Source: Candidatus Latescibacterota bacterium (GTDB lineage Bacteria; Latescibacterota; UBA2968; UBA8231). From it: a stretch of DNA of 64,000 bases. The stretch spans positions 832,001 through 896,000 of the forward strand of contig CBDETY010000003.1 in NCBI GenBank assembly GCA_965243025.1, given 5' to 3'. The notes beneath the pieces are model-generated. The model saw nothing but the letters and a program-made list of their open reading frames with translations. It was not told the origin of the DNA and made no database searches. Position 1 is the first letter of the stretch. Each line of letters starts with the position of its first letter. The position numbers were made by a program, and so were the translations under genes. This document shows, one piece after another, positions 1 to 64,000 of this stretch.

Positions 1-3000
1 AGCGGCAATACAGAGGGCGAAATTGCCCGTGTTTTTGATAACTCGGCAAACGCCGCCCTTATAGTAATGGACATTAGTGGACGGTCTGGCAGTGGACAAG
101 GCACCGGAACAAAGAGTAGTGGTTGGCTGATAATTTACGGAGGATGGAATTGGACTGCTGCTGCCCATGAGCTCGGGCACATCTTCGGTTTGCACCACGA
201 TTTTCGGGATGATACATACATCCTGTCGTATGGACGTCCGAATCAATCATCTGCCAAGTTGTCAGGGTGCGCTGCGGCATTTTTAAAGGTGCATCCCCTA
301 CTTCAACCCCGACGTACCCCTTGAGAACGAATCTCCGCCCACGGTTGAACTCACTTCGTCTGAATTCCCGTTCGGGTCCGAAAGTACCAAGGTCGGACTG
401 AGAGTCCGCGATGACGAAGCCCTTCATCAGTTAATCCTGTTCGTCCATCCAAAGAACCCCTTTCTAGGCGGCACCCCGGAAGTGAAAGCGTGGCAGAGAT
501 TGGCGGCAAATACAGATACCGTTGTTGATTTCGACTTCGATGGCAGGCTTCCGTCCGACAATGTCGGCACCAGTCCTGAGGCTCATACGACACTTTCCAA
601 CACGGCCCAGCATCCCATTTATGTCGTGGCAGTCGATACCGAAGGGAACAGGACCAATACTTTTTCTCCCATGAGTTTTACCCTTGAGGCAGGGCATTCG
701 CCGCAACACATCGCCACAGTTGACCGGCACTACAATGATCACCCCAGCCTGGCGATTTCTCCTGATGGCTCGCATTTGGCGATCGGGAGCGGAGGTATAG
801 TAGAGTTACTGGATACCGGAATACGGGAAAGTATAACAACCTTTCGCCATACTCCGGGAAACCGGTATGGTAACAGGGTCGCGTTTTCACACGATGGGAC
901 GCTGCTCGCCTCCGGATCGGGAAATAGCACGATCAAGGTGTGGAACGTGGCAACAAGACAAAACATCGCCACACTCGAAGGGCATACGGATCAAATCTTG
1001 TCTGTGGACTTTTCAGCCGACGGGACACTGCTCGCTTCCGGATCACTTGATCGCACAGTCAGGTTGTGGAACGTGGCAACATGGACCGGTGGCGCCAGCC
1101 TTGAAGGACACTTAAGTGGAATTGTCTCGGTTGCCTTTTTACCTGATGGAACGCTTGCTTCCAAGTCCTCTGGCGGCACCGTCAAGCTGTGGAATGTGGC
1201 ATCAGAATCAGAAATTTCCACCCTTGATACGGAAGCGGGGGGACTAGCGATTTCACCCGATGGTACAATCCTCGCATCAGGGCATCCTTACAGCTACGCG
1301 TTTAAGCTGTGGGACCTGGCGACAGGAATGGAAACCGCCACCCTCAACCGTATGCGCGACTACTCTTGGGTTCGTTTCGCATTTTCGCCCGATGGTACAG
1401 TCCTCGCGGTAGCGGCCAATGGCTTGATTGAAATGTGGGACGTTCAGAAGGAAGAATTCATCGCCGTCATCTCAGGGGGACCGGGAGGGGTGGGAAGCTT
1501 GTTGTTCTCACCCAATGGAAAGCAACTTATTGGCTCTGCAAGCAAGGGAATCAAATTCTGGGACGTTTCCGAGTGGACGGCTCCCACAACCCCAGTCAGC
1601 GACCGTACGCCTCAGGTTCGCGACGCCATCGTAGGCTTCGCCGGGGTAAATTCTGCAAACGATGTGACTGATGCACATCTCGCGGAAATCACGAGCCTCA
1701 ATCTGGGGTATAACTCGATCACCGCGCTGAAAAGTGGAGATTTTAGCGGGTTATCCTCCCTGAGAATCCTAAACATCGAAAATAATGGGCTGACCAGCCT
1801 GCCTGAGGATGTTTTCGACGAATTATCTTCCCTGGCACTACTGAACATCAACGATAATGGGTTAACCAACCTGCCTGAGGATGTTTTCGACGGGTTATCT
1901 TCCCTGGAAAGCCTGAACATCCACAATAATGGGCTGACCAGCCTGCCTGAGGATGTTTTCGACGGATTATCTTCCCTGAGAATCCTGAACATCGAAAATA
2001 ATGGGCTGACCAGTCTGCCTGAGGATGTTTTCGACGGATTATCTTCCCTGAGAATCCTGAACATCCACGGTAATGGGCTGACCAGTCTGCCGGAGGATGA
2101 TTTGTTTGGCGGATTATCTTCTCTGCAAAGAATTGTGCTGGCCAACAATGAACTGACGACATTGCCCAATGGCATATTTAAAGGGTTAACGACACTGTCG
2201 ATACTCCTGTTGCAAGGCAACTCCGTTGACTCGCTCCCCCTAACCGTTTCGCTAGGACGGGTTGGCGCTGATCAGTTCAAGGCGGTTGCTCCCACTGGAG
2301 CCCCGTTCAATATCCTGCTGCCACTCAACGTTACCAATGGAAGCATTAATGAGGGTGCCACAACCGTTACGATTCCCATAGGCAGCGTGGAAAGCGGCCC
2401 CCTAACCGTGACCCGGACGTCCGGTTCGAGGGCTGCGGTCACCGTAGATATCGGTGCCTTGCCCGGGCTTCCATCAAACCATCAGGGCTATTCCCTCTTC
2501 AAATCCCCCGATCTTCCGCTGGAAGTCATCAGCAGGACAACTGACCAACAAGCCGCAACCGATTTCAACGGGGACGGCAAGACCGATTTTGTCGACTTCT
2601 TCCTCTTTGCCGACGCCTTCGGCAGCACGGACCCAAAGTTTGACCTCGACGGCAGCGGTACGGTCGATTTCGTCGACTTCTTCCAGTTCGTCGATGCCTT
2701 CGACCAACCGGGGCAGGCCAAGTTGCTTGCGATTGCCCAGGAGATGATCGGACTGCCTGCCGAAACCGAACTGCAACAGAACGCCCCCAACCCATTCAAC
2801 AGCGAGACCGTGATTTCCTGGTTCCAGGTGGAACCGAGCGCGGCGCGAGTGGAGGTGTTCGCCTTGACCGGGCAGCGGCTTGCGGTCCTGCACCAGGGGC
2901 CGCACCAGTCCGGGTTCCACCGCATCCACTGGGACGGCCGCGACGATGCAGGCCGCGCCCTGGCCAGCGGGGTATATCTCTACCGGCTGGTGAGCGCCGA

Positions 3001-3037
3001 CCGCGTCCTGACGCGCAAACTCACCCTGCTGAGATAG
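1..3037 (+). pseudogene. 5'-partial secreted metzincin protease-WD40-LRR-dockerin-like-FlgD Ig/T9SS-type CTD protein, split by a +1 frameshift at CCCC 295-298 (real or sequencing error)
   Basis: Frame 1 is open from base 1 and has HELGHIFGLHH. Removing one C restores HPYFNPDVPLENESPPTVEL, matching the paralog at 16440, and joins ORF 482-3037 (WD40, 24-aa LRRs, DFNGDGKTDFVDFF, QNAPNPFN...RKLTLLR). Confidence 0.8.
1750..2130 (+). repeat. Coding tandem repeat, about 5 near-identical 72-bp LRR units
   Basis: Repeated LSSLRILNIxNNGLTSLPEDVFDG with near-identical DNA. Confidence 0.9.
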
Positions 3038-3049
3038 TCGAATTCCCCG

Positions 3050-5389
3050 ATGAAAAACCAACTTTTCAATCGGACACTCATCGTGCCGATCCTGGCGGTG
3101 ATGCTGGTGTTATGCATCCTGCCTGGAACCAGCCACGGTGGAGGCGTCGGCGATGTAATCGGAGGAATCGTCGAGGTCACCGTCGGCCTCGTGGAAGTGA
3201 CCGTCGGGATCGTCGAGATCGCCGTCGGGGTAATCGACCTTACCGTCAGCCTCCTTGCCACCCTCGCCTTGCATACGGCTGCCGTCACCGCCGCAATCAT
3301 CAGCCCGGACGGCGCGACGCTGATCAGCGCAAGCCTCGACCTCACAATTGCACTGTGGGATCTCACGACCGGGTTACTCACGGCGACTCTGGAGCATCTG
3401 TCTCCGGTCCTGAGCCTAGCCCTCTGCCCCATCGATGCCTGCCTTCTCGCAAGCGGAACCGAGGACGGCAAGCTCCACCTGTGGGACCCCGACACCGGGC
3501 AACTCACCGCCACCCTTACCGGGCACACGGCTGCGATACTGAGCACGGCCTTCAGTCTCCTTGACCACTGCCTGCTGGCAAGCAGCAGTGCGGACGGGAC
3601 CATCCGTGTCTGGGATGCGGAAGCGGGTACACACCATCGGACCCTCACCGGACATGGCGACAGCGTCCTGAGCGTTGCCTTCAACTCCACTGGCGACAAG
3701 CTGGCCAGCGGGGGCGCGGACGGCACCATCCGTCTCTGGAACCCAGGGACAGGCGCTCACCAACAGACACTCACCGGGCACACCGAAGCCGTCAGGAGCC
3801 TTGCCTTCAGTTTCAGCGACAGCTTGCTGGCCAGTGGCAGTGGGGACGGAACGGTGCGGGTGTGGAATGCCCTCACCGGGGAGCACCTCGCCACTCTCGA
3901 TCACAAGTCTCCTGTCCTGAGCGTGGCCTTCGGTCCCGGAGACAGTCTGTTCGCCACCGGCAGTGAGGATGGCAACGCGCGCTTGTGGGACCCCGCGGGC
4001 GAACTATTGGCAACACTCGGGCACGAGTCTCCCGTCCGGAGCGTGTCCTTCAGTCCGGATGGCGGCACGCTGATCAGCGGGGCGGAGGACGGCAAGGTCC
4101 GGCAGTGGCAGGTAACGTCCGTCGCCAGTTGTTGTCCCCGGAATCCGGCGAACGACTTCAATACGATGAAAGCTGCCGGGAACGAATCGCCGCGAGGCAT
4201 CTGGTCGGACGGAACCACCATGTGGGTTGTGGACGACTGGGACGACAAGCTGTACGCCTACGACATGGCCTTCAGAAACCGGGATTCCGCCAAGGACTTC
4301 ACTACCCTGGATGCGGCTGGAAACAAAAAACCATCCGGCATCTGGTCGGACGGAACCACCATGTGGGTCGCCGACTATTTCGGAAGAAAGCTGTACGCCT
4401 ACGACATGGCATCCAAAGCCCGGGATTCCTCCAAGGATTTCAATACCCTGGATGCAGCCGGGAACACCAGGCCTCAGGGCATCTGGTCTGACGGAACCAC
4501 CATGTGGGTGGCGGACGACTGGGACGAGAAACTGTACGCTTACGACAGGGCATCCAAGGCCCGGGATTCCGCACAGGACTTCGACACTGGCGGGAATAAC
4601 TACCCTACGGGCCTCTGGTCGGACGGAACGACCCTGTGGGTGGCCAACTATGCCGGCTCCAAGCTGCATGCCTACGACCTGACCGCCAAGGCCCAGGAAC
4701 CGGCCAGGGACTTCCTTACCCTGCGCTCCGCGGGAAACACCCTCCCTGTCGGCATCTGGTCTGACGGAACCACCATGTGGGTAACGGACGATTCCGACAG
4801 AAAGCTTTACGCCTACGACATGCCAACCGATGGTGATACACCGGCCGGGGACACACCCCAAAATCCCGGTACGGGTACAACGACACCGCCTCCGCAAACC
4901 TCAACGGCCACCGATTTCAACGGGGACGGAAAGACCGATTTCGTCGACTTCTTCCAGTTCATCGACGCCTTCGGCAGCACGGATTCCCGCTTCGACCTCG
5001 ACGGCAGCGGCACGGTCGATTTCGTCGACTTCTTCCAGTTCGTCGATGCCTTCGGCCAGGAGGAGCGCGCCAAGATGGTGGCAATAGCCCAGGAAACGAT
5101 CGGCTTGCCAGCGGAAACTCAGCTCCACCAGAATGCGCCCAACCCGTTCAACAGTGATACGGTCATTTCCTGGTTCCTGCTGGAGCCGGGGCCGGCGCAA
5201 TTGGAGGTGTTGTCCCTGACCGGACAAAGGGTGGCCGCCCTGCATCAGGGCCCGCAACAGGCGGGACGCCACCGGATCCATTGGGACGGTAGGGACAATG
5301 GGGGCCGTCCCCTGGCCAGCGGGGTTTACCTGTACCGCCTGGTTACGAACGAAAGTGTCCTGACGCGGAAACTCACCCTGCTGCGATGA
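3050..5389 (+). CDS. Secreted WD40 protein with five GIWSDGTTMWV (NHL-like) repeats, dockerin-like EF-hand pair and FlgD Ig/T9SS-type CTD
   Basis: Signal peptide, GH...LASG..DG.IRLW repeats, about 47-aa repeats, C-terminal tail shared with neighbouring genes. Confidence 0.85.
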   Translation: MKNQLFNRTLIVPILAVMLVLCILPGTSHGGGVGDVIGGIVEVTVGLVEVTVGIVEIAVGVIDLTVSLLATLALHTAAVTAAIISPDGATLISASLDLTIALWDLTTGLLTATLEHLSPVLSLALCPIDACLLASGTEDGKLHLWDPDTGQLTATLTGHTAAILSTAFSLLDHCLLASSSADGTIRVWDAEAGTHHRTLTGHGDSVLSVAFNSTGDKLASGGADGTIRLWNPGTGAHQQTLTGHTEAVRSLAFSFSDSLLASGSGDGTVRVWNALTGEHLATLDHKSPVLSVAFGPGDSLFATGSEDGNARLWDPAGELLATLGHESPVRSVSFSPDGGTLISGAEDGKVRQWQVTSVASCCPRNPANDFNTMKAAGNESPRGIWSDGTTMWVVDDWDDKLYAYDMAFRNRDSAKDFTTLDAAGNKKPSGIWSDGTTMWVADYFGRKLYAYDMASKARDSSKDFNTLDAAGNTRPQGIWSDGTTMWVADDWDEKLYAYDRASKARDSAQDFDTGGNNYPTGLWSDGTTLWVANYAGSKLHAYDLTAKAQEPARDFLTLRSAGNTLPVGIWSDGTTMWVTDDSDRKLYAYDMPTDGDTPAGDTPQNPGTGTTTPPPQTSTATDFNGDGKTDFVDFFQFIDAFGSTDSRFDLDGSGTVDFVDFFQFVDAFGQEERAKMVAIAQETIGLPAETQLHQNAPNPFNSDTVISWFLLEPGPAQLEVLSLTGQRVAALHQGPQQAGRHRIHWDGRDNGGRPLASGVYLYRLVTNESVLTRKLTLLR

Positions 5390-5580
5390 AGTACAGGAAA
5401 ACTTTCACTTAAAGAAGAGATGGATCGTTGGGGAGCGTCACCAAACGATTTTTCCCCACCGGTTCGGAGTCCCTTTTAAAACAGAAACCAAAGATCTGGT
5501 GTCTACACAAATACACAAGGTGTTCTACATTGGCTTAAGTAATTTGTAACGGGCCCTTTTGATCGACAGGAGAAACGTAT

Positions 5581-6267
5581 ATGCAGTGTTTTTTTCTGGT
5601 CTTCTGCCTGACCGCGCTTGCAATGCACTCCCCGCTCTTCGCCCAGAAGATTGAAGATGTCATTCACTTGAAGAATGGAGAAACTGTTCGCGGCACCATC
5701 ATCGAGCAGATTCCGGGCGAATCGCTGAAGATACAAACCGCAGACGGCAGCGTCTTCGTCTATACGATATACGAAATCGCGGAAATAAGCAGGGAACCGG
5801 TGATGAAAATGGGAGAAGGATTCATCAAGGCCAAAAGGAAAAATCCCTGGCTTGCTTCGGGCCTGTCGTTGCTGATTCCGGGTACGGGACAATTTTATAA
5901 CGACCAACACAAAAAGGGGTTGCCACAACTCGGTGCTGCACTTGCAGGGGCAGGGCTTATGTGGTGGGCTGTGAAAGATAATTATGAAAGTTGGGAGAGT
6001 TATGAGGAAAACCCGTCCTGGAACCCGCTTGATTGGATCGATGAGGATGGAGACGACAAGCTATTCTACTTCGGGACTCCCCTCTGGTTAGGCAGCCTGG
6101 TCTGGTCGGTGATTGATGCAAACCGCTCGGCCAACCGAATCAACCAGGAAGGTGAACAACCTGATTTCGGCCATCTGCTGGAGTTGGGTACAGACCAGGT
6201 CACGCTTGGAGTGGATCCCGTCTTCGGGCGCTACGGACCAGGTGCGAAACTTGTGCTTCATTTTTGA
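5581..6267 (+). CDS. Membrane protein with TM2/DUF5683-like motif
   Basis: Signal peptide, VIHLKNGETVRGTII N-domain, KRKNPWLASGLSLLIPGTGQFYN motif, further hydrophobic helices; AGGAG RBS. Confidence 0.7.
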   Translation: MQCFFLVFCLTALAMHSPLFAQKIEDVIHLKNGETVRGTIIEQIPGESLKIQTADGSVFVYTIYEIAEISREPVMKMGEGFIKAKRKNPWLASGLSLLIPGTGQFYNDQHKKGLPQLGAALAGAGLMWWAVKDNYESWESYEENPSWNPLDWIDEDGDDKLFYFGTPLWLGSLVWSVIDANRSANRINQEGEQPDFGHLLELGTDQVTLGVDPVFGRYGPGAKLVLHF

Positions 6268-6409
6268 TCTCCACGCAATTGCCAGCTCTCCATCCTGACC
6301 GTGAGAGTGCAGGAAACTCTCTATATCTCTTTTCAAGAGCAACCGGATCGGGAATGACTGACCATCAATTAAAAACCCGTTTATCCAGTTACCCGCAAGG
6401 AGACAGGCT

Positions 6410-8245
6410 ATGAACAACTATGCCCTGATTTTGTTGTTGGCCCTGGGCCTGGCCGCATGCAGGGGACCTCAGGGCCCTCCGGGCACTGATGGCCAGATCG
6501 GCCCGATGGGACCTTCAGGCGAACAGGGTTCCCAAGGGGAAAAAGGGGATAAAGGCGATGAAGGGCCTCAGGGAGAAACTGGGGAACAGGGACCTCAAGG
6601 ACCCCAGGGGGAAACAGGACAGCAAGGGCCTCAAGGGGAAACTGGGGAACAGGGACCTCAAGGATCCCGGGGGGAAACAGGACAGCAAGGGCCTCAAGGG
6701 GAAACTGGGGAACAGGGACCTCAAGGACCCCAAGGGGAAACAGGACAGCAAGGGCCTCAAGGGGAAACCGGGGAACAGGGACCTCAAGGACCCCAGGGGG
6801 AAACAGGCCAACAGGGACCCCAAGGTGACCCAGGACCTGAGGGACCCCAAGGCCCGGAAGGACCTCCAGGCCAACAGGGACCCCAAGGTGACCCAGGACC
6901 TGAGGGACCCCAGGGACCGGAAGGATCGCCAGGCGAGCAAGGACCTGAGGGCCCCCCGGGACCGGAAGGACCCCAAGGACCAGAGGGACCTGAAGGACCC
7001 GGCGGTGGCGAAGAAGGGCCCCCAGGACCTCAAGGACCTCCAGGAGAACAGGGACCTCCAGGAGAACAGGGACCGGAAGGACCGGAGGGACCTCAAGGAC
7101 CTCCAGGGGAGCAAGGACCTCCAGGGGAGCAGGGGCCGCAGGGACCGGAAGGACCCGAAGGGCCTGAAGGACCTCCAGGCGACCAAGGTCCGGAAGGACC
7201 GGAGGGACCTCAAGGACCTCCAGGATCTGGAGAATCCGGAGGCGGACAAGGGGGACAGGAACCTCCCGTCTTCGAGGCCACGGGTGATAGTGCCGCCCTG
7301 GTCGCTCTTTACTATGCCGCGGGCGGGGAATCCTGGACGGATAATTCCCAGTGGCTGAGCTCGGCTCCTATCGCAGAATGGTACGGCGTCACCACCAACC
7401 CCAGCGGCCGCCAGATCCTTCGGCTGGACCTGTCAGACAATGCGTTGTGGGGGCCAATTCCCCCCGAACTTGCTGACCTCGCCTACCTGGAATACCTGGA
7501 CCTCTCCGGTAACGGGTTGAGGGAGGACATTCCACCGGAACTGGCAAACCTCGAAAACCTGGAAGTTCTGAATCTTTCAAACAACGATTTCCATGGGGAA
7601 GTTCCACCGGAACTGGCAAACCTCGAGAGCCTGGAAACCCTCAACCTGTTCGGCAACGAATTGGAGGGGGAAATTCCACTGGAACTGGGGAACCTCCGCA
7701 ACCTGAGAACCCTTTCCCTGGGTTCTAACAAGTTGGAGGGGGAAATTCCACCGGAACTGGCAGACCTCGAAAACCTGGAAGTCCTTAACCTGGCAAATAA
7801 CCGGTTGGAGGGAATTCTGCCGGACTTTCTGGCGGACTTCTCCAACCTGGATAACCTGCTCCTAAGTGGAAACACCCAACTGAATGGGTGCTTACCGGAA
7901 GGGGCGCCGGTGCCGTTCTGCACACTGCCAGGCAACCTGAATGCAAGGCGCGAAAACGGCGATACAGTCCTCACCTGGGATCCTGTGGAAGGAGCCACCC
8001 ACTACAATCTTTACTGGAACCCTGAACCTTTCGGTACAGATTGCACAGTGACCTCCGGTGGTTCCACAGGGACATCGTTCAGGGGTTGTTCAGCATTAGC
8101 TACCGAAATTACTGAGACAACCTACATCCACGACCGCTCCGATTTGGAATACGAATACTGGGTTACTGCCTGTACCAGCGATGGGTGCGGGACCATCACA
8201 TGGGTGGAGGACGAAAGCGAGCAGGATCCTCCAGCTAAAATTTAG
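6410..8245 (+). CDS. Lipoprotein with long collagen-like Gly-X-Y stalk, LRR domain and Fn3-like C-terminus
   Basis: Lipobox LAAC; GPQ/GPE triplets; plant-type LRR cap (DSAALVALY...W..W.GV) and LxLsxNxLxGxIPPEL repeats. Confidence 0.9.
6463..7230 (+). repeat. Collagen-encoding low-complexity repeat, including 63-bp tandem units
   Basis: [21 protein letters not shown] units repeated. Confidence 0.9.
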
Positions 8246-8411
8246 GATTACTTGGACCAGGAATACTCTTCTTTTTCAGTTGTCAGACCAAGCTTGGACC
8301 GAATGAGTACGACTCTTCCCTGTCGGACCGATTGCGACATGTAAAGAATAGTCCTTCACCCAAAAGGGGGCATCGGAAAACCAGCCCTCCTCATCTGAAA
8401 GGAAGAATGCA

Positions 8412-9380
8412 ATGAAATATTTTGCGTTTTCCTTGTTGCTTGCTTTTGCCTTCTCTGCATGCACCGGCCCTCGGGGGGAACAGGGCCCGATGGGACCTCA
8501 AGGGCCCCAAGGAGAAAAGGGGGAACAAGGCCCGCAAGGACCTGAGGGACCTCAAGGCGAAGGTGAACAAGGCCCGCAAGGACCTGGGGGACCTCAAGGA
8601 GAACAGGGACCCCAGGGAGAACAGGGACCTCAAGGAGAACGAGGTTCGATGTACAGGATGCTGTACTGGGCGGACTCCGACGCGGGCAAGATTCAGCGAG
8701 CCAATCTCGATGGTTCCGAAGTTCAAACCATCGTCTCCGGATTGGAGGATCCGGAGGGCATTGCTCTCGACGCGGTCGGCTGGAAGATATACTGGACTGA
8801 ATGGGGGAGCGTTAAGCGGGCAAACCTCGATGGCTCCCAGATCGAAAGCCTCGGCACCGTATGGGGAAGTGACATCGCTTTGGACGTGGCTGGAGGAACG
8901 TCTTACCTGGCGAACTGGAAAGAGACGATCTACCGCACGGGCCTGGGCGGTTCCCCAGTCGAAACCCTCGTCACCGAAGCGGGTGCGTCCGAGGCAATCG
9001 CCCTGGATCTGAGAAGGGGCAAGATGTACTGGGGTGGATGGCGCGGAGAGGAGATCAGCCGGTCCGACCTCGACGGTTCCCAGGTCGAAATCATCGTCAC
9101 CGGCGTGGATCGGGTACACGACCTGGAGGTCGACGAGAGTTGGGGCAAGCTGTACTGGGCATCGAATGCGGGGGTCCAGCGGGCAAACCTCGACGGGTCC
9201 CAGGTCGAAACCCTCTTCTCCGAAAACAGCATGGGCATTGCCCTCGACCTCGGCGGGGGCAAGATATACTGGACTGAATGGATCGAGGAGAGGATTCGGC
9301 GGGCAAATCTCGACGGGTCCCAGGTCCAGACCATCGTCACCGGGTTGGAGTGGCCGCGCGATATCGCCCTGGCCCCCTGA
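8412..9380 (+). CDS. Lipoprotein with short collagen stalk and YWTD/LDL-receptor class B beta-propeller
   Basis: Lipobox FSAC; Gly-X-Y; repeated IALD...KIYWTE...IQRANLDGS. Confidence 0.85.
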
Positions 9381-9469
9381 AACCCGGAACTAACGGGAAT
9401 ACCTCGGAAGTTGCGGTTTAACCCGGAATTTTCCCAAGCCTCGACGGCAATTCTGAACCGTAAGGAATC

Positions 9470-11044
9470 ATGAGAAAGCAACTCCTTTTCTCAGTCTTTA
9501 TTTCGGGAGCGGCCTGGAACTTTTTCCCAAGGTTTCTCGAGGCCCAAATAGACGTCGGTGTGGTTTCTGAAAGCATCGTCCGTGTTCGTGCGTACCAGAT
9601 AGACGGGGTTGAAGTCGAGGGAGCCGGGTTTGTCGTCAACGAAATGGGGCACGTCCTTACGAATGCCCATCTCATTGAGAAAGCGGATAGAGTAACGGTA
9701 TTGTCCCTGAAAACGGACGCCGAGGCAATTCCCGAGCAGGTGTTCGCCGACCGCGAAATCAACCTCGCCCTTTTGCAAACACAGAATTTGAACCTCCCCC
9801 CCCTCAGGCTGTCCGAAAGGGCAGCCGGTGCAGGCCGAATCGTCCAGACGCTGCGCTTCGGCGTCATGGGGGATGTCTCGCTTTCCCAGGGAACCATAAG
9901 CACCTGGGAAACCATTTTCGAAAAGAAGGCAGGACGGGTCGTTGGGCGCCTGCTGCAACACAATGCCTTGATATCCGCAAAAGCCTTCGGCATGCCGTTG
10001 TTCAACGAATGCGGAGACGTGGTGGCAATCAACATGCCGAATCCCCGCGGCGGACCGTGGCCGTTTCGAACAGCGAAACCGAAAGGGGCCGTTTTTGCCT
10101 TGAGCAGCAACGACTTGGTAGCTGCTCTCGACGGCCGGAAAATCCCGCATCAGGCGGTAAATACTGAATGCCTGGGTGCACTCGAGCGGGCCGAACGCGA
10201 CAAACTGGCCACCGAGGACAGCCTGAAACTGGCAAGGGCGGAAGCCGACTCGGCGATAAAGGCCGCATCAGAAGCCGGGGAGAAGGAGAAGGCGGCCCGG
10301 CAAGAGGCTGAAAGGGTTAAAGCCCGGGCGGAGGCTGCGAGAAAGGCGGCTGCCCGGAGCATTCAGGCTGCCAGAGCCCAGGCGGAGAGTCTGAAGACAG
10401 CGACAGTGCGGGCGGTCACGGCGGTAAAAGCTGCGCCCGATGGCCCGCAGGCTTCCAAGGTTCAAACGGATAGCCTGGAGACAGGGAAAGCGTTCCCCGA
10501 TTCGACGACTGACGAGACCGCCGACAGCAGCGAACAACCTGCCCGGGAGATCCCGCTGAGCTTGAAGTGGGGGATTCCAATCGGGGGAGCCGTTGTGTTG
10601 CTCATCCTGCTCGGCTGGTTGCTTGCCGCCCACCGGAGAAAGGAACAGCTGCGCAGCGCCGAGTCCCGTTTGAGCGCAGCGCACCAGGCTGCGGCGGCCG
10701 CACCGAAGCCGGCGCCTTTCAGATGCCTGCTGGAAGGCCGGGACAGCTCCGGCCGGGAATTCGCATTGACCATATCGGCCCTGGCGCTGGGTGATCCGGC
10801 CGGTGTAACGCTTGGGAGGAGTCCGGCGAATGCCGATTTCGTCGTCGATCACGATGAAGTCTCCCGCGAACACGTCCGCCTCAGGTGCACTGGCCCCACC
10901 CTCTACGCGGAGGATTTGAACGCCCTGAACGGGACCAGGGTAAATGGCCGTTTGCTGAATCAGGAGGAAAGGGTGCCCCTGCAAAACGGGGATCGGCTCG
11001 AGACAGGCCCGATTGTTTTCTCCGTGCTCCTGGTCCAGGAGTGA
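9470..11044 (+). CDS. Membrane protein: trypsin-like (probably inactive) domain, coiled coil, TM, cytoplasmic FHA
   Basis: GAGFVV..LTNAH present; DLAL appears as NLAL and GNSGGP as KAFGMP; TM WGIPIGGAVVLLILLGWLL; FHA motifs LGRS, VSREH, NGT. Confidence 0.85.
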   Translation: MRKQLLFSVFISGAAWNFFPRFLEAQIDVGVVSESIVRVRAYQIDGVEVEGAGFVVNEMGHVLTNAHLIEKADRVTVLSLKTDAEAIPEQVFADREINLALLQTQNLNLPPLRLSERAAGAGRIVQTLRFGVMGDVSLSQGTISTWETIFEKKAGRVVGRLLQHNALISAKAFGMPLFNECGDVVAINMPNPRGGPWPFRTAKPKGAVFALSSNDLVAALDGRKIPHQAVNTECLGALERAERDKLATEDSLKLARAEADSAIKAASEAGEKEKAARQEAERVKARAEAARKAAARSIQAARAQAESLKTATVRAVTAVKAAPDGPQASKVQTDSLETGKAFPDSTTDETADSSEQPAREIPLSLKWGIPIGGAVVLLILLGWLLAAHRRKEQLRSAESRLSAAHQAAAAAPKPAPFRCLLEGRDSSGREFALTISALALGDPAGVTLGRSPANADFVVDHDEVSREHVRLRCTGPTLYAEDLNALNGTRVNGRLLNQEERVPLQNGDRLETGPIVFSVLLVQE

Positions 11045-11050
11045 GTTGAA

Positions 11051-12001
11051 ATGAAAAGACGCAGACCCGAACTGACGATTTTCAGTATGTCCGCGCTCGA
11101 TCTGCTCGCATCGGCCCTCGGTGCTTTCATCCTGATAACCGTAGTGCTTATCCCCCTGTTCCCGAACCTGGAAATCCTGGGTCAGGTGAGGGGCGAGTTG
11201 GCCCAGAAAAAAACCGAGTTGGAACAGACCAGGGAAGATCTCGACCTGGCAATGGCCGAATTGGACCGGAAGAAATCCGAATTCCAGTTGGACAAGGAGA
11301 AATCGGAGCGGGAAAGGACTCAACTGGAGCAGAAGAACGTCGAGCTGAAACGGGAAAAGGCCGGACTCGAGCAGAAAAAGGCATTGGCCCGGCAGACCAG
11401 AACCGAACTTGTAGAACAGATCCAGGCGTTACAACAAAAGATTGACGACACCAGTGTCCTGCTCGGCATAAGGACAATCGCCAGGAAATTCGTTTTCGTC
11501 ATCGATATGTCGGGCAGCATTTACCACCCCGGGGAGCACGACTACCGCCAGTTCATAAGGCTGTCCATACAAGACATGCTCGCTTCCTTCAAATCCGAAA
11601 TAGAAGTCTGCCTGATCGGTTTTCAGACTCCTGAACGGGGAACAACCTTGCATTTCTGGCCCGAGAACAAGGAATACTTCCAGGTCGGGAAGGATGCACA
11701 TGATCAACTGATTGAAAAGGTAAACGACTGGATGGGAATGGTAGACGGCGTCACCCCTACCCGGGCGGCGTTGCTGGAGGCCATTGCCCTGCAACCTGAG
11801 GAAATCATCCTTCTGAGCGACGGGGCTCCCTCGGAGGACTGGCGCACGGTGGTGCGAGCCGTAACCGCCGAAAACAGGCAGAGAATACCCATACACGCAG
11901 TAGCCGTGGGAAATTACACCGCGGACCGGAAGTTCATTGATTTCCTCGTGAATCTGACAAAGCAGAACAACGGGTACGTGGTGGGAGCAAAACCGGGCTG
12001 A
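11051..12001 (+). CDS. MotB/ExbD-like N-terminal TM, coiled coil and vWA domain protein
   Basis: TM FSMSALDLLASALGAFILITVVL with intramembrane Asp; complete MIDAS DMSGS...T...LSDG. Confidence 0.85.
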   Translation: MKRRRPELTIFSMSALDLLASALGAFILITVVLIPLFPNLEILGQVRGELAQKKTELEQTREDLDLAMAELDRKKSEFQLDKEKSERERTQLEQKNVELKREKAGLEQKKALARQTRTELVEQIQALQQKIDDTSVLLGIRTIARKFVFVIDMSGSIYHPGEHDYRQFIRLSIQDMLASFKSEIEVCLIGFQTPERGTTLHFWPENKEYFQVGKDAHDQLIEKVNDWMGMVDGVTPTRAALLEAIALQPEEIILLSDGAPSEDWRTVVRAVTAENRQRIPIHAVAVGNYTADRKFIDFLVNLTKQNNGYVVGAKPG

Positions 12002-12027
12002 CATGTACGGCTGAGAGGAGAAGGAGA

Positions 12028-12828
12028 ATGGCGGAATCCAACATGGTAAAACCCAGAAGCATCAACAGGGACCAACGACTGATCGCCAGCGTCGTCAGTC
12101 TGGCCGGGGGCATTTTTTACATAGCTGTCCTGAGCTTTGTTTTCGATCATCCCGATTCCATCGCGGGCGACTTCCTGCTGGATCGCAACTCCAGAAACTT
12201 CACCTACCCGTTCACCATCCAGAACCTCATGTGGCTGTTGTTCTGGTTCGGGTGCGGCGAACTGTTTGTGCGGTTCAACCAGGCCAAGCTCGAAATGGAG
12301 CAGATTTCCAAAGGTTATCTGCCGGAAGGTGACGAGGTAATGCTTCAGGCCCACGAATTGGGGCCCTTGCACCAGAAATCCATGCCCGTCGCCAGGGAAC
12401 GGACCTTTTTCCTGCCGCGTCTGATCGTGCGCTGCATCCTGCAATTCCAGGGAAGCCGCTCCGTCAACCAGGCCAACTCCCTGCTCAATTCCTCCCTCGA
12501 GTTGTTCCAGCACGAGCTCGACCTCAAATACTCGATGCTGCGCTACCTCGTCTGGCTCATTCCGACGATGGGTTTTGTGGGCACTGTTCTCGGCATCGCC
12601 TTGTCCCTGGACTACGCGGCGAAAATCGTGGACCCCCATGACCCGGACTTGCTGCGCCAGATCACCGGGCGGCTCGGGGTCGCCTTCTACACCACCCTGC
12701 TTGCCCTGGTCCAGTCCATTCTTCTGGTGTTTGCGCTCCACATTGCCCAAAACCGGGAGGAAATGGCCCTGAACCTGTCCGGGCAGTACTGCCTGGACAA
12801 CCTGATCAACCGCCTCTACGAAAAGTAA
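12028..12828 (+). CDS. MotA/TolQ/ExbB ion-channel family protein
   Basis: IPTMGFVGTVLGI and VAFYTTLLAL signatures; four TM helices. Confidence 0.9.
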   Translation: MAESNMVKPRSINRDQRLIASVVSLAGGIFYIAVLSFVFDHPDSIAGDFLLDRNSRNFTYPFTIQNLMWLLFWFGCGELFVRFNQAKLEMEQISKGYLPEGDEVMLQAHELGPLHQKSMPVARERTFFLPRLIVRCILQFQGSRSVNQANSLLNSSLELFQHELDLKYSMLRYLVWLIPTMGFVGTVLGIALSLDYAAKIVDPHDPDLLRQITGRLGVAFYTTLLALVQSILLVFALHIAQNREEMALNLSGQYCLDNLINRLYEK

Positions 12829-12881
12829 ATCTCCTTCGAGAAACTCCGCGTCTCAGGGAACCCCAAGGAAGGAAGGGAACC

Positions 12882-13535
12882 ATGCCGGTTTTTCGCCGCC
12901 CCGATGGAAACATAACCGAGAAAAAAACCGGGAAATCAGAGAAGGATTCCCCGCCGCCCGACCAGGCCAACAGGCCGCTGCCGCCGGCATCTCAGGAAGG
13001 GGGTCAAGCCGCTCCCCCCGGTCGTTTCGATGCTGCCACCAAGCGGATGGAGACAGACCCTTCACCACCCCGCCCTGGAGATGACGAGAAAACACGGCTG
13101 GTCGGTGGACGGGCGCCGCGGTCAGACAAAGGGGTCGTCCAGGAAAGCGCCGCGGAAAGCCGCGGGATGGACGATCCGGTCGTTGGATGGCTGGTGATCG
13201 TCGAGGGGCCGGGAAAGGGCCGGGCGGTGCAACTGGGGTATGGATCCAATTCCCTCGGGCGCGGCGCAACCGACCGCGTCAAGCTCGATTTCGGCGACGA
13301 CCAGATTTCCCGGAATGGCCATGCGGTGGTCACCTACGACCCCCGCGGCCGGAAGTTCTACGTGCAGCACGGGGGCGGCACCAACCTGACGTATCTCGGC
13401 GATCAGCCGGTCTTGACTCCGGCAGAGTTGCCGCCAATGGGCCGGATCGGAATCGGGAATACCGTTCTCCGGTTCGTGCCCTTCTGCGGTACGGAGTTCG
13501 ACTGGCAGGACTCGGAAGAAAGCGAAGACGCTTGA
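12882..13535 (+). CDS. FHA domain protein with disordered N-terminal tail
   Basis: VGWLVIVEGPGKG...LGRG...ISRNGHA...TNLTY. Confidence 0.9.
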   Translation: MPVFRRPDGNITEKKTGKSEKDSPPPDQANRPLPPASQEGGQAAPPGRFDAATKRMETDPSPPRPGDDEKTRLVGGRAPRSDKGVVQESAAESRGMDDPVVGWLVIVEGPGKGRAVQLGYGSNSLGRGATDRVKLDFGDDQISRNGHAVVTYDPRGRKFYVQHGGGTNLTYLGDQPVLTPAELPPMGRIGIGNTVLRFVPFCGTEFDWQDSEESEDA

Positions 13536-14410
13536 GCGAAAGCGGTCGCTGTGCCGCGGGGCAAATCCGCGGCAAACGGAGCTGCCAGGAAGACGACTAC
13601 GGCTTCGTCGATGCACGCGCCCTCGGAACAGACCGTAACGAACACTCCCTGTTACTGGTGGCCGACGGCATGGGCGGCCACGCCGGCGGCGCCACTGCCA
13701 GCGGTCTTCTGAGAAAGACCTTTGTCGAGGCCTACCCGCGGGCTTCCGGGCCGATCGTCCATCGCCTTCAAGGTTGTCTCCAATCGGCCAATGCAGCCAT
13801 GGCGGACGCCGTTGACCAGAATCCCGAGCTGGCCGGCATGGGTTCCACCCTGGTCGCGGCCGTCGTCTCCGCCGGGGGCCTGAACTGGATCAGCGTCGGG
13901 GATTCCCCGTTGTGGTTGTTCCGCAAGGGCGCGCTGGAGCGGTTGAACGCAGACCACTCCATGGCACCGGTCCTCGCCGACCTCGTTTCCACCGGGCGGA
14001 TGACCGAAGAGGACGCCGCCCGGGATCCCGCCCGGCATTCGCTCAGGTCCGCGGTCACGGGCGAGGACATACATCTGGTTGACATATCGCCGCAACCGGT
14101 TCCCGTGGAGAATGGCGACCGGCTGCTGTTGGCCAGCGACGGGCTGATGACTCTCGGAGATCGGGAGATCGCCGGTATCCTCGAGGAAACGCAGGACGCG
14201 TCATTGGAGGACAGCACCGCAGCCCTTATCCAGGCAGTGGAAGCCGCGGGAAATCCCCGGCAGGACAATACCACTCTTCTGTTGTACGCCCCCGCCGGAG
14301 GCACCCAACCCCCCGGGGCCGATGTGGCCGGGTCGGAAGCCGACCGGGGCATTCCCCGCCTGAAACGCTGGGCGAGACTGTTTGGCAGATCCGCAGGACG
14401 GAAACAGTAG
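13532..14410 (+). CDS. PP2C/PPM Ser/Thr phosphatase
   Basis: QEDD, VADGMGGH, MGSTL, VGDS, ASDGL, QDNTT motifs; probable TTG start overlapping the upstream TGA. Confidence 0.92.
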   Translation: MSESGRCAAGQIRGKRSCQEDDYGFVDARALGTDRNEHSLLLVADGMGGHAGGATASGLLRKTFVEAYPRASGPIVHRLQGCLQSANAAMADAVDQNPELAGMGSTLVAAVVSAGGLNWISVGDSPLWLFRKGALERLNADHSMAPVLADLVSTGRMTEEDAARDPARHSLRSAVTGEDIHLVDISPQPVPVENGDRLLLASDGLMTLGDREIAGILEETQDASLEDSTAALIQAVEAAGNPRQDNTTLLLYAPAGGTQPPGADVAGSEADRGIPRLKRWARLFGRSAGRKQ

Positions 14411-14483
14411 GGGGTCAGCCGGGAGGCCGGGGAAGCAGAAAAGGTGCCTTGGCGGCCCTGCGATACACGCACGGTCCGGTCTG

Positions 14484-16376
14484 ATGGGTGAGGAACAACA
14501 GCATCGCCTGGCGCTGCCGAAGGGGACTCGCATTCGCGACTTCGAGTTTCACCGGGTCCTCGGCCACGGCGGATTCGGGATCACCTACCTGGGATGGAAC
14601 ATCACCCTGGATATTCCCGTTGCGATCAAGGAGTACTTCCCTTCTGATCTCGCTACCCGCGAGAGGAACCTTTCCGTCGTGCCCCAAACGACTCAGGCCG
14701 CCCCTGATTTCAAATGGGGCCTCGAGCGCTTCCTGGACGAAGCCCGCACTCTCGCCCGCTTCCAACACCCCGGCATCGTCCGCATCCATCACTTCTTTGA
14801 GGCCCACCGCACCGCCTATATCACGATGGAATACGTGGAGGGGGAAAGTCTGTCCGCATATCTGAAGCGCAAGGGAACGCTGAGCGAAAACGAGCTGAAA
14901 GGGATTCTGAACCCGTTGCTGGGCGCTTTGGAAGTGGTGCATCGAGCAGACTTTCTGCACCGGGACATCAAACCCGCCAACATCGTCCTCAGGGAAAAGG
15001 ATGGCTCGCCGGTTTTGCTGGACTTCGGGGCCGCGAGGCAGGCAATGGGCGCCAGGAGCCGCTCGGTCACGTCGATAGTTACCCCGGGGTATGCGCCGAT
15101 AGAACAGTATTCGACCCGGGCTGCCCAGGGAGAGTGGACGGATATCTACGCCCTGGGGGGGGTCTGTTATCGGGCGTTGACCGGAGAGAGCCCCTTCGAT
15201 GCAACCGACCGGATGCGGAACGACCCGCTTGTTCCGGTGGCTCAGCGCTGCGCTGGCAAAGCAAGTCAAGGATTTCTCGCGGCGATAGATGCCGCCCTGG
15301 GGGTGGATGCTCACGATCGTCCCCAGAGCATTGCGGAGTGGCGAGAGGTGCTGCGCGGTGCGGGACAGGAGGCGGCGCCATCGAAGCACGGGAAGCGCTT
15401 CCCATACAAGCGTCTTGCGGCCGTCCTGGGGCTGGTTGCTCTCCTGATCGGTGGCCAGAGGTATGTGGAGCACGTCGAACAGGTGGCTGCGGCCCGGGAA
15501 AGACAGGAACAGGCGGCGCTGGAAAAACAGCGCCAGGAAGTGGCCGTGCTGGAGAAGCGGCAACGCGTAGAAGCGGACCTGGAGAAACAGCGTAAGGAAC
15601 GGTCGAAACTGGAGCAGCGGCGTCTGGACCAAGCGGAGCTACGGAAACGAGCCCGGCAAAAAACCGCGTTGGAGAAGCAGCAGCGCGAAGAAGCGGCAGT
15701 GGAGAAAGAGCGTCGGGAACAAGCCGAGCTACAGCAACGGGCCCGGGAACAGGCAGGGTTGGAAAAGCAGCAGCGGGAACAGGCGGCGCCGGACGTACAG
15801 CGCAAGGAAGAAGCGGCGTTGGAGAGACAGCGCCAGGAGCAAGTATTCGTCCAGGAGGTGGGACGCCCTCCGAGTCCGGGAGGAATAAGCAAGGGCGATA
15901 CCGATCTGCATATCGCCGCGCGGCTGAACCTGCCTCTGCTGGCTGTATCCCTCTTCGAGCAGGGTGCCGATGTCCACGCCAGGAACGAGGACGGCTGGAC
16001 ACCGCTGCACGTTGCCGCGAAGGAGGCCGCTTCCGGGGCCGCGGAAGTCCTGATCGAGCAGGGCCCCGATGTCAACGCGAGGGAAACACTGTTTGGCTGG
16101 ACGCCGCTGCACCTGGCCGCGGCGGAAGATGCTATTGCGACTGCCGAGGTCTTGCTCAAACAGAATGCCGATCTCCACGCCAAGGACAAATTCGGCTGGA
16201 CGCCGCTGCATTCAGCGGCGGCCAACAATGCCCATGAGACCGCCGAGGTCTTGTTGAAGGCCGGGGCTGACGTGAACGCAGAGGACAACCATGGCTGGGC
16301 ACCGCTCTACTGGGCCTCACGCAAAGAGGCGGTCCAGGCGGTGGACGTCCTGCGTCGTTACGGTGGTAGAAAGTGA
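14484..16376 (+). CDS. Hanks-type Ser/Thr kinase with TM, coiled coil and C-terminal ankyrin repeats
   Basis: LGHGGFG, VAIKEY, HRDIKPAN, DFG, YAPIEQ; TM LAAVLGLVALLIGG; GWTPLH ankyrin repeats. Confidence 0.93.
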   Translation: MGEEQQHRLALPKGTRIRDFEFHRVLGHGGFGITYLGWNITLDIPVAIKEYFPSDLATRERNLSVVPQTTQAAPDFKWGLERFLDEARTLARFQHPGIVRIHHFFEAHRTAYITMEYVEGESLSAYLKRKGTLSENELKGILNPLLGALEVVHRADFLHRDIKPANIVLREKDGSPVLLDFGAARQAMGARSRSVTSIVTPGYAPIEQYSTRAAQGEWTDIYALGGVCYRALTGESPFDATDRMRNDPLVPVAQRCAGKASQGFLAAIDAALGVDAHDRPQSIAEWREVLRGAGQEAAPSKHGKRFPYKRLAAVLGLVALLIGGQRYVEHVEQVAAARERQEQAALEKQRQEVAVLEKRQRVEADLEKQRKERSKLEQRRLDQAELRKRARQKTALEKQQREEAAVEKERREQAELQQRAREQAGLEKQQREQAAPDVQRKEEAALERQRQEQVFVQEVGRPPSPGGISKGDTDLHIAARLNLPLLAVSLFEQGADVHARNEDGWTPLHVAAKEAASGAAEVLIEQGPDVNARETLFGWTPLHLAAAEDAIATAEVLLKQNADLHAKDKFGWTPLHSAAANNAHETAEVLLKAGADVNAEDNHGWAPLYWASRKEAVQAVDVLRRYGGRK

Positions 16377-16439
16377 AGACTGCCCCGGAATCACGTTCCA
16401 CACTATGTGACTTCTTCCGAATTTCCGGAGCCTGACCCC

Positions 16440-18773
16440 ATGAACCTCCCCGTTCTTCACTCTGTCTCGTTCGCGTTGCTCGCTCTCTTGCTCTCGCCGC
16501 CCGTCAGCCATGCTTCTCCCCCGCTAGCCGGTAGTGTGCCTTTCTGCCAGCCTCTGGATCTCGAGCAGCTGGACCGAGACCATGCCCGCGCACCTGCCGA
16601 TCTGCCGCTAGTGTTCAACGTTTCCGACATAGGGGAGGTCGAAGAGAGCATTGTTCAGGAGCCTGATCCACCCGAACAACCCAAAGAGGTCGGCGAACCA
16701 CGCACCGTGCGGCTCTTTTACTTCCTACCCAATGACCGGACGTATCGCGCCGAGGTGGTTGAGGCGATGAAAACGGGGATTGTCGAGGTTCAGTCCTTCT
16801 ATGCTGAGCAGATGGAGGCGCATGGATACGGGAACAAAACTTTTCCGATTGAAACCGATGACCAAGGCGACCCGATCGTTCATCGCGTAGATGGAGACTA
16901 TCCCGAAAGCAATTACATCAGAATAAATTATTTTACGCAGGGTGAGATTAACCGAGCGTACGATAACTCTGCAAACGTCATACTAATAGTCATGGACGCG
17001 AGTAACTCTTCTACTATTCAGGGACACGCCATATACAGGGGTAAAGAGAGAGGAGAGGTGACACTTTATGAAGAGTGGGATTGGTCTACTGCGGTCCATG
17101 AACTTGGACACGGCTTCGGCCTACAACACGATTTCAGGTCTAATGCGTACATCATGTCGTATGGATGGTCAGATCGGGAAACTGTCCAATTATCTGCGTG
17201 CGCTGCCGAGTTTTTAGCCGTGAATCCCTACTTCGATTCGGATATCCCACTTGAAAACGAATCACCGCCCACGGTTGAACTAATTTCATCAGAAACGTAT
17301 CCATTCGGATCAGTAAGCGTGCCGGTCCAACTGAGAGTCCGCGATGATGATGGACTTCATCAGGTAATTTTCCTCTCTCAACCCCGAGATCCCTTGCACC
17401 CCCCCACCCCCGCAGTAAGAGAGTGTCGTGGATTGGCCGGTGAAACAGATACCGTCGTTGAATTCAATTTTGCTTGGAGATTTGACGCCGCAGTTAGTCA
17501 GCGTTCCGTTTATGTCGTGGCAGTCGATGCGAATGGGAATAGTAAGGAAGTGCCTTTTATCCTTGAGTCAGAACCTCCACCAGAACTTCCTCCAGGCACA
17601 GTGATCACTCCGGTCTGCGATCGTACGCGGCAGGTACGAGATGCCATCGTCGATAACATTAGTGGCATCTCGGACTGCGCGCAGGTGGCCGAGACTCACC
17701 TCGTGGCGATTTCAGGACTTAACTTGCCCGGCAGGAACATCACAGCACTGAAAGCCGGTGATTTTGATGGACTGATCTCGCTGAGATCAATCTCCCTGTT
17801 CAACAACCAGTTGAGTTCCTTGCCTGTCGGCCTCTTAGACGGACTGACCGCACTGGAATACCTCTCCCTGTTCAATAATCAGTTGACGGGGCTACCCGAG
17901 GGCCTGTTTGACGGGCTGACTGGGCTAACTACGCTCTACTTGCAGGGTAACACCGTGGATCCGCTGCCGCTTACGGTGTCCTTAGAGAAAGTTGGCACAG
18001 ATCAGTTCAAGGCCGTGGCACCCATCGGTGCACCGTTTGAGATGGTGCTGCCACTCACCGTTACGAACGGCAGTATTAGCGGTGGTGCAACCACCATTGC
18101 GATACCCGTCGGCAACCTGGAAAGCCAACCACTCACCGTGACCCCCACCCCCAGTACGACGGCTGCGGTCACCGTGGACATTGGCACCTTGCCGGGGCTG
18201 CCCTCAAACCATCAAGGCTACGCCCTCGTCAAATCCGCCAACCTGCCGGTGGAGATTTTCAGCAGTGGCGGGCCCGGCACTACAGTGGCACGGACCGACT
18301 TCAACGGCGACGGCAAGACCGATTTCGTCGACTTCTTCCAGTTCGTCGACGCCTTCGGCAGCACGGATGCCCGGTTTGACCTCAACGGCGACGGCAGGGT
18401 CGACTTCGTCGACTTCTTCGCGTTCGTCGATGCCTTCGGCTCGTCGGGGCAGGCCAAGCTGGTGGCCTTGGCCCGGGAGATGCTCGGTCTGCCGGGCGGA
18501 CCGGAGCTACAGCAGAACGCCCCCAACCCGTTCAACACCGAGACGGTTATCTCCTGGTTCCTGCTGGAGCCGGGTCTGGCACGACTGGAGGTGTTCGCCC
18601 TTACCGGGCAACGGCTGGCGGTGCTGCATCAGGGGCCGCTGCAGGCCGGGTACCATCGGCTCCACTGGGACGGCCGCGACGATGCTGGCCGGCCCCTTGC
18701 CAGCGGCGTCTACCTGTACCGGCTGACAACTTTCGAGGGCGACCTGACGCGCAAGCTCACCCTGCTGCGTTAG
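16440..18773 (+). CDS. Secreted metzincin protease with LRR, dockerin-like and FlgD Ig/T9SS-type CTD
   Basis: Signal peptide; HELGHGFGLQH plus Met-turn IMSY; LRRs; shared C-terminal tail. Confidence 0.88.
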   Translation: MNLPVLHSVSFALLALLLSPPVSHASPPLAGSVPFCQPLDLEQLDRDHARAPADLPLVFNVSDIGEVEESIVQEPDPPEQPKEVGEPRTVRLFYFLPNDRTYRAEVVEAMKTGIVEVQSFYAEQMEAHGYGNKTFPIETDDQGDPIVHRVDGDYPESNYIRINYFTQGEINRAYDNSANVILIVMDASNSSTIQGHAIYRGKERGEVTLYEEWDWSTAVHELGHGFGLQHDFRSNAYIMSYGWSDRETVQLSACAAEFLAVNPYFDSDIPLENESPPTVELISSETYPFGSVSVPVQLRVRDDDGLHQVIFLSQPRDPLHPPTPAVRECRGLAGETDTVVEFNFAWRFDAAVSQRSVYVVAVDANGNSKEVPFILESEPPPELPPGTVITPVCDRTRQVRDAIVDNISGISDCAQVAETHLVAISGLNLPGRNITALKAGDFDGLISLRSISLFNNQLSSLPVGLLDGLTALEYLSLFNNQLTGLPEGLFDGLTGLTTLYLQGNTVDPLPLTVSLEKVGTDQFKAVAPIGAPFEMVLPLTVTNGSISGGATTIAIPVGNLESQPLTVTPTPSTTAAVTVDIGTLPGLPSNHQGYALVKSANLPVEIFSSGGPGTTVARTDFNGDGKTDFVDFFQFVDAFGSTDARFDLNGDGRVDFVDFFAFVDAFGSSGQAKLVALAREMLGLPGGPELQQNAPNPFNTETVISWFLLEPGLARLEVFALTGQRLAVLHQGPLQAGYHRLHWDGRDDAGRPLASGVYLYRLTTFEGDLTRKLTLLR

Positions 18774-18797
18774 ATGAACAGGACCCAGGAGACCTCC

Positions 18798-20222
18798 ATG
18801 AGAGCTTCGGTAATTCAATCCGCAGTAATGGTGTTTTTTCCTGTTCTGCTCTTTCAGGCCCCCGGCCACGCCTCCCCCTTCCCTATTGACTGGGCCCACT
18901 CCTGCCGGCCCCTCGATGCCGAGCAGTGGGAGGGCGACCACACCGGCGTTCCAGCCGCAAAGTTGCTCACCACGAACGCCGGCCAGACGCGCGACGTGAA
19001 GTTGATCTACTTCATTCCCAACGACCGCTCGTTCGACTCCGACGTGGTCGACTCTATAAAAGTCAGGATTCCCCGTATACAGACTTTCTTCCGCGACCAG
19101 ATGCAAACCCACGGTCACGGCACCAAAACCTTCCAGTTGGAAACCGACGCCCAGGGAGACCCCGTTGTGCATCGCGTTGACGCGCCGAACTCCGATGCCA
19201 GCTATCTCCAGTCGTACCGAAGGGTCGGCGTCGGCAACGTTCTCAGGGACCTGAGACCGACGTTCGATTACAGCAGCAGCATTCTGTTCATCGTGGTCGA
19301 CCACAGCACCTACGACAACCTAGGTTGGGGCAACGTGGCAGGGTTCGGAGGGGGGGCAAAGAACAGCGGGTACGCGCTTCTCCCGGCCAGCTTCATTGAC
19401 GAAACCGCCGCCCATGAGCTGGGCCATGCCTTCGGCTTGCAGCACGATTTCAACGACGACGCCAACATCATGTCCTACGGCCCGGGATGGAATCGGTTAT
19501 CCGCGTGCAGCGCCGGGTTCCTGGCCGTGCATCCCTACTTCGATTCCGACGTCCCGATTGAAGAGCAGCAGACCTGGGATCTTCTGGCGCCGACCGTCGA
19601 CCTTGTATCCCCTCTCAGGTATGCAGCAGGCTCAACCAGCTTGTCCGTTCAATTCAGAATCACCGCCTCGGGAAATCCGGGGCTTCACCAGGTGCTTTTC
19701 TTCCTCAAATCAAGAGCGCCCCACCCTGCCGCGGGATCTCATGAAGTGAAGGGATGCCATGACCTGCATGGCGTGCAGGATACCGTAGTTGTATTCCAAC
19801 ATGACGGGGTGATCCCGTCGGAGGGCTCCGGAAGTCTTTCCGCCTCCCCTGCGCACTACATATCCGTGCAGGCAGTCGATACCGAAGGAAACGCGAACAC
19901 GGGACCCTATAAAGCCACTCATTACGTTCTTGCTGAAGATTCGCCTCACCACCTCGCCACGCTTGTCAGATATACAAGCAAATACTCACCGGAGATCTAC
20001 GGAGCGAAGTTTTCACCCGACGGGACGATCTTCGCCGTCAATTCGTCGGCGGGGATCCAGATATGGGACATGGCGACGCCAGCTTTTGTCGCTACCCTCA
20101 GCGGGGGCAGCTCTGCAATGGCGTTCTCGCTCGACGGGACTACCCTCGCTTCCGGGTCCACCAGAACCGATGAGGCCAACATCGGGATATATGTATTTAA
20201 TTACACAAGACAATTTAAGTAA
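18798..20222 (+). pseudogene. Secreted metzincin-WD40 protein truncated within the WD40 region
   Basis: HELGHAFGLQH plus IMSY. Homology breaks after LASGST (about 20165) and the frame runs into AT-rich foreign sequence; the tail found in paralogs is missing. Confidence 0.75.
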
Positions 20223-20319
20223 TCTCATCCGCGAAATTAAAAGAATTCTGGTATAATATAATAGAGAAAATACAGAAAAACGGACATCCTTAGTCCCACT
20301 GTATAGCCGGGAGATGGGG

Positions 20320-21500
20320 GGATGTCGACTGGCTGGCAATTCCACATGATTGCCTGCTGATCCGGAAACCTGCCAGAATGGCACCCTGGATCGAAAAGGC
20401 CACCGCTCTGATCGAGGTGGAAACCGGGGCTCCTGCTCTGATCTCGATGAGGTGAGCAGGAATTCATTCCGTTTTGTCGGCAAGTTGGCAAGCAGGATAG
20501 CCCACTGGTGAAGGCGTCTTTTCTGCGCAAGACGGCAGGCACCGAACAGCGGGATGTCGCCTTGTTGACCATTCGAGAAGATTCGCCGCTTCCATCCAGA
20601 TGGGGATGATCCAGTTCAGCCGGCGATGGGACCGGAGGCAACGAGCAGCAGCATATTATCCTCAAAGTCAGGCAGTCTGCATCCGGCGATGTATCCAGAC
20701 TCGCAGGTACCTCCCCCCTGAAGTCGGCACCGTGAATCGAAAGGCCACCGCTCTGATCGAGGAGGAAATCGGGGCTCCTGCTCTGATCTCGATGAGGTGA
20801 GCAGGAAATCATTCCGTTTTGTCGACAAGTTGGCAAGCAGGATGACTGAGGATTCCTCGGGTGCAGGCTGAGCTGTCAGGCGCAACAGGGGAGGCAGCCG
20901 GCAGGGATGTCGCCTTCCTGACCATTCGAGAAGATTTCGCCGCTTCCATCCACAGACTCCGTTCGGCCGACAATGCGAAGAAAGACAGGGGACCAGCGGA
21001 ATGGATGGGGATCTCAAGGCCCTTTGATTGTCCCAAATTGGGACATTTAACTCCGTGGGCGGTGGATCCGAATCTGAATGTCGGCGACTCGCCGTAGGTA
21101 TTATCCCAGACTCCTCGGTACCTCTCCCCGGAAGTCGGCACTCTGGATCGAAAAGGCCACCGGGCTCTGATCGAGGAGGGGGATGCGCGGACTCCCTGAA
21201 TCTGCAAAGCCGTCGTCGTCGAGGTGAGCAGGAGATCATTCCGTTTGGTCGACAAGATGGAAGCAGGATGACTAAGGATTCCTCGGGTGCAGGCTGAGCT
21301 TTTCGCGCAAGAGGGGAGGCAGCCGACAGGTATGTCGTCTTGCTGACCATTCGAGAAGGATTTTCCCTCCATCCACAGACCACAGTTGAGAATCGATTCC
21401 GTTCCGCCGGCGATGCGGGTATTCTCCGCAGGAGACTTGACGGCAGGCAACGACCAGCGGGAATGTCGCCTTGCTGACTACTCGAAAAGACTCGCCCTTT
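20320..21500. repeat. Non-coding array of 3 full and partial degenerate units (core about 220-280 bp, period about 345-410 bp)
   Basis: ATCGAAA(A)GGCCACC at about 20390/20736/21147; ATGTCGYCTTSYTGACYAYTCGARAAG-like motif at about 20554/20907/21332/21463. Confidence 0.88.
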
Positions 21501-22482
21501 CCTTCGACCGATGGTGCGTGAAGGGGACCGGAGGGATCTCCGTCGCCAGCAGATCCCGGTAGGTCAGCCGTTTCCCCAGCATCCCTCGAACGAGGTATTC
21601 CATCTGATCCAGGAGAGCCATTTCCCGGATATTGTACCTGCCGACGACCTCCCTCAGGTAGCGCGGAAAATACTTGGGGGACACATGGCGATAGGTCCCG
21701 AAGATAACCGCCTTCAGCTTGGCCCAGAACGACTCGATGGTGTTGGTATGGGCCTCGTCCCGGACGTATTCGCCTTGTTGGTGGTTGACGACCAGGTGCC
21801 TTCCGGGCCAGGTCAAGGCCCCATAGACCGGGGCCTCGTCGGTGCACAGGGTTTCATTTTCTTCCAGGTGCTTCTCTACGAGGGGGGCCACGGTCTCCTG
21901 ATCGGCTTTGAGGATCATCCTGGCGTCCCCTCTGCGGCTTTCCCGGTCTACCACTGCGAGGGCCTGAACCCTGCCCTTCCTCCAGTTGCGACCGAATTTC
22001 TTGTCGGCGTGCCTCTTCTTGTCGTTCCCTCCGACCCAGGCTTCGTCGACCTCGAGGAACCTGCTGCGCAGCGGTTCGGGATCCGGCCAGGCTTCCCGGA
22101 GGCGGTGCAGCATGAACAGAGCCGACCGGTAATTGAGTCGGAGTTTGCGGCTCAGCTGCACGGCGTTGATCCCCATGGGGTCGGACAGATACAGCCAGAC
22201 GCCGAAAGCCCATTTCCGATAGGAGATCCTGGAGCGGTACAGTACCGTTCCGATGCGCACGCTGAACCGCTTTTGACAGTCGCTGCACCGGTAGGGCATC
22301 GGCTTGCGGTTGCGACACTCCCGGATGCGGTCGCCGCCGCCGCAGTGCGGACAGCGTATGAATTCGGGCAGGCCGTCTACCCTCTTTCCCCATCTGATCT
22401 TCTCGATCCATCTCTCTGCTGCTGCATTGTCTGGAAACAGTATGTACAAATCAATCAACGAGACATCTTTACCTTTGTTCAT
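21478..22482 (-). mobile_element. IS1595-family transposase
   Basis: Zn ribbon CPHC..CSDC, FSVRIGT, EVDEAW, TDEA, NTIESFW, RLTYRDL. Confidence 0.93.
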
Positions 22483-23740
22483 TACGATTACCTGCGGGCC
22501 GTGGAATACCGTACTGGAGGCCAGCGGCCCTCACAATAGATGTTGATTCACGCTCCCATGGCAGTCCTTTCGGGTTTCAGTGGGATGTGACTCCGTCGGG
22601 GTTCCGCCGACAGATAGGGACTGGGGAAGCGGCAGCGGATGCTGCCGGCGTCTCCCGTTCGCCTATCAATATACCCGAAAATTTAAAAAAGTAAAGCGGG
22701 CTTCGGAGTGCATTCGAAAACACCCGCAAGGAGGTCGGGAAACTTTGGTTTTCTGGGAGGGAGAGAGGGCGGGAAGGGCGGGGGGAGCGAAGAGCGGGGG
22801 GGGGTGCAGGAAGCCCGATTCAAGGGGGGTGGAGCCGGGGTGTAGCGGTCCCCGGCAATCGGGGAAACGGAGGCGCACTTACGAGGTTGAGACGGGGAAG
22901 ACGCGGATCTCTCGAATCAGGAGGACGCGGAGGGGAGGCTTCGAAAAACCCCAGTCGCGGGGTATCCGGGAGATTTCAGGAACGGGGGGCGAGGTGGCGA
23001 TGAGCGGAAATGCGACATAGTGGCCTCTGTTCTTCGACCGGAAGGCCTCGCAGATGATCAGGAGATCCTTGATCCCCAGGGGGTTCCCATGCAGGCAGAA
23101 TCGAAAAACGAGCGATCAGCCGATTACCCTGATTTTGGCCGCGTCCCATCGGGTTCGGCGTGCGCGGATATTGTGCTGGCTATCCATTCTTTCGCTTGCG
23201 TCGGCGTCGCCACCACCAAGAAAAAAACAGAGTAGCATCCAAAACACCGAAAGCTATCAGGATGAGAAGCCAATTATCCATCTTTTTCCTGCTGCCCCTA
23301 CGGATCGTGTTTCATGCGGCGCATTCGATTCTTGGAATTCAAAGTAGGGGCATCTGGTAGTCGTGCTTACCCGTGTAGGGGGTCCAGCATGGCCGGCAGG
23401 TGCGGATGGTGTCCGGCGAAGTAATCCTCAAAACTAATCGGATGCAGACTGTCATATCGGGATTGGGAATCTCGCGGCCTTCGTCATTCATTCCTTCCCA
23501 AGCCACCTGACTACCGATTCCCATACGTCAAGGATTATATCGCCAAATGAGATAAGCAGTAAGGCTGCTCCTACTAATCCAGCAATGACAAACTTCAGCC
23601 ATAACAGCTTGTATTCAGAATCTTTCACAGCTCGAAAATCGCCTTCGAAAATCGGGGCACCAATTCCCAGATGACAATGACCACATCAAGCATTATTAAC
23701 AGTACTCCAGTCAGTACCAGCAAGAGCATGATGGCCATCT

Positions 23741-23992
23741 TCAGTCAAAACCTTGTACTGAAAATCCTTCATTGAACCGCGCCACCTTATCGCTACGCTT
23801 TCGCCCGGGTTCCATCAGATACCGCAATTCCTTTTTCGGCGAATTCCGCATGACCCCCTTGGCGATGTTCTCCGGGTTATCGTCTATGGCAATCCCGCAA
23901 GCTGGGCGCATTCCAGGAGCGATCCCTGCAAGGCTTCGACTTGATGCCTCTGTTTCTCGATGGAAGAGCTTCGTCGACGAGGATATCAGCAT
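23741..23992 (-). CDS. Small hypothetical protein resembling short ORFs seen next to IS1595 elements (remnant)
   Basis: Motif DDNPENIAKGVMRNSPKKELRYL; family link is from recall only. Confidence 0.35.
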   Translation of the reverse strand: MLISSSTKLFHRETEASSRSLAGIAPGMRPACGIAIDDNPENIAKGVMRNSPKKELRYLMEPGRKRSDKVARFNEGFSVQGFD

Positions 23993-24196
23993 CGCCAGAG
24001 AGGAACGACTTCAATCAGAGGCCGCAGCAAGTATAACGGCATGACCCTGCTGCAGGCTCACAACAAGCCTACCCCGAGCAGGGGGCGAGGGTCCTCCAGC
24101 TTGCCCGAGGTACCGGAGTGCGGATGCAAGGCATACACCCGGCGCAGGGCGGCATGAACGGGGAAGGGGAATCACTCTGCCAAATACTCCCACGGC

Positions 24197-25939
24197 TCAG
24201 TCGTCGTCTATGGTGTGGCTGATGCGTCCCTGCTCATCGCCTACATAGATCGTCCCAAGAGCTCCCAAATAGGAGTTATGGCTGGCGACTGGCTTCGCGC
24301 TTGCGGTTGGGGCCTGCCGGGTGCTTACCGAGGCGGGGAGCCTATACGGGTCCGCCCGACTTTCATCGACGACGTAGCCCAGATCGGCGATGGACTGGAT
24401 CGTGATGGCGCTAATTGCCATCTCGAAATCTATCCACGGCGTCATAATCTCCGATCCGATCCTGCGGCTCCCGTTGAACACCTCCGACCTCCAATGACCG
24501 CCGACCCCACAAGTAGATTGCCCAAGCGTTAAAGGAACCTTATTCCCGCTGTAGTCCATGCCTCCCGCCGTGTCGAACGCCTGAATCGCCAGCTCACCAC
24601 TGAAGTATGTGTCTCCTGACAATTCATGAAGCAGGCCTAATTCCAACCAAAGCGGAGAGAATCCCAGCACGTGGGCTATTTCGTGAAACATCACGTCCCT
24701 TACGAAGCGCTCCGCCATAGAGAGTGACATCCTCTGCAGATCGCCAAGGAAACCCTTGTCGATCCCGACAAAACCTGTGGCTGGCAGGCCGGTCGGGTTT
24801 CCTGAGCGCACATAAGACAGCCCTGCCAATGCCGCTACCGTTTTCCCGGACTCGATCTCTTCGACGAAGATCCGCAGATCGTCGACAGTATCGTTGACAA
24901 TCGTCTCACCCTGGTAAGTGCGGGAATAATGCGGATTAGCCGAGAAGTTCACATCCGGTAGGCCCTCGGTAACGAGGGTCTCCCAATGTCTGGCTGCTTA
25001 TTGCATCCCATCCTTGTGCGCGTCGGTAAAGTCGCTGAGGAAGACGAGTTCGATATTGAAGGGATCCTCCCTGGAAGGGACAACCCGAACGTAGGCGCCG
25101 GTGGAGCAGTTGTTATCGGTATTGGTCTCGCCGGGGACGCCATCGACGCAGGCGCCGTAGTAGTACGAGCCAAGCCTTGAGGGCGCCCTCACACTGATTG
25201 CCTTCCGGCTGATGCCCGAGGCGGCAAGGCGGCTTCCGGGGCCGCTGAAAAAACCGTCAAAGCCCGTAATGCTGGCCACGGTTCCGGTGCCGACAAGCAT
25301 GTCGGCGGAGTCTATAGTCGCGTCGTCCGAGCGGTAGTAACGCACCGTCGTCGCCGCTGCTTCGTGGGGTCCCTGGTTTCTCACCGTCGTCGTCAACGTG
25401 AACGACTGCCCAGCCAGCGGGGCACTGGTGCTGCCCCAAGTCAACCCGAACGCCAAATCCGGAACGCCGACGTTCATGGGTACCGCCTCCGAGCAATTGT
25501 TGTCCGTATTGGTCTCGCCGGGGACGGGATCGGCGCAGGCTCCGAAATAGTACGTGCCCGGACTCGTCGGATCCGCAAGGAATGGGACGAGCTCATATTC
25601 ATAGTCACTGTTTTTGGAATCCCCCCCAATCGGGAGGTTGTACACGTTATCGATGCCGCCTGGCGTGTCGGTGGCGTCGATGGTCGGGTCGTCCGAGAGG
25701 TAATAACGCAACGTCGTCTGGGTAGATGGGCCAGAACCTATATTTTTAACCGCCTGCCAAATTCCAACCTCTCCGGTCTTCGGCCTGTAATCGAGGATCT
25801 CAGGCCGTTTAACAATCAGGTCGGGGCGCCTGTCGCCCGGCAAGTCGTCAATCGTGTGGATGTGCAGGTCGGCCTTGAACCACCGAGCGCCCGGTATCTC
25901 CCGGTGCCAGTTCTCAGCATCTCTTCGCGCAAACGTCAT
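24197..25939 (-). pseudogene. Chimeric pseudogene: PHP-domain N-terminus fused to CARDB repeats and M8 (leishmanolysin-like) peptidase; in-frame TAA at 24998-25000
   Basis: GARWFKADLHIHT (PHP), then PDL...KNIG/RNQG CARDB units; frame reads GMQ*AARHWE into HEIAHVLG...GHW...EIMT. Confidence 0.8.
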
Positions 25940-26065
25940 TACGCAATCTCCAGACAAGCAGTGCAACTCACCCTGATGGTATACGCCGCAGTCAACATAG
26001 AATCATCAAACCCGACCCAGACATCTTTATCGGTTCGGAAAAAGGCGTCGATCAGGAAGTACATC

Positions 26066-28573
26066 TCAGGTCTCGACTTGGACCGTTCCGGCGATGAGAT
26101 TCGCGACCTCCGCGTAAAGATCCACGGCGACCTCCGGCGCTTTAATGCTGATGATCAAGGAGTATCGTGCAGTTTGGTCGTATCGTTCCATCGCGGGACG
26201 CGTCTTCCACCAACCTGCGGTGGGATAGACCGCGATATTTCCACGGCTCGCCAGATCCGCTGCGGTGCCTCGCCAGAGGTCACTGTGCAACGAACCTCGG
26301 TGACGCCCCTGTGTTCCGATCAGCCACGCAGGGTCGCCGTCGCTCTTGCGGCGGCGGGTCCCTTCGTCCTCGTCTCGCGCCGCCAGATTGATCCGCTTCC
26401 GAAACTCGTCAACGGATTCGGTTGGTCGCTTCACGTCAAAACGCAAACCGTGAGATTCGTACCGGTAACGTGAACGGACATCCCTTCCGGACGGGTTGGG
26501 TTCGATGAAGTAGGACAGCGTAACTCGCATCTCGACCTGTGTTTCTCCCAAGCTCTCCAGCACGTCGCTCGGCCAAGGCAATCTGTGGAGGTGCATATCG
26601 CGAAGGGTTGGCTGCTTGCGTGTTTCTCGTTTGAATGGCCGCAGGCTTTCTTCAACCACCATCGTCAAGGAATTGTTGAGGCTCCATAAAGCGCGGTCGA
26701 TGTCCGGGACCCCAAAGCCGCACCGTCGCAGTAGATTCAGATAGTCCCTCTTTTGTGGAGTACCGGTCGCAGGCAGAAACTGTTGTTTCATCGTGTTCGT
26801 CCACTCCGCCGAATGCACGATCAAGGCGCGGATTGTCTCGGGCCACAATCCGGGATAGGACGCCATGACCCGGGCGGCGAAGCGCGAGGCGAGCGCGGTG
26901 GCGGCGCTGGTACCATTGGTCGTCGTGAATTGCCGGTCTGCCAGGAGGTGATTAGTAGTCAGAAGACTTAGACTGGCCATCGATACCGAGCCCAATGAGT
27001 CTTTTCCAACGTTGCCGCCTTCGAGAACGACATCCGGCTTTTGCGGCCAGTGTCGTTCCCAGGTGAGTGAAGTCGTACTGAAAGGGCTCAGGCATCCCCT
27101 TGGAGCGACTGGCGAGTAACCGCCGGCCTCCGGCTCGGTAATTCGGACGAGGTCGGTACAGGCTCCAACCGTAAGTGCATTCCATGCCTGAGCCGGGTCG
27201 TGTACCCCGTCGCTGTCATTGGAATCAGGGTACCGAGACCAAGCACTTGGATCGTTGATGTTCCCCCCGGACACGACCAGTAGGCGCGGATTGGCCCCGT
27301 ACCTGTGGACATCCGCCGCCAGTGCATCAATCGCCCCTGACCATGCCGACGGACGACCCCGGTCCCGATTGTCCCGAGCGGTGACCGCCATTCCGTAGAC
27401 CCGAATCCGGGATGGTGCGGTGACTTCGGGCCTGGCCACCGCTTCCACGGTCAGATATCCATGGTGCCGGGAATCAGTTCCGGTCGCACCATCCGTTTTC
27501 AGCAGCTTCACCGACTCGAGCCGGTGGCTGATTTCTACAGGCCTGTTGTCGGCGAGGAGCTCGGTCAGGTTGCCTGCGAGAGCCACCCCCGCCATCTCGG
27601 TACCATGACCATCCGCATCGTCGGTACCCCAACCAGGTTCGACAGTGTGAAGGTCGCCAGGAGCGAGCGCGGGGCTGATTAGTCGATGGCCACGGTTGAC
27701 ACCCGTATCGAGTAGACAGACATAAGGCGTCTGTCCGGTTTCGGCTGCAAATCGGGTCCGGCTCAGCAGGTCGTCAAGCCGCTCGACCTGTTCGTCGGGG
27801 GATAAGGAATCGAAGAATTCCGCCGTCTCCTTTGGACATCGTAGTTCGGCAATGCTGTTGAGCGTGACCATGGAGTGCTGCATCTGTTCCACGGATGCGC
27901 GCGCAAGCAGTACAGTGCGTTCCGGAAAGATCAGCTCTCCTTGAGGAATCTCGATTTTTTGGGCTTGGGCTCGCTCGCGAAACGAATCAATTGTCGCGCG
28001 CCGGTCCCCAAGGACGGGCAGCCAGACCTCCCACCAAATCGATCCCTCTTCTGCGGAAGGAAATTCAGCAGTATCGGTCCAAAGCGCTTCCAGGGTAGCC
28101 GCCCTGATGGAAGAAATTGCATTCAGCAGCCTGTGATTCCTTGGGCCAGCTTTCGTATCTCTGGACTCATCGAGGTATGCGGCAATCAGGTTCTCAAAAA
28201 TCACCAACTTTCCGTCAGGAACGAAGACGGTTGCCAGAGTTCGATTTTCTTCATGACGGACGTTTAACAGTTCGATCCCTGACCGTTCTCGCGCCAAGCT
28301 CTCAAACGCCAACTCGACATCGGGGAAGCTCTCGAATTCCAACCGAAGCCCCAGACCATCCTCCATCCCGGCGGCCTGTTGGGCTTCGCGAGCGGATTCC
28401 GCCTCACCCCGAACCCCCTCAATCTGCCCTTTCAACGCCCCACCCTGGCGGAGGCGATCCCGTTCGGGAATCGTGGAACCCCCATCGCCCCCACCTGGAT
28501 AACGATACTCCTCAGTCTCGGTTATCCCTTCGAGGAGGAAATGCGGATGTCGTCCTCCAGTTGCTTCGGTCAT
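26066..28573 (-). CDS. S8 subtilase, IetS-like anti-phage peptidase
   Basis: Triad LLDTG / GHGTEMAG / NGTSAA; no signal peptide; directly after an AAA ATPase. Confidence 0.9.
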   Translation of the reverse strand: MTEATGGRHPHFLLEGITETEEYRYPGGGDGGSTIPERDRLRQGGALKGQIEGVRGEAESAREAQQAAGMEDGLGLRLEFESFPDVELAFESLARERSGIELLNVRHEENRTLATVFVPDGKLVIFENLIAAYLDESRDTKAGPRNHRLLNAISSIRAATLEALWTDTAEFPSAEEGSIWWEVWLPVLGDRRATIDSFRERAQAQKIEIPQGELIFPERTVLLARASVEQMQHSMVTLNSIAELRCPKETAEFFDSLSPDEQVERLDDLLSRTRFAAETGQTPYVCLLDTGVNRGHRLISPALAPGDLHTVEPGWGTDDADGHGTEMAGVALAGNLTELLADNRPVEISHRLESVKLLKTDGATGTDSRHHGYLTVEAVARPEVTAPSRIRVYGMAVTARDNRDRGRPSAWSGAIDALAADVHRYGANPRLLVVSGGNINDPSAWSRYPDSNDSDGVHDPAQAWNALTVGACTDLVRITEPEAGGYSPVAPRGCLSPFSTTSLTWERHWPQKPDVVLEGGNVGKDSLGSVSMASLSLLTTNHLLADRQFTTTNGTSAATALASRFAARVMASYPGLWPETIRALIVHSAEWTNTMKQQFLPATGTPQKRDYLNLLRRCGFGVPDIDRALWSLNNSLTMVVEESLRPFKRETRKQPTLRDMHLHRLPWPSDVLESLGETQVEMRVTLSYFIEPNPSGRDVRSRYRYESHGLRFDVKRPTESVDEFRKRINLAARDEDEGTRRRKSDGDPAWLIGTQGRHRGSLHSDLWRGTAADLASRGNIAVYPTAGWWKTRPAMERYDQTARYSLIISIKAPEVAVDLYAEVANLIAGTVQVET

Positions 28574-28581
28574 TTGAAGAG

Positions 28582-29583
28582 CTACTCCGTACGGGACTGG
28601 CTTTTCTGGCCCAGCCTTTGGGCGACGTTTTTTCGCTCACCGAGCATTGATTGGATGTCGGTTGACTGAACCCGTGTACGATTATGAATCAAAGCATCCT
28701 TCAGGGTCTCGTTGGCCGCACGGCTGATCTCGGCGTGGCTCAAGCCCGCCGAATAATCCGCCAGTCTCTGCCACTGAGTACCCTTTTCAGCGGTTCCGGT
28801 GAGGCGGGTCTTCAGTAGTTTTGCAATCTGAACCTTGTCAGGCAGATCGTAATGAAGGATGTCGTCGAAGCGGCGGAAAAGCGCAGGGTCGAGTATTCCG
28901 GGGTGATTCGTTGCCGCGATCACGAGGCTGTGAGAGCGGTCTTGTTCGAGCATTTGAAGAAAGCTGTTCAGTATCCGCCGGATTTCTCCCACATCGTTTG
29001 TCAGTCCGCGTTGGGAACCAATGGCGTCAAACTCGTCAAAAAAGTAGATGCCCCGGGTTTTGCTGGTGGCCTCGAATATCTGCCTCAGCTTGGCTGCAGT
29101 TTCGCCCATGAACTTGGTGATTAGGCCGTCGAGTCGAACCTGAAGGAGAGGGAGACCGAGTTCCCCGGCCAGAACGAACCCAGTCAGAGTCTTGCCCGTA
29201 CCCGGAGGACCTGTCAGTAGTAGTTTGCGCCTGGGCGCCAGGCCATGCTCCACGATCCGCCCCGCATGGCGTTGCTCACGAATGACCCGCTGAATCTGAT
29301 CCGCGAGAGCGTCACTCAGAACCATCTCTCCCAGCCGGGCCTTCGGGTACGACGCTTCCAGGAGATTTGCCAACTCCCCACTCGGGTGGGAAATCGGTAA
29401 CACCGAATCCATTCCACGCCGGCCCTTTGCTTCGTCGATCAGGGTTCGCAGTTCTTCGGCGAGCTTCCCGTGTCCAAGTTTTGCTTCGTGGGCAGCGACT
29501 TGCATGGCAACAGAGAAGAAGCGGTCGTCGTCACCTTCCAGGTGCGACTTAAAAAGTGCCTTGATATGGTTAGCACTGGCCAT
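28582..29583 (-). CDS. AAA+ ATPase, IetA-like
   Basis: GPPGTGKT, FFDEFD, AATNH, RRFD; 8 bp from the S8 gene. Confidence 0.9.
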   Translation of the reverse strand: MASANHIKALFKSHLEGDDDRFFSVAMQVAAHEAKLGHGKLAEELRTLIDEAKGRRGMDSVLPISHPSGELANLLEASYPKARLGEMVLSDALADQIQRVIREQRHAGRIVEHGLAPRRKLLLTGPPGTGKTLTGFVLAGELGLPLLQVRLDGLITKFMGETAAKLRQIFEATSKTRGIYFFDEFDAIGSQRGLTNDVGEIRRILNSFLQMLEQDRSHSLVIAATNHPGILDPALFRRFDDILHYDLPDKVQIAKLLKTRLTGTAEKGTQWQRLADYSAGLSHAEISRAANETLKDALIHNRTRVQSTDIQSMLGERKNVAQRLGQKSQSRTE

Positions 29584-29805
29584 GGGGAGTATTCCAGCTT
29601 CGTGTGGAGTGAGCTAAGTTCCACCGGACACCTTGGCTGATTCCGTCGGAGGAGAGATGTGAGTAGCGGCCTCTTCCAGCTTGTGGAACCGCAGACTCGG
29701 CTGAGCAGGATTCAATTGAAGGCAAAGGGCCTTTACAGCCTTCTGCTCGTTTATCGGTGTGTTTGAGGAGACTATCGGTGAAAGTGTCGGGGATGCGGGT
29801 ATTCA

Positions 29806-31926
29806 TTATTGATCCTCCTCCTCCTCAGCGGTGGAAGTTCCACCCCTTTCTCCTCTTCCTTGCCAGTCTTGGGCGATTTGTCCCCAATCCACCTCACGTG
29901 AAATGGGCTCGCCTTCCTCATCTTTGCCTACCCACACCCCCCAGAACTCCGGGTCATCGGAGCGGGGTTGCTGCGTCTTGGGCAAGTCGTTCATCTTCAC
30001 CAGAATCGGCAACTCCGATGCCCACCCAAGCAGAATCGCACTCTGGGACGGCAGAGAAGGCAGCTCCCGCAGAAGCCCACGAAGATTGTCAGGCACGAAC
30101 CGATGCACAAGATTCTGGTCACGGTCGTTGCTGATCCGATGAAGGAGGAATGTATTGCACTGAGACAGCACCGTGGGGGACAGCTCGGATGGCCGTTGCG
30201 ACGACAGGACCAGCCCCAGTCCGAACTTCCGCCCTTCGCGGGCGATGCGCTCAAAGACCTGACAGCAAATAGTCGCCGCGTCCTGATTCTCCATGTCCTC
30301 CCTGTAACGCTTGATGAACGTGTGCGCTTCCTCCATCACGAGAACGCTCGGAAGAGCGACACCGTTCACCTTGACGTAACGCTGCAGTGCCTCGAAGACC
30401 ATGCGAGCAATGACCGCCGTAACAATGTGAACGACTTCGGTTGGCACAAGCGACAAATCGATTACTGAAACGCAACCACCTTCAGCATCACCATCTTCTG
30501 CCTCGTTCGTTCCGATGTAGTCTTTCAGCCACCCATCCAGCGTTATGTCGACACCTCCCATGATTGGCATCATCCGGGAATCCGTGAGTAACGTACGGAT
30601 TCTGACCAGCAACGTTTCGACATGCTCAGATACGTTGAGCATTTCCGCTACCGCCTCCACGCTACGAAGGAGCGATGTGCCCTCGAAAGGGCGAGGGGCA
30701 TCTACATCCGAAGGCAGAGTGTCTGACTCCGTGCCGCCGAAGGCGGAATGTGCAACGCTCGTCGCGGTCAGTAGGTCCTCAACATCCTGTCTAGTGAAAT
30801 CGTAGTTGGCGTATTGTTGACGGCGGGGTTCACAAAGCGCTTCGATCTTACTCACGAGCGCCTGCAGCTTGTCCTTTTGATCTCCACCGAAGGATCCAAG
30901 GTCAGATTCCAGTCCCAACTTCCATTTCTCTAGCTTTTCCAAAAACGACTTCGGTTTTGGAAAACTGCTCCACGGACTACCAGCGTTTTGCTCGATCCGG
31001 ATAGTTGCCACGAGCGTGCGCAGGAAGCGGCGCGTGTCATGGCTCGCATCCTCTGTTGGTACATCGTGGCCATCACGAACGGAGCGAAGCGCTTGGATGA
31101 GAGTCGGGCGCTGCGTTCTCGCGCTTGCCTGCGTGAACGAACACCACTCCGCACTGTTCCAGAACCACAGCGGCACTTTCAACGCGATCTCGCCTTTGTC
31201 CGGATTAACTTTGAAGATCCTCGCCTTGATCGGATCGTCGGCCCCGAATGCCCGTGAATATTCGCCGTTGGGGTCGAGGATGATAAACCTCGCATTGGGC
31301 CGGCCCTCACAGCGGGCCTGTTTTGCCTGCTCCAGGCTCCAACGGATCAGCCCGGCAACAGAGCAGGACTTACCGCTACCGGTGTTTCCAAGAACGGCCA
31401 GATGGCGGCCGAACAAGCGATTCGGGTCGACCCGCACCTCCGCATCGCCCGCTAGCGGGCTCGACCCGATCTTCACGTGCCGTCGTTCGCCCGATTCGAT
31501 GATGGATCGGAGTTGGCTTTCAGTGGGGAGCACAACGGCGGCGCCTACCGACGGCAGCGCATCAGCGCCCCGCTTGAAGGCATATTGCTCGTCCGTCCCC
31601 TTTGGTCGTAGCGTACCAAGCGGGTTAAGCCTCAGCTTGCGGAGTGGATAGGGCAGATCTACCAGCCCGAAGTCCTGCATCCCGCGCCGCTTCGGGAATG
31701 CCGATCTTTCGACTGTTAACCACTCGACCTGACCAACCAGAAAAGCCTCATCGACCGAGATCAAAAGGTAACCGTTGACCCTGGGGAACGGACGAGGGCC
31801 ACCCGTATTCAGGGCGATCGACTCGGGCGCCTCGATATCAAGGGCAACCCTAATCTCGTCTGGAGACACAAAGTCCACTGTGCCGACACGCAGGCTTCCC
31901 GCCTGCTCGAGAGGGGTCTGAGTCAT
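29806..31926 (-). CDS. herA: HerA/DUF87 ATPase of a SIR2-HerA defence system
   Basis: HLAVLGNTGSGKS, LDPNGEY, MEEAH, IAREGRKFG, SQRPSEL; ATGA overlap with SIR2. Confidence 0.9.
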   Translation of the reverse strand: MTQTPLEQAGSLRVGTVDFVSPDEIRVALDIEAPESIALNTGGPRPFPRVNGYLLISVDEAFLVGQVEWLTVERSAFPKRRGMQDFGLVDLPYPLRKLRLNPLGTLRPKGTDEQYAFKRGADALPSVGAAVVLPTESQLRSIIESGERRHVKIGSSPLAGDAEVRVDPNRLFGRHLAVLGNTGSGKSCSVAGLIRWSLEQAKQARCEGRPNARFIILDPNGEYSRAFGADDPIKARIFKVNPDKGEIALKVPLWFWNSAEWCSFTQASARTQRPTLIQALRSVRDGHDVPTEDASHDTRRFLRTLVATIRIEQNAGSPWSSFPKPKSFLEKLEKWKLGLESDLGSFGGDQKDKLQALVSKIEALCEPRRQQYANYDFTRQDVEDLLTATSVAHSAFGGTESDTLPSDVDAPRPFEGTSLLRSVEAVAEMLNVSEHVETLLVRIRTLLTDSRMMPIMGGVDITLDGWLKDYIGTNEAEDGDAEGGCVSVIDLSLVPTEVVHIVTAVIARMVFEALQRYVKVNGVALPSVLVMEEAHTFIKRYREDMENQDAATICCQVFERIAREGRKFGLGLVLSSQRPSELSPTVLSQCNTFLLHRISNDRDQNLVHRFVPDNLRGLLRELPSLPSQSAILLGWASELPILVKMNDLPKTQQPRSDDPEFWGVWVGKDEEGEPISREVDWGQIAQDWQGRGERGGTSTAEEEEDQ

Positions 31927-33344
31927 GACCTCGAGCCTTCCCCCTCTGCTGGAGGGACCGGGTTACCGTCGTTGTCACGCGGCTCCGTACCCCACCGGGC
32001 CTTGAGCAGTTCCGCCATGCGGAAGGTCGTGCGGTCGATGGCGGGCTTCGGTAGGTAGTTGTCGACAAGGGTCACGAGATCGCCGAGATGGTTGCCGATC
32101 AAGAGCGTGATCTGCGCGTGCCTTCCCAACCTTTCGTATGTGCGCATGATTCGGTTGAGGGGATCATCATGAGCGATGACCACTAGGTGTGACGACGGAA
32201 TTGTGAGCATGTCCTCAATCACCCGATTGATGTGCTCATCGCCGAAGCTGTAGCCGTAGCAGACCAAGGTGCTATTCGGTCTACAGATTGCAGCGGCGAA
32301 ATCCCGAAACAACTCGACGTAGGGGTAGGAGGCGGTCTCCCGATCCTTAGCGGCGTTTGGATAGATCATGATGCGGGTTGCGTCGCCGCCTTCTAGGCCA
32401 GCAGCCGAAAGGAATGGCGCGGTATCCGCAGAACCGAACGGGAGACCTATACGGCGGATTGCATCGTCATAGTCGAGCCAATCGACGGAGCCGTGCAGCT
32501 TGGTGAAACGCACCACGCCTTCAAGATAGCGCGGCTCGCCACGGATTCCGGGTGGGTTGTAGTGCAGATCTACGTCCAGCCGTGACGCACGGAAAACCGG
32601 CGCAAGGGTCCCAACGAATCGGTCGATGAGTCGTAGCCCTGCCACATCCCCGCCGGCTTCAATGTAGCGGTCGTAGTTCGTCGTGAAGAGCTGCAACCGT
32701 TCCCGAGTTCCAGAACGACTGGCAAAGCTCATCAGGAAGCTGATGAGGTAGTTAACCGCCTGTTCACGCTTCTCTGTAGCTGCGGATACGAGACCTCGTT
32801 CGCTATCCAGGATGGAGCTCGCGAAAGATTGGAGCGCGTTCGTTAAGTCGGATCTCAAGTCCGACACTTGTTTTCCATCTGGGGCATTTTCCGGATTTGC
32901 AGATGCGATGATCTCCATGCCACGAAGCAGCTCGGTTGCAACTCGAATCTGGTCCTCAAAGTTCCCCTTTTCGCGTCCGGAAGCTTTGGCAATTCGCTTC
33001 GCTTCCTCTACGATCTCGTTGTTCAGACACCTAAAGTCGACGGGGTTCATTCCCGGCAGCGTCTTATTCGTCGCCAATCCGTGAACAGCGTGGGTCAGCC
33101 CCGACCCGACCAGCAAGGACAAGTGTTCGGACTGGACCAGCGCCGTCAGCCATGGCTCGATTCGAGACCGCAGCTCTTTTGTGCCAAATGGTTCATCTTT
33201 CGTTGCCCACGAACATGTCGATCCTTCCAAGAGCTTGAACGGACCTGATTCTTCAGGTAGATCATCCAGTTTCTCAAAGAAAACGGGGCGTGTATCATCC
33301 CTGCACTTTATAATTTGCTTATTCACGGGTTGGAGTCCCTCCAC
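31923..33344 (-). CDS. SIR2-like (SIR2_2) NADase
   Basis: LLVGSG, FTTNYD, KLHGS, YGYSFGDEHIN. Confidence 0.9.
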   Translation of the reverse strand: MEGLQPVNKQIIKCRDDTRPVFFEKLDDLPEESGPFKLLEGSTCSWATKDEPFGTKELRSRIEPWLTALVQSEHLSLLVGSGLTHAVHGLATNKTLPGMNPVDFRCLNNEIVEEAKRIAKASGREKGNFEDQIRVATELLRGMEIIASANPENAPDGKQVSDLRSDLTNALQSFASSILDSERGLVSAATEKREQAVNYLISFLMSFASRSGTRERLQLFTTNYDRYIEAGGDVAGLRLIDRFVGTLAPVFRASRLDVDLHYNPPGIRGEPRYLEGVVRFTKLHGSVDWLDYDDAIRRIGLPFGSADTAPFLSAAGLEGGDATRIMIYPNAAKDRETASYPYVELFRDFAAAICRPNSTLVCYGYSFGDEHINRVIEDMLTIPSSHLVVIAHDDPLNRIMRTYERLGRHAQITLLIGNHLGDLVTLVDNYLPKPAIDRTTFRMAELLKARWGTEPRDNDGNPVPPAEGEGSRS

Positions 33345-33372
33345 CTATCTGAACGCTGATCTTGGCTCTCCA

Positions 33373-36180
33373 TCACACTCGGAACACTTTCATCACCTCG
33401 TCCCCGAGGTGGTTGATCACCTTGACGGCTATCCGGCCCGACGCCGGCCTGGGGAAAGGTCGGGAGGTATCGCTGTTCAGGGTCTCCCAGACTTCCTGGT
33501 TGATCTCGGCCTTCAGGGTCGTCCGCAGGGCCTTGTAAGGGTCGTTGGCGCCGAGGAAGTAGGCGTGGCGGACGAAGAAGCTCTCCTCGTTGTAGTCGCT
33601 GTCGACGAACCAGCAGGCGATGCCGTCGGCGCTGTCGCTGCGGATCTCGCCGGTGTTGGGGTGGAAGACGTCGACGCCGTTGATCTTGACCTGGATCTGT
33701 CCGTCCTCGGCGTCGAGGAGGTCGATGTCCGGCTCGCCGAAGATGACGAAGAGGTTGCCCTTGCCGGTGTTCTTGAGGTCGTCGGCCATGTGGAGGTCGG
33801 CGTTCATGCGCGCCTTCAGGACCGGGACGCGGCCGAGCTTGCTGAACTCCGAGGCATGGGCGTCGTAGTTGAAGGCGCACGCGACGAGCACGTCGAAGTC
33901 GGCGTCGGCCGCCTCGCGCACCGCCGACACGAGATCGGGGCGGGAGACAGTGCCGAACTCCGGGCCGATGAAGATGCCGGCGCGTCTCTGGGGGCCTGAG
34001 TCCCCGTTGCCTTCGACGTAGGTTCCCTCGGCGCAGACGAGCTCGCCGGGCCAGGGTCTGATCCCGGAGAAGGAGAGGCGGTCCTCCTTGTGCGCCTGCT
34101 GAACGCCGGAGGTCTTGAGGTTGTCGAGGATCATCCCGGCGAAGTCCTGCTTCGCCCCGTACCCGAGGCTGGCTTCGGCGAGGTTGTCGATGAGCTCGTC
34201 GTTCTCATCGACGCCGAGCAGGCGGTGCGGCGACAGGCTCTCCACCGTAAAGGGGCCGGCGACCCGGACTTTCCTGTTGTCTTCGTAGGGCTTGTCGTAG
34301 AGGTATTCGTAGTCCGCCTTGGCGGCGATGGAGGCGTCGATCTCCTTCTGCCGGGCGATGCGCTGTTCCCACCAGTCCGCGTGGATTCTCTTGACCTCAT
34401 CGGGCCAGGCGTCGTCGGCGTCGCGGGGGATTTCCCATTCCTCAAAGGATGTTCCGAGGGCGGCGTTCAGTTCCTGGCGGAGCGGCTCCAGCGTTTCCTG
34501 GAACTTCTCCCAGATCACGTCGATCTCGGTGTTGTTGGCTATCGACTTGAGGGTGATGTGGGGGACCCGCTCGTACACGAAGCCGTGGCGGATGTCGTTG
34601 TACGTGGGCGCTTCCGAGGGAACTTTGCGGGAGATCTCGCCTTCCTTGACCTGGCCGTCGCGGCTGTCGGCGAGCAGGTAGTAGGGATAGCGGGCCCCCA
34701 TGACGCGGGCGCGAGCGAGCGCCAAGGCGACGCGGGAGGTGTCGATGGTGATCCAGCGGCGGCCCCACTGTTCGGCGACGTACGCGGTGGTGCCGGAGCC
34801 GCAGGTGGGGTCGAGGACGAGGTCGCCGGGGTCCGTGGTCATCAGGATGCAGCGTTGGATCGCCTTTGACCCAGTCTGAACTACGTAGACTTTGTCGTCC
34901 GTAAAGCTCCCCGTGCCGGTATCTTCCCAATAGTTGGAGACCGGCATTACTGGGAAATCCATTAATAGACGAACGTAACGCAAGCTATTTTTGGCGACAT
35001 GAAGTCGGTTAGCTCTTCCGAGCCTATCAAGTCCTGTTTCTGTGGTCTTCCATGTCGCGGAATACTTCTCGGACCGAAATGAGAAAGGAAACCTTGGATT
35101 CCCTTGCGATGTAAGGTCGCTTGGCCGATAGATCGTAGCATTAGTTGGAATAGTCTTGAGGCTCCGATTCTCACTCGCGCTAAGGCCTCGCCGTGTGCCA
35201 TCAGGTAGCTCAACCCAGTTGTAAGAACTCGCAGAGCCGTCTTCTAACGACTTCGAGATATACGGCTGTCGGAATTTCACCAGACCTAGATCTTTTGCAA
35301 ACCAGATGAGGAAGTCGTAGCGGGAAGGAAGGAGTTTTGCACCAAGACCTGTAGTTTTCGAGAAAGGAATTACCGCGCAAAAATTCTCCTCCCCGAACAC
35401 CTCGTCCATCAACGCCCGCACCCGATGCACATTCTCGTCTCCGATCTGTACAAAGACCGACCCGCTCTCCGTCAACAGATCCCACGCCACCGTCAGCCGG
35501 TCCCGCAGATACGTCAGGTACGAGTGAATGCCGTCCCGCCACGTATCCCGGAACGCCTTCACCTGCTCCGGCTCGCGTGTGATGTGCCCCGCGTTCCCGT
35601 CCTTGACGTCGCGGCTGGTCGTCGACCACTGGAAGTTGGAGTTGAACTTGATGCCGTAGGGCGGGTCGATGTAAATGCACTGGACCTTTCCCCGCAGCCC
35701 CTCCCGCTCCGCCAGCGACGCCATCACCTGCAGGCTGTCCCCGAGAATCATCCGGTTCGACCAGTTGGCGTCGTGCTGGTAGAACTCCGTCTGCGCGTCC
35801 GCGCTCGGCAGCCCGTTGAAGTCCGCGAACAGGTCGGCCTGGGTGCCGTTCCCGTTCCCCTGCTCCGCCTCCGTCTCCCTGGTCCGCTGCCGCAGATCGT
35901 CGATCAGCACCTTCGGGTGCACCTTCTCCTGGATGAACAACGGCGGCGCCTGCACCACCAGGTCCGACCAGTTCTGCTCGTCCTTGCCGCGCCAGACAAG
36001 CTGCGGGTCGAGGTCCGGGTTGCGCCGCTCGTACGCGACCCTGATCGGATTGCGGTCGTCCTCTGCCATTACCGCCTGGTACTCGGCCGTGGGGATGTTC
36101 TTCCGCGACGCGTCCTGGTGCCGGAGGCTTTCCACGGTCTTGGTTGATTTCCGTTTCGCCGTTGATTTCCGTTTCGCCAT
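33373..36180 (-). CDS. mod: Type III R-M methyltransferase (Mod)
   Basis: YIDPPY, LDPTCGSGTT; lower-GC central target recognition segment. Confidence 0.92.
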   Translation of the reverse strand: MAKRKSTAKRKSTKTVESLRHQDASRKNIPTAEYQAVMAEDDRNPIRVAYERRNPDLDPQLVWRGKDEQNWSDLVVQAPPLFIQEKVHPKVLIDDLRQRTRETEAEQGNGNGTQADLFADFNGLPSADAQTEFYQHDANWSNRMILGDSLQVMASLAEREGLRGKVQCIYIDPPYGIKFNSNFQWSTTSRDVKDGNAGHITREPEQVKAFRDTWRDGIHSYLTYLRDRLTVAWDLLTESGSVFVQIGDENVHRVRALMDEVFGEENFCAVIPFSKTTGLGAKLLPSRYDFLIWFAKDLGLVKFRQPYISKSLEDGSASSYNWVELPDGTRRGLSASENRSLKTIPTNATIYRPSDLTSQGNPRFPFSFRSEKYSATWKTTETGLDRLGRANRLHVAKNSLRYVRLLMDFPVMPVSNYWEDTGTGSFTDDKVYVVQTGSKAIQRCILMTTDPGDLVLDPTCGSGTTAYVAEQWGRRWITIDTSRVALALARARVMGARYPYYLLADSRDGQVKEGEISRKVPSEAPTYNDIRHGFVYERVPHITLKSIANNTEIDVIWEKFQETLEPLRQELNAALGTSFEEWEIPRDADDAWPDEVKRIHADWWEQRIARQKEIDASIAAKADYEYLYDKPYEDNRKVRVAGPFTVESLSPHRLLGVDENDELIDNLAEASLGYGAKQDFAGMILDNLKTSGVQQAHKEDRLSFSGIRPWPGELVCAEGTYVEGNGDSGPQRRAGIFIGPEFGTVSRPDLVSAVREAADADFDVLVACAFNYDAHASEFSKLGRVPVLKARMNADLHMADDLKNTGKGNLFVIFGEPDIDLLDAEDGQIQVKINGVDVFHPNTGEIRSDSADGIACWFVDSDYNEESFFVRHAYFLGANDPYKALRTTLKAEINQEVWETLNSDTSRPFPRPASGRIAVKVINHLGDEVMKVFRV

Positions 36181-36239
36181 TGATTGTAGTCTTTCTAACG
36201 TATCACAAACTGAGTCGGTTACAGGTCGGAATCATCGAT

Positions 36240-36407
36240 ACAGCATCAGGTACCGCTGAAGACGGACAGGCAATCTTCGATGGCCTCGTTACAGGTTGGT
36301 CAACAGCTCTTCGAAGGACTCCCCTTGAATTGCACACCCGGGAATAGAGGGTACTTCTGTCCAGTAACCGCCCTTCTCAGCTGATGGTTCACAATTTTTA
36401 ATTTCAT
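36240..36407 (-). pseudogene. hicB: Frameshifted HicB-like antitoxin
   Basis: MKLKIV / AEKGGYWTEVPSIPGCAIQGESFEELLTNL / EAIEDCLSV split by frameshifts; ATG overlaps the res stop. Confidence 0.75.
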
Positions 36408-39400
36408 CGGTTTCCTCTCGGTTGGTTTGATATTTCCGCCGTTTCAGTATCCGCCTGGGTTCGAAACCCCTCAAGCAAAAGATCGAACGCGGCTTCCACC
36501 TCGAAAACATCGGTGAACTCGGCGAAGGCCCAGCGCCCGTAGTCCCCGTGGTTGTTCACCCCGGGGACCCAGTAGGTGTCCATGGTCGCCTTCTTGTCCT
36601 TGGCGTCTTCCCTCCGGTACCCCTTGATTTCGACGACCAGGTGCAGAAGATCGCCGTCCCCCCGGCCGTCGTCGACTTGAACGATGAAGTCCGGCAGGTA
36701 GGTCCGCGTTTCCGAGCCGGACCGGTAGGGGACCTCCAGGCCGAGGTTGTGGTTCTTGACGTAGGACCTCACCTGCGGGTGGGACTCGGCGACCCGGCAG
36801 AACTCCGCCTCCCAGTCGCTGTCGAGGACGACCCAGTTGACGTGGCAGCGGCGGGAGTCGGTCTCGTACCGGCTGGTTTTAGTGGTGTTGAAATTTACGT
36901 GGGCGGTGGAACCGACGGGATTGTACGGATCGAGCACCGCTTTAACCGGGCGGGTGCCGATCCCCTCCCGGGTGATGGCCGCCGCGATCTTCTCGCAGGC
37001 CCTGTCCGCCAGCTCCTGGTACATGAGCTGGGCTGGCCAGGTGCCCCCCTTGCAGACGAGACAGCCGTCGAGCCACTGCTTGGTGATCCGCTTGAGCTGC
37101 CCGAAGAGATGGAGCTTCGGCTCCTCGCCAGGGTCGCGGTACTTGGTGTAGAGCAGGCGCTGGGTCAGGTGGAACAGCAGGGTCGAGGTGCGCAGCCCGT
37201 TGGTGTGAACGAGGTCGAGGTCGACCCCCTCGCCGATGATCCCCTGGACCAGTGTCTTCGAGGGACCGATCAGGTCGGGCGTCAACTCCAGCACCGAGTC
37301 GTCGTTGAACCCGGCTTCGAGCCGCTCTTCCGGCAGCTCCACCCGGTACCCGGCCACCCGCGGGAAACGGATCTCCAGCGCGTCCCTTTCCGGGCGCACC
37401 GCCCGCACCTGGACGGTCTCCCGCGGCGGCTTCGCCGCAGCCACCACGGGCCTGGCGGTGAAGTCGAACGGGATCCCCAGGACGTCGGCGTACTCGACGT
37501 CGAACAGGCCGTCTTCGTTGAGGTCGTAGGACTGCCGCCGCAAAGCGCGGCCCACCACCTGCTCGCAGAGCAGCTGCGTCCCGAAGGCGCGGACGCCGAG
37601 AACGTGGCTGACGGTGTTGGCGTCCCACCCTTCGGTCAGCATCGACACCGACACCACGCAGCGGATCGAGTCCCCGAGCCGGCCCTCCTTGCCGACGGTG
37701 TTCATGACCTCCCGGAGGAGATCCTGGTCGGTGATCTTCTCGGCCTGGCGGCGGTCGCCGGTGCGCTCGACGATCTCGCGGCGGAAGCGCTCGATCTCGT
37801 CGGCGGCCATGTCGCGGAAGTTCCTGTCGAGCGCCTCCCCGGACTCCAGCTGTTCGCTGTCGATCAGGAGGGTGCGGGGCCGCGGGAGCCGGGTGCCGTC
37901 GTCCTCGAAGTTGCGGAACAGCTCGAGGCGCCCGTTCTCGAACGTCTTCGAGCCGTTCTCGTTGTCGCGGTGGAAGCCGGAGATGTAGTCGTGGACCAGC
38001 TTGGAGGTCGAGGTGTTGTTGCAGACGACGATGAAGCAGGGGGGCACGGAAATCCCCGCCTCCTGCATCATCTCGAAGTTCTTCCGGTAATGGCCGTACA
38101 GCGCATCCAGGGCGTTCTGCAGCCGGACGGGCAGGCTCAGGGGATCGAGGTGGCTGGACTTGCCCCGACCCTTCTTCGGCATGTCCTCGCGGATGTGCTC
38201 CCACAGGTTGCGGAACTTCGGCATGTCGCCGCCGGGGATGTTGTCGGCCACCGGCACGCGGGGCAGCTTGACGATGCCGCACTCGATGGCATCCATGAGC
38301 GAGAAGTCGCACATCGTCCACGGGAACAGCGTGCCTTCGGCGTACCCGGACCCGCGCAGAAAGAAGGGGGTGGCCGACAGGTCGATCACCCGGTTGATGC
38401 CGAGCTTTCCGCCGGCCGTCTCCAGCCCTGAAATCCACAGCCGGGCGGCCTCCGTGTTCTTCTCGGCCTCCTTCCGGTCGTCCCCCTTCAGCGTTTCTTC
38501 CTCGACCTCCCCCGGCTTTTCGCGGTAGCAGTGGTGGGCCTCGTCGTTGAGGACGAGGATGTTCTTCAGGCCCATGAGCCCGGGCATGACCCTTTGCAGC
38601 ATCTGTCCCTCGGTCTCGAGGGTGGCGATCGATTCCCCCCGTCCCTGGAGCAGGGAACGGCCCCCCTTGGACAGCTCCATGCGCTCGCGCAGCTTGAAGG
38701 CGTGGTAGTTGGTGATGACGATCTTCGCCTTCTCGAGGTCGGGCAGCATGTCGTTGGGGACCAGCTCGCGGCTCTGGTAGTAGCTGTCGGGATCGTTCGG
38801 CTGCAGCACGCGCAGGCGGTCCTTGATGGTGATGCCCGGGGTGACCACGAGGAAGCCGCGCGTGAAGCGGCTGCTCTGCGGCCGGCGCACGGCGTTGACG
38901 GTCTGCCAGGCGATCAGCATCGCCATGACCGTGGTCTTGCCGGCGCCGGTAGCCAGCTTGAGGGCGAGCCGCGGCAGGTCGGGGTTGGCCTCTTCGTTGG
39001 CGTTGGCCAGATGGTCGAGGAAGCTCCGGCCGGCTCGCGTGCCGGGAGCGACCTCGGTGAGCCAGATGGCGGTCTCGGCCGCTTCCACCTGGCAGAAGAA
39101 GGGGCGGATGCCGCTGAAGCGGTGGCGCCGCCAGTGCCGGAGCAGGCGGGCGGTCTCCGGGGTCACCTGCCACCGGGCCTCCGGCAGCTCGCGCCAACGG
39201 TCGACCTGCCGGCGGACCCCGTTGATGATGGCGGTCAGGTCGTATTGCTGGCCGTCGGTCCCGAGCTTCTGAGCCTTCTGGTCGAAGACCATCGCCGCCT
39301 GCTGCGCCGACCCCTTGCGTTTTCGGGGCTTCGGAATCGGGGTGATGAACTCCGCCTGGCGGCGGCTTTCGATGGTTTTCCGGGTCGGCTGCCCGGTCTC

Positions 39401-39475
39401 GTCCAGCTCCCAGTGGCGGGACGGGCGCTCGTAGGGAGAGTTGAGGACGGGGCGCTCGAAGAAAGGATCAGTCAA
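36404..39475 (-). CDS. res: Type III R-M restriction subunit (SF2 helicase plus PD-(D/E)xK nuclease)
   Basis: LATGAGKT, NDEAHH, SATP, MLTEGWD, QVVGRALR, YLPDF...VEIKG. Confidence 0.92.
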   Translation of the reverse strand: MTDPFFERPVLNSPYERPSRHWELDETGQPTRKTIESRRQAEFITPIPKPRKRKGSAQQAAMVFDQKAQKLGTDGQQYDLTAIINGVRRQVDRWRELPEARWQVTPETARLLRHWRRHRFSGIRPFFCQVEAAETAIWLTEVAPGTRAGRSFLDHLANANEEANPDLPRLALKLATGAGKTTVMAMLIAWQTVNAVRRPQSSRFTRGFLVVTPGITIKDRLRVLQPNDPDSYYQSRELVPNDMLPDLEKAKIVITNYHAFKLRERMELSKGGRSLLQGRGESIATLETEGQMLQRVMPGLMGLKNILVLNDEAHHCYREKPGEVEEETLKGDDRKEAEKNTEAARLWISGLETAGGKLGINRVIDLSATPFFLRGSGYAEGTLFPWTMCDFSLMDAIECGIVKLPRVPVADNIPGGDMPKFRNLWEHIREDMPKKGRGKSSHLDPLSLPVRLQNALDALYGHYRKNFEMMQEAGISVPPCFIVVCNNTSTSKLVHDYISGFHRDNENGSKTFENGRLELFRNFEDDGTRLPRPRTLLIDSEQLESGEALDRNFRDMAADEIERFRREIVERTGDRRQAEKITDQDLLREVMNTVGKEGRLGDSIRCVVSVSMLTEGWDANTVSHVLGVRAFGTQLLCEQVVGRALRRQSYDLNEDGLFDVEYADVLGIPFDFTARPVVAAAKPPRETVQVRAVRPERDALEIRFPRVAGYRVELPEERLEAGFNDDSVLELTPDLIGPSKTLVQGIIGEGVDLDLVHTNGLRTSTLLFHLTQRLLYTKYRDPGEEPKLHLFGQLKRITKQWLDGCLVCKGGTWPAQLMYQELADRACEKIAAAITREGIGTRPVKAVLDPYNPVGSTAHVNFNTTKTSRYETDSRRCHVNWVVLDSDWEAEFCRVAESHPQVRSYVKNHNLGLEVPYRSGSETRTYLPDFIVQVDDGRGDGDLLHLVVEIKGYRREDAKDKKATMDTYWVPGVNNHGDYGRWAFAEFTDVFEVEAAFDLLLEGFRTQADTETAEISNQPRGNR

Positions 39476-40248
39476 GGCGGCAGATTCCTGCGGGTGGCCG
39501 GCGGTCGTCAGGCGAGTCGGGCAGGATTGGGAGGCCAGGAAGTTTCCGTTGGGTTAGTGGTGCTCTGGATACACATCAGAAATATAGGTCGATGAGCAGA
39601 GGTTGGGTGCGCTCTCCCGGCTTGGTGAACGGCACCGAGACTTCCGCGGCGCACGCCCTGGCGGATGGTGTTGGATTTACCGGATCACGAAGCCGTCGCA
39701 GACCACCTGGCGCACCTCGGTGGTGAACGGCGGTGAACCGAAGTGCATGGTCATGTCAGCCGCGAACCGGTTTGGCAATCCAGGACGGGGTGGTCAAGTT
39801 GGAGCACGTCGGGCGGCGCCAGAAAAACGGCCGGGTCAAGTGACGGTTTGAAAAAAGAGAAGCCCGCAAGGATTCGACTGTTGGTACATCAGCGGCAGTC
39901 TTACCCCTATCTGGATTGCCTGCGTAGCTGCCCTTTCAGGGTCCTTGATCGCGCCACTCAGGTTCCGCGTTTTTCCAAAAAATCTGGTATAACCTTATGA
40001 AAGGAAATGTAGCCCTCCCGGCTGCCTCGGTACGTTTGGCAGCTTCCGGAAGTCCTTCCAGTTAAACAACACCCTTCCCCACTGTTCCGCTCCGCGCTAC
40101 CGCGACGGACACCCCTATACGAACCGAATAGCTGAAAAGCGGTCTGTCGCGTGGCAACGGTCCCCGGCAGGCCGTCAGGGCCGTGCTGTGCCCTTCTGCC
40201 GGTGTCCACCTGACCATCCACCCCCCCCAAAACATGGAGAGAATAGAA

Positions 40249-40473
40249 ATGACGCAAGATCAGCTGAAAAGGGCCAGAGACGCCCTGGGCATGAAGCAAT
40301 GGGAATTGGGCCTCGCCCTGGGTGTCAGTGAGGCCGAGGTGTGCCTGTGGGAGAAGGGAAAGCGAACGATGCCCGAAAGGTATCTCCGGCTTATGGGAGC
40401 CATCATCCACCACCAGGAACGGGGCTTGATCCTGTCCTGGAAAGCCTCAATCCACCGGGAAAGGAGGGCGTAA
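40249..40473 (+). CDS. XRE/Cro-like HTH regulator
   Basis: LKRARDALGMKQWELGLALGVSEAEVCLWEKG. Confidence 0.8.
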   Translation: MTQDQLKRARDALGMKQWELGLALGVSEAEVCLWEKGKRTMPERYLRLMGAIIHHQERGLILSWKASIHRERRA

Positions 40474-40695
40474 ATGGCAACCACCATCTGTGATATCTGC
40501 ACCGGGGTCGTTGCCGATGGCGAGTTACGCGGGGAGCTCAAGGTCGGAACGGCCAGTATGATGGCCGAGGGGAGGAAATTCGATGTCTGCATCGAGTGCG
40601 TGAATGGCCTTACCAAGTCCTCCCGGAAAATGGTGGCTTCTCCCTTCCGGGTCTTCGTGGACGAGGAGGGCAGAATCCGGGACACGAGGGAGTAA
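40474..40695 (+). CDS. Small CxxC...CxxC Zn-binding protein
   Basis: CDIC and CIEC; AGGAGG RBS; abuts the HTH gene. Confidence 0.6.
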   Translation: MATTICDICTGVVADGELRGELKVGTASMMAEGRKFDVCIECVNGLTKSSRKMVASPFRVFVDEEGRIRDTRE

Positions 40696-40847
40696 TGGTT
40701 TTCAAGCCGGTCTGCTGCGTTTGCGGTCAGGAAATCAGGCCCTGGCACCTGTTCTGGATGCCTACCCCCGGCCAGCATGTATGCATCCCCTGCAGCGAAA
40801 AGGAAGACCCTGGAGAGGAAAAAAGCACTGCCGACGATGGCGGATAG
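40695..40847 (+). CDS. Small Cys-rich protein
   Basis: TAATG coupling; CCVC...CIPC. Confidence 0.5.
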   Translation: MVFKPVCCVCGQEIRPWHLFWMPTPGQHVCIPCSEKEDPGEEKSTADDGG

Positions 40848-41184
40848 TTTGTGGCAGGGGGGAATCGAGCAGGTTGGGAGGCAATGGGCTGGAGCCTCTT
40901 GTCCGTCTGTTGAGGAATGCCCCCGAGCGTAGCCTCTTGAGCCGGAAAGAGCCCTCCCGCATTTTGCCGATTCGTCAAGGCCCGCCTTCGGTTCCCTCTG
41001 CCACTATTTTGGGGATAGATGAACTTGCCTACCCCGCCTGATCGGGGTCAAGGCCGTCCAACTTCTGACAATCAAAAAAATCTGAGCAAGAAAAGCCGCT
41101 TGCCGAGTAATACGCGGTAGAAATAAAAGATGGGGAACGTGGGAAGGGGATTAACTATGCGCCCGGTTTCTCTTTTGGTCCTGC

Positions 41185-41841
41185 CTACCGAATGAGCGTA
41201 TCTGGAAACCCTACTGAAACTAGCTGCGTCTTTTCATCTGGCCCAACTTGCATCAATTGTAATTGACTCCAGTGCCCCGTTGCAAACTCTACCCGGCCTC
41301 CAGCCTCAGATTCTACTTCTTTCCCCTCTTCAGGCTTGCCCACACAGCTGTTATTGAAATACAAGGACATTGGCCTATGGAGTCTTGCAGCCGAAACTTG
41401 GTGCAACCTTCCATTACCGTCCTGGGCGAATAAAGGACCCTTGATTTCCTCAGCACGAGAGGAACTACCCAATAGAGGCTCCTGAATAAGGAGAGTTGGT
41501 TCCCTGGGATACACGTCTCCGGTTCCTCGGGCAAATCCCTCAGAGTAAATGACTCGGACTTCCTTCCAGTCTCTCCTCAATCCCTTGTATAGCATCTTGC
41601 CTATCAGTCGGTCGGCAAACCTTGAAAAGAGGAAGGACATCAATCCACTTGAAACCAGAACATGGACCACCCTAATGAAGCTATCTTTCGCTGCAGACGT
41701 GGGCATAAAGAAAAAGAATGGGACTTGGATTACCAGAAGGGCAAGGAAAACCAGGGGCTTCCGATATTTCCAAATGAGTTCTTTCATCCTGACCTGCACC
41801 TTTCTTCTACGCAGCATGTTGGGCTCGTGTATATCTATCAA
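41185..41841 (-). CDS. Hypothetical membrane protein (2 N-terminal TM)
   Basis: 218-aa ORF with hydrophobic segments, lower GC. Confidence 0.55.
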   Translation of the reverse strand: MIDIHEPNMLRRRKVQVRMKELIWKYRKPLVFLALLVIQVPFFFFMPTSAAKDSFIRVVHVLVSSGLMSFLFSRFADRLIGKMLYKGLRRDWKEVRVIYSEGFARGTGDVYPREPTLLIQEPLLGSSSRAEEIKGPLFAQDGNGRLHQVSAARLHRPMSLYFNNSCVGKPEEGKEVESEAGGRVEFATGHWSQLQLMQVGPDEKTQLVSVGFPDTLIR

Positions 41842-41983
41842 CAGAGTGTCAGAGGACCTTCAAGCCCCTCATCATCCCGGCAAAATTTTCGGGCTCAGCA
41901 TTTCAGCCTGGCTCCACGCTCCCCATCAACAGAACGAACCCCTTCAATGAACTGTTGGTGAACCACCGACGAAGGAGAATACC

Positions 41984-42193
41984 ATGTCCGACGAAGTGGA
42001 TCTACCCAAGTGGATTATCCGCCGATATGCAGTGGTAAAAGACAAGAAGGTTGACCGGTTCGAAACCCTTCGGGAAGCAACGGCACACCGCCAGAAGCAC
42101 GGAGGAGAAATTCGCGAGCTCGTGTTCCGCTTGTCCGAGGTAAAGTCCCTATCTCAAAGGGTCGAGGGGTGGGTACGGGCTGATGGAGAGTGA
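41984..42193 (+). CDS. Small hypothetical protein
   Basis: AAGGAG RBS, 69 aa. Confidence 0.55.
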   Translation: MSDEVDLPKWIIRRYAVVKDKKVDRFETLREATAHRQKHGGEIRELVFRLSEVKSLSQRVEGWVRADGE

Positions 42194-42283
42194 CAGGACA
42201 GGCGGACACCCCACTGCTCTCCTGTTCTTCACAAGCTCGCATTGATAAGCAAATCCCCCTTTTCCGGGAAAGGAAACCAGTCA

Positions 42284-42556
42284 ATGAACCACGAAACGAG
42301 AAGCAAAATCGAATCCGTATATCAGGACGTGGCCTTCGAGAAAGTTCACCTTATGGCGGACGTAGATCCAGCCTGCATTGCCATCTTCTTCAGGCACCCC
42401 GAGATGGGAGGGATAGCCCTCCCGGTGTCGGCAGTGCAGGCTATATGCCTCACCTTCGCCCTGCTGGAGTTGTTCGGAGAATCAGAGGGTATCCTTGATC
42501 CGTATCTGGACACCGCCGTGGAGGAGATCAGGAAAATGGCGCTGAAGAAAGGATGA
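42284..42556 (+). CDS. Small hypothetical protein
   Basis: AAGGA RBS, 90 aa. Confidence 0.5.
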   Translation: MNHETRSKIESVYQDVAFEKVHLMADVDPACIAIFFRHPEMGGIALPVSAVQAICLTFALLELFGESEGILDPYLDTAVEEIRKMALKKG

Positions 42557-42669
42557 CAAACACCCTATGGAATCACTCGCAGCATCGTAGGAATAATGGC
42601 CGCCGCCACGGCCAGCAGAGCGGCCAATAGGAACCTTTTCATCCGGAATCTCTCCTTCACGGTTTCGCA

Positions 42670-43182
42670 TTAGCTCCGAGACTTCACCACGACTTCGTAG
42701 GCGCTCTGAATCTCCTGGAACTTCTCCCCCGCCAGCTTGACGATTCCTGCGGGAATCTCCTCGCCTGCCAGCCTGTCCGGGTGATATTCCTGGCATAGCT
42801 CCCTGAACTTCCGTTTCAGTTCCTCGTCGGACACCTCCGGCGAGCAGCCCAGAGTCTCGTAACAAGACCCCAGCATCTTCTTTTCAAACGCCCTTTCCAG
42901 CTCCTCGTCCGTTCCTGCTGAACCTCCGGAACAGGCGAACAGGTATCTGTTGACCAGCCTGGTGAACTCCAACAGGGTCATTTGATCCTTGCCGCCGCAG
43001 ATCCTTCTGAGATTGTCGTCCGCGTTGATCCTTCGCGGATTCCTTGCGTCCTGCAAACCGTTCTCCCGGATGTAGCCCCAGAGTTCCTCGACAACCTGAG
43101 CCTTCGACACCGGCTCGTCGCCGACAATGGCAGCCAGTTCCTCAGACGGCTGCAGCCGCTTCAACATATCTCCCTCCGTCAA
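42670..43182 (-). CDS. SWIB/MDM2 domain fused to a DnaJ (J) domain
   Basis: LQPSEELAAIVG...LWGYIRENGLQD...RINADDNL (SWIB); YETLG...YHPD...FQEIQSAYE (J domain). Confidence 0.85.
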   Translation of the reverse strand: MTEGDMLKRLQPSEELAAIVGDEPVSKAQVVEELWGYIRENGLQDARNPRRINADDNLRRICGGKDQMTLLEFTRLVNRYLFACSGGSAGTDEELERAFEKKMLGSCYETLGCSPEVSDEELKRKFRELCQEYHPDRLAGEEIPAGIVKLAGEKFQEIQSAYEVVVKSRS

Positions 43183-43196
43183 CGAAAGGACTTTTC

Positions 43197-43508
43197 ATGA
43201 CCGAACGGATCCGTGTCTTGCCGGGAAACACCGAGAGAGTGAACTCGAACCGATTCGGCGACGGCATCTTCGCGCCGCCGGCAGGGAAATACCTTACCGA
43301 GGTGGAGGTCGTCCTGGTCCTCCATCAGCCGCCGCTTCGACCGGGACCGCCCTGCACATTCGAAATCTATCCCCGCCAGGAAAAGCTGACCATGCTGGTG
43401 TACCACGACACCCCTCAAATAAGCTGCTGCGAGGCCCAGGCGAAGGCGAAAGCCTCGCTCCTTCAGGTGTTGCAGGATCTGGAATCCTCCCTGGTTCAGG
43501 AACGGTAG
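43197..43508 (+). CDS. Hypothetical protein
   Basis: AAGGA RBS, 103-aa ORF. Confidence 0.4.
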   Translation: MTERIRVLPGNTERVNSNRFGDGIFAPPAGKYLTEVEVVLVLHQPPLRPGPPCTFEIYPRQEKLTMLVYHDTPQISCCEAQAKAKASLLQVLQDLESSLVQER

Positions 43509-43621
43509 TCTCGAAAGCTCCCTGGCTGATCCGATGCCGCCAGGAGGTTCTGTACGACCCTGCCGGGAATTCAGAAGAGTCAAAGGCCGCCCCGGTGGGG
43601 GCAGTGGAGAGGGTTTAGTCG

Positions 43622-43864
43622 TCAGGGATTCCTCTTCCCATCTCCCCGGTCCAGCTCGCCGGCGAGCGCTTCCAGTGCGGCTATATCGCGGCGGATCATC
43701 TTTCGGGCGCAGTCGAGGCAGTAGTGACTCCAGCCTCCCCCATTGCGGACTTTGAGCCGCTTGTCTCCGCGCTGGAGCCGATGCCCCTTATTGGCTTTGC
43801 AATTATGAGCGCGCAGAACTACGTCCACCTTCGCCGGGATGCGCAGGGATCTAATTCGTCCCAT
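43622..43864 (-). CDS. Small basic Cys/His (putative Zn-binding) protein coupled to the helicase
   Basis: HNC...H...YCLDC; start overlaps the restored helicase C-terminus; GGAGG RBS. Confidence 0.65.
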   Translation of the reverse strand: MGRIRSLRIPAKVDVVLRAHNCKANKGHRLQRGDKRLKVRNGGGWSHYCLDCARKMIRRDIAALEALAGELDRGDGKRNP

Positions 43865-45660
43865 CGAAGACCTCCTTTTCAGCGCGCTCGACGATCCCGG
43901 CGAAATTCCGTTCGATCCGGTCCAGGTCGTCCCGGGTGAACTCGCTGCGCTCCCCGGCCTTGCGGCCCACCGCAGCGTTCACCTGCCGATCAATGGCCGT
44001 CTTGACGACGACAAAATTGGACCGGCTGAAGCGCTGGCGGTCGAGGTTCCGGGCTTCCGGGTTGACGCCGCGCTTCCGGAGAATCCGTCCGGTTTTCCCT
44101 TTGCACCCGCGTGTCGAGGTCGCCGCGCCTTGCCTGGCGCTGCTGGAGGCGGGTCATGGGAACGGGCTTCTGCTCGCCGATAGCCTGCTTGCCTTCGTCG
44201 GATGAGTACCCCTTTTCCGGAAGGACCCGGGGAGCCGCAACCGCCTCGGAGAGTTCGGGAACGAGGAGGGTTTCTTCCAGCCGGATGGCCGTCTGGCCGC
44301 GCACATCGATGCGTTCGCCCTCGCCGGAGTCACGGGGCTCGACTTCAATCTCGTCGCGGGAACGGAAATCGAGGTCCTCCGGCAGAAGCTGATCGAAGAA
44401 CTCCTGGTCGGCTCCGCTGAATTCCCGGAAATCGTCCCACCTGTTCGCGACGTTGGCACCGGCATGGAAGACGACGCTGCCTTGATTGAGAAGGTTGTCG
44501 GGGTCGTTGGGCTCGATGACGCGCATGATGCGGCCTGCGAACTGAACGAAGGGAGAGAGGTTTGCGAAGAGGCTGAAGACCGCCGCGACGGCAAGATAGG
44601 GGTGATCGAACCCCTCCCCGAGCTTTCGAACCTGGACGATCACATCCAGCTCGTGATTTTCCAGACGCTGCAGAACCTGGTCGTTGACGGCACTCTTTTC
44701 CCGCGAGTGCACAAAATCGGCGCCAAGGTCGCGGGCGCGATACGCTGCCACGATCTGGCCGCAGTGCTCGTAGTTGAGCGCCGAGGCGATGATCTTGAGC
44801 CGCCTTTCGCCGGAGGCGGTGCGGAGCTTGTCCAGCTCACGGATCGAAGCCTCGACAAGGGTGTCGAGGGTCTCGGTCGAGGTCACGATGCTGCGCCGGA
44901 AACCGGCGTCCTGCTCGCCGAGGAGACGCACTTCCTCCAGGCCGACCTCCTCCTCCTGTCCGTCCTCGCGGCGGACATAGCGCAGCGTTTCCGGGTTGAG
45001 GACCACGGCCTTGAGGCGCTTGACATAGCCTGCCTGAATGGCCGCAGACACCGAATAGGAATACAGGATGCGGCCGGCCATGACCTGACCGTCGGCGCGT
45101 AGAGGAGTGGCGCTGAAGTTGACGATTCTTGCCTGCGGAAACTGGCCTTTCAGCGTTTTCCAGCTCTGCGCGACGTTGTGGTGTCCTTCGTCGAACAGGA
45201 TGAGGTCGAAGAAATCCTCCGGCAGCCTCTGGAGCCAGCGGTTATTGTCGCCCTGCAGTTGCTGGATGTTGGTAATCACCACGTCGGCTTCTTCGAGGTC
45301 CGCCCGGTTGGTGGTCGCGCCCCGGATCCGGGCCGGCTCTGGAAAAGGAGGAGCGTCCAGGACGCCGCACCGGGTGTAAAACATGTCCCTGGCAGGGTCG
45401 AAGTCATCGTTGAGTTGCTGAGCAATCTTGACGCCGGGGGCCACGACAAGGGTGCGGGTGGAGCCAAAGGCGAAGGGGGCCAACGCGATGCAGCCGGACT
45501 TGCCGCAGCCGACGGGCAGGACGATTCCGACCTCGCGCTCCTTCTCGTCCTGGTTACCGGCGAAACGGGACAGGGCGGCGTAGGTCTCCTTCTGGGGTGT
45601 GCGAAGACGAGGGTTGTCATCGATCTGGGGCTTGAGGGTCTGGAACAGGTCGTTCTTCAT
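43851..45660 (-). CDS. SF2 DEAD/DEAH-box helicase with a late +1 frameshift at A4 (plus-strand TTTT 44093-44096)
   Basis: LPVGCGKS, FDEGHH, SATP, LGEGFD, QFAGRIMR; removing one A restores a coherent tail ending EKEVFDGTN*. Confidence 0.85.
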
Positions 45661-46375
45661 GATATTTCCCTGTTTCTCCCGCAGGCGGTGCGGGGGATGG
45701 ATAAGGGTGGATGGAAATCTGGATGTGGAAACCAGGCAGCCGGTCGCCTGCTCCAAGGTGGCCCTGAAGCAAGGCGGAATACGTTCAGGCGGAAAAGGGC
45801 TTGTCGTACTCCCGGAGGAGCCCGAACGGAAGCCGGGGTCCCCGGTGGGAGATGACTATTTTCGCAGGCTTAGTGGTACCGTAGGTACCCCTAAGCCTGG
45901 AGATTTAACGCCGAAACCGGATCAGGCGGGGCAACAACGGCTGCGTGGGTAACTGGCTCTCGTACCGAGGGCGTTGAAGAGGTTGGAATCAAAAAAATCA
46001 TCACTCATCAGTCTGAATCAGCAGTTCAACTACTCCTTGGTGTTGTAGGTCATCGGTGTTTCGTCATCGCAGTCGGCACCGGCTGGGAAAACTCCCTGGC
46101 CGTGAGGCCGGTGTATTCCTCGCAGGCTGCGAACCCCAGGTCGCACATCGATAGGGTCCCCGCTGAAGGGCGACCTCCTTGGCTTCCATTTTCAGTCTCT
46201 GCTACCGTCGCGCCAAGGACTGCTCTCTGAGTCCATCGGGCGATCTCCCTGATCGCCTGTCCTCAAACCGCAACATACCGGCGTGCCGGTTCCTGCGCAA
46301 TTCCTCCTGGCGGAAAAAGAAGAGGAGACGCTGAAAACATGAACTGAGACATCTCACCAGAAGAAAGGGTCTTCC

Positions 46376-46813
46376 ATGAAACTCGAAGTCGTCGAACGCA
46401 AGGTGCGGCAAATCTGGCAGGACGTATGCTCGGAGCCGCTCACCAGTCCCAACGAGGTGCTCGCCTACCTGGATACCCTCGACATCGCCTCAGCCGACCG
46501 GGAGGTATTCATCGTCCTCCACCTCGACACGCGCAATCGCGTAGTCGCACACGAGACGACCTCCATCGGCAGTCAAAACGCTTCCCTCGTTCATCCACGG
46601 GAGGTGTTCAAGGCAGCGATCCTGAAGGGAGCCACCAGCATCATTCTGGCCCACAATCATCCATCTGGAGATCCAGCCCCATCCAAGGAGGACATCGATC
46701 TCACTCACCGTCTTGTCGAGGCCGGTGGCCTTATGGGAATCCAAGTGCTCGATCATGTCGTCGTCGCTCCTCCCGGCGAAAGCGTGTCCATGAAGGAGCT
46801 CGGGATTGTCTGA
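46376..46813 (+). CDS. radC: Stand-alone RadC/JAB-domain protein (MGE type)
   Basis: REVF, HPREVFK, AHNHPSGDPAPSKED, VLDHVV. Confidence 0.92.
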   Translation: MKLEVVERKVRQIWQDVCSEPLTSPNEVLAYLDTLDIASADREVFIVLHLDTRNRVVAHETTSIGSQNASLVHPREVFKAAILKGATSIILAHNHPSGDPAPSKEDIDLTHRLVEAGGLMGIQVLDHVVVAPPGESVSMKELGIV

Positions 46814-47161
46814 TTTCCTGTCCAGTTGTGATCGCCATCCAGTGCTCAACTCAGTGAAAATATAACGGCCGGGTGCCAATGTGCGCAGAAACCGGATCAT
46901 GCCGGTTCCCGCAGGAAATGCCGAGGCCGGCCGCGTCGGCTGCAATCGCCAGAAAACCCCCGAAGGACAGGGCCGTGCCTCTCCTCTGTTGAATTGGTGG
47001 ACACCGATAAACTCCGATCACCGCAGTCGATCACTGTAGTAAGTAATTGTATATAGGGGAGCGGGCACCGTTTACAGCGTTCAGTCTGCCAGGGTAGAAA
47101 CCGTCTGTGGAGGGGATTCGATCCTGATAACGCTCCCCAAATCTCACACCGAAAGGAGCTC

Positions 47162-48154
47162 ATGAAAATCCTGAAACGATTCCTGGGCCGCTGGTCCAAA
47201 GCCGGCAGGGGGCTCGTCCCCGAAGGCCCGGGAAGGAACGACCGGAATGGCGTATCCCTGATCGAGCTGTTCGCCAGGTTTCCCGACGACGCGGCCGCGG
47301 AGAAGTGGTTTGAAGACGTCAGATGGAGCAAGCACATCCACTGCCCCCACTGCGGATGCTGCGGCATGATTACCGAATGCCCCCACCGCAGGCCGATGCC
47401 CTATCACTGCGGGGATTGCCGAAAGCGGTTTGGCGTTCGCACCGGAACGGTGCTGTCCCACTCCAAGGTGCCCCTGCAGAAATGGGTCATCGCCATCTAC
47501 CTGTTCCTGTCCAGTCTCAAGGGCGTGTCCAGCCTGAAGCTGCACCGGGATCTCCAGGTAACGCAGAAAACCGCCTGGTTCATGGCCCACCGCATCCGCG
47601 AGGCCTGGTCGGACCAGGAGAAGCTCTCAAGCCGGAGGGGCGAGATCGACCAGGCCTATTTCGGCGGAAAGGAGGCCAACAAGCACGCCGACAAGAGACT
47701 GCGGGAACGGTGGATGGAGGGAAAAACCATCGTCGTCGGCATGAAGGACCGAAAAACCGGCAAGGTCGCCGCGAGCGTGGTTCCTGCTGAAACTGCCGAC
47801 ATTCTGAGAGCCTTTGCCCGGAAGCATCTGAGAGCCAACGGCACTCTGTACAGCGACGGGGCCAGTGCCTTGAAGGATTTCAAGTGGCCGGGGAAATCCG
47901 AGTTCGTCATCCACTCGAAAGGCCAGTTCTCGACCGATGGGTCCCACACCAACGGCATCGAAAGCTTCTGGTCCATGATCAAGCGAGCCTACAAGGGGAC
48001 GTATCACAAAATGTCCCCCAAGCACCTGCAGCGATACATCGACGAGTTCGTCGGACGGCACAACATCCGCGACAAGGACACCCTTGATCAGATGGAAGAC
48101 CTGGTTGCCCGGATGGTAGGCAAACGGCTGTTGTATCGGGATCTGGTCAAGTAG
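47162..48154 (+). mobile_element. IS1595-family transposase
   Basis: CPHC..CGDC, FGVRTGT, EIDQAY, SDG, NGIESFW, KRLLYRDL. Confidence 0.93.
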
Positions 48155-48161
48155 AAAACAG

Positions 48162-48212
48162 CCAGGACCTTCGCTGCTCCCCCCGCCTCTTCGAAGGTCC
48201 GGGGGCTTTTTT
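48162..48212 (+). terminator. Probable intrinsic terminator after the IS1595 transposase
   Basis: Stem GGACCTTCG/CGAAGGTCC followed by T6. Confidence 0.6.
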
Positions 48213-48254
48213 GTGCCCTTTCGCAACATCAAACCGCTCAGAAAAGGAAACCGC

Positions 48255-48464
48255 ATGGTCGAACATCGCACCGTGGAGATCCAGACCGTAGAGGAATGCA
48301 CCTTCCTTTCGGGACTTCAGATACCGGGAATCTCCATTCAAGGCGACCGCCAGGGAGGCGGCACCTACGAAATCATCCTGCCCGCAGGCCGGGCAAGGCA
48401 ACTCATCGAACTGCTGTCCCGGGAGGCCGGAGGAAAGACCCCCGGGCGTCCGAAGGACATCTGA
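48255..48464 (+). CDS. Small hypothetical protein (IS passenger-like)
   Basis: AAGGA RBS. Confidence 0.5.
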   Translation: MVEHRTVEIQTVEECTFLSGLQIPGISIQGDRQGGGTYEIILPAGRARQLIELLSREAGGKTPGRPKDI

Positions 48465-48480
48465 ACGCGAAAGGAGACTG

Positions 48481-48876
48481 ATGATTCCCAATCCCATCAA
48501 AGGCAACGGCGAACAGCGGAAACTGCTGAACTCCCTGAAACCCGTGGTCAAAATCGTCGCCGTGGTCGCGGCCCGAGAAGCGGGGGTGTACCTCTACAAG
48601 CTGGCCCTCAACAAGGTCCACACCGAGTGGATCAAGGCGAAGGTGAAGGACAAGCTGAGGGTCGTTCGCAGGGACTTCGGGATGGAAACCGACCCCGAGC
48701 CCGGTCCACGGGACACCCCCGGGATCCCTGATGACGACATCCAGAACGGCGTGGATCCGGAAGGACCCAGCCCGAGAAGTCGGGCTGCCCAGCGGGCTGC
48801 CCAACGCAGAGTGCGGGACGAAACCGGGAAGTTCGTCCGGAAAGATCCACCACGGGAAGGGGGTGATAGCTCATGA
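48481..48876 (+). CDS. Hypothetical protein
   Basis: AAGGAG RBS; C-terminal RDETGKFV motif. Confidence 0.55.
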   Translation: MIPNPIKGNGEQRKLLNSLKPVVKIVAVVAAREAGVYLYKLALNKVHTEWIKAKVKDKLRVVRRDFGMETDPEPGPRDTPGIPDDDIQNGVDPEGPSPRSRAAQRAAQRRVRDETGKFVRKDPPREGGDSS

Positions 48877-48956
48877 TGCCAAGGTGGTTGGCGATTCTGC
48901 TGGAAGTGGCGCTGGAGGTGATTCAGATCGTGCTGAACCACTGGCGCAGCCGGTAG
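48873..48956 (+). CDS. 27-aa hydrophobic peptide
   Basis: ATGA coupling; MMPRWLAILLEVALEVIQIVLNHWRSR. Confidence 0.4.
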   Translation: MMPRWLAILLEVALEVIQIVLNHWRSR

Positions 48957-49049
48957 ATGCCGACCGAGGGGTAGGTGCAATCCGTTGCGCCTATCCTTTA
49001 GCCGGTAACGAAAATACAGGCAAGCGACGCAGCCTGGAGGGGCAGTCCT

Positions 49050-49430
49050 ACGATGTTCCGTGTGGACGATTACATCTGCATCACCTGTGAGCCGCCATGG
49101 AAATCCGAAGGGCTCGACTGGCCTACATCATCCATCGATTCGGCCCCCTCTTGGTGAAGCCGACGGACTCCGGCCATTTCGCCGCCTTTCCGGCCGCGAC
49201 GGCTTGCTGTCCTCCCCGCAGAGAGGAAGCCGCGCGGAAATCCCCGAATTGTCGAGGAAGGTCATCACCCCGTAGCGGACTACCGCCAGCGACCGGGCTG
49301 AGTCCAGGACTCCTTGCAGAACTGTGTTGAGTCGGGGCTCTCATTGATGCGCAGGCTGGCCTGACTCAACCGGGGTCAGGCGCTCCCGCAGGACCTCGTT
49401 GTCTCGTTCCATCTCCTCAGCAGGTTTCAT
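49050..49430 (-). pseudogene. Decayed N-terminus of a GAF-domain sensor kinase/regulator
   Basis: MKPAEEMERDNEVLRERLT/LSQASLRINES/TVLQGVLDSARSL...RYGVMTFLD across frames. Confidence 0.6.
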
Positions 49431-49671
49431 CCCTCCTCTCCTTGTCGGGCTCGGTTTCCAAGCCAAATCGTCCGAAATGTCCATTATCCACCCCAATTTC
49501 CATAAAAAAACCGCCGAAATGGACCTTATTTTCACCGGTTTATCACTCATGGGGGAGTTATATTATTGACCCGGTCTTTTCGTGTCGCAGCCGGTTTCCT
49601 CGGCGGAATCCCCACGCTTTTCGCAAGTGGGTTGCATCCGCCCCAGCAACGCACCAAGGGAGATATCTCGG

Positions 49672-52600
49672 ATGAGAAAGCGTTCAGTGTTCCTCATGGC
49701 CTTGTTGTTGGCCGGGGTCCTGATGACGCAGGACAGTATTGCCCAGAAGATCCCCCCTTTACCCGAAGGCACCCTCGCCCGCCTGGGCAAAGGGGGAATC
49801 AGCTCGGACGACCGAGGGGTGGCCTGGTCCCCCGACGGCACGCGGCTGGCGGTGGCCGGTATAGGCGTCTGGTTGTACAACGCCCGCACCCTGTCCGAAA
49901 TCGCCTGGCTCAGAGGCGATGCGGACTATGTCCTCACGTCGGTGTCGTTTTCGCCGGATGGTCAGACCCTGGCCAGTAGTAGTGGGGACGGGACGGTGCG
50001 GTTGTGGGAGGTGGAGACCGGGCAGGAAAAGGCCGTCCTCGAAGGCCATTCGGGTCCGGTCTACTCGGTGTCGTTCTCCCCGGATGGGTCGTTGCTGGCC
50101 AGTGGCAGTGAGGACCAGACGGTGCGGCTGTGGGAGGTGGAGACCGGGCAGGAACAGGCGGTCCTCCAAGGCCATACGGGAAGGGTCTACTCGGTGTCGT
50201 TTTCGCCGGATGGTCAGATGTTGGCCAGTGGCAGTCGGGACGAGACGGTGCGGTTGTGGGATGTGGAGACCGGGCAGGAACAGGCGGTCCTCCAAGGCCA
50301 AACGCATAGGGTCCTTTCGGTGTCGTTTTCGCCGGATGGTCAGACCCTGGCCAGTAGTAGTGGGGACGGGACGGTGCGGTTGTGGGAGGTGGAGACGGGG
50401 CAGGAACAGGCCGTCCTCCAGGGCCATACGGGTGGAGTCTCCTCGGTGTCGTTCTCCCCGGATGGTCGGACCCTGGCAAGTGGCAGTAGGGACGATACGG
50501 TGCGGTTGTGGGATATGGAATCCGGGCAGCAAAGGGCGGTCCTCCGAGGCCATGCGGGGAGCGTCTCCTCGGTGTCGTTTTCCCCGGATGGTCAGACCCT
50601 GGCCAGTGGCGGTAATGACCAGAGGGTGCGGTTGTGGGATGTGGAGACGGGGCAGGAACAGGCCGTCCTCCAAGACCATACGGGGAGCGTCTACTCGGTG
50701 TCGTTCTCCCCGGACGGTCAAACCCTGGCCAGTGGCAGTTACGACCAGACGGTGCGGTTGTGGGATGTGGAGACGGGGCAGGAACAGGCCGTCCTCCAAG
50801 GCCATGCGGGTGGGGTCACTTCGGTGTCGTTTTCGCCGGATGGGTCGCTGCTGGCCAGTGCCAGTTCTGACCAGACGGTGTGGTTGTGGGATGTGGAGAC
50901 CGGGCAACAAAGGGCGGTTCTCCAAGGACAGATCCAATCGGTGTCGTTCTCCCCGGATGGTCAGATGTTGGCCAGTGGCGGTTGGGACGAGACGGTGCGG
51001 TTGTGGGATGTGGAATCCGGGCAGCAAAGGGCGGTCCTCCAAGGACATAGGAGTGAGGTCGAATCGGTGTCGTTTTCCCCGGATGGTCAGACCCTGGCCA
51101 GTGGAAGTTGGGACGATACGGGGGTGCGGTTGTGGGATGTGGCCAGCGGGCAGGAAAAGGCCGTCCTCCAAGGACATACGGCTGGGATCGAATCGGTGTC
51201 GTTCTCCCCGGATGGTCAGACCCTGGCCAGTGCCGGTAATGACCAGACGGTGCGGTTGTGGGATGTGGAATCCGGGCAGCAAAGGGCGGTCCTCCAAGGC
51301 CATACGGGTTTGGTCGAATCGGTGTCGTTCTCCCCGGATGGTCGGACCCTGGCAAGTGGCAGTTGGGACGATACGGTGCGATTGTGGGATGTGGAGACGG
51401 GGCAGGAACAGGCCGTCCTCCAAGGCCATACGCGAAGTGTCTACTCGGTGTCGTTCTCCCCGGATGGTCAGATTTTGGCCAGTGGCAGTTCGGACGGCAC
51501 GATTCTGCTGTGGGATATGGCCCCCTACGTCCCCTCCACCATCACCCCGGCCGTTCCCCAGAACAATAACCCCTTCCTATTACCCGAAGGCGCCCTCGCC
51601 CGCCTGGGCAAAGGGTACCTTTATGGGGACGGCCGAGCAGTGACCTGGTCGCCCGACGGCACGCGGCTGGCGGTGGTCAGCAGCATCGGCATCTGGCTCT
51701 ACGACGCCCATACCGGTGCTGAATCCGCCCTGCTCGGCCATGCGGGCGTCACTTCGGTGTCGTTTTCGCCGGATGGGTCGCTGCTGGCCAGTGGCAGTCG
51801 GGAGGGGACCCTTCGACTGTGGGACGTGGCCAGCCCGGAACAGGCCGTCCTCGAAGAGCTATACGGGGGGTGGGTCAGTTCGGTATCGTTTTCCCCGGAT
51901 GGGTCGCTGCTGGCCAGTGGCGGTCAGGACGGAACCATTCGATTGTGGGACGTGGCCAGCGGCCACCAACAGGCCGTCCTCGAAGGCCATACCGACTGGG
52001 TCCTTTCGGTGTCGTTTTCCCCGGATGGGTCGCTGCTGGCCAGTGGCAGCCAGGACGAGACGGTTCGATTGTGGGACGTGGCCAGCGGCCACCAACAGGC
52101 CCTCTTCGAGGGTCATACGGCCTTGGTATATACGGTGTCGTTTTCGCCGGATGGGTCGCTGCTGGCCAGTGGCAGTCGGGACGAGACGGTTCGATTGTGG
52201 GACGTGGCCAGCGGCCACCAACAGGCCGTCCTCGAAGGCCATACCGGCTGGGTCCTTTCGGTGTCGTTTTCGCCGGATGGGTCGCAGCTGGCCAGTGGCA
52301 GTTTTGACAAGACGGTTCGATTGTGGGACGTGGCCAGCGGCCAGGAACAGGCCGTCCTCCAAGGCCATACGACGTTGGTCCTTTCGGTGTCGTTTTCGCC
52401 GGATGGGTCGCAGCTGGCCAGTGGCAGTACCGACGGGACCATTCGATTGTGGGACGTGGCCAGCGGCCAGGAACAGGTTGTCCTCCAAGGCCATACGACG
52501 TTGGTCAATACGGTGTCGTTTTCGCCGGATGGGTCGCAGCTGGCCAGTGGCGGTACCGACGGGACCATTCGACTGTGGGAGGTGGCCAGCGGCCACCAAC

Positions 52601-53685
52601 AGGCCGTCCTCGAAAACACGAACCGGGTCACTTCGGTGTCGTTTTCGCCGGATGGGTCGCAGCTGGCCAGTGGCAGTGAGGACGAGACCGCGGTTCGAGT
52701 GTGGGACGTGGCCAGCGGCCACCAACAGGCCGTCCTCGAAAACACGAGCCGGGTCACTTCGGTGTCGTTTTCGCCGGATGGGTCGCAGCTGGCCAGTGGC
52801 GGTACCGACGGGACCATTCGATTGTGGGAGGTGGCCAGCGGCCACCAACGGGCCGCCCTAGAAGGCCATACGGACAGGGTCCTTTCGGTGTCGTTTTCCC
52901 CGGATGGGTCGCTGCTGGCCAGTGGCAGTTGGGACGGCACGATTCTGCTGTGGGATGTGGCCAGCGGCCACCAACAGGCCGTCCTCGAAGGCCATACGGA
53001 CTGGGTCACTTCGGTGTCGTTTTCGCCGGATGGTCAGACCCTGGCCAGTGGCAGTTGGGACGGCCTGATTCTGCTGTGGGATGTGGCCAGCGGCCACCAA
53101 CAGGCCGCCCTCGAAGGCCATGCGGGCCCGGCCACTTCGGTGTCGTTTTCGCCGGATGGGTCGCAACTGGCCAGTGGCAGTTGGGACGGCCTGATTCTGC
53201 TGTGGGATGTGGCCAGCGGCCACCAACAGGCCGCCCTCGAAGGCCATGCGGGCCCGGTCACTTCGGTGTCGTTTTCGCCGGATGGGTCGCTGCTGGCCAG
53301 TGGCAGTTGGGACGGCACGATTCTGCTGTGGGACATGGCGCCCTATGCCCCCCCCATTACCGCCGTCGAAGCCTCTTCGCCGCCGCTGCCGGCGCAGACG
53401 GCCTTGCTGGCCAACTATCCCAACCCCTTCAACCCCGACACCTGGATCCCCTTTCAACTGCTCGAGCCGGCCCCGGTGCGGCTGAGCATCTACGACGTCC
53501 GGGGGGCGCTGGTCCGGGAAATCGACGTGGGTCATCGGGCGGCGGGTCAGTACCTGACGAGCGCCGGCGCCATCCGGTGGGACGGCCGCGATCAGCGCGG
53601 CCAGCGGGTCGCCAGCGGAGTGTATCTGTATCGGTTGCAGGCCGGCCGGTTCGCCCAGGTGCGCAGGATGCTCCTTCTCAAATAG
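49672..53685 (+). CDS. Secreted giant WD40 protein (2 x 14 blades) with FlgD Ig/T9SS-type CTD
   Basis: Signal peptide; two LPEGxLARLGKG-capped modules; 126-bp near-identical repeats; NYPNPFNP...RRMLLLK. Confidence 0.93.
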   Translation: MRKRSVFLMALLLAGVLMTQDSIAQKIPPLPEGTLARLGKGGISSDDRGVAWSPDGTRLAVAGIGVWLYNARTLSEIAWLRGDADYVLTSVSFSPDGQTLASSSGDGTVRLWEVETGQEKAVLEGHSGPVYSVSFSPDGSLLASGSEDQTVRLWEVETGQEQAVLQGHTGRVYSVSFSPDGQMLASGSRDETVRLWDVETGQEQAVLQGQTHRVLSVSFSPDGQTLASSSGDGTVRLWEVETGQEQAVLQGHTGGVSSVSFSPDGRTLASGSRDDTVRLWDMESGQQRAVLRGHAGSVSSVSFSPDGQTLASGGNDQRVRLWDVETGQEQAVLQDHTGSVYSVSFSPDGQTLASGSYDQTVRLWDVETGQEQAVLQGHAGGVTSVSFSPDGSLLASASSDQTVWLWDVETGQQRAVLQGQIQSVSFSPDGQMLASGGWDETVRLWDVESGQQRAVLQGHRSEVESVSFSPDGQTLASGSWDDTGVRLWDVASGQEKAVLQGHTAGIESVSFSPDGQTLASAGNDQTVRLWDVESGQQRAVLQGHTGLVESVSFSPDGRTLASGSWDDTVRLWDVETGQEQAVLQGHTRSVYSVSFSPDGQILASGSSDGTILLWDMAPYVPSTITPAVPQNNNPFLLPEGALARLGKGYLYGDGRAVTWSPDGTRLAVVSSIGIWLYDAHTGAESALLGHAGVTSVSFSPDGSLLASGSREGTLRLWDVASPEQAVLEELYGGWVSSVSFSPDGSLLASGGQDGTIRLWDVASGHQQAVLEGHTDWVLSVSFSPDGSLLASGSQDETVRLWDVASGHQQALFEGHTALVYTVSFSPDGSLLASGSRDETVRLWDVASGHQQAVLEGHTGWVLSVSFSPDGSQLASGSFDKTVRLWDVASGQEQAVLQGHTTLVLSVSFSPDGSQLASGSTDGTIRLWDVASGQEQVVLQGHTTLVNTVSFSPDGSQLASGGTDGTIRLWEVASGHQQAVLENTNRVTSVSFSPDGSQLASGSEDETAVRVWDVASGHQQAVLENTSRVTSVSFSPDGSQLASGGTDGTIRLWEVASGHQRAALEGHTDRVLSVSFSPDGSLLASGSWDGTILLWDVASGHQQAVLEGHTDWVTSVSFSPDGQTLASGSWDGLILLWDVASGHQQAALEGHAGPATSVSFSPDGSQLASGSWDGLILLWDVASGHQQAALEGHAGPVTSVSFSPDGSLLASGSWDGTILLWDMAPYAPPITAVEASSPPLPAQTALLANYPNPFNPDTWIPFQLLEPAPVRLSIYDVRGALVREIDVGHRAAGQYLTSAGAIRWDGRDQRGQRVASGVYLYRLQAGRFAQVRRMLLLK

Positions 53686-53823
53686 CTTGGCGGGGAGGGA
53701 TAACGCCCAAAGCGAACCGGCCCCCGGTTTGAATGTCCCGGAGGTCATTCTATTCCCGAGGCGGGATGACAGGGGGAATCTAGCCGCCTTCGGGACCCCA
53801 CACCCCAAAAAGAGGTAGCTCGG

Positions 53824-56031
53824 ATGAAAAAGCGTGCAGTGTTCCTCATGGCCTTGTTGTTGGCCGGCGCCCTGATGGTGCAGGAGAGTTTTGCCCAGAC
53901 GATACCCCCTTTACCCGAAGGCGCCCTTGCCCGCCTGGGCAAAGGGGGTATCGGAGAGGGCGACCGAGGGGTGGCCTGGTCCCCCGACGGCACGCGGCTG
54001 GCGGTGGCCGGCGTGGGCATCTGGTTGTACGACGCCCGCACTCTGTCCGAAGTCGCCTGGCTCAGAGGCGATGCGGACTATTTCCTCTCATCGGTGTCGT
54101 TCTCCCCGGATGGTCAGACTCTGGCCGGTGGCAGTGAGGACAACACGGTCCGGTTGTGGGATGTGGAGACCGGGCAGGAACAGGCCGTCCTCCAAGGCCA
54201 TTGGAGTTCGGTCACCTCGGTGTCGTTCTCCCCGGATGGTCAGACCCTGGCCAGTGGCAGTTGGGACGAGACGGTGCGGTTGTGGGAGGTGGAGACGGGG
54301 CAGGAAAAGGCCGTCCTCGAAGGCCATACGGGTCCGGTCTCCTCGGTGTCGTTCTCCTGGGATGGTCAGACCCTGGCCAGTGGCAGTTGGGACGAGACGG
54401 TGCGGTTGTGGGAGGTGGAGACGGGGCAGGAACAGGCCGTCCTCGAAGGCCATACGGGTCCGGTCTCCTCGGTGTCGTTCTCCCCGCATGGGCAGACCCT
54501 GGCCAGTGGCAGCTATTGGGACTCGTCCGTGCGGTTGTGGGATGCGGAGACCGGGCAGGAACAGGCCACCCTCCTCCATCCGGAGGGGGTCACCGCGGTG
54601 TCGTTCGACCGGGAGGGTTGGACCCTTGCCGGTGCCGGTACTGGGGAGGGGATCATTCTAGTGTGGGAGGTGGAGACCGGCCAGGAACTGGCGTTCCTCA
54701 AAGGCCCTGAGTGGGTGGATGTCACCTCGGTGTCGTTCTCCCCGGACGGTCAGACCCTGGCCAGTGGCGGTCTGGACGAGAGGGTGCGGTTGTGGGATCT
54801 GGAGACCGGGCAGGAAATGGCCGTCCTCCAAGACCATACCGATGGGGTCAACTCGGTGTCGTTCTCCCCGGAGGGTCAAACCCTGGCCAGCGGCAACGGG
54901 GACGGGACGGTGCGGGTGTGGGATGTGGCCAACCAGGAACAGGCCGTCCTCGAAGAGCTATACGGGGGGTGGGTCAGTTCGGTGTCGTTCTCCCCGGATG
55001 GGCAGACCCTGGCCAGCAGCCAAGGGGACCGGAGGGTGGTCCTGTTGTGGGAAGTGGAACCCTGGCAGGAAAAGGCCACTCTCTGTTGCCAGCAGTGGGA
55101 GGTCATTTCGGTGTCGTTTTCGCCGGATGGCTCGCTGCTGGCCAGTGGCCATATAGACGGAACCGTCCAATTGTGGGACATGGCCAGCGGCCAGGAACAG
55201 GCCGTCTTCGAAGGCCATACGGACTGGGTCAACTCAGTGTCGTTTTCGCCGGATGGGTCGCAGCTGGCCAGTGGCAGTCGGGACGAGACGGTGCGGTTGT
55301 GGGATGTGGAAACCGGGCAGGAACAGGCCGTCCTCCAAGGCCATACGGATTGGGTCCGGTCGGTGTCGTTTTCGCCGGATGGTCAGACCCTGGCCAGTGG
55401 CAGCAGGGATGGGGGGACCATTCGATTATGGGACGTGGCCAGCGGCCAGGGACAGGCCGTCTTCGAAGGCCATACGGATGGGGTCAACGCGGTGTCGTTT
55501 TCGCCGGATGGTCGGACCCTGGCCAGTGGCAGTGATGACTACACGGTCCGGTTGTGGGATGTGGAGACCGGGCAGGAACAGGCCGTCCTCCAAGGCCATT
55601 CGGGGTGGGTCTCCTCGGTGTCGTTCTCTCCGGATGGTCAGATTTTGGCCAGTGGCAGTGGGGACGGCACGGTCTTGCTGTGGGACACGACGCGGTTTGT
55701 CCCCGACTCGTCCGTTCCTACTGCGGTCGCCGCAGCCGAGAGCAGCGCACCGGCGGCCAGCCGCCTGGAGCCGAATCACCCCAACCCCTTCAACGGACGC
55801 ACCCGCATCTCCTATCGTCTGGCCGCATCCGGCCGGGTTCGGCTGGAAATCTGCAATGCCCTGGGACAGTCGGTGCGCACCTTGGTGGATCAGGTCCAGC
55901 CCGCCGGCGCGTATCGGGTCGTCTGGGACGCCCGCGATCAGCAGGGCGCGGCGGTGGCCGCCGGAGTCTATCTGACGCGCCTGAAATCTCCGACCGGCGT
56001 GCAGACCCGCCGGCTACTCTACCTCAAGTAA
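53824..56031 (+). CDS. Secreted WD40 protein (14 blades) with FlgD Ig/T9SS-type CTD
   Basis: Paralog of the upstream gene with near-identical N-terminus; NHPNPFN...RRLLYLK. Confidence 0.93.
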   Translation: MKKRAVFLMALLLAGALMVQESFAQTIPPLPEGALARLGKGGIGEGDRGVAWSPDGTRLAVAGVGIWLYDARTLSEVAWLRGDADYFLSSVSFSPDGQTLAGGSEDNTVRLWDVETGQEQAVLQGHWSSVTSVSFSPDGQTLASGSWDETVRLWEVETGQEKAVLEGHTGPVSSVSFSWDGQTLASGSWDETVRLWEVETGQEQAVLEGHTGPVSSVSFSPHGQTLASGSYWDSSVRLWDAETGQEQATLLHPEGVTAVSFDREGWTLAGAGTGEGIILVWEVETGQELAFLKGPEWVDVTSVSFSPDGQTLASGGLDERVRLWDLETGQEMAVLQDHTDGVNSVSFSPEGQTLASGNGDGTVRVWDVANQEQAVLEELYGGWVSSVSFSPDGQTLASSQGDRRVVLLWEVEPWQEKATLCCQQWEVISVSFSPDGSLLASGHIDGTVQLWDMASGQEQAVFEGHTDWVNSVSFSPDGSQLASGSRDETVRLWDVETGQEQAVLQGHTDWVRSVSFSPDGQTLASGSRDGGTIRLWDVASGQGQAVFEGHTDGVNAVSFSPDGRTLASGSDDYTVRLWDVETGQEQAVLQGHSGWVSSVSFSPDGQILASGSGDGTVLLWDTTRFVPDSSVPTAVAAAESSAPAASRLEPNHPNPFNGRTRISYRLAASGRVRLEICNALGQSVRTLVDQVQPAGAYRVVWDARDQQGAAVAAGVYLTRLKSPTGVQTRRLLYLK

Positions 56032-56329
56032 TCGATGCGGCAGGGTAGGACCTAACTACGGGGGCAAAAGACTGACCATACGGATGCTCTCTCGGAGCCG
56101 GACGCCGGTGGCGTGGAGACCGGCTCCCCACCCGGTCCTCCGGAGAGCCGGGCGGAAGCCCGGGGCTCAACGGTCTGTACAAAGGCCATGCGTGGGGTGT
56201 CAATTCGGTCGTTTTTCACTGGGTGGAAGGACCTTGGAAAGTGGCAGTGATGCCTACACGCTTGGTGACCGAGGGGAACCTTCAGACGCGGAACCTCACC
56301 CGCTGCGGTGAGAAACAACCCCGACAGCT

Positions 56330-56800
56330 TCCAGGAAGAGAACCGAATCCCTTCGTTTGCAAGTTACTGGAGAGTTATCGTTGGCCGAAGCTCCTGCCCG
56401 TCGAGAAACAGCGCCATCAGGTCGATTGTTGCAAAAGTTCGGTCAGCTTGCGGATTCTCGGCGGAGTCCTCGCAGTTCCACTGGTGTTTCTTCCGCCCCG
56501 CAGCCGGTTTTTCCGATATCGGCACCTCGACCCGGGCAGTTCCTGAATCTCCCAAGCAAACCCACCTGAACTGACCCCCTCGGCGGCGACCGGCTTCCAA
56601 CCCCCAGGGATTAGCCAGGTGTCCCGACCCTCATCCCCTCCCCGATCAGAGCCGGCCTCCGATCCACCGTGCCGATTTCCCAAGAGGGAGTGCAAGGCAA
56701 CGAGAGGATCCCTCGGGAATCGTCCCGCTCCTGTATTCTCCGTAGGAGAATGTCTTCTGCAGCGTTGTCTCGCCAATACCATGCCAGGGCACCCACGAAC
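56330..56800 (-). pseudogene. Highly degenerate transposase fragment, possibly IS256-like
   Basis: Fragments such as RWVCLGD..RVEVP and IDLMALFLDG. Confidence 0.3.
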
Positions 56801-57183
56801 CGGATTCCTGCCTGATCTCTCCGTCAACCACCAGAAAGATCATTCCGAATGGGGTCATCAAGGGCGGCGAAGCGCGGCGATTCTGCGGCGCGTATTGGCG
56901 GCGATTGTGAAGGCCTGGCCCAAGGTGCAGGTCACGTTGCGAGGGGACTCTCACTTCAGCACCCCGGAGGTCCACGAGGTGTGCGAAGAGTATGGCCTGT
57001 CGCTTATCCGGGGCAAGGCACCCAACTCCAAGCTGCACGAACTCGGGGTGCCGCGGATAGAGCAGGCGCGGGCGCAGGCGGGAAAAGTGCGGCAAAGTGG
57101 AGTCGGTGCGGCTCTTTACCAGTTTCTTTTACCAAGCCAAGAGCTGGAAGCGCCCGCAGCGCATCCTCTACAAGGCCGTGAGG

Positions 57184-58068
57184 TTACCCCGATTTCACGG
57201 ACAGTTTTCCGTTTGGATTTATACCCCTTGATAAATGATACCTCTCGTAGTTGATGGGAGATCGTTGTCCCAGGGCCGAGTGCCGCCGATGGGGGTTGTA
57301 CCAGCCTTCCAGGTATTCGAAAACCGTACGCTGGGCTTGCGACTGGGTAGCAAACCGATGACGATCCAGCAGCTCCCTTTCCAAGGTGGCGAAAAAGCTT
57401 TCGCACAGAGCATTGTCGAAGCAGTCACCGACCGATCCCATCGACGGACGTACCCCGGCCTGGCGACAGCGCTTCCCGAAGGCCAGGGCCGTATACTGAC
57501 TGCCGTGGTCGGAGTGGTGAATCACTTTCTTGGGACGGCGCCGGTGCAGGGCCATGTCAAGGGCGTCCAGCACCAACTGCGTACGCATATGGTTCGCCAT
57601 GGCCCAGCCCACCACTCGGCGGCTCCAGGCGTCCATGACCACGCTCAGATACAAAAACCCCGACCTCGTGGGAATGTAGGTGAGATCGGCAACCCACAGG
57701 CGATTCGGGCCGGAGACCGAAAACACCCGCTTGACCAGGTCGGAGGCGACCCGGCCCTGCCGGCCGCGACGGGTGGTGGAGAGGCGGCGGCGGGCGCATA
57801 CCCCGCGCACCCCGAGCTCAAGCATCAATCGGGCGATGCGCTTGCGACCGATGGCTTGGCCCTCCTCGGCCAGTTCGGCCCGGATCCTCGGCGCTCCATA
57901 AGTGCCCCGGGAGTGTTGGTGGATCTGCTCGACACGTGCCTTGAGCACGGCATCGGCCCGGGCGCGACCCGAAGGCGGGCGTTTCAACCAGGCGTAGTAG
58001 CCGCTGGGGGAGACCTTCAGCACGCGGCACATCGTCAGCACCGGAAAGTCGGCCTGGTGCGCTCTCAT
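57184..58068 (-). CDS. IS3 OrfB (DDE integrase core)
   Basis: WVADLTY, HHSDHGSQY, DNALCESFF. Confidence 0.93.
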   Translation of the reverse strand: MRAHQADFPVLTMCRVLKVSPSGYYAWLKRPPSGRARADAVLKARVEQIHQHSRGTYGAPRIRAELAEEGQAIGRKRIARLMLELGVRGVCARRRLSTTRRGRQGRVASDLVKRVFSVSGPNRLWVADLTYIPTRSGFLYLSVVMDAWSRRVVGWAMANHMRTQLVLDALDMALHRRRPKKVIHHSDHGSQYTALAFGKRCRQAGVRPSMGSVGDCFDNALCESFFATLERELLDRHRFATQSQAQRTVFEYLEGWYNPHRRHSALGQRSPINYERYHLSRGINPNGKLSVKSG

Positions 58069-58379
58069 GAACTCGTAGACGGGCCGGACTCCGAGTCGGC
58101 CTCGCGAGCGAACCAGGCCGTGGCTTTTGCCAGGATCTCCCGTTCGATACGCAGTTGCTTGTTCTCACGGCGAAGGCGCCGCAATTCCTCCTGCTCCGGA
58201 CGGGAGGGGCCGTCGCGGCGCACCCCCTCATCGCGTTCGGCCTGGATCACCCAGTTGCGGATCGTCTGCCCGGACGGCTCGAATTCCTTGGCCAGCGACT
58301 CCGGACTACGACCCGCCCGTACCAGTTCCACCATCTGTTGCCGGAATTCGGGCGGATAAGGGGAATGGGATTTCGGCAT
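58065..58379 (-). CDS. IS3 OrfA (HTH plus leucine zipper)
   Basis: YPPEFRQQMV...TIRNWV...ELRRLRRENKQLRIEREILAKATAWF. Confidence 0.92.
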   Translation of the reverse strand: MPKSHSPYPPEFRQQMVELVRAGRSPESLAKEFEPSGQTIRNWVIQAERDEGVRRDGPSRPEQEELRRLRRENKQLRIEREILAKATAWFAREADSESGPSTSS

Positions 58380-59359
58380 GGTTGGACACCCTCCTTTCTT
58401 TCAAGAAATGAAGTGTCCACGAAATCGGGTCAACTCCAGCCGAGGTTATCCAAGGCAAAGCCAATCCCCGCTTTGTGACCACCAACACCGCGGACCGATC
58501 CCCCAAGTTTTTGTATGAGAAGGTCTATTGTGCCCGCGGACGGGCGAAAGGATTCATCAAGAATCACAAGACCTTCCTGCATCGGACCGCACCTCCTGCC
58601 ATCGATTCGCGGCCAATCATTCACGGAGAAAAAGGTCCCAATTCGGGACATTTAAAAGGCGTGGAGATCCCCATCCATCGATCCGCCTTGCTTTTGGAGA
58701 TGGCCAAACGGAAGCCAGCCATTCCCGCCTGACCAGGACATGACAGCGTTGCGGATTTGGAAGGAAGAGAGAACTCAGCGGGGCATTTCTCAAGTAGTCA
58801 TCTATTTATCATTTAAAAAGCATAAAATATCACCCTGAAATCATTTGTTTTTCAGTACATTCCAACCGCTTTTCCTGCCATCAACCGCATCGGCACAGCT
58901 CCTGGGGAGAATGGCAAGGCACCTTCCCCGAGGGAGGAAAGCCTTTTCGTTGTCCCGGATGGACTCCCGGAGATACTGATAGAACGGCGTTGACGCGGAG
59001 ACCTCATACGCCAGCAGTTCGAGGATGCCGGTCTGAAGGCTCCCAGCGACCTGTTGTGACGGAAATCGCCAGTGAGTTTCTCGGGGACCCCTTCCAGACT
59101 ACTGGCCAGTGACCTTCGGGTATGTCTTGGAGGGAGACCTCCTGAGTGGAAACAGCAAGATGGGGAAAGACCAAGAGGCGATAGACGTGGTCGGGCCGTG
59201 GCTTCGTCTGTACTTGGATTCGGAGGTCTCAGCAGCTTCCGGACCCTCCTCTCGCGGACAGGTTGTGGCCCTCTTTTTTCATCGTCCGGATTCGGAAGCC
59301 CGTACCAATCTGAAATCAGCACCGCAGCTTATAACCGGCAGTCTAACCGAACAGGACCT

Positions 59360-59465
59360 CAATTGAAATCGAGGCTCTCGTTGATGCGCAAGCTGGCCTG
59401 GCTCAACCGGGTCAGACGCTCCCGCAGGGACTCGTTGTCCCGTTCCATCCCTTCAGCCGGTTCAT
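59360..59465 (-). pseudogene. Second copy of the GAF sensor N-terminal fragment
   Basis: DNA clearly homologous to 49342-49441; encodes ERLTRLSQASLRINESLDF. Confidence 0.6.
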
Positions 59466-59488
59466 CTTCCTCTCCAGGTCGGAACCTA

Positions 59489-60644
59489 GTGCTCTGTTAA
59501 AGAGTCGGCATTGAATTTTGGACCTTCACCAACTTGGCATCGTCCCGGTTTCGATGTCGCCATACGAGGTATTCCTGCATGCGTTGGCCGACGTCTCGAT
59601 GGTCCCTTGGGTCGCTGTTCTTGATGACGAAGTAATGGGCCGCCGTCAGATGGCATTCGAGACGATTCATCCAGGAGGCGTTGGTCGCGGTGAAGACCAA
59701 AAAGACCTGATTTCGCTGACACCATCGCCGGATCTCGTCGGTCGTGTGCGTCGACAGGTTGTCGAGGACGAGGTAGATGCGTTTGGCTTTGCGGTAGCGG
59801 CGCCGGATGGCCTTCAGGAAAGTGAGCACCACCGAAGCGTGCTTCTTCGGCTTGTGATGCATCCACAGGTGATCCTCGTGGACGTTGTAGGCGCCGAAGA
59901 AGTAGCTGACGCCGGCGTGCCGGGAGTAGGTGGCCCGGTGCCGCACCGGGTGTTTCTGCGGCGCCCACGAAGAGCCGGCATGGGGCTTGATCTGCACCGG
60001 CCCCATCTCGTCGAAGCAGACTACGACCGCGTTTTTCGGCGGGCGTCGGTAGAGGCGGTTGATGCGTTTTTTTTCGAGGAGAAATCCGGATCCTTCGACT
60101 CCTTCCAGGTGCGAGTCCGCTGGTAGGTGATCTTATGCCGGTCCAGGACCTTGGCGATGGTCACGTGCGAGACTTTGGGGATCATCTGGCGCCCCACCAG
60201 ACAGTCGGTCAGCTTGCGCAGCGACCACTGATTGAAGGGTTCGCCGAAAGCCCGAGGGGGCATCTTGGCGATCTCCACCACCACGGACTCGTCTTCGGGC
60301 GTCAGCGTCGGGGGGCGCCCCGGATGGGCTCGGGTGCGCAGCGAGGCCAGCCCTTCCTCGTTGTATTGCCGCAGCAGTTGGCGCACGTATTCTTCGTGCA
60401 GATGCAGGGTCGACGACAGTTCCTGGACCCGCATACCCTGGGCACTGAGGGAGATCAACTGCCCTCGGCGCATCTGCACGGCATGGCGCGGCCGCTTCAG
60501 CCATCGGCTCAGTTCCCTGGATTCGGCCGCATTCGGTGTTCGAGCATGGAGACACATGGCAGGACCTCCCCGTAAGAATCGTCGTATGTCCCCATGATAC
60601 CAAGGCTTACGAGAAAGTACAAGCCCCAATCCTTAACGGAGCAC
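59489..60644 (-). mobile_element. IS630-family element with TA duplication
   Basis: TA|GTGCTCTGTTAA ... TTAACGGAGCAC|TA in a CTAG context. Confidence 0.9.
59497..60557 (-). CDS. IS630 transposase in two frames joined at an A8 run (probable programmed frameshift)
   Basis: HTH/GRPP ORF, then KKRINRLY...CFDE...LDNLSTH...NRLE; plus-strand T8 at 60067-60074. Confidence 0.85.
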
Positions 60645-60712
60645 TAGATTGTAAGCCGAATCGCCAGGAAACCCTTTTCCGCCGTGAAAAACCAACCTCA
60701 AGGAGGTCTGCG

Positions 60713-61141
60713 ATGGCGACGAAAGCGAGATATTTGCCGCTGATTCTTCTCCTGACAATCAGTTGCACCGATGCTCCCTTGTCCTACTCTGAAAGGGAGG
60801 AGCTGTCCGAGAAGATAGTCGGGCAATGGATATCCGAAGGCGGCTCCAGCGGCTACGAGTTCACCGACCGGGGCCGGTTCACGTTCCATGTCTGGAACAA
60901 CGACGGCCCCACGGAATTCGTAGCCGGTCAGTGGTGGGTGTCCACTGAGCAGATCAAGATCCAAGCTGAAGTGCGGTGTCTCCTGAAGGGTGAAGACAAT
61001 TGGGAATACGCTCTTACGGGGGAAAACCGGGGGATCGAGTTTGACAGCTCGAAGTTCAAGGTCGGGAAAGCCTTTGCAAATTACGAACGCAAGTCATTCG
61101 AAACACCGGCCCTCCCCGCTTGTGGGCTTGCGAATCCCTGA
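60713..61141 (+). CDS. Putative lipoprotein
   Basis: AAGGAGG RBS; LLLTISC lipobox-like; KIVGQW. Confidence 0.7.
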   Translation: MATKARYLPLILLLTISCTDAPLSYSEREELSEKIVGQWISEGGSSGYEFTDRGRFTFHVWNNDGPTEFVAGQWWVSTEQIKIQAEVRCLLKGEDNWEYALTGENRGIEFDSSKFKVGKAFANYERKSFETPALPACGLANP

Positions 61142-61389
61142 GTAACGGAGGGGAGAAAGCTCAAATCCGGTTCCGGTCCATTGAGTACCTCCTGCGAAGG
61201 GTGGGCCCGTCCTTGCACGATGCGGGCTTGGTTGGCCCCGGCAACTGTTCGGGCTCGAATTCGAGAAGGGTGCGGCGACCCTCGCTTTCTGACGGCCTTC
61301 CAAGACCTCGGAGCAATCGGTCTGCCCCACCCCGATCCGCCTCACTGAAATGATTACCTAAACCCGAAACCAAGATACAAGGAGAAAAC

Positions 61390-61890
61390 ATGTGGGCAAA
61401 AATCATACTTTGCGGAGTCCTTCTTGCATCGAGCGCGGCGTGGGGAGATCTCCTGGTCGCAGTGAACAAGCACCCTGACAAGGAGGGAGCCATGTTCTCC
61501 CGGGTCGGGCGTTTGGTGAGCGGCAGGGTGGACTGGGGTGTCCCTTCCCGGATTGCCAAGGCAGCGGCGCTGGACGTCGCCTACGACGGCGGCCAGGTCG
61601 CGGTTCTCACCTACACAGACGAAAAGGAAACAACCGAGGTGTATTGCCGCGTCGGGCGCGTCGACGAGGAATCGCTCACGGTTACGTGGGGAGACTCCCA
61701 ACTGGCCCCCTTCAAGGGCCGCAACCCCAACGTGGCCATTCGGGGGAGCACGGTTGTCTGCGTGCTGCGCGGCAAGGCGAAAGACATCCTGTTCACGGTT
61801 ACGGGGACCATCCTGGTCGACAGGAAGCAGGTGAAATGGGGCAGCACCGCGAGGTTCGGCGCGAAGGGGACCAAAGTCGTCGTCGACTGA
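61390..61890 (+). CDS. Secreted protein with three short RVG...V.WG repeats
   Basis: AAGGAG RBS, signal peptide, internal repeats. Confidence 0.7.
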   Translation: MWAKIILCGVLLASSAAWGDLLVAVNKHPDKEGAMFSRVGRLVSGRVDWGVPSRIAKAAALDVAYDGGQVAVLTYTDEKETTEVYCRVGRVDEESLTVTWGDSQLAPFKGRNPNVAIRGSTVVCVLRGKAKDILFTVTGTILVDRKQVKWGSTARFGAKGTKVVVD

Positions 61891-61966
61891 AGGACAAGCC
61901 CTTTTCCCGGCGATAATCGAATCGCTCCCATATCGAAACCCTTTTGCAAGCAAAGGAGAACCTCCC

Positions 61967-62284
61967 ATGGAAGTGGAGGAACTTCGCGGCGCCACCCAGA
62001 AGTTGAAGGATCAGATGGCAGCTTGGGCGGACCAACTCATCATCGCTGAGCGGGCTTTACGGCTTCCAGATACGCATTTTCTGGACGAGCACGGTTTCCG
62101 CCACATTCTTTCACGATTTCCAGGTTCTGGATCTATTCCAGACAGGGATGAAGTCGAGGCTGTCTTCAAAGACTACCACAACAAAATGGACCGACTCACC
62201 GAATACGAAAGAATGGCTGTCCTCAGGCTCCGGGACCCCTCTTTTCGTGACGAAACCAACGGGCGAAGAGAAGGCCACCCTTGA
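61967..62284 (+). CDS. Hypothetical protein whose 3' end runs into a WD40 remnant
   Basis: AAGGAG RBS, 105 aa. Confidence 0.5.
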   Translation: MEVEELRGATQKLKDQMAAWADQLIIAERALRLPDTHFLDEHGFRHILSRFPGSGSIPDRDEVEAVFKDYHNKMDRLTEYERMAVLRLRDPSFRDETNGRREGHP

Positions 62285-62859
62285 AGGCCATTCGATTGCG
62301 GTCTATTCGGTGTCGTTTTCCCCGGACGGTCAGACCCTGGCCAGTGGCAGTTGGGACGAGACGATCCGCTTGTGGGATGTGTCAACCGGCGAAGAGGAGG
62401 CCACCCTTCGAGGCCATTGGGAATGGGTCTCTTCGGTGTCGTTTTCCCCGGATGGTCAGACCCTGGCCAGTGGCAGTGGGGACCGCAGGATTCTGCTGTG
62501 GGACATGGCGCCCTATATCACCCCCATTACCGCGGTCGAAACTCTTTTCTTCCTCTCCCTCGCTGCCGGCGCAGACGGCGCTGCTGGCCAACTATCCCAA
62601 CCCCTTCAACCCCGACACCTGGATTCCCTTTCAACTGCACGCGCCGGCCCCGGTGCGCCTGAGCATCTACGACGTCCGGGGAGCCCTGATTCGGGAAATA
62701 GAGGGGGGCCATCGGGCGGCGGGCCAGTACCTGACCAGCGGTGCCCTCCGCTGGGCTGGCCGCGATCAGCGCGGCCAGCGGGTCGCCAGCGGAGTGTATC
62801 TGTATCGGTTGCAGGCCGGGCGGTTCGCCCAGGTGCGCAGGATGCTACTCGTCAAGTAA
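62250..62859 (+). pseudogene. Truncated, frameshifted WD40-CTD remnant
   Basis: Two WD40 units and a tail nearly identical to 53320-53685; frameshift near 62545-62560; no 5' end. Confidence 0.85.
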
Positions 62860-63133
62860 GCCGGGCAATGCATGAAACAGTCGGTGTCCACCGACAAAAG
62901 ACGCCCTTGGCGTATCCGATCCGGGTCTTCCTATCTCGGTTCTTCTGCAAGGATGATTGGGTACCCTCTCTTCTCTTACCTGGATCGACCGCAACGGCAC
63001 AGCTCCAGGAAGAATGGCAAGGCACCTTCCCCGAGGGCGAACCGTACCGCTTCGCAATGACCCTCCTTGCCGAAGTATCCGCAGAGGTCCTGGAAGTCAC
63101 CCTTGAAACCCTTGTAAAGGGCAGGTACACGTC

Positions 63134-64000
63134 ATGAAACCGATCTTTTTCGCCCTCCTCTCGCTGGTGGGATCCTCAGGTCATGCAGGGGCCCAGCCCC
63201 TTGTCGAGGGCAGGGTACTCCTGCCTTCCGGCGCGCCGGTGCCCGGAGCCCGGGTGCTGTTGTTCGATCTGTTCGATCTGCGCACGGCTCCGCTGGCCGC
63301 TATTTCGGATGGATCGGGTCATTTCGTCCTGCCTTTGGCCACCCTTGCCGGGGTCCTGCCGGAGCGCTTCGAGTTGGGGGCGAACTATCCCAACCCCTTC
63401 AATCCGTCCACGATGATTCCCTACCAGTTGCCGGCCTCCATGTACGTGCGCCTGGAGGTTTTCAACCTCCTGGGGCAGCGGGTGGCGACCCTGGTCGACG
63501 GGGAACAGCCGGCCGGTTTTCATACCGCGAGTTGGGATGCCACGGATGGGGCCGGGGAGGCAGTGGGCGCCGGGGTCTATCTCTACCGGCTCAGCGGCGA
63601 CGGAGTGCAGGCCACCCGGTCGATGCTGCTGATCGACGGGCAGGCGGGGATGTCTTCGGGTGGGCCGGGGGATGCGACCGCCGCAAGGGACGAGGGCAGG
63701 GAAGCGACCTCGGCCTACGGGTTGACGGTCTCGGGACCGGGACTGGTCCCCTACGTCGACCCCGCCTTCCGGGTCGAGGCGGCCATGGCTCCGCTGGAGG
63801 TGGTGGTCGAAGCGGGGGACAGGGGCCCCCCGGCGAAGGTGGCTTCCTCAGGCGGGATCCTCGGCGACGTGGACAACACGGGGGGTGTCGATTTCTTCGA
63901 CGCCCTGCTGGTGGCCCTGTACAGCCTGGACGCCTCCGTCGTCCTGCCCAACAACGGCGATATCACTCTGGGGGACGTCAATGCCGACGGCCAGGTCGAT
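63134..64000 (+). CDS. 3'-partial secreted protein: carboxypeptidase-regulatory-like start, internal FlgD Ig domain, dockerin-like motifs
   Basis: Open frame MKPIFFALL... to the window end (absent from the ORF track); NYPNPFNP...GVYLYRL...RSMLLIDG, then GDVDNTGGVDFFD and GDVNADG. Confidence 0.85.
   Translation, partial: MKPIFFALLSLVGSSGHAGAQPLVEGRVLLPSGAPVPGARVLLFDLFDLRTAPLAAISDGSGHFVLPLATLAGVLPERFELGANYPNPFNPSTMIPYQLPASMYVRLEVFNLLGQRVATLVDGEQPAGFHTASWDATDGAGEAVGAGVYLYRLSGDGVQATRSMLLIDGQAGMSSGGPGDATAARDEGREATSAYGLTVSGPGLVPYVDPAFRVEAAMAPLEVVVEAGDRGPPAKVASSGGILGDVDNTGGVDFFDALLVALYSLDASVVLPNNGDITLGDVNADGQVD

Follow-up and report, generated by a model that had tools for sequence, protein, structure and literature searches.

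Proton-driven motors of 5:2 stoichiometry, among them Ton, Tol, Mot, Gld/Agl and Zorya, are a general route by which energy is delivered to the cell envelope, and each newly understood member of the class has uncovered a new process. Modules that combine vWA proteins with kinase, PP2C or FHA components include the TerY-P triad, the PpkA/PppA/Fha1 pathway of type VI secretion systems (T6SS) and the archaeal ArnA/ArnB pair; in such modules, as far as is known, the vWA protein is soluble or part of the kinase. A cluster of vWA, Hanks kinase, PP2C and FHA genes (DRA0331-0334) is reported from Deinococcus radiodurans (10.64898/2026.01.23.701218), and kinase-PP2C-vWA neighbourhoods are reported from actinobacteria (PMC7159879). 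In the Agl-Glt gliding machinery of Myxococcus xanthus, a TolQR-class motor is described as functionally linked to an envelope vWA adhesin, CglB (PMC9946355, PMC11761067). Motors composed of a TolQ-like protein and a "transpore-helix vWA" (TPH-vWA) partner were recently predicted in silico (PMC12204202; Mol Biol Evol 2025;42:msaf138).

Here, a 64,000-nucleotide stretch of a Candidatus Latescibacterota genome (the window) was analysed together with whole-genome domain searches; the genome is 96% complete and belongs to a sponge-symbiont-type bacterium. ORF analysis places six co-oriented genes, g1–g6, at 9470–16376, all on the + strand (Table 1). The genes are closely packed, with gaps of 6, 26 and 53 bp, followed by an overlap and a gap of 73 bp. 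The start of g5 is a TTG at 13532, which gives a 4-bp overlap with the end of g4, and g6 starts at an ATG in a reading frame that is open from 14382. A preliminary description had proposed both this layout and the domain content of the six genes; the ORF coordinates agree with the former, and every stated domain was recovered with Pfam.

Table 1. Features of the operon and its upstream flank (positions within the window)
Feature	Position	Strand	Assignment and basis
Collagen-repeat lipoprotein gene, Collagen+LRR	6410-8245	+	Pfam; lipobox-like N-terminus by translation
Collagen-repeat lipoprotein gene, Collagen+YWTD propeller	8412-9380	+	Pfam; lipobox-like N-terminus by translation
g1	9470-11044	+	Signal peptide, inactive HtrA-like domain, linker, TM helix, FHA (Pfam, alignment, translation)
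g2	11051-12001	+	B-like subunit: TM helix with Asp17, long helix, predicted periplasmic vWA (Pfam VWA_3, AF2, Foldseek)
g3	12028-12828	+	TolQ/ExbB/MotA-family channel (A) subunit, 266 aa (Pfam MotA_ExbB, AF2, Foldseek)
g4	12882-13535	+	Cytoplasmic FHA adaptor (Pfam FHA; alignment of 47 orthologues)
g5	13532-14410	+	PP2C-type Ser/Thr phosphatase (Pfam PP2C_2/SpoIIE)
g6	14484-16376	+	Hanks-type Ser/Thr kinase-TM-coiled coil-ankyrin (Pfam Pkinase + Ank)

As in the TPH-vWA motors described in PMC12204202, a tolQ-like gene is tightly linked to that of a TM-anchored vWA protein with a conserved helix Asp, there is no tolR/exbD gene, and conserved Thr residues are found in the channel helices. The TPH-vWA partners are described as "predominantly" a heterologous pair; the window has a single g2, and some relatives (L015, L016, L055, L059, L065, L069, L079 and L082) have two different vWA partner genes. 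TPH-vWA motors were reported from Proteobacteria and Verrucomicrobia, and the present family is found also in Latescibacterota, Gemmatimonadota, Acidobacteriota and Rhodothermales. The likeness is one of described features: the seed of that paper is from Idiomarina, and no Idiomarina name occurs among the 120 matches listed for a gammaproteobacterial partner query. The motor-plus-vWA core is thus already known as an in-silico prediction. Kinase, PP2C and FHA domains are not mentioned in the main text of that paper, as judged by a term search, and our literature search found neither a paper on a phospho-signalling link of this motor nor an experiment on the whole system. The preliminary description knew of no characterisation of the arrangement, which stands for the phospho-signalling genes and not for the pairing of a TolQ-like protein with a TM-Asp vWA protein, predicted in 2025.

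The g3 protein matches Pfam MotA_ExbB (PF01618) with an E value of 7.6e-10 and 39.1 bits (curated cut-off 22.9). For its AF2 model (pLDDT 86, pTM 0.80), the best PDB folds in Foldseek are TolQ, TolQR and ExbB, followed by PomA/MotA, with TM scores of 0.5–0.6 and a probability of 1.0, at an E value of only 3.6e-3; sequence comparison with the solved motors gave E values of at least 0.12. Because these sequence and fold E values are weak, the family assignment is based on the Pfam match and on context. The protein has four predicted helical membrane segments, one N-terminal TM helix more than ExbB/TolQ. Its cytoplasmic domain is small, its C-terminal tail is invariant, and the chain stops some 25 residues past the last TM helix. 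In the alignment, T186, T222 and T223 are conserved and lie in the last two TM helices; no invariant Thr, and hence no candidate site for FHA docking on the motor, was found in the cytoplasmic parts. Conservation is unusually high (49–93% identity across phyla), and the family comprises 137 clusters at 50% identity (E <= 1e-30).

The partner, g2, has a short, basic N-terminus followed by a single TM helix with an Asp, D17, in the motif SALDLL, which is invariant in 77/77 aligned partners; the TM-Asp motif '..ALDLFASALGAF..' was found across the listed g2-like ORFs. The AF2 model (pLDDT 86) consists of a helix at residues 13–36, a second helix of 92 residues (42–133) and an alpha/beta domain (135–313). 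Pfam VWA_3 matches residues 148–309 (E 1.7e-8), the MIDAS motif reads DMSGS and its D152 does not vary among the 77 aligned sequences, and Foldseek returned 206 PDB matches at E<=0.001, of which the top matches listed are all vWA/I-domains. Among diverse g2-like partners, Pfam recognised the vWA in 18 of 28. No Pfam match to ExbD (PF02472) or MotB was found in g2, and its TM helix is only weakly like those of known B subunits (PADLOC ZorB, E 0.0025-0.0029). No ExbD/TolR, TonB, T6SS sheath or FliG gene lies near the operon, no TolR/ExbD/MotB domain was detected in the six genes or their flanks, and all seven ExbD matches in the genome are >2 Mb from the window operon and >1 Mb from a paralogous one. 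Since no ExbD gene is near either operon copy, g2 is the only B-like candidate. Together, g3 and g2 resemble the A and B subunits of a MotAB/ExbBD/TolQR-class motor in which a MIDAS vWA head takes the place of the peptidoglycan-binding domain of the B subunit. In 5:2 motors the B-subunit Asp faces conserved Thr residues of A, and residues of both kinds are present here (D17 in g2; T186, T222 and T223 in g3). This is the stator-like motor that had been proposed, and it is supported by the Pfam match and fold of g3, the invariant Asp of g2, the co-inheritance of the two genes and the independent prediction of a like design for TolQ-like/TPH-vWA pairs (PMC12204202).

The operon was compared to the established systems of this class. 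With ExbBD-TonB and TolQRA it shares the A-subunit family and closest fold (ExbB/TolQ, PF01618), a single-TM partner with a TM Asp and, presumably, an output of proton-driven periplasmic work, but it has neither the ExbD/TolR periplasmic domain nor a third protein of the TonB/TolA type. The genome has its own ExbBD/TonB sets elsewhere, and its only two TonB_C matches are at 5.02 Mb and 1.37 Mb. Membership was therefore rejected, given these distant TonB_C matches and the lack of a PF02472 match in g2. The flagellar stators MotAB/PomAB were rejected because the C-terminus of g2 is a vWA and not OmpA-like and the 96%-complete genome has no FliG_C match, and the threonine-phosphorylation pathway of T6SS because the same genome has no match to VipB/TssC (PF05943). 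The claim that the window holds no TonB, TolA, flagellar or T6SS genes is supported by these searches.

A kinship with Zorya, which had also been suggested, did not hold up. Like ZorAB, g2 and g3 are a MotAB-class pair outside motility with weak similarity in PADLOC (g3 to ZorA2, E 2.6e-5; g2 to ZorB), but no other Zorya component was found by PADLOC among the six genes. There is no peptidoglycan-binding ZorB domain and no effector of the ZorC/D/E type, and g3, at 266 aa and ending soon after TM4, has no long ZorA-like tail. Membership in Zorya was rejected on these grounds. The four domain types of the vWA-kinase-PP2C(-FHA) modules are clustered at the operon (Pfam), with FHA readers paired with a vWA protein under kinase/phosphatase control; here, in contrast, the vWA protein partners a channel protein through a TM-Asp helix and has a predicted periplasmic location. 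In the Agl-Glt system, CglB is described as an outer-membrane lipoprotein distinct from the motor, and the machinery as requiring many Glt proteins (PMC9946355, PMC11761067); none of the latter is conserved in the operon neighbourhoods surveyed.

The remaining genes encode the parts of a putative phospho-switch. In g1, Pfam finds Trypsin_2 at 51–187 (E 1.5e-15) and FHA at 446–511 (E 8e-16), and the translation predicts a periplasmic domain, a low-complexity/coiled linker, a TM helix and a cytoplasmic FHA domain. Alignment to solved HtrA/DegP/DegS chains gives a triad of His67, Asn98 (replacing Asp) and Phe173 (replacing Ser), in keeping with the "pseudo-trypsin" originally called. The g4 protein begins and ends with conserved motifs, the N-terminal one a peptide motif, between which lie a disordered linker and the FHA domain; among 47 orthologues, Thr53 and Thr71 of the linker are near-invariant and the FHA binding residues are retained. 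For g5, the NCBIfam Stp1-type PP2C model gives E 4e-39, under the model's own cut-off, and the PP2C catalytic motifs can be read in the translation. The g6 product matches Pkinase (E 6e-38) and ankyrin repeats in Pfam; the motifs VAIK, HRD and DFG appear intact in the translation, and beyond the TM helix come a repetitive coiled coil and the ankyrin repeats, for which a periplasmic location is predicted. In ten relatives, the extracytoplasmic part of the kinase is instead FGE-sulfatase-like, PEGA, Sel1 or a beta-helix.

Relatives often have a second, HDS-type protease-FHA copy that looks active by its triad, and many have a small upstream FHA gene whose product shares a putative terminal docking peptide with g4. 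Both are missing from the window operon, which is a reduced form, and their roles are therefore dispensable here.

The two collagen-repeat lipoprotein genes lie directly upstream of the operon, on the same strand. Homologues are found upstream of the operon in relatives L001, L003, L004, L005 and L009, and the two operon copies are flanked by five of the roughly 7 collagen-repeat ORFs that the genome has; these genes are possible lineage-specific accessories of the system. By Pfam, the operon flanks contain collagen, LRR, WD40 and metalloprotease genes, and an IS1595 transposase is located 1.3 kb past the gene block. The operon is duplicated in the genome, with a tract of 3,489 bp that is 100% identical between the copies. 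It comprises g2, g3 and g4 together with the TM and FHA region of g1 and some two thirds of g5, while the parts that would serve as periplasmic sensors differ between the copies. We take the identical tract to mark a core unit, which counts in favour of a motor with a switch, although it could be an assembly artefact.

Within the phylum, g2 and g3 occur in an identical set of 35/168 genomes (7/49 genera), never more than about 2 kb apart and with one to three g3 matches per genome. A g4-type FHA gene is found in all 35, directly downstream of g3, and in only one of the 133 genomes without g3. Gene neighbourhoods were surveyed at 49 well-flanked loci, which represent six or more phyla. A g2-like gene is kept at 43 of these and an FHA gene at 39; FHA, PP2C and kinase occur together at 28, and all five gene classes at 20. 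The g4 type is directly 3' of g3 in 50/80 loci. MotA-FHA-PP2C adjacency is seen across Latescibacterota, Gamma- and Alphaproteobacteria, Acidobacteriota and Rhodothermales, with varying order of the other genes. The arrangement is thus beyond chance, recurring around the g3 family in many phyla and co-inherited within the phylum. The motor pair is without nearby FHA, PP2C or kinase genes at ten of the 49 loci (nine from a Gemmatimonadota subgroup, plus L058), and the phospho-switch is therefore not obligatory. The expectation that homologs keep the motor pair with the signalling genes accordingly holds for most relatives and fails for the Gemmatimonadota subgroup.

Our preferred reading, to which we give about an even chance, is that the locus encodes a phospho-gated periplasmic force transducer, in which a 5:2 ion-driven inner-membrane motor is combined with a threonine-phosphorylation switch. 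In such a motor, a ring of five g3 subunits would enclose a g2 dimer, and the Asp of the g2 TM helix would bind the proton. A helical stalk of ~14 nm, estimated from the 92 helical residues, would carry two MIDAS vWA heads in the periplasm, where they would grip a putative ligand. The switch would comprise the membrane kinase g6, with its ankyrin sensor outside, the phosphatase g5 and two phospho-threonine readers: the soluble g4 and the FHA domain of g1, the latter tied to the dead HtrA-like protease part in the periplasm. Upon sensing a periplasmic cue, g6 would phosphorylate threonines, for which Thr53 and Thr71 of g4 are candidates; docking by FHA domains would then presumably engage or release the motor, and proton flow would be converted into a pull or a rotation that acts on the envelope partner held by the vWA heads. 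The data show the domain content, the conserved residues and the joint inheritance of g2, g3 and g4, whereas the stoichiometry, topology, signalling direction and ligand of this model are inferred. Points against it are the weak matches of g2 and g3 to known motors, the solitary motor pairs at ten loci, the lack of an invariant cytoplasmic Thr in g3, and the small FHA and active-looking protease-FHA that the window operon does without.

We considered the possibility, favoured in the preliminary description, that signalling runs the other way, with load or ligand on the vWA heads altering the motor and the FHA, kinase and phosphatase proteins informing cytoplasmic targets by a pThr signal. Gene content and co-inheritance fit such a mechanosensor equally well, and the three separate periplasmic modules (vWA, dead protease and kinase ectodomain), the last differing among lineages, are suited to sensing. 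However, no conserved output gene, be it for a transcription factor or for an effector, was seen in the surveyed neighbourhoods, and as far as is known every 5:2 motor described so far, Zorya excepted, performs work on the envelope instead of sensing it. We consider a mechanosensor unlikely, if clearly possible. Identity as high as that of g3 is not known to be typical of defence genes, which argues against a Zorya-type anti-phage or conflict system in which the motor would sense a breached envelope and the response would be carried out by the kinase, FHA and protease proteins. The neighbourhoods hold no conserved effector gene, such as one for a nuclease or helicase, g3 lacks the tail, and PADLOC gives no family for g4 and only generic kinase/phosphatase models for g5 and g6. 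The weak PADLOC matches (E 2.6e-5 and, for ZorB, 0.0025), the patchy distribution, the one to three g3 matches per genome, the nearby transposase, and FGE-like, PEGA and Sel1 kinase ectodomains, also reported from conflict systems (PMC7159879), point the other way. Overall, we consider this reading very unlikely. That a TolQ-like/vWA envelope motor merely sits beside an uncoupled, generic kinase/PP2C/FHA module is highly improbable: the solitary motor pairs and the motor-less vWA-kinase-FHA-PP2C clusters such as that of D. radiodurans (10.64898/2026.01.23.701218) would agree with it, but the near-exclusive occurrence of g4 with g3, the MotA-FHA-PP2C adjacency across several phyla and the identical tract covering motor and FHA genes do not.

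The phospho-gated motor can be elaborated further. The g4 protein would act as its clutch, and the linker threonines may form a self-binding switch like that of GarA/OdhI. The vWA heads would hold on to the collagen-like lipoproteins whose genes lie just upstream; a symbiont could in this way pull or tether eukaryote-like envelope proteins with proton power, in response to a host cue received by the g6 ankyrin ectodomain. In an ancestral form with both active and dead protease-FHA proteins, the motor might feed substrates to the periplasmic protease, and the two would then parallel an unfoldase-protease pair without using ATP. The full combination, a phosphorylation-controlled 5:2 motor with g4 clutch, lipoprotein grip, host-cue response and ancestral protease feeding, is doubtful and quite unlikely to be right in every part.

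The family is widespread, with 137 g3 clusters in at least six phyla, and is common in MAGs of sponge and coral symbionts. It occurs also in cultured marine bacteria (Corallincola, Halioxenophilus, Nioella and Pseudomonas sp. WN033), and is thus open to bench study. To the 5:2 motors it adds a B subunit ending in an adhesion-type vWA, a ligand-gripping output that is directly testable, and a dedicated kinase/phosphatase/FHA switch, which, if true, would be the first such post-translational on/off control of a 5:2 motor.

The six co-oriented, closely packed genes of the preliminary description were recovered with the same coordinates and spacings, and Pfam found each of the domains named there: a pseudo-trypsin–TM–FHA protein (g1), a TM-Asp/long-helix/vWA protein (g2), a MotA/TolQ/ExbB-family channel (g3), a soluble FHA protein (g4), a PP2C phosphatase (g5) and a Hanks-type kinase–TM–ankyrin protein (g6). 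The window corresponds to G000:C3:832001-896000 of a source genome (6.8 Mb, 96% complete) that has Latescibacterota MAGs as its nearest named public relatives; many of the other genomes with the g2–g3 system are MAGs of sponge or coral symbionts. Cultured carriers include Corallincola, Halioxenophilus sp. WMMB6, Nioella ostreopsis, Pseudomonas sp. WN033 and LSUCC0112. A promoter and terminator scan of positions 5000–21000 gave a site count below that of shuffled sequence.

Positions of the operon and associated features (window coordinates unless a locus is named; L numbers denote loci around g3 homologues, L001 being the second copy of the operon in the same genome)
Feature	Position	Strand	Remarks
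Operon g1–g6	9470-16376	+	gaps of 6, 26 and 53 bp, then a 4-bp overlap, then a 73-bp gap
Collagen-repeat gene (Collagen+LRR)	6410-8245		directly upstream of operon; lipoprotein-like N-terminus
Collagen-repeat gene (Collagen+YWTD propeller)	8412-9380		directly upstream of operon; lipoprotein-like N-terminus
Eukaryote-like repeat-protein genes around operon	482-5389, 16407-20222		co-oriented with operon
IS1595-family transposase	21478-22482	-	just past repeat-protein run
Duplicate block	2260-20184; L001 (G000:C3:2413000-2432999) 1540-18471
Identical tract within duplicate block	10655-14143		3,489 bp, 100% identity
Small upstream FHA gene (example)	L009 9634-10002		loci range L006-L082
Divergent MotA_ExbB-family gene	L002 9720-10496 (G000:C3:1623719-1624495)		258 aa; Pfam E 1.2e-5

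The g3 protein (266 residues) belongs to the MotA_ExbB family and gave an AF2 model with pLDDT 86 and pTM 0.80, for which the best PDB folds were TolQ, TolQR and ExbB, followed by PomA and MotA. These fold matches were modest (TM 0.5–0.6, probability 1.0, best E 3.6e-3), with none in the PDB at E ≤ 0.001; a g3 profile had no match among PDB sequences at E ≤ 0.01, PomA, TolQ and MotA appearing only at E 0.12–0.95. The g2 protein starts with a basic N-terminus, followed by a TM helix that carries Asp17, an unbroken 92-residue helix and a vWA domain whose MIDAS motif is DMSGS. Its AF2 model (pLDDT 86, with a confident vWA domain) had 206 Foldseek matches in the PDB at E ≤ 0.001, and the top matches listed were vWA and I-domains, with ITIH1, CLCA1, CMG2 and integrin I-domains first. 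A complex prediction for g3 and g4 returned a score of 0.00, or “no answer”, which speaks neither for nor against such a complex.

Gene neighbourhoods were compared for the best 80 of 166 confirmed g3 matches, a non-independent set in which two pairs of loci come from one genome each. A gene with the g2-type N-terminal helix motif and Asp adjoins the g3 homologue in 59–61 of these best 80. The TM Asp and the first MIDAS Asp were invariant in a 77-sequence alignment, and among 28 diverse g2-like partners Pfam recognised a vWA domain in 18. Within the phylum, g2 and g3 stand side by side in the same 35 of 168 genomes and were not found in the other 133 (g3 at E ≤ 1e-40; g2 by profile at E ≤ 1e-25). 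The seven ExbD and two TonB_C matches in the source genome all lie away from the operon, beside ordinary ExbB/TolQ genes. On all these counts, g2 is the only candidate B subunit of g3. Neither a T6SS sheath gene nor a FliG gene was found in the genome. The cluster is therefore no accessory of Ton, Tol, flagella or T6SS, and the possibility raised earlier, of a TonB- or T6SS-accessory module, is rejected. The genome also has a third, very divergent MotA_ExbB-family gene, whose two neighbours, encoding 419 and 158 aa, have no Pfam match; it may represent another uncharacterised motor.

A motor core of this kind has recently been predicted. A 2025 paper in Mol Biol Evol (PMC12204202) reports vWA proteins anchored in the membrane by an ExbD/TolR-like “transpore helix” bearing a conserved Asp, encoded by genes tightly linked to tolQ-like genes, without tolR or exbD and mostly in heterologous pairs; in its AF3 models the vWA proteins form the dimer at the centre of a 5:2 motor. 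Each feature stated there is also seen in the window except heterologous pairing, which occurs in its relatives; the likeness is one of described features. A term search of the main text found no kinase or FHA domain, and its Figure 4c or supplements may show such neighbours without comment. Two papers, of stator-evolution and review type, make no mention of vWA partners, as far as term search or listing shows. Looser searches returned PMC12204202 alone for the motor core and otherwise unrelated vWA–kinase papers. Judging from their available text, vWA–kinase–FHA–PP2C clusters without a motor exist in print or preprint (PMC7159879; 10.64898/2026.01.23.701218). The combination of motor, vWA, kinase, PP2C and FHA was not found in the searchable literature, a scope outside which most subscription journals and supplements fall. 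The earlier statement that no characterisation was known therefore has to be amended for the motor core, predicted in silico in PMC12204202, and stands for the signalling layer in the literature as far as it was covered.

Around the motor pair, a g4-type FHA gene directly follows g3 in 50 of the best 80 loci and a PP2C gene comes after g3 in 45–47; a kinase gene occurs in 51 and a protease-FHA gene in 31. Within this set, 49 loci are flanked by at least 5 kb on each side, and these contain a g2-like gene in 43 cases, at least one FHA gene in 39, FHA, PP2C and kinase together in 28, all five classes in 20, and no phospho-component in ten. Nine of the ten belong to a Gemmatimonadota subgroup (L039, L042, L044–L046, L048–L051, L057, L070–L076); the tenth is L058. 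This subgroup has only a g3-like gene and a convergent TM-Asp–vWA gene, with no FHA, PP2C or kinase detected near the pair. A PG_binding_1+LRR gene lies directly upstream in the four scanned (L042, L045, L051 and L076). In three gammaproteobacterial loci (L033, L063 and L068), additional large FHA- and PP2C-containing proteins and kinases are encoded divergently upstream on the other strand, which suggests a larger signalling set in these lineages. Within the phylum, a g4-type FHA gene was present in all 35 g3-bearing genomes and in one more, whose copy has an internal stop; the invariant core is therefore g2–g3–g4, with kinase, PP2C and protease-FHA usual but movable. The earlier refuting condition, that homologues do not keep the motor pair with the kinase, FHA and PP2C genes, does not apply to most relatives, the exception being the loci with the motor pair only.

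In g4 orthologues, T53 and T71 of a disordered linker are near-invariant and the usual FHA binding residues are kept. GarA and OdhI are self-binding phospho-switch proteins, and g4 could be a switch of the same type. A second, small FHA protein (mostly ≈105–175 aa) is encoded directly upstream of g3 in 48 of the best 80 loci; the window does not encode it, and a search of the source genome with the protein of a relative gave no match. It ends in a conserved C-terminal peptide resembling the N-terminal peptide of g4. A strict form of the motif occurred in only 54 of the 3,617 ORFs of the loci, at the N-terminus in 31 g4-type proteins, at the C-terminus in 20 small FHA proteins, and in three others, an enrichment that is partly circular because the motif was derived from the same proteins. 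The presence of this peptide in both classes remains notable. One database protein (P0021, 384 aa), listed as MotA_ExbB+FHA, was considered as a Rosetta-stone fusion and rejected: the small-FHA gene is frameshifted into g3, and the fusion is a gene-calling or sequencing artefact.

Aligned to solved HtrA, DegP and DegS chains, g1 has His67, Asn98 and Phe173 at the triad positions and is predicted to be a dead protease. Tandem protease-FHA genes usually comprise one with an HDS triad and one degenerate; among 42 sequences, 19 had HDS and ten HNF, the latter including g1 and its paralogue. The window operon lacks the active (HDS) protease of its relatives. In translation, both g5 and g6 retain their catalytic motifs. 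The ankyrin ectodomain is restricted to the kinase of the window's clade; the kinases of ten relatives bear FGE-sulfatase-like (four), PEGA (three), Sel1 (three) or beta-helix (one) ectodomains, one kinase having two types.

A block of ≈18 kb, comprising the operon and flanking repeat-protein genes, is present twice on the same contig, 1.59 Mb apart, with 85–92% overall identity between copies. Nucleotide identity is 100% for g2, g3 and g4, 98.2% for g5, 93.8% for g1, where the differences fall in the periplasmic part, and 81.9% for g6, whose coiled-coil/ankyrin part differs most. The identical tract points to gene conversion in the core that comprises the membrane and cytoplasmic parts, with the periplasmic sensor parts diverging; an artefact of assembly is another possible origin. 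The repeat-protein run encodes WD40+LRR, WD40, M12-type metalloprotease+LRR+FG-GAP and metalloprotease+WD40 proteins. Homologues of the collagen-repeat proteins occupy the same upstream position in L001, L003, L004, L005 and L009, and five of the genome's approximately seven collagen-repeat ORFs flank the two operon copies. One idea is a putative interaction in which the vWA head binds collagen-repeat proteins.

The best-supported reading, to which we give about even odds, is a TolQ-like/vWA proton motor under phospho-control. The reverse flow of signal, in which the motor would be the sensor, would fit equally well, though we consider it rather unlikely. A Zorya-like defence role is still less probable, as the defining tail and effectors are missing and the high conservation of g3 fits it poorly. 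That motor and phospho-module are two modules merely juxtaposed is the least likely, because g4 is co-inherited with the motor pair. The g1–g6 type of system is real and conserved, and in the TolQ-like/vWA motor the kinase/PP2C/FHA switch would gate engagement.
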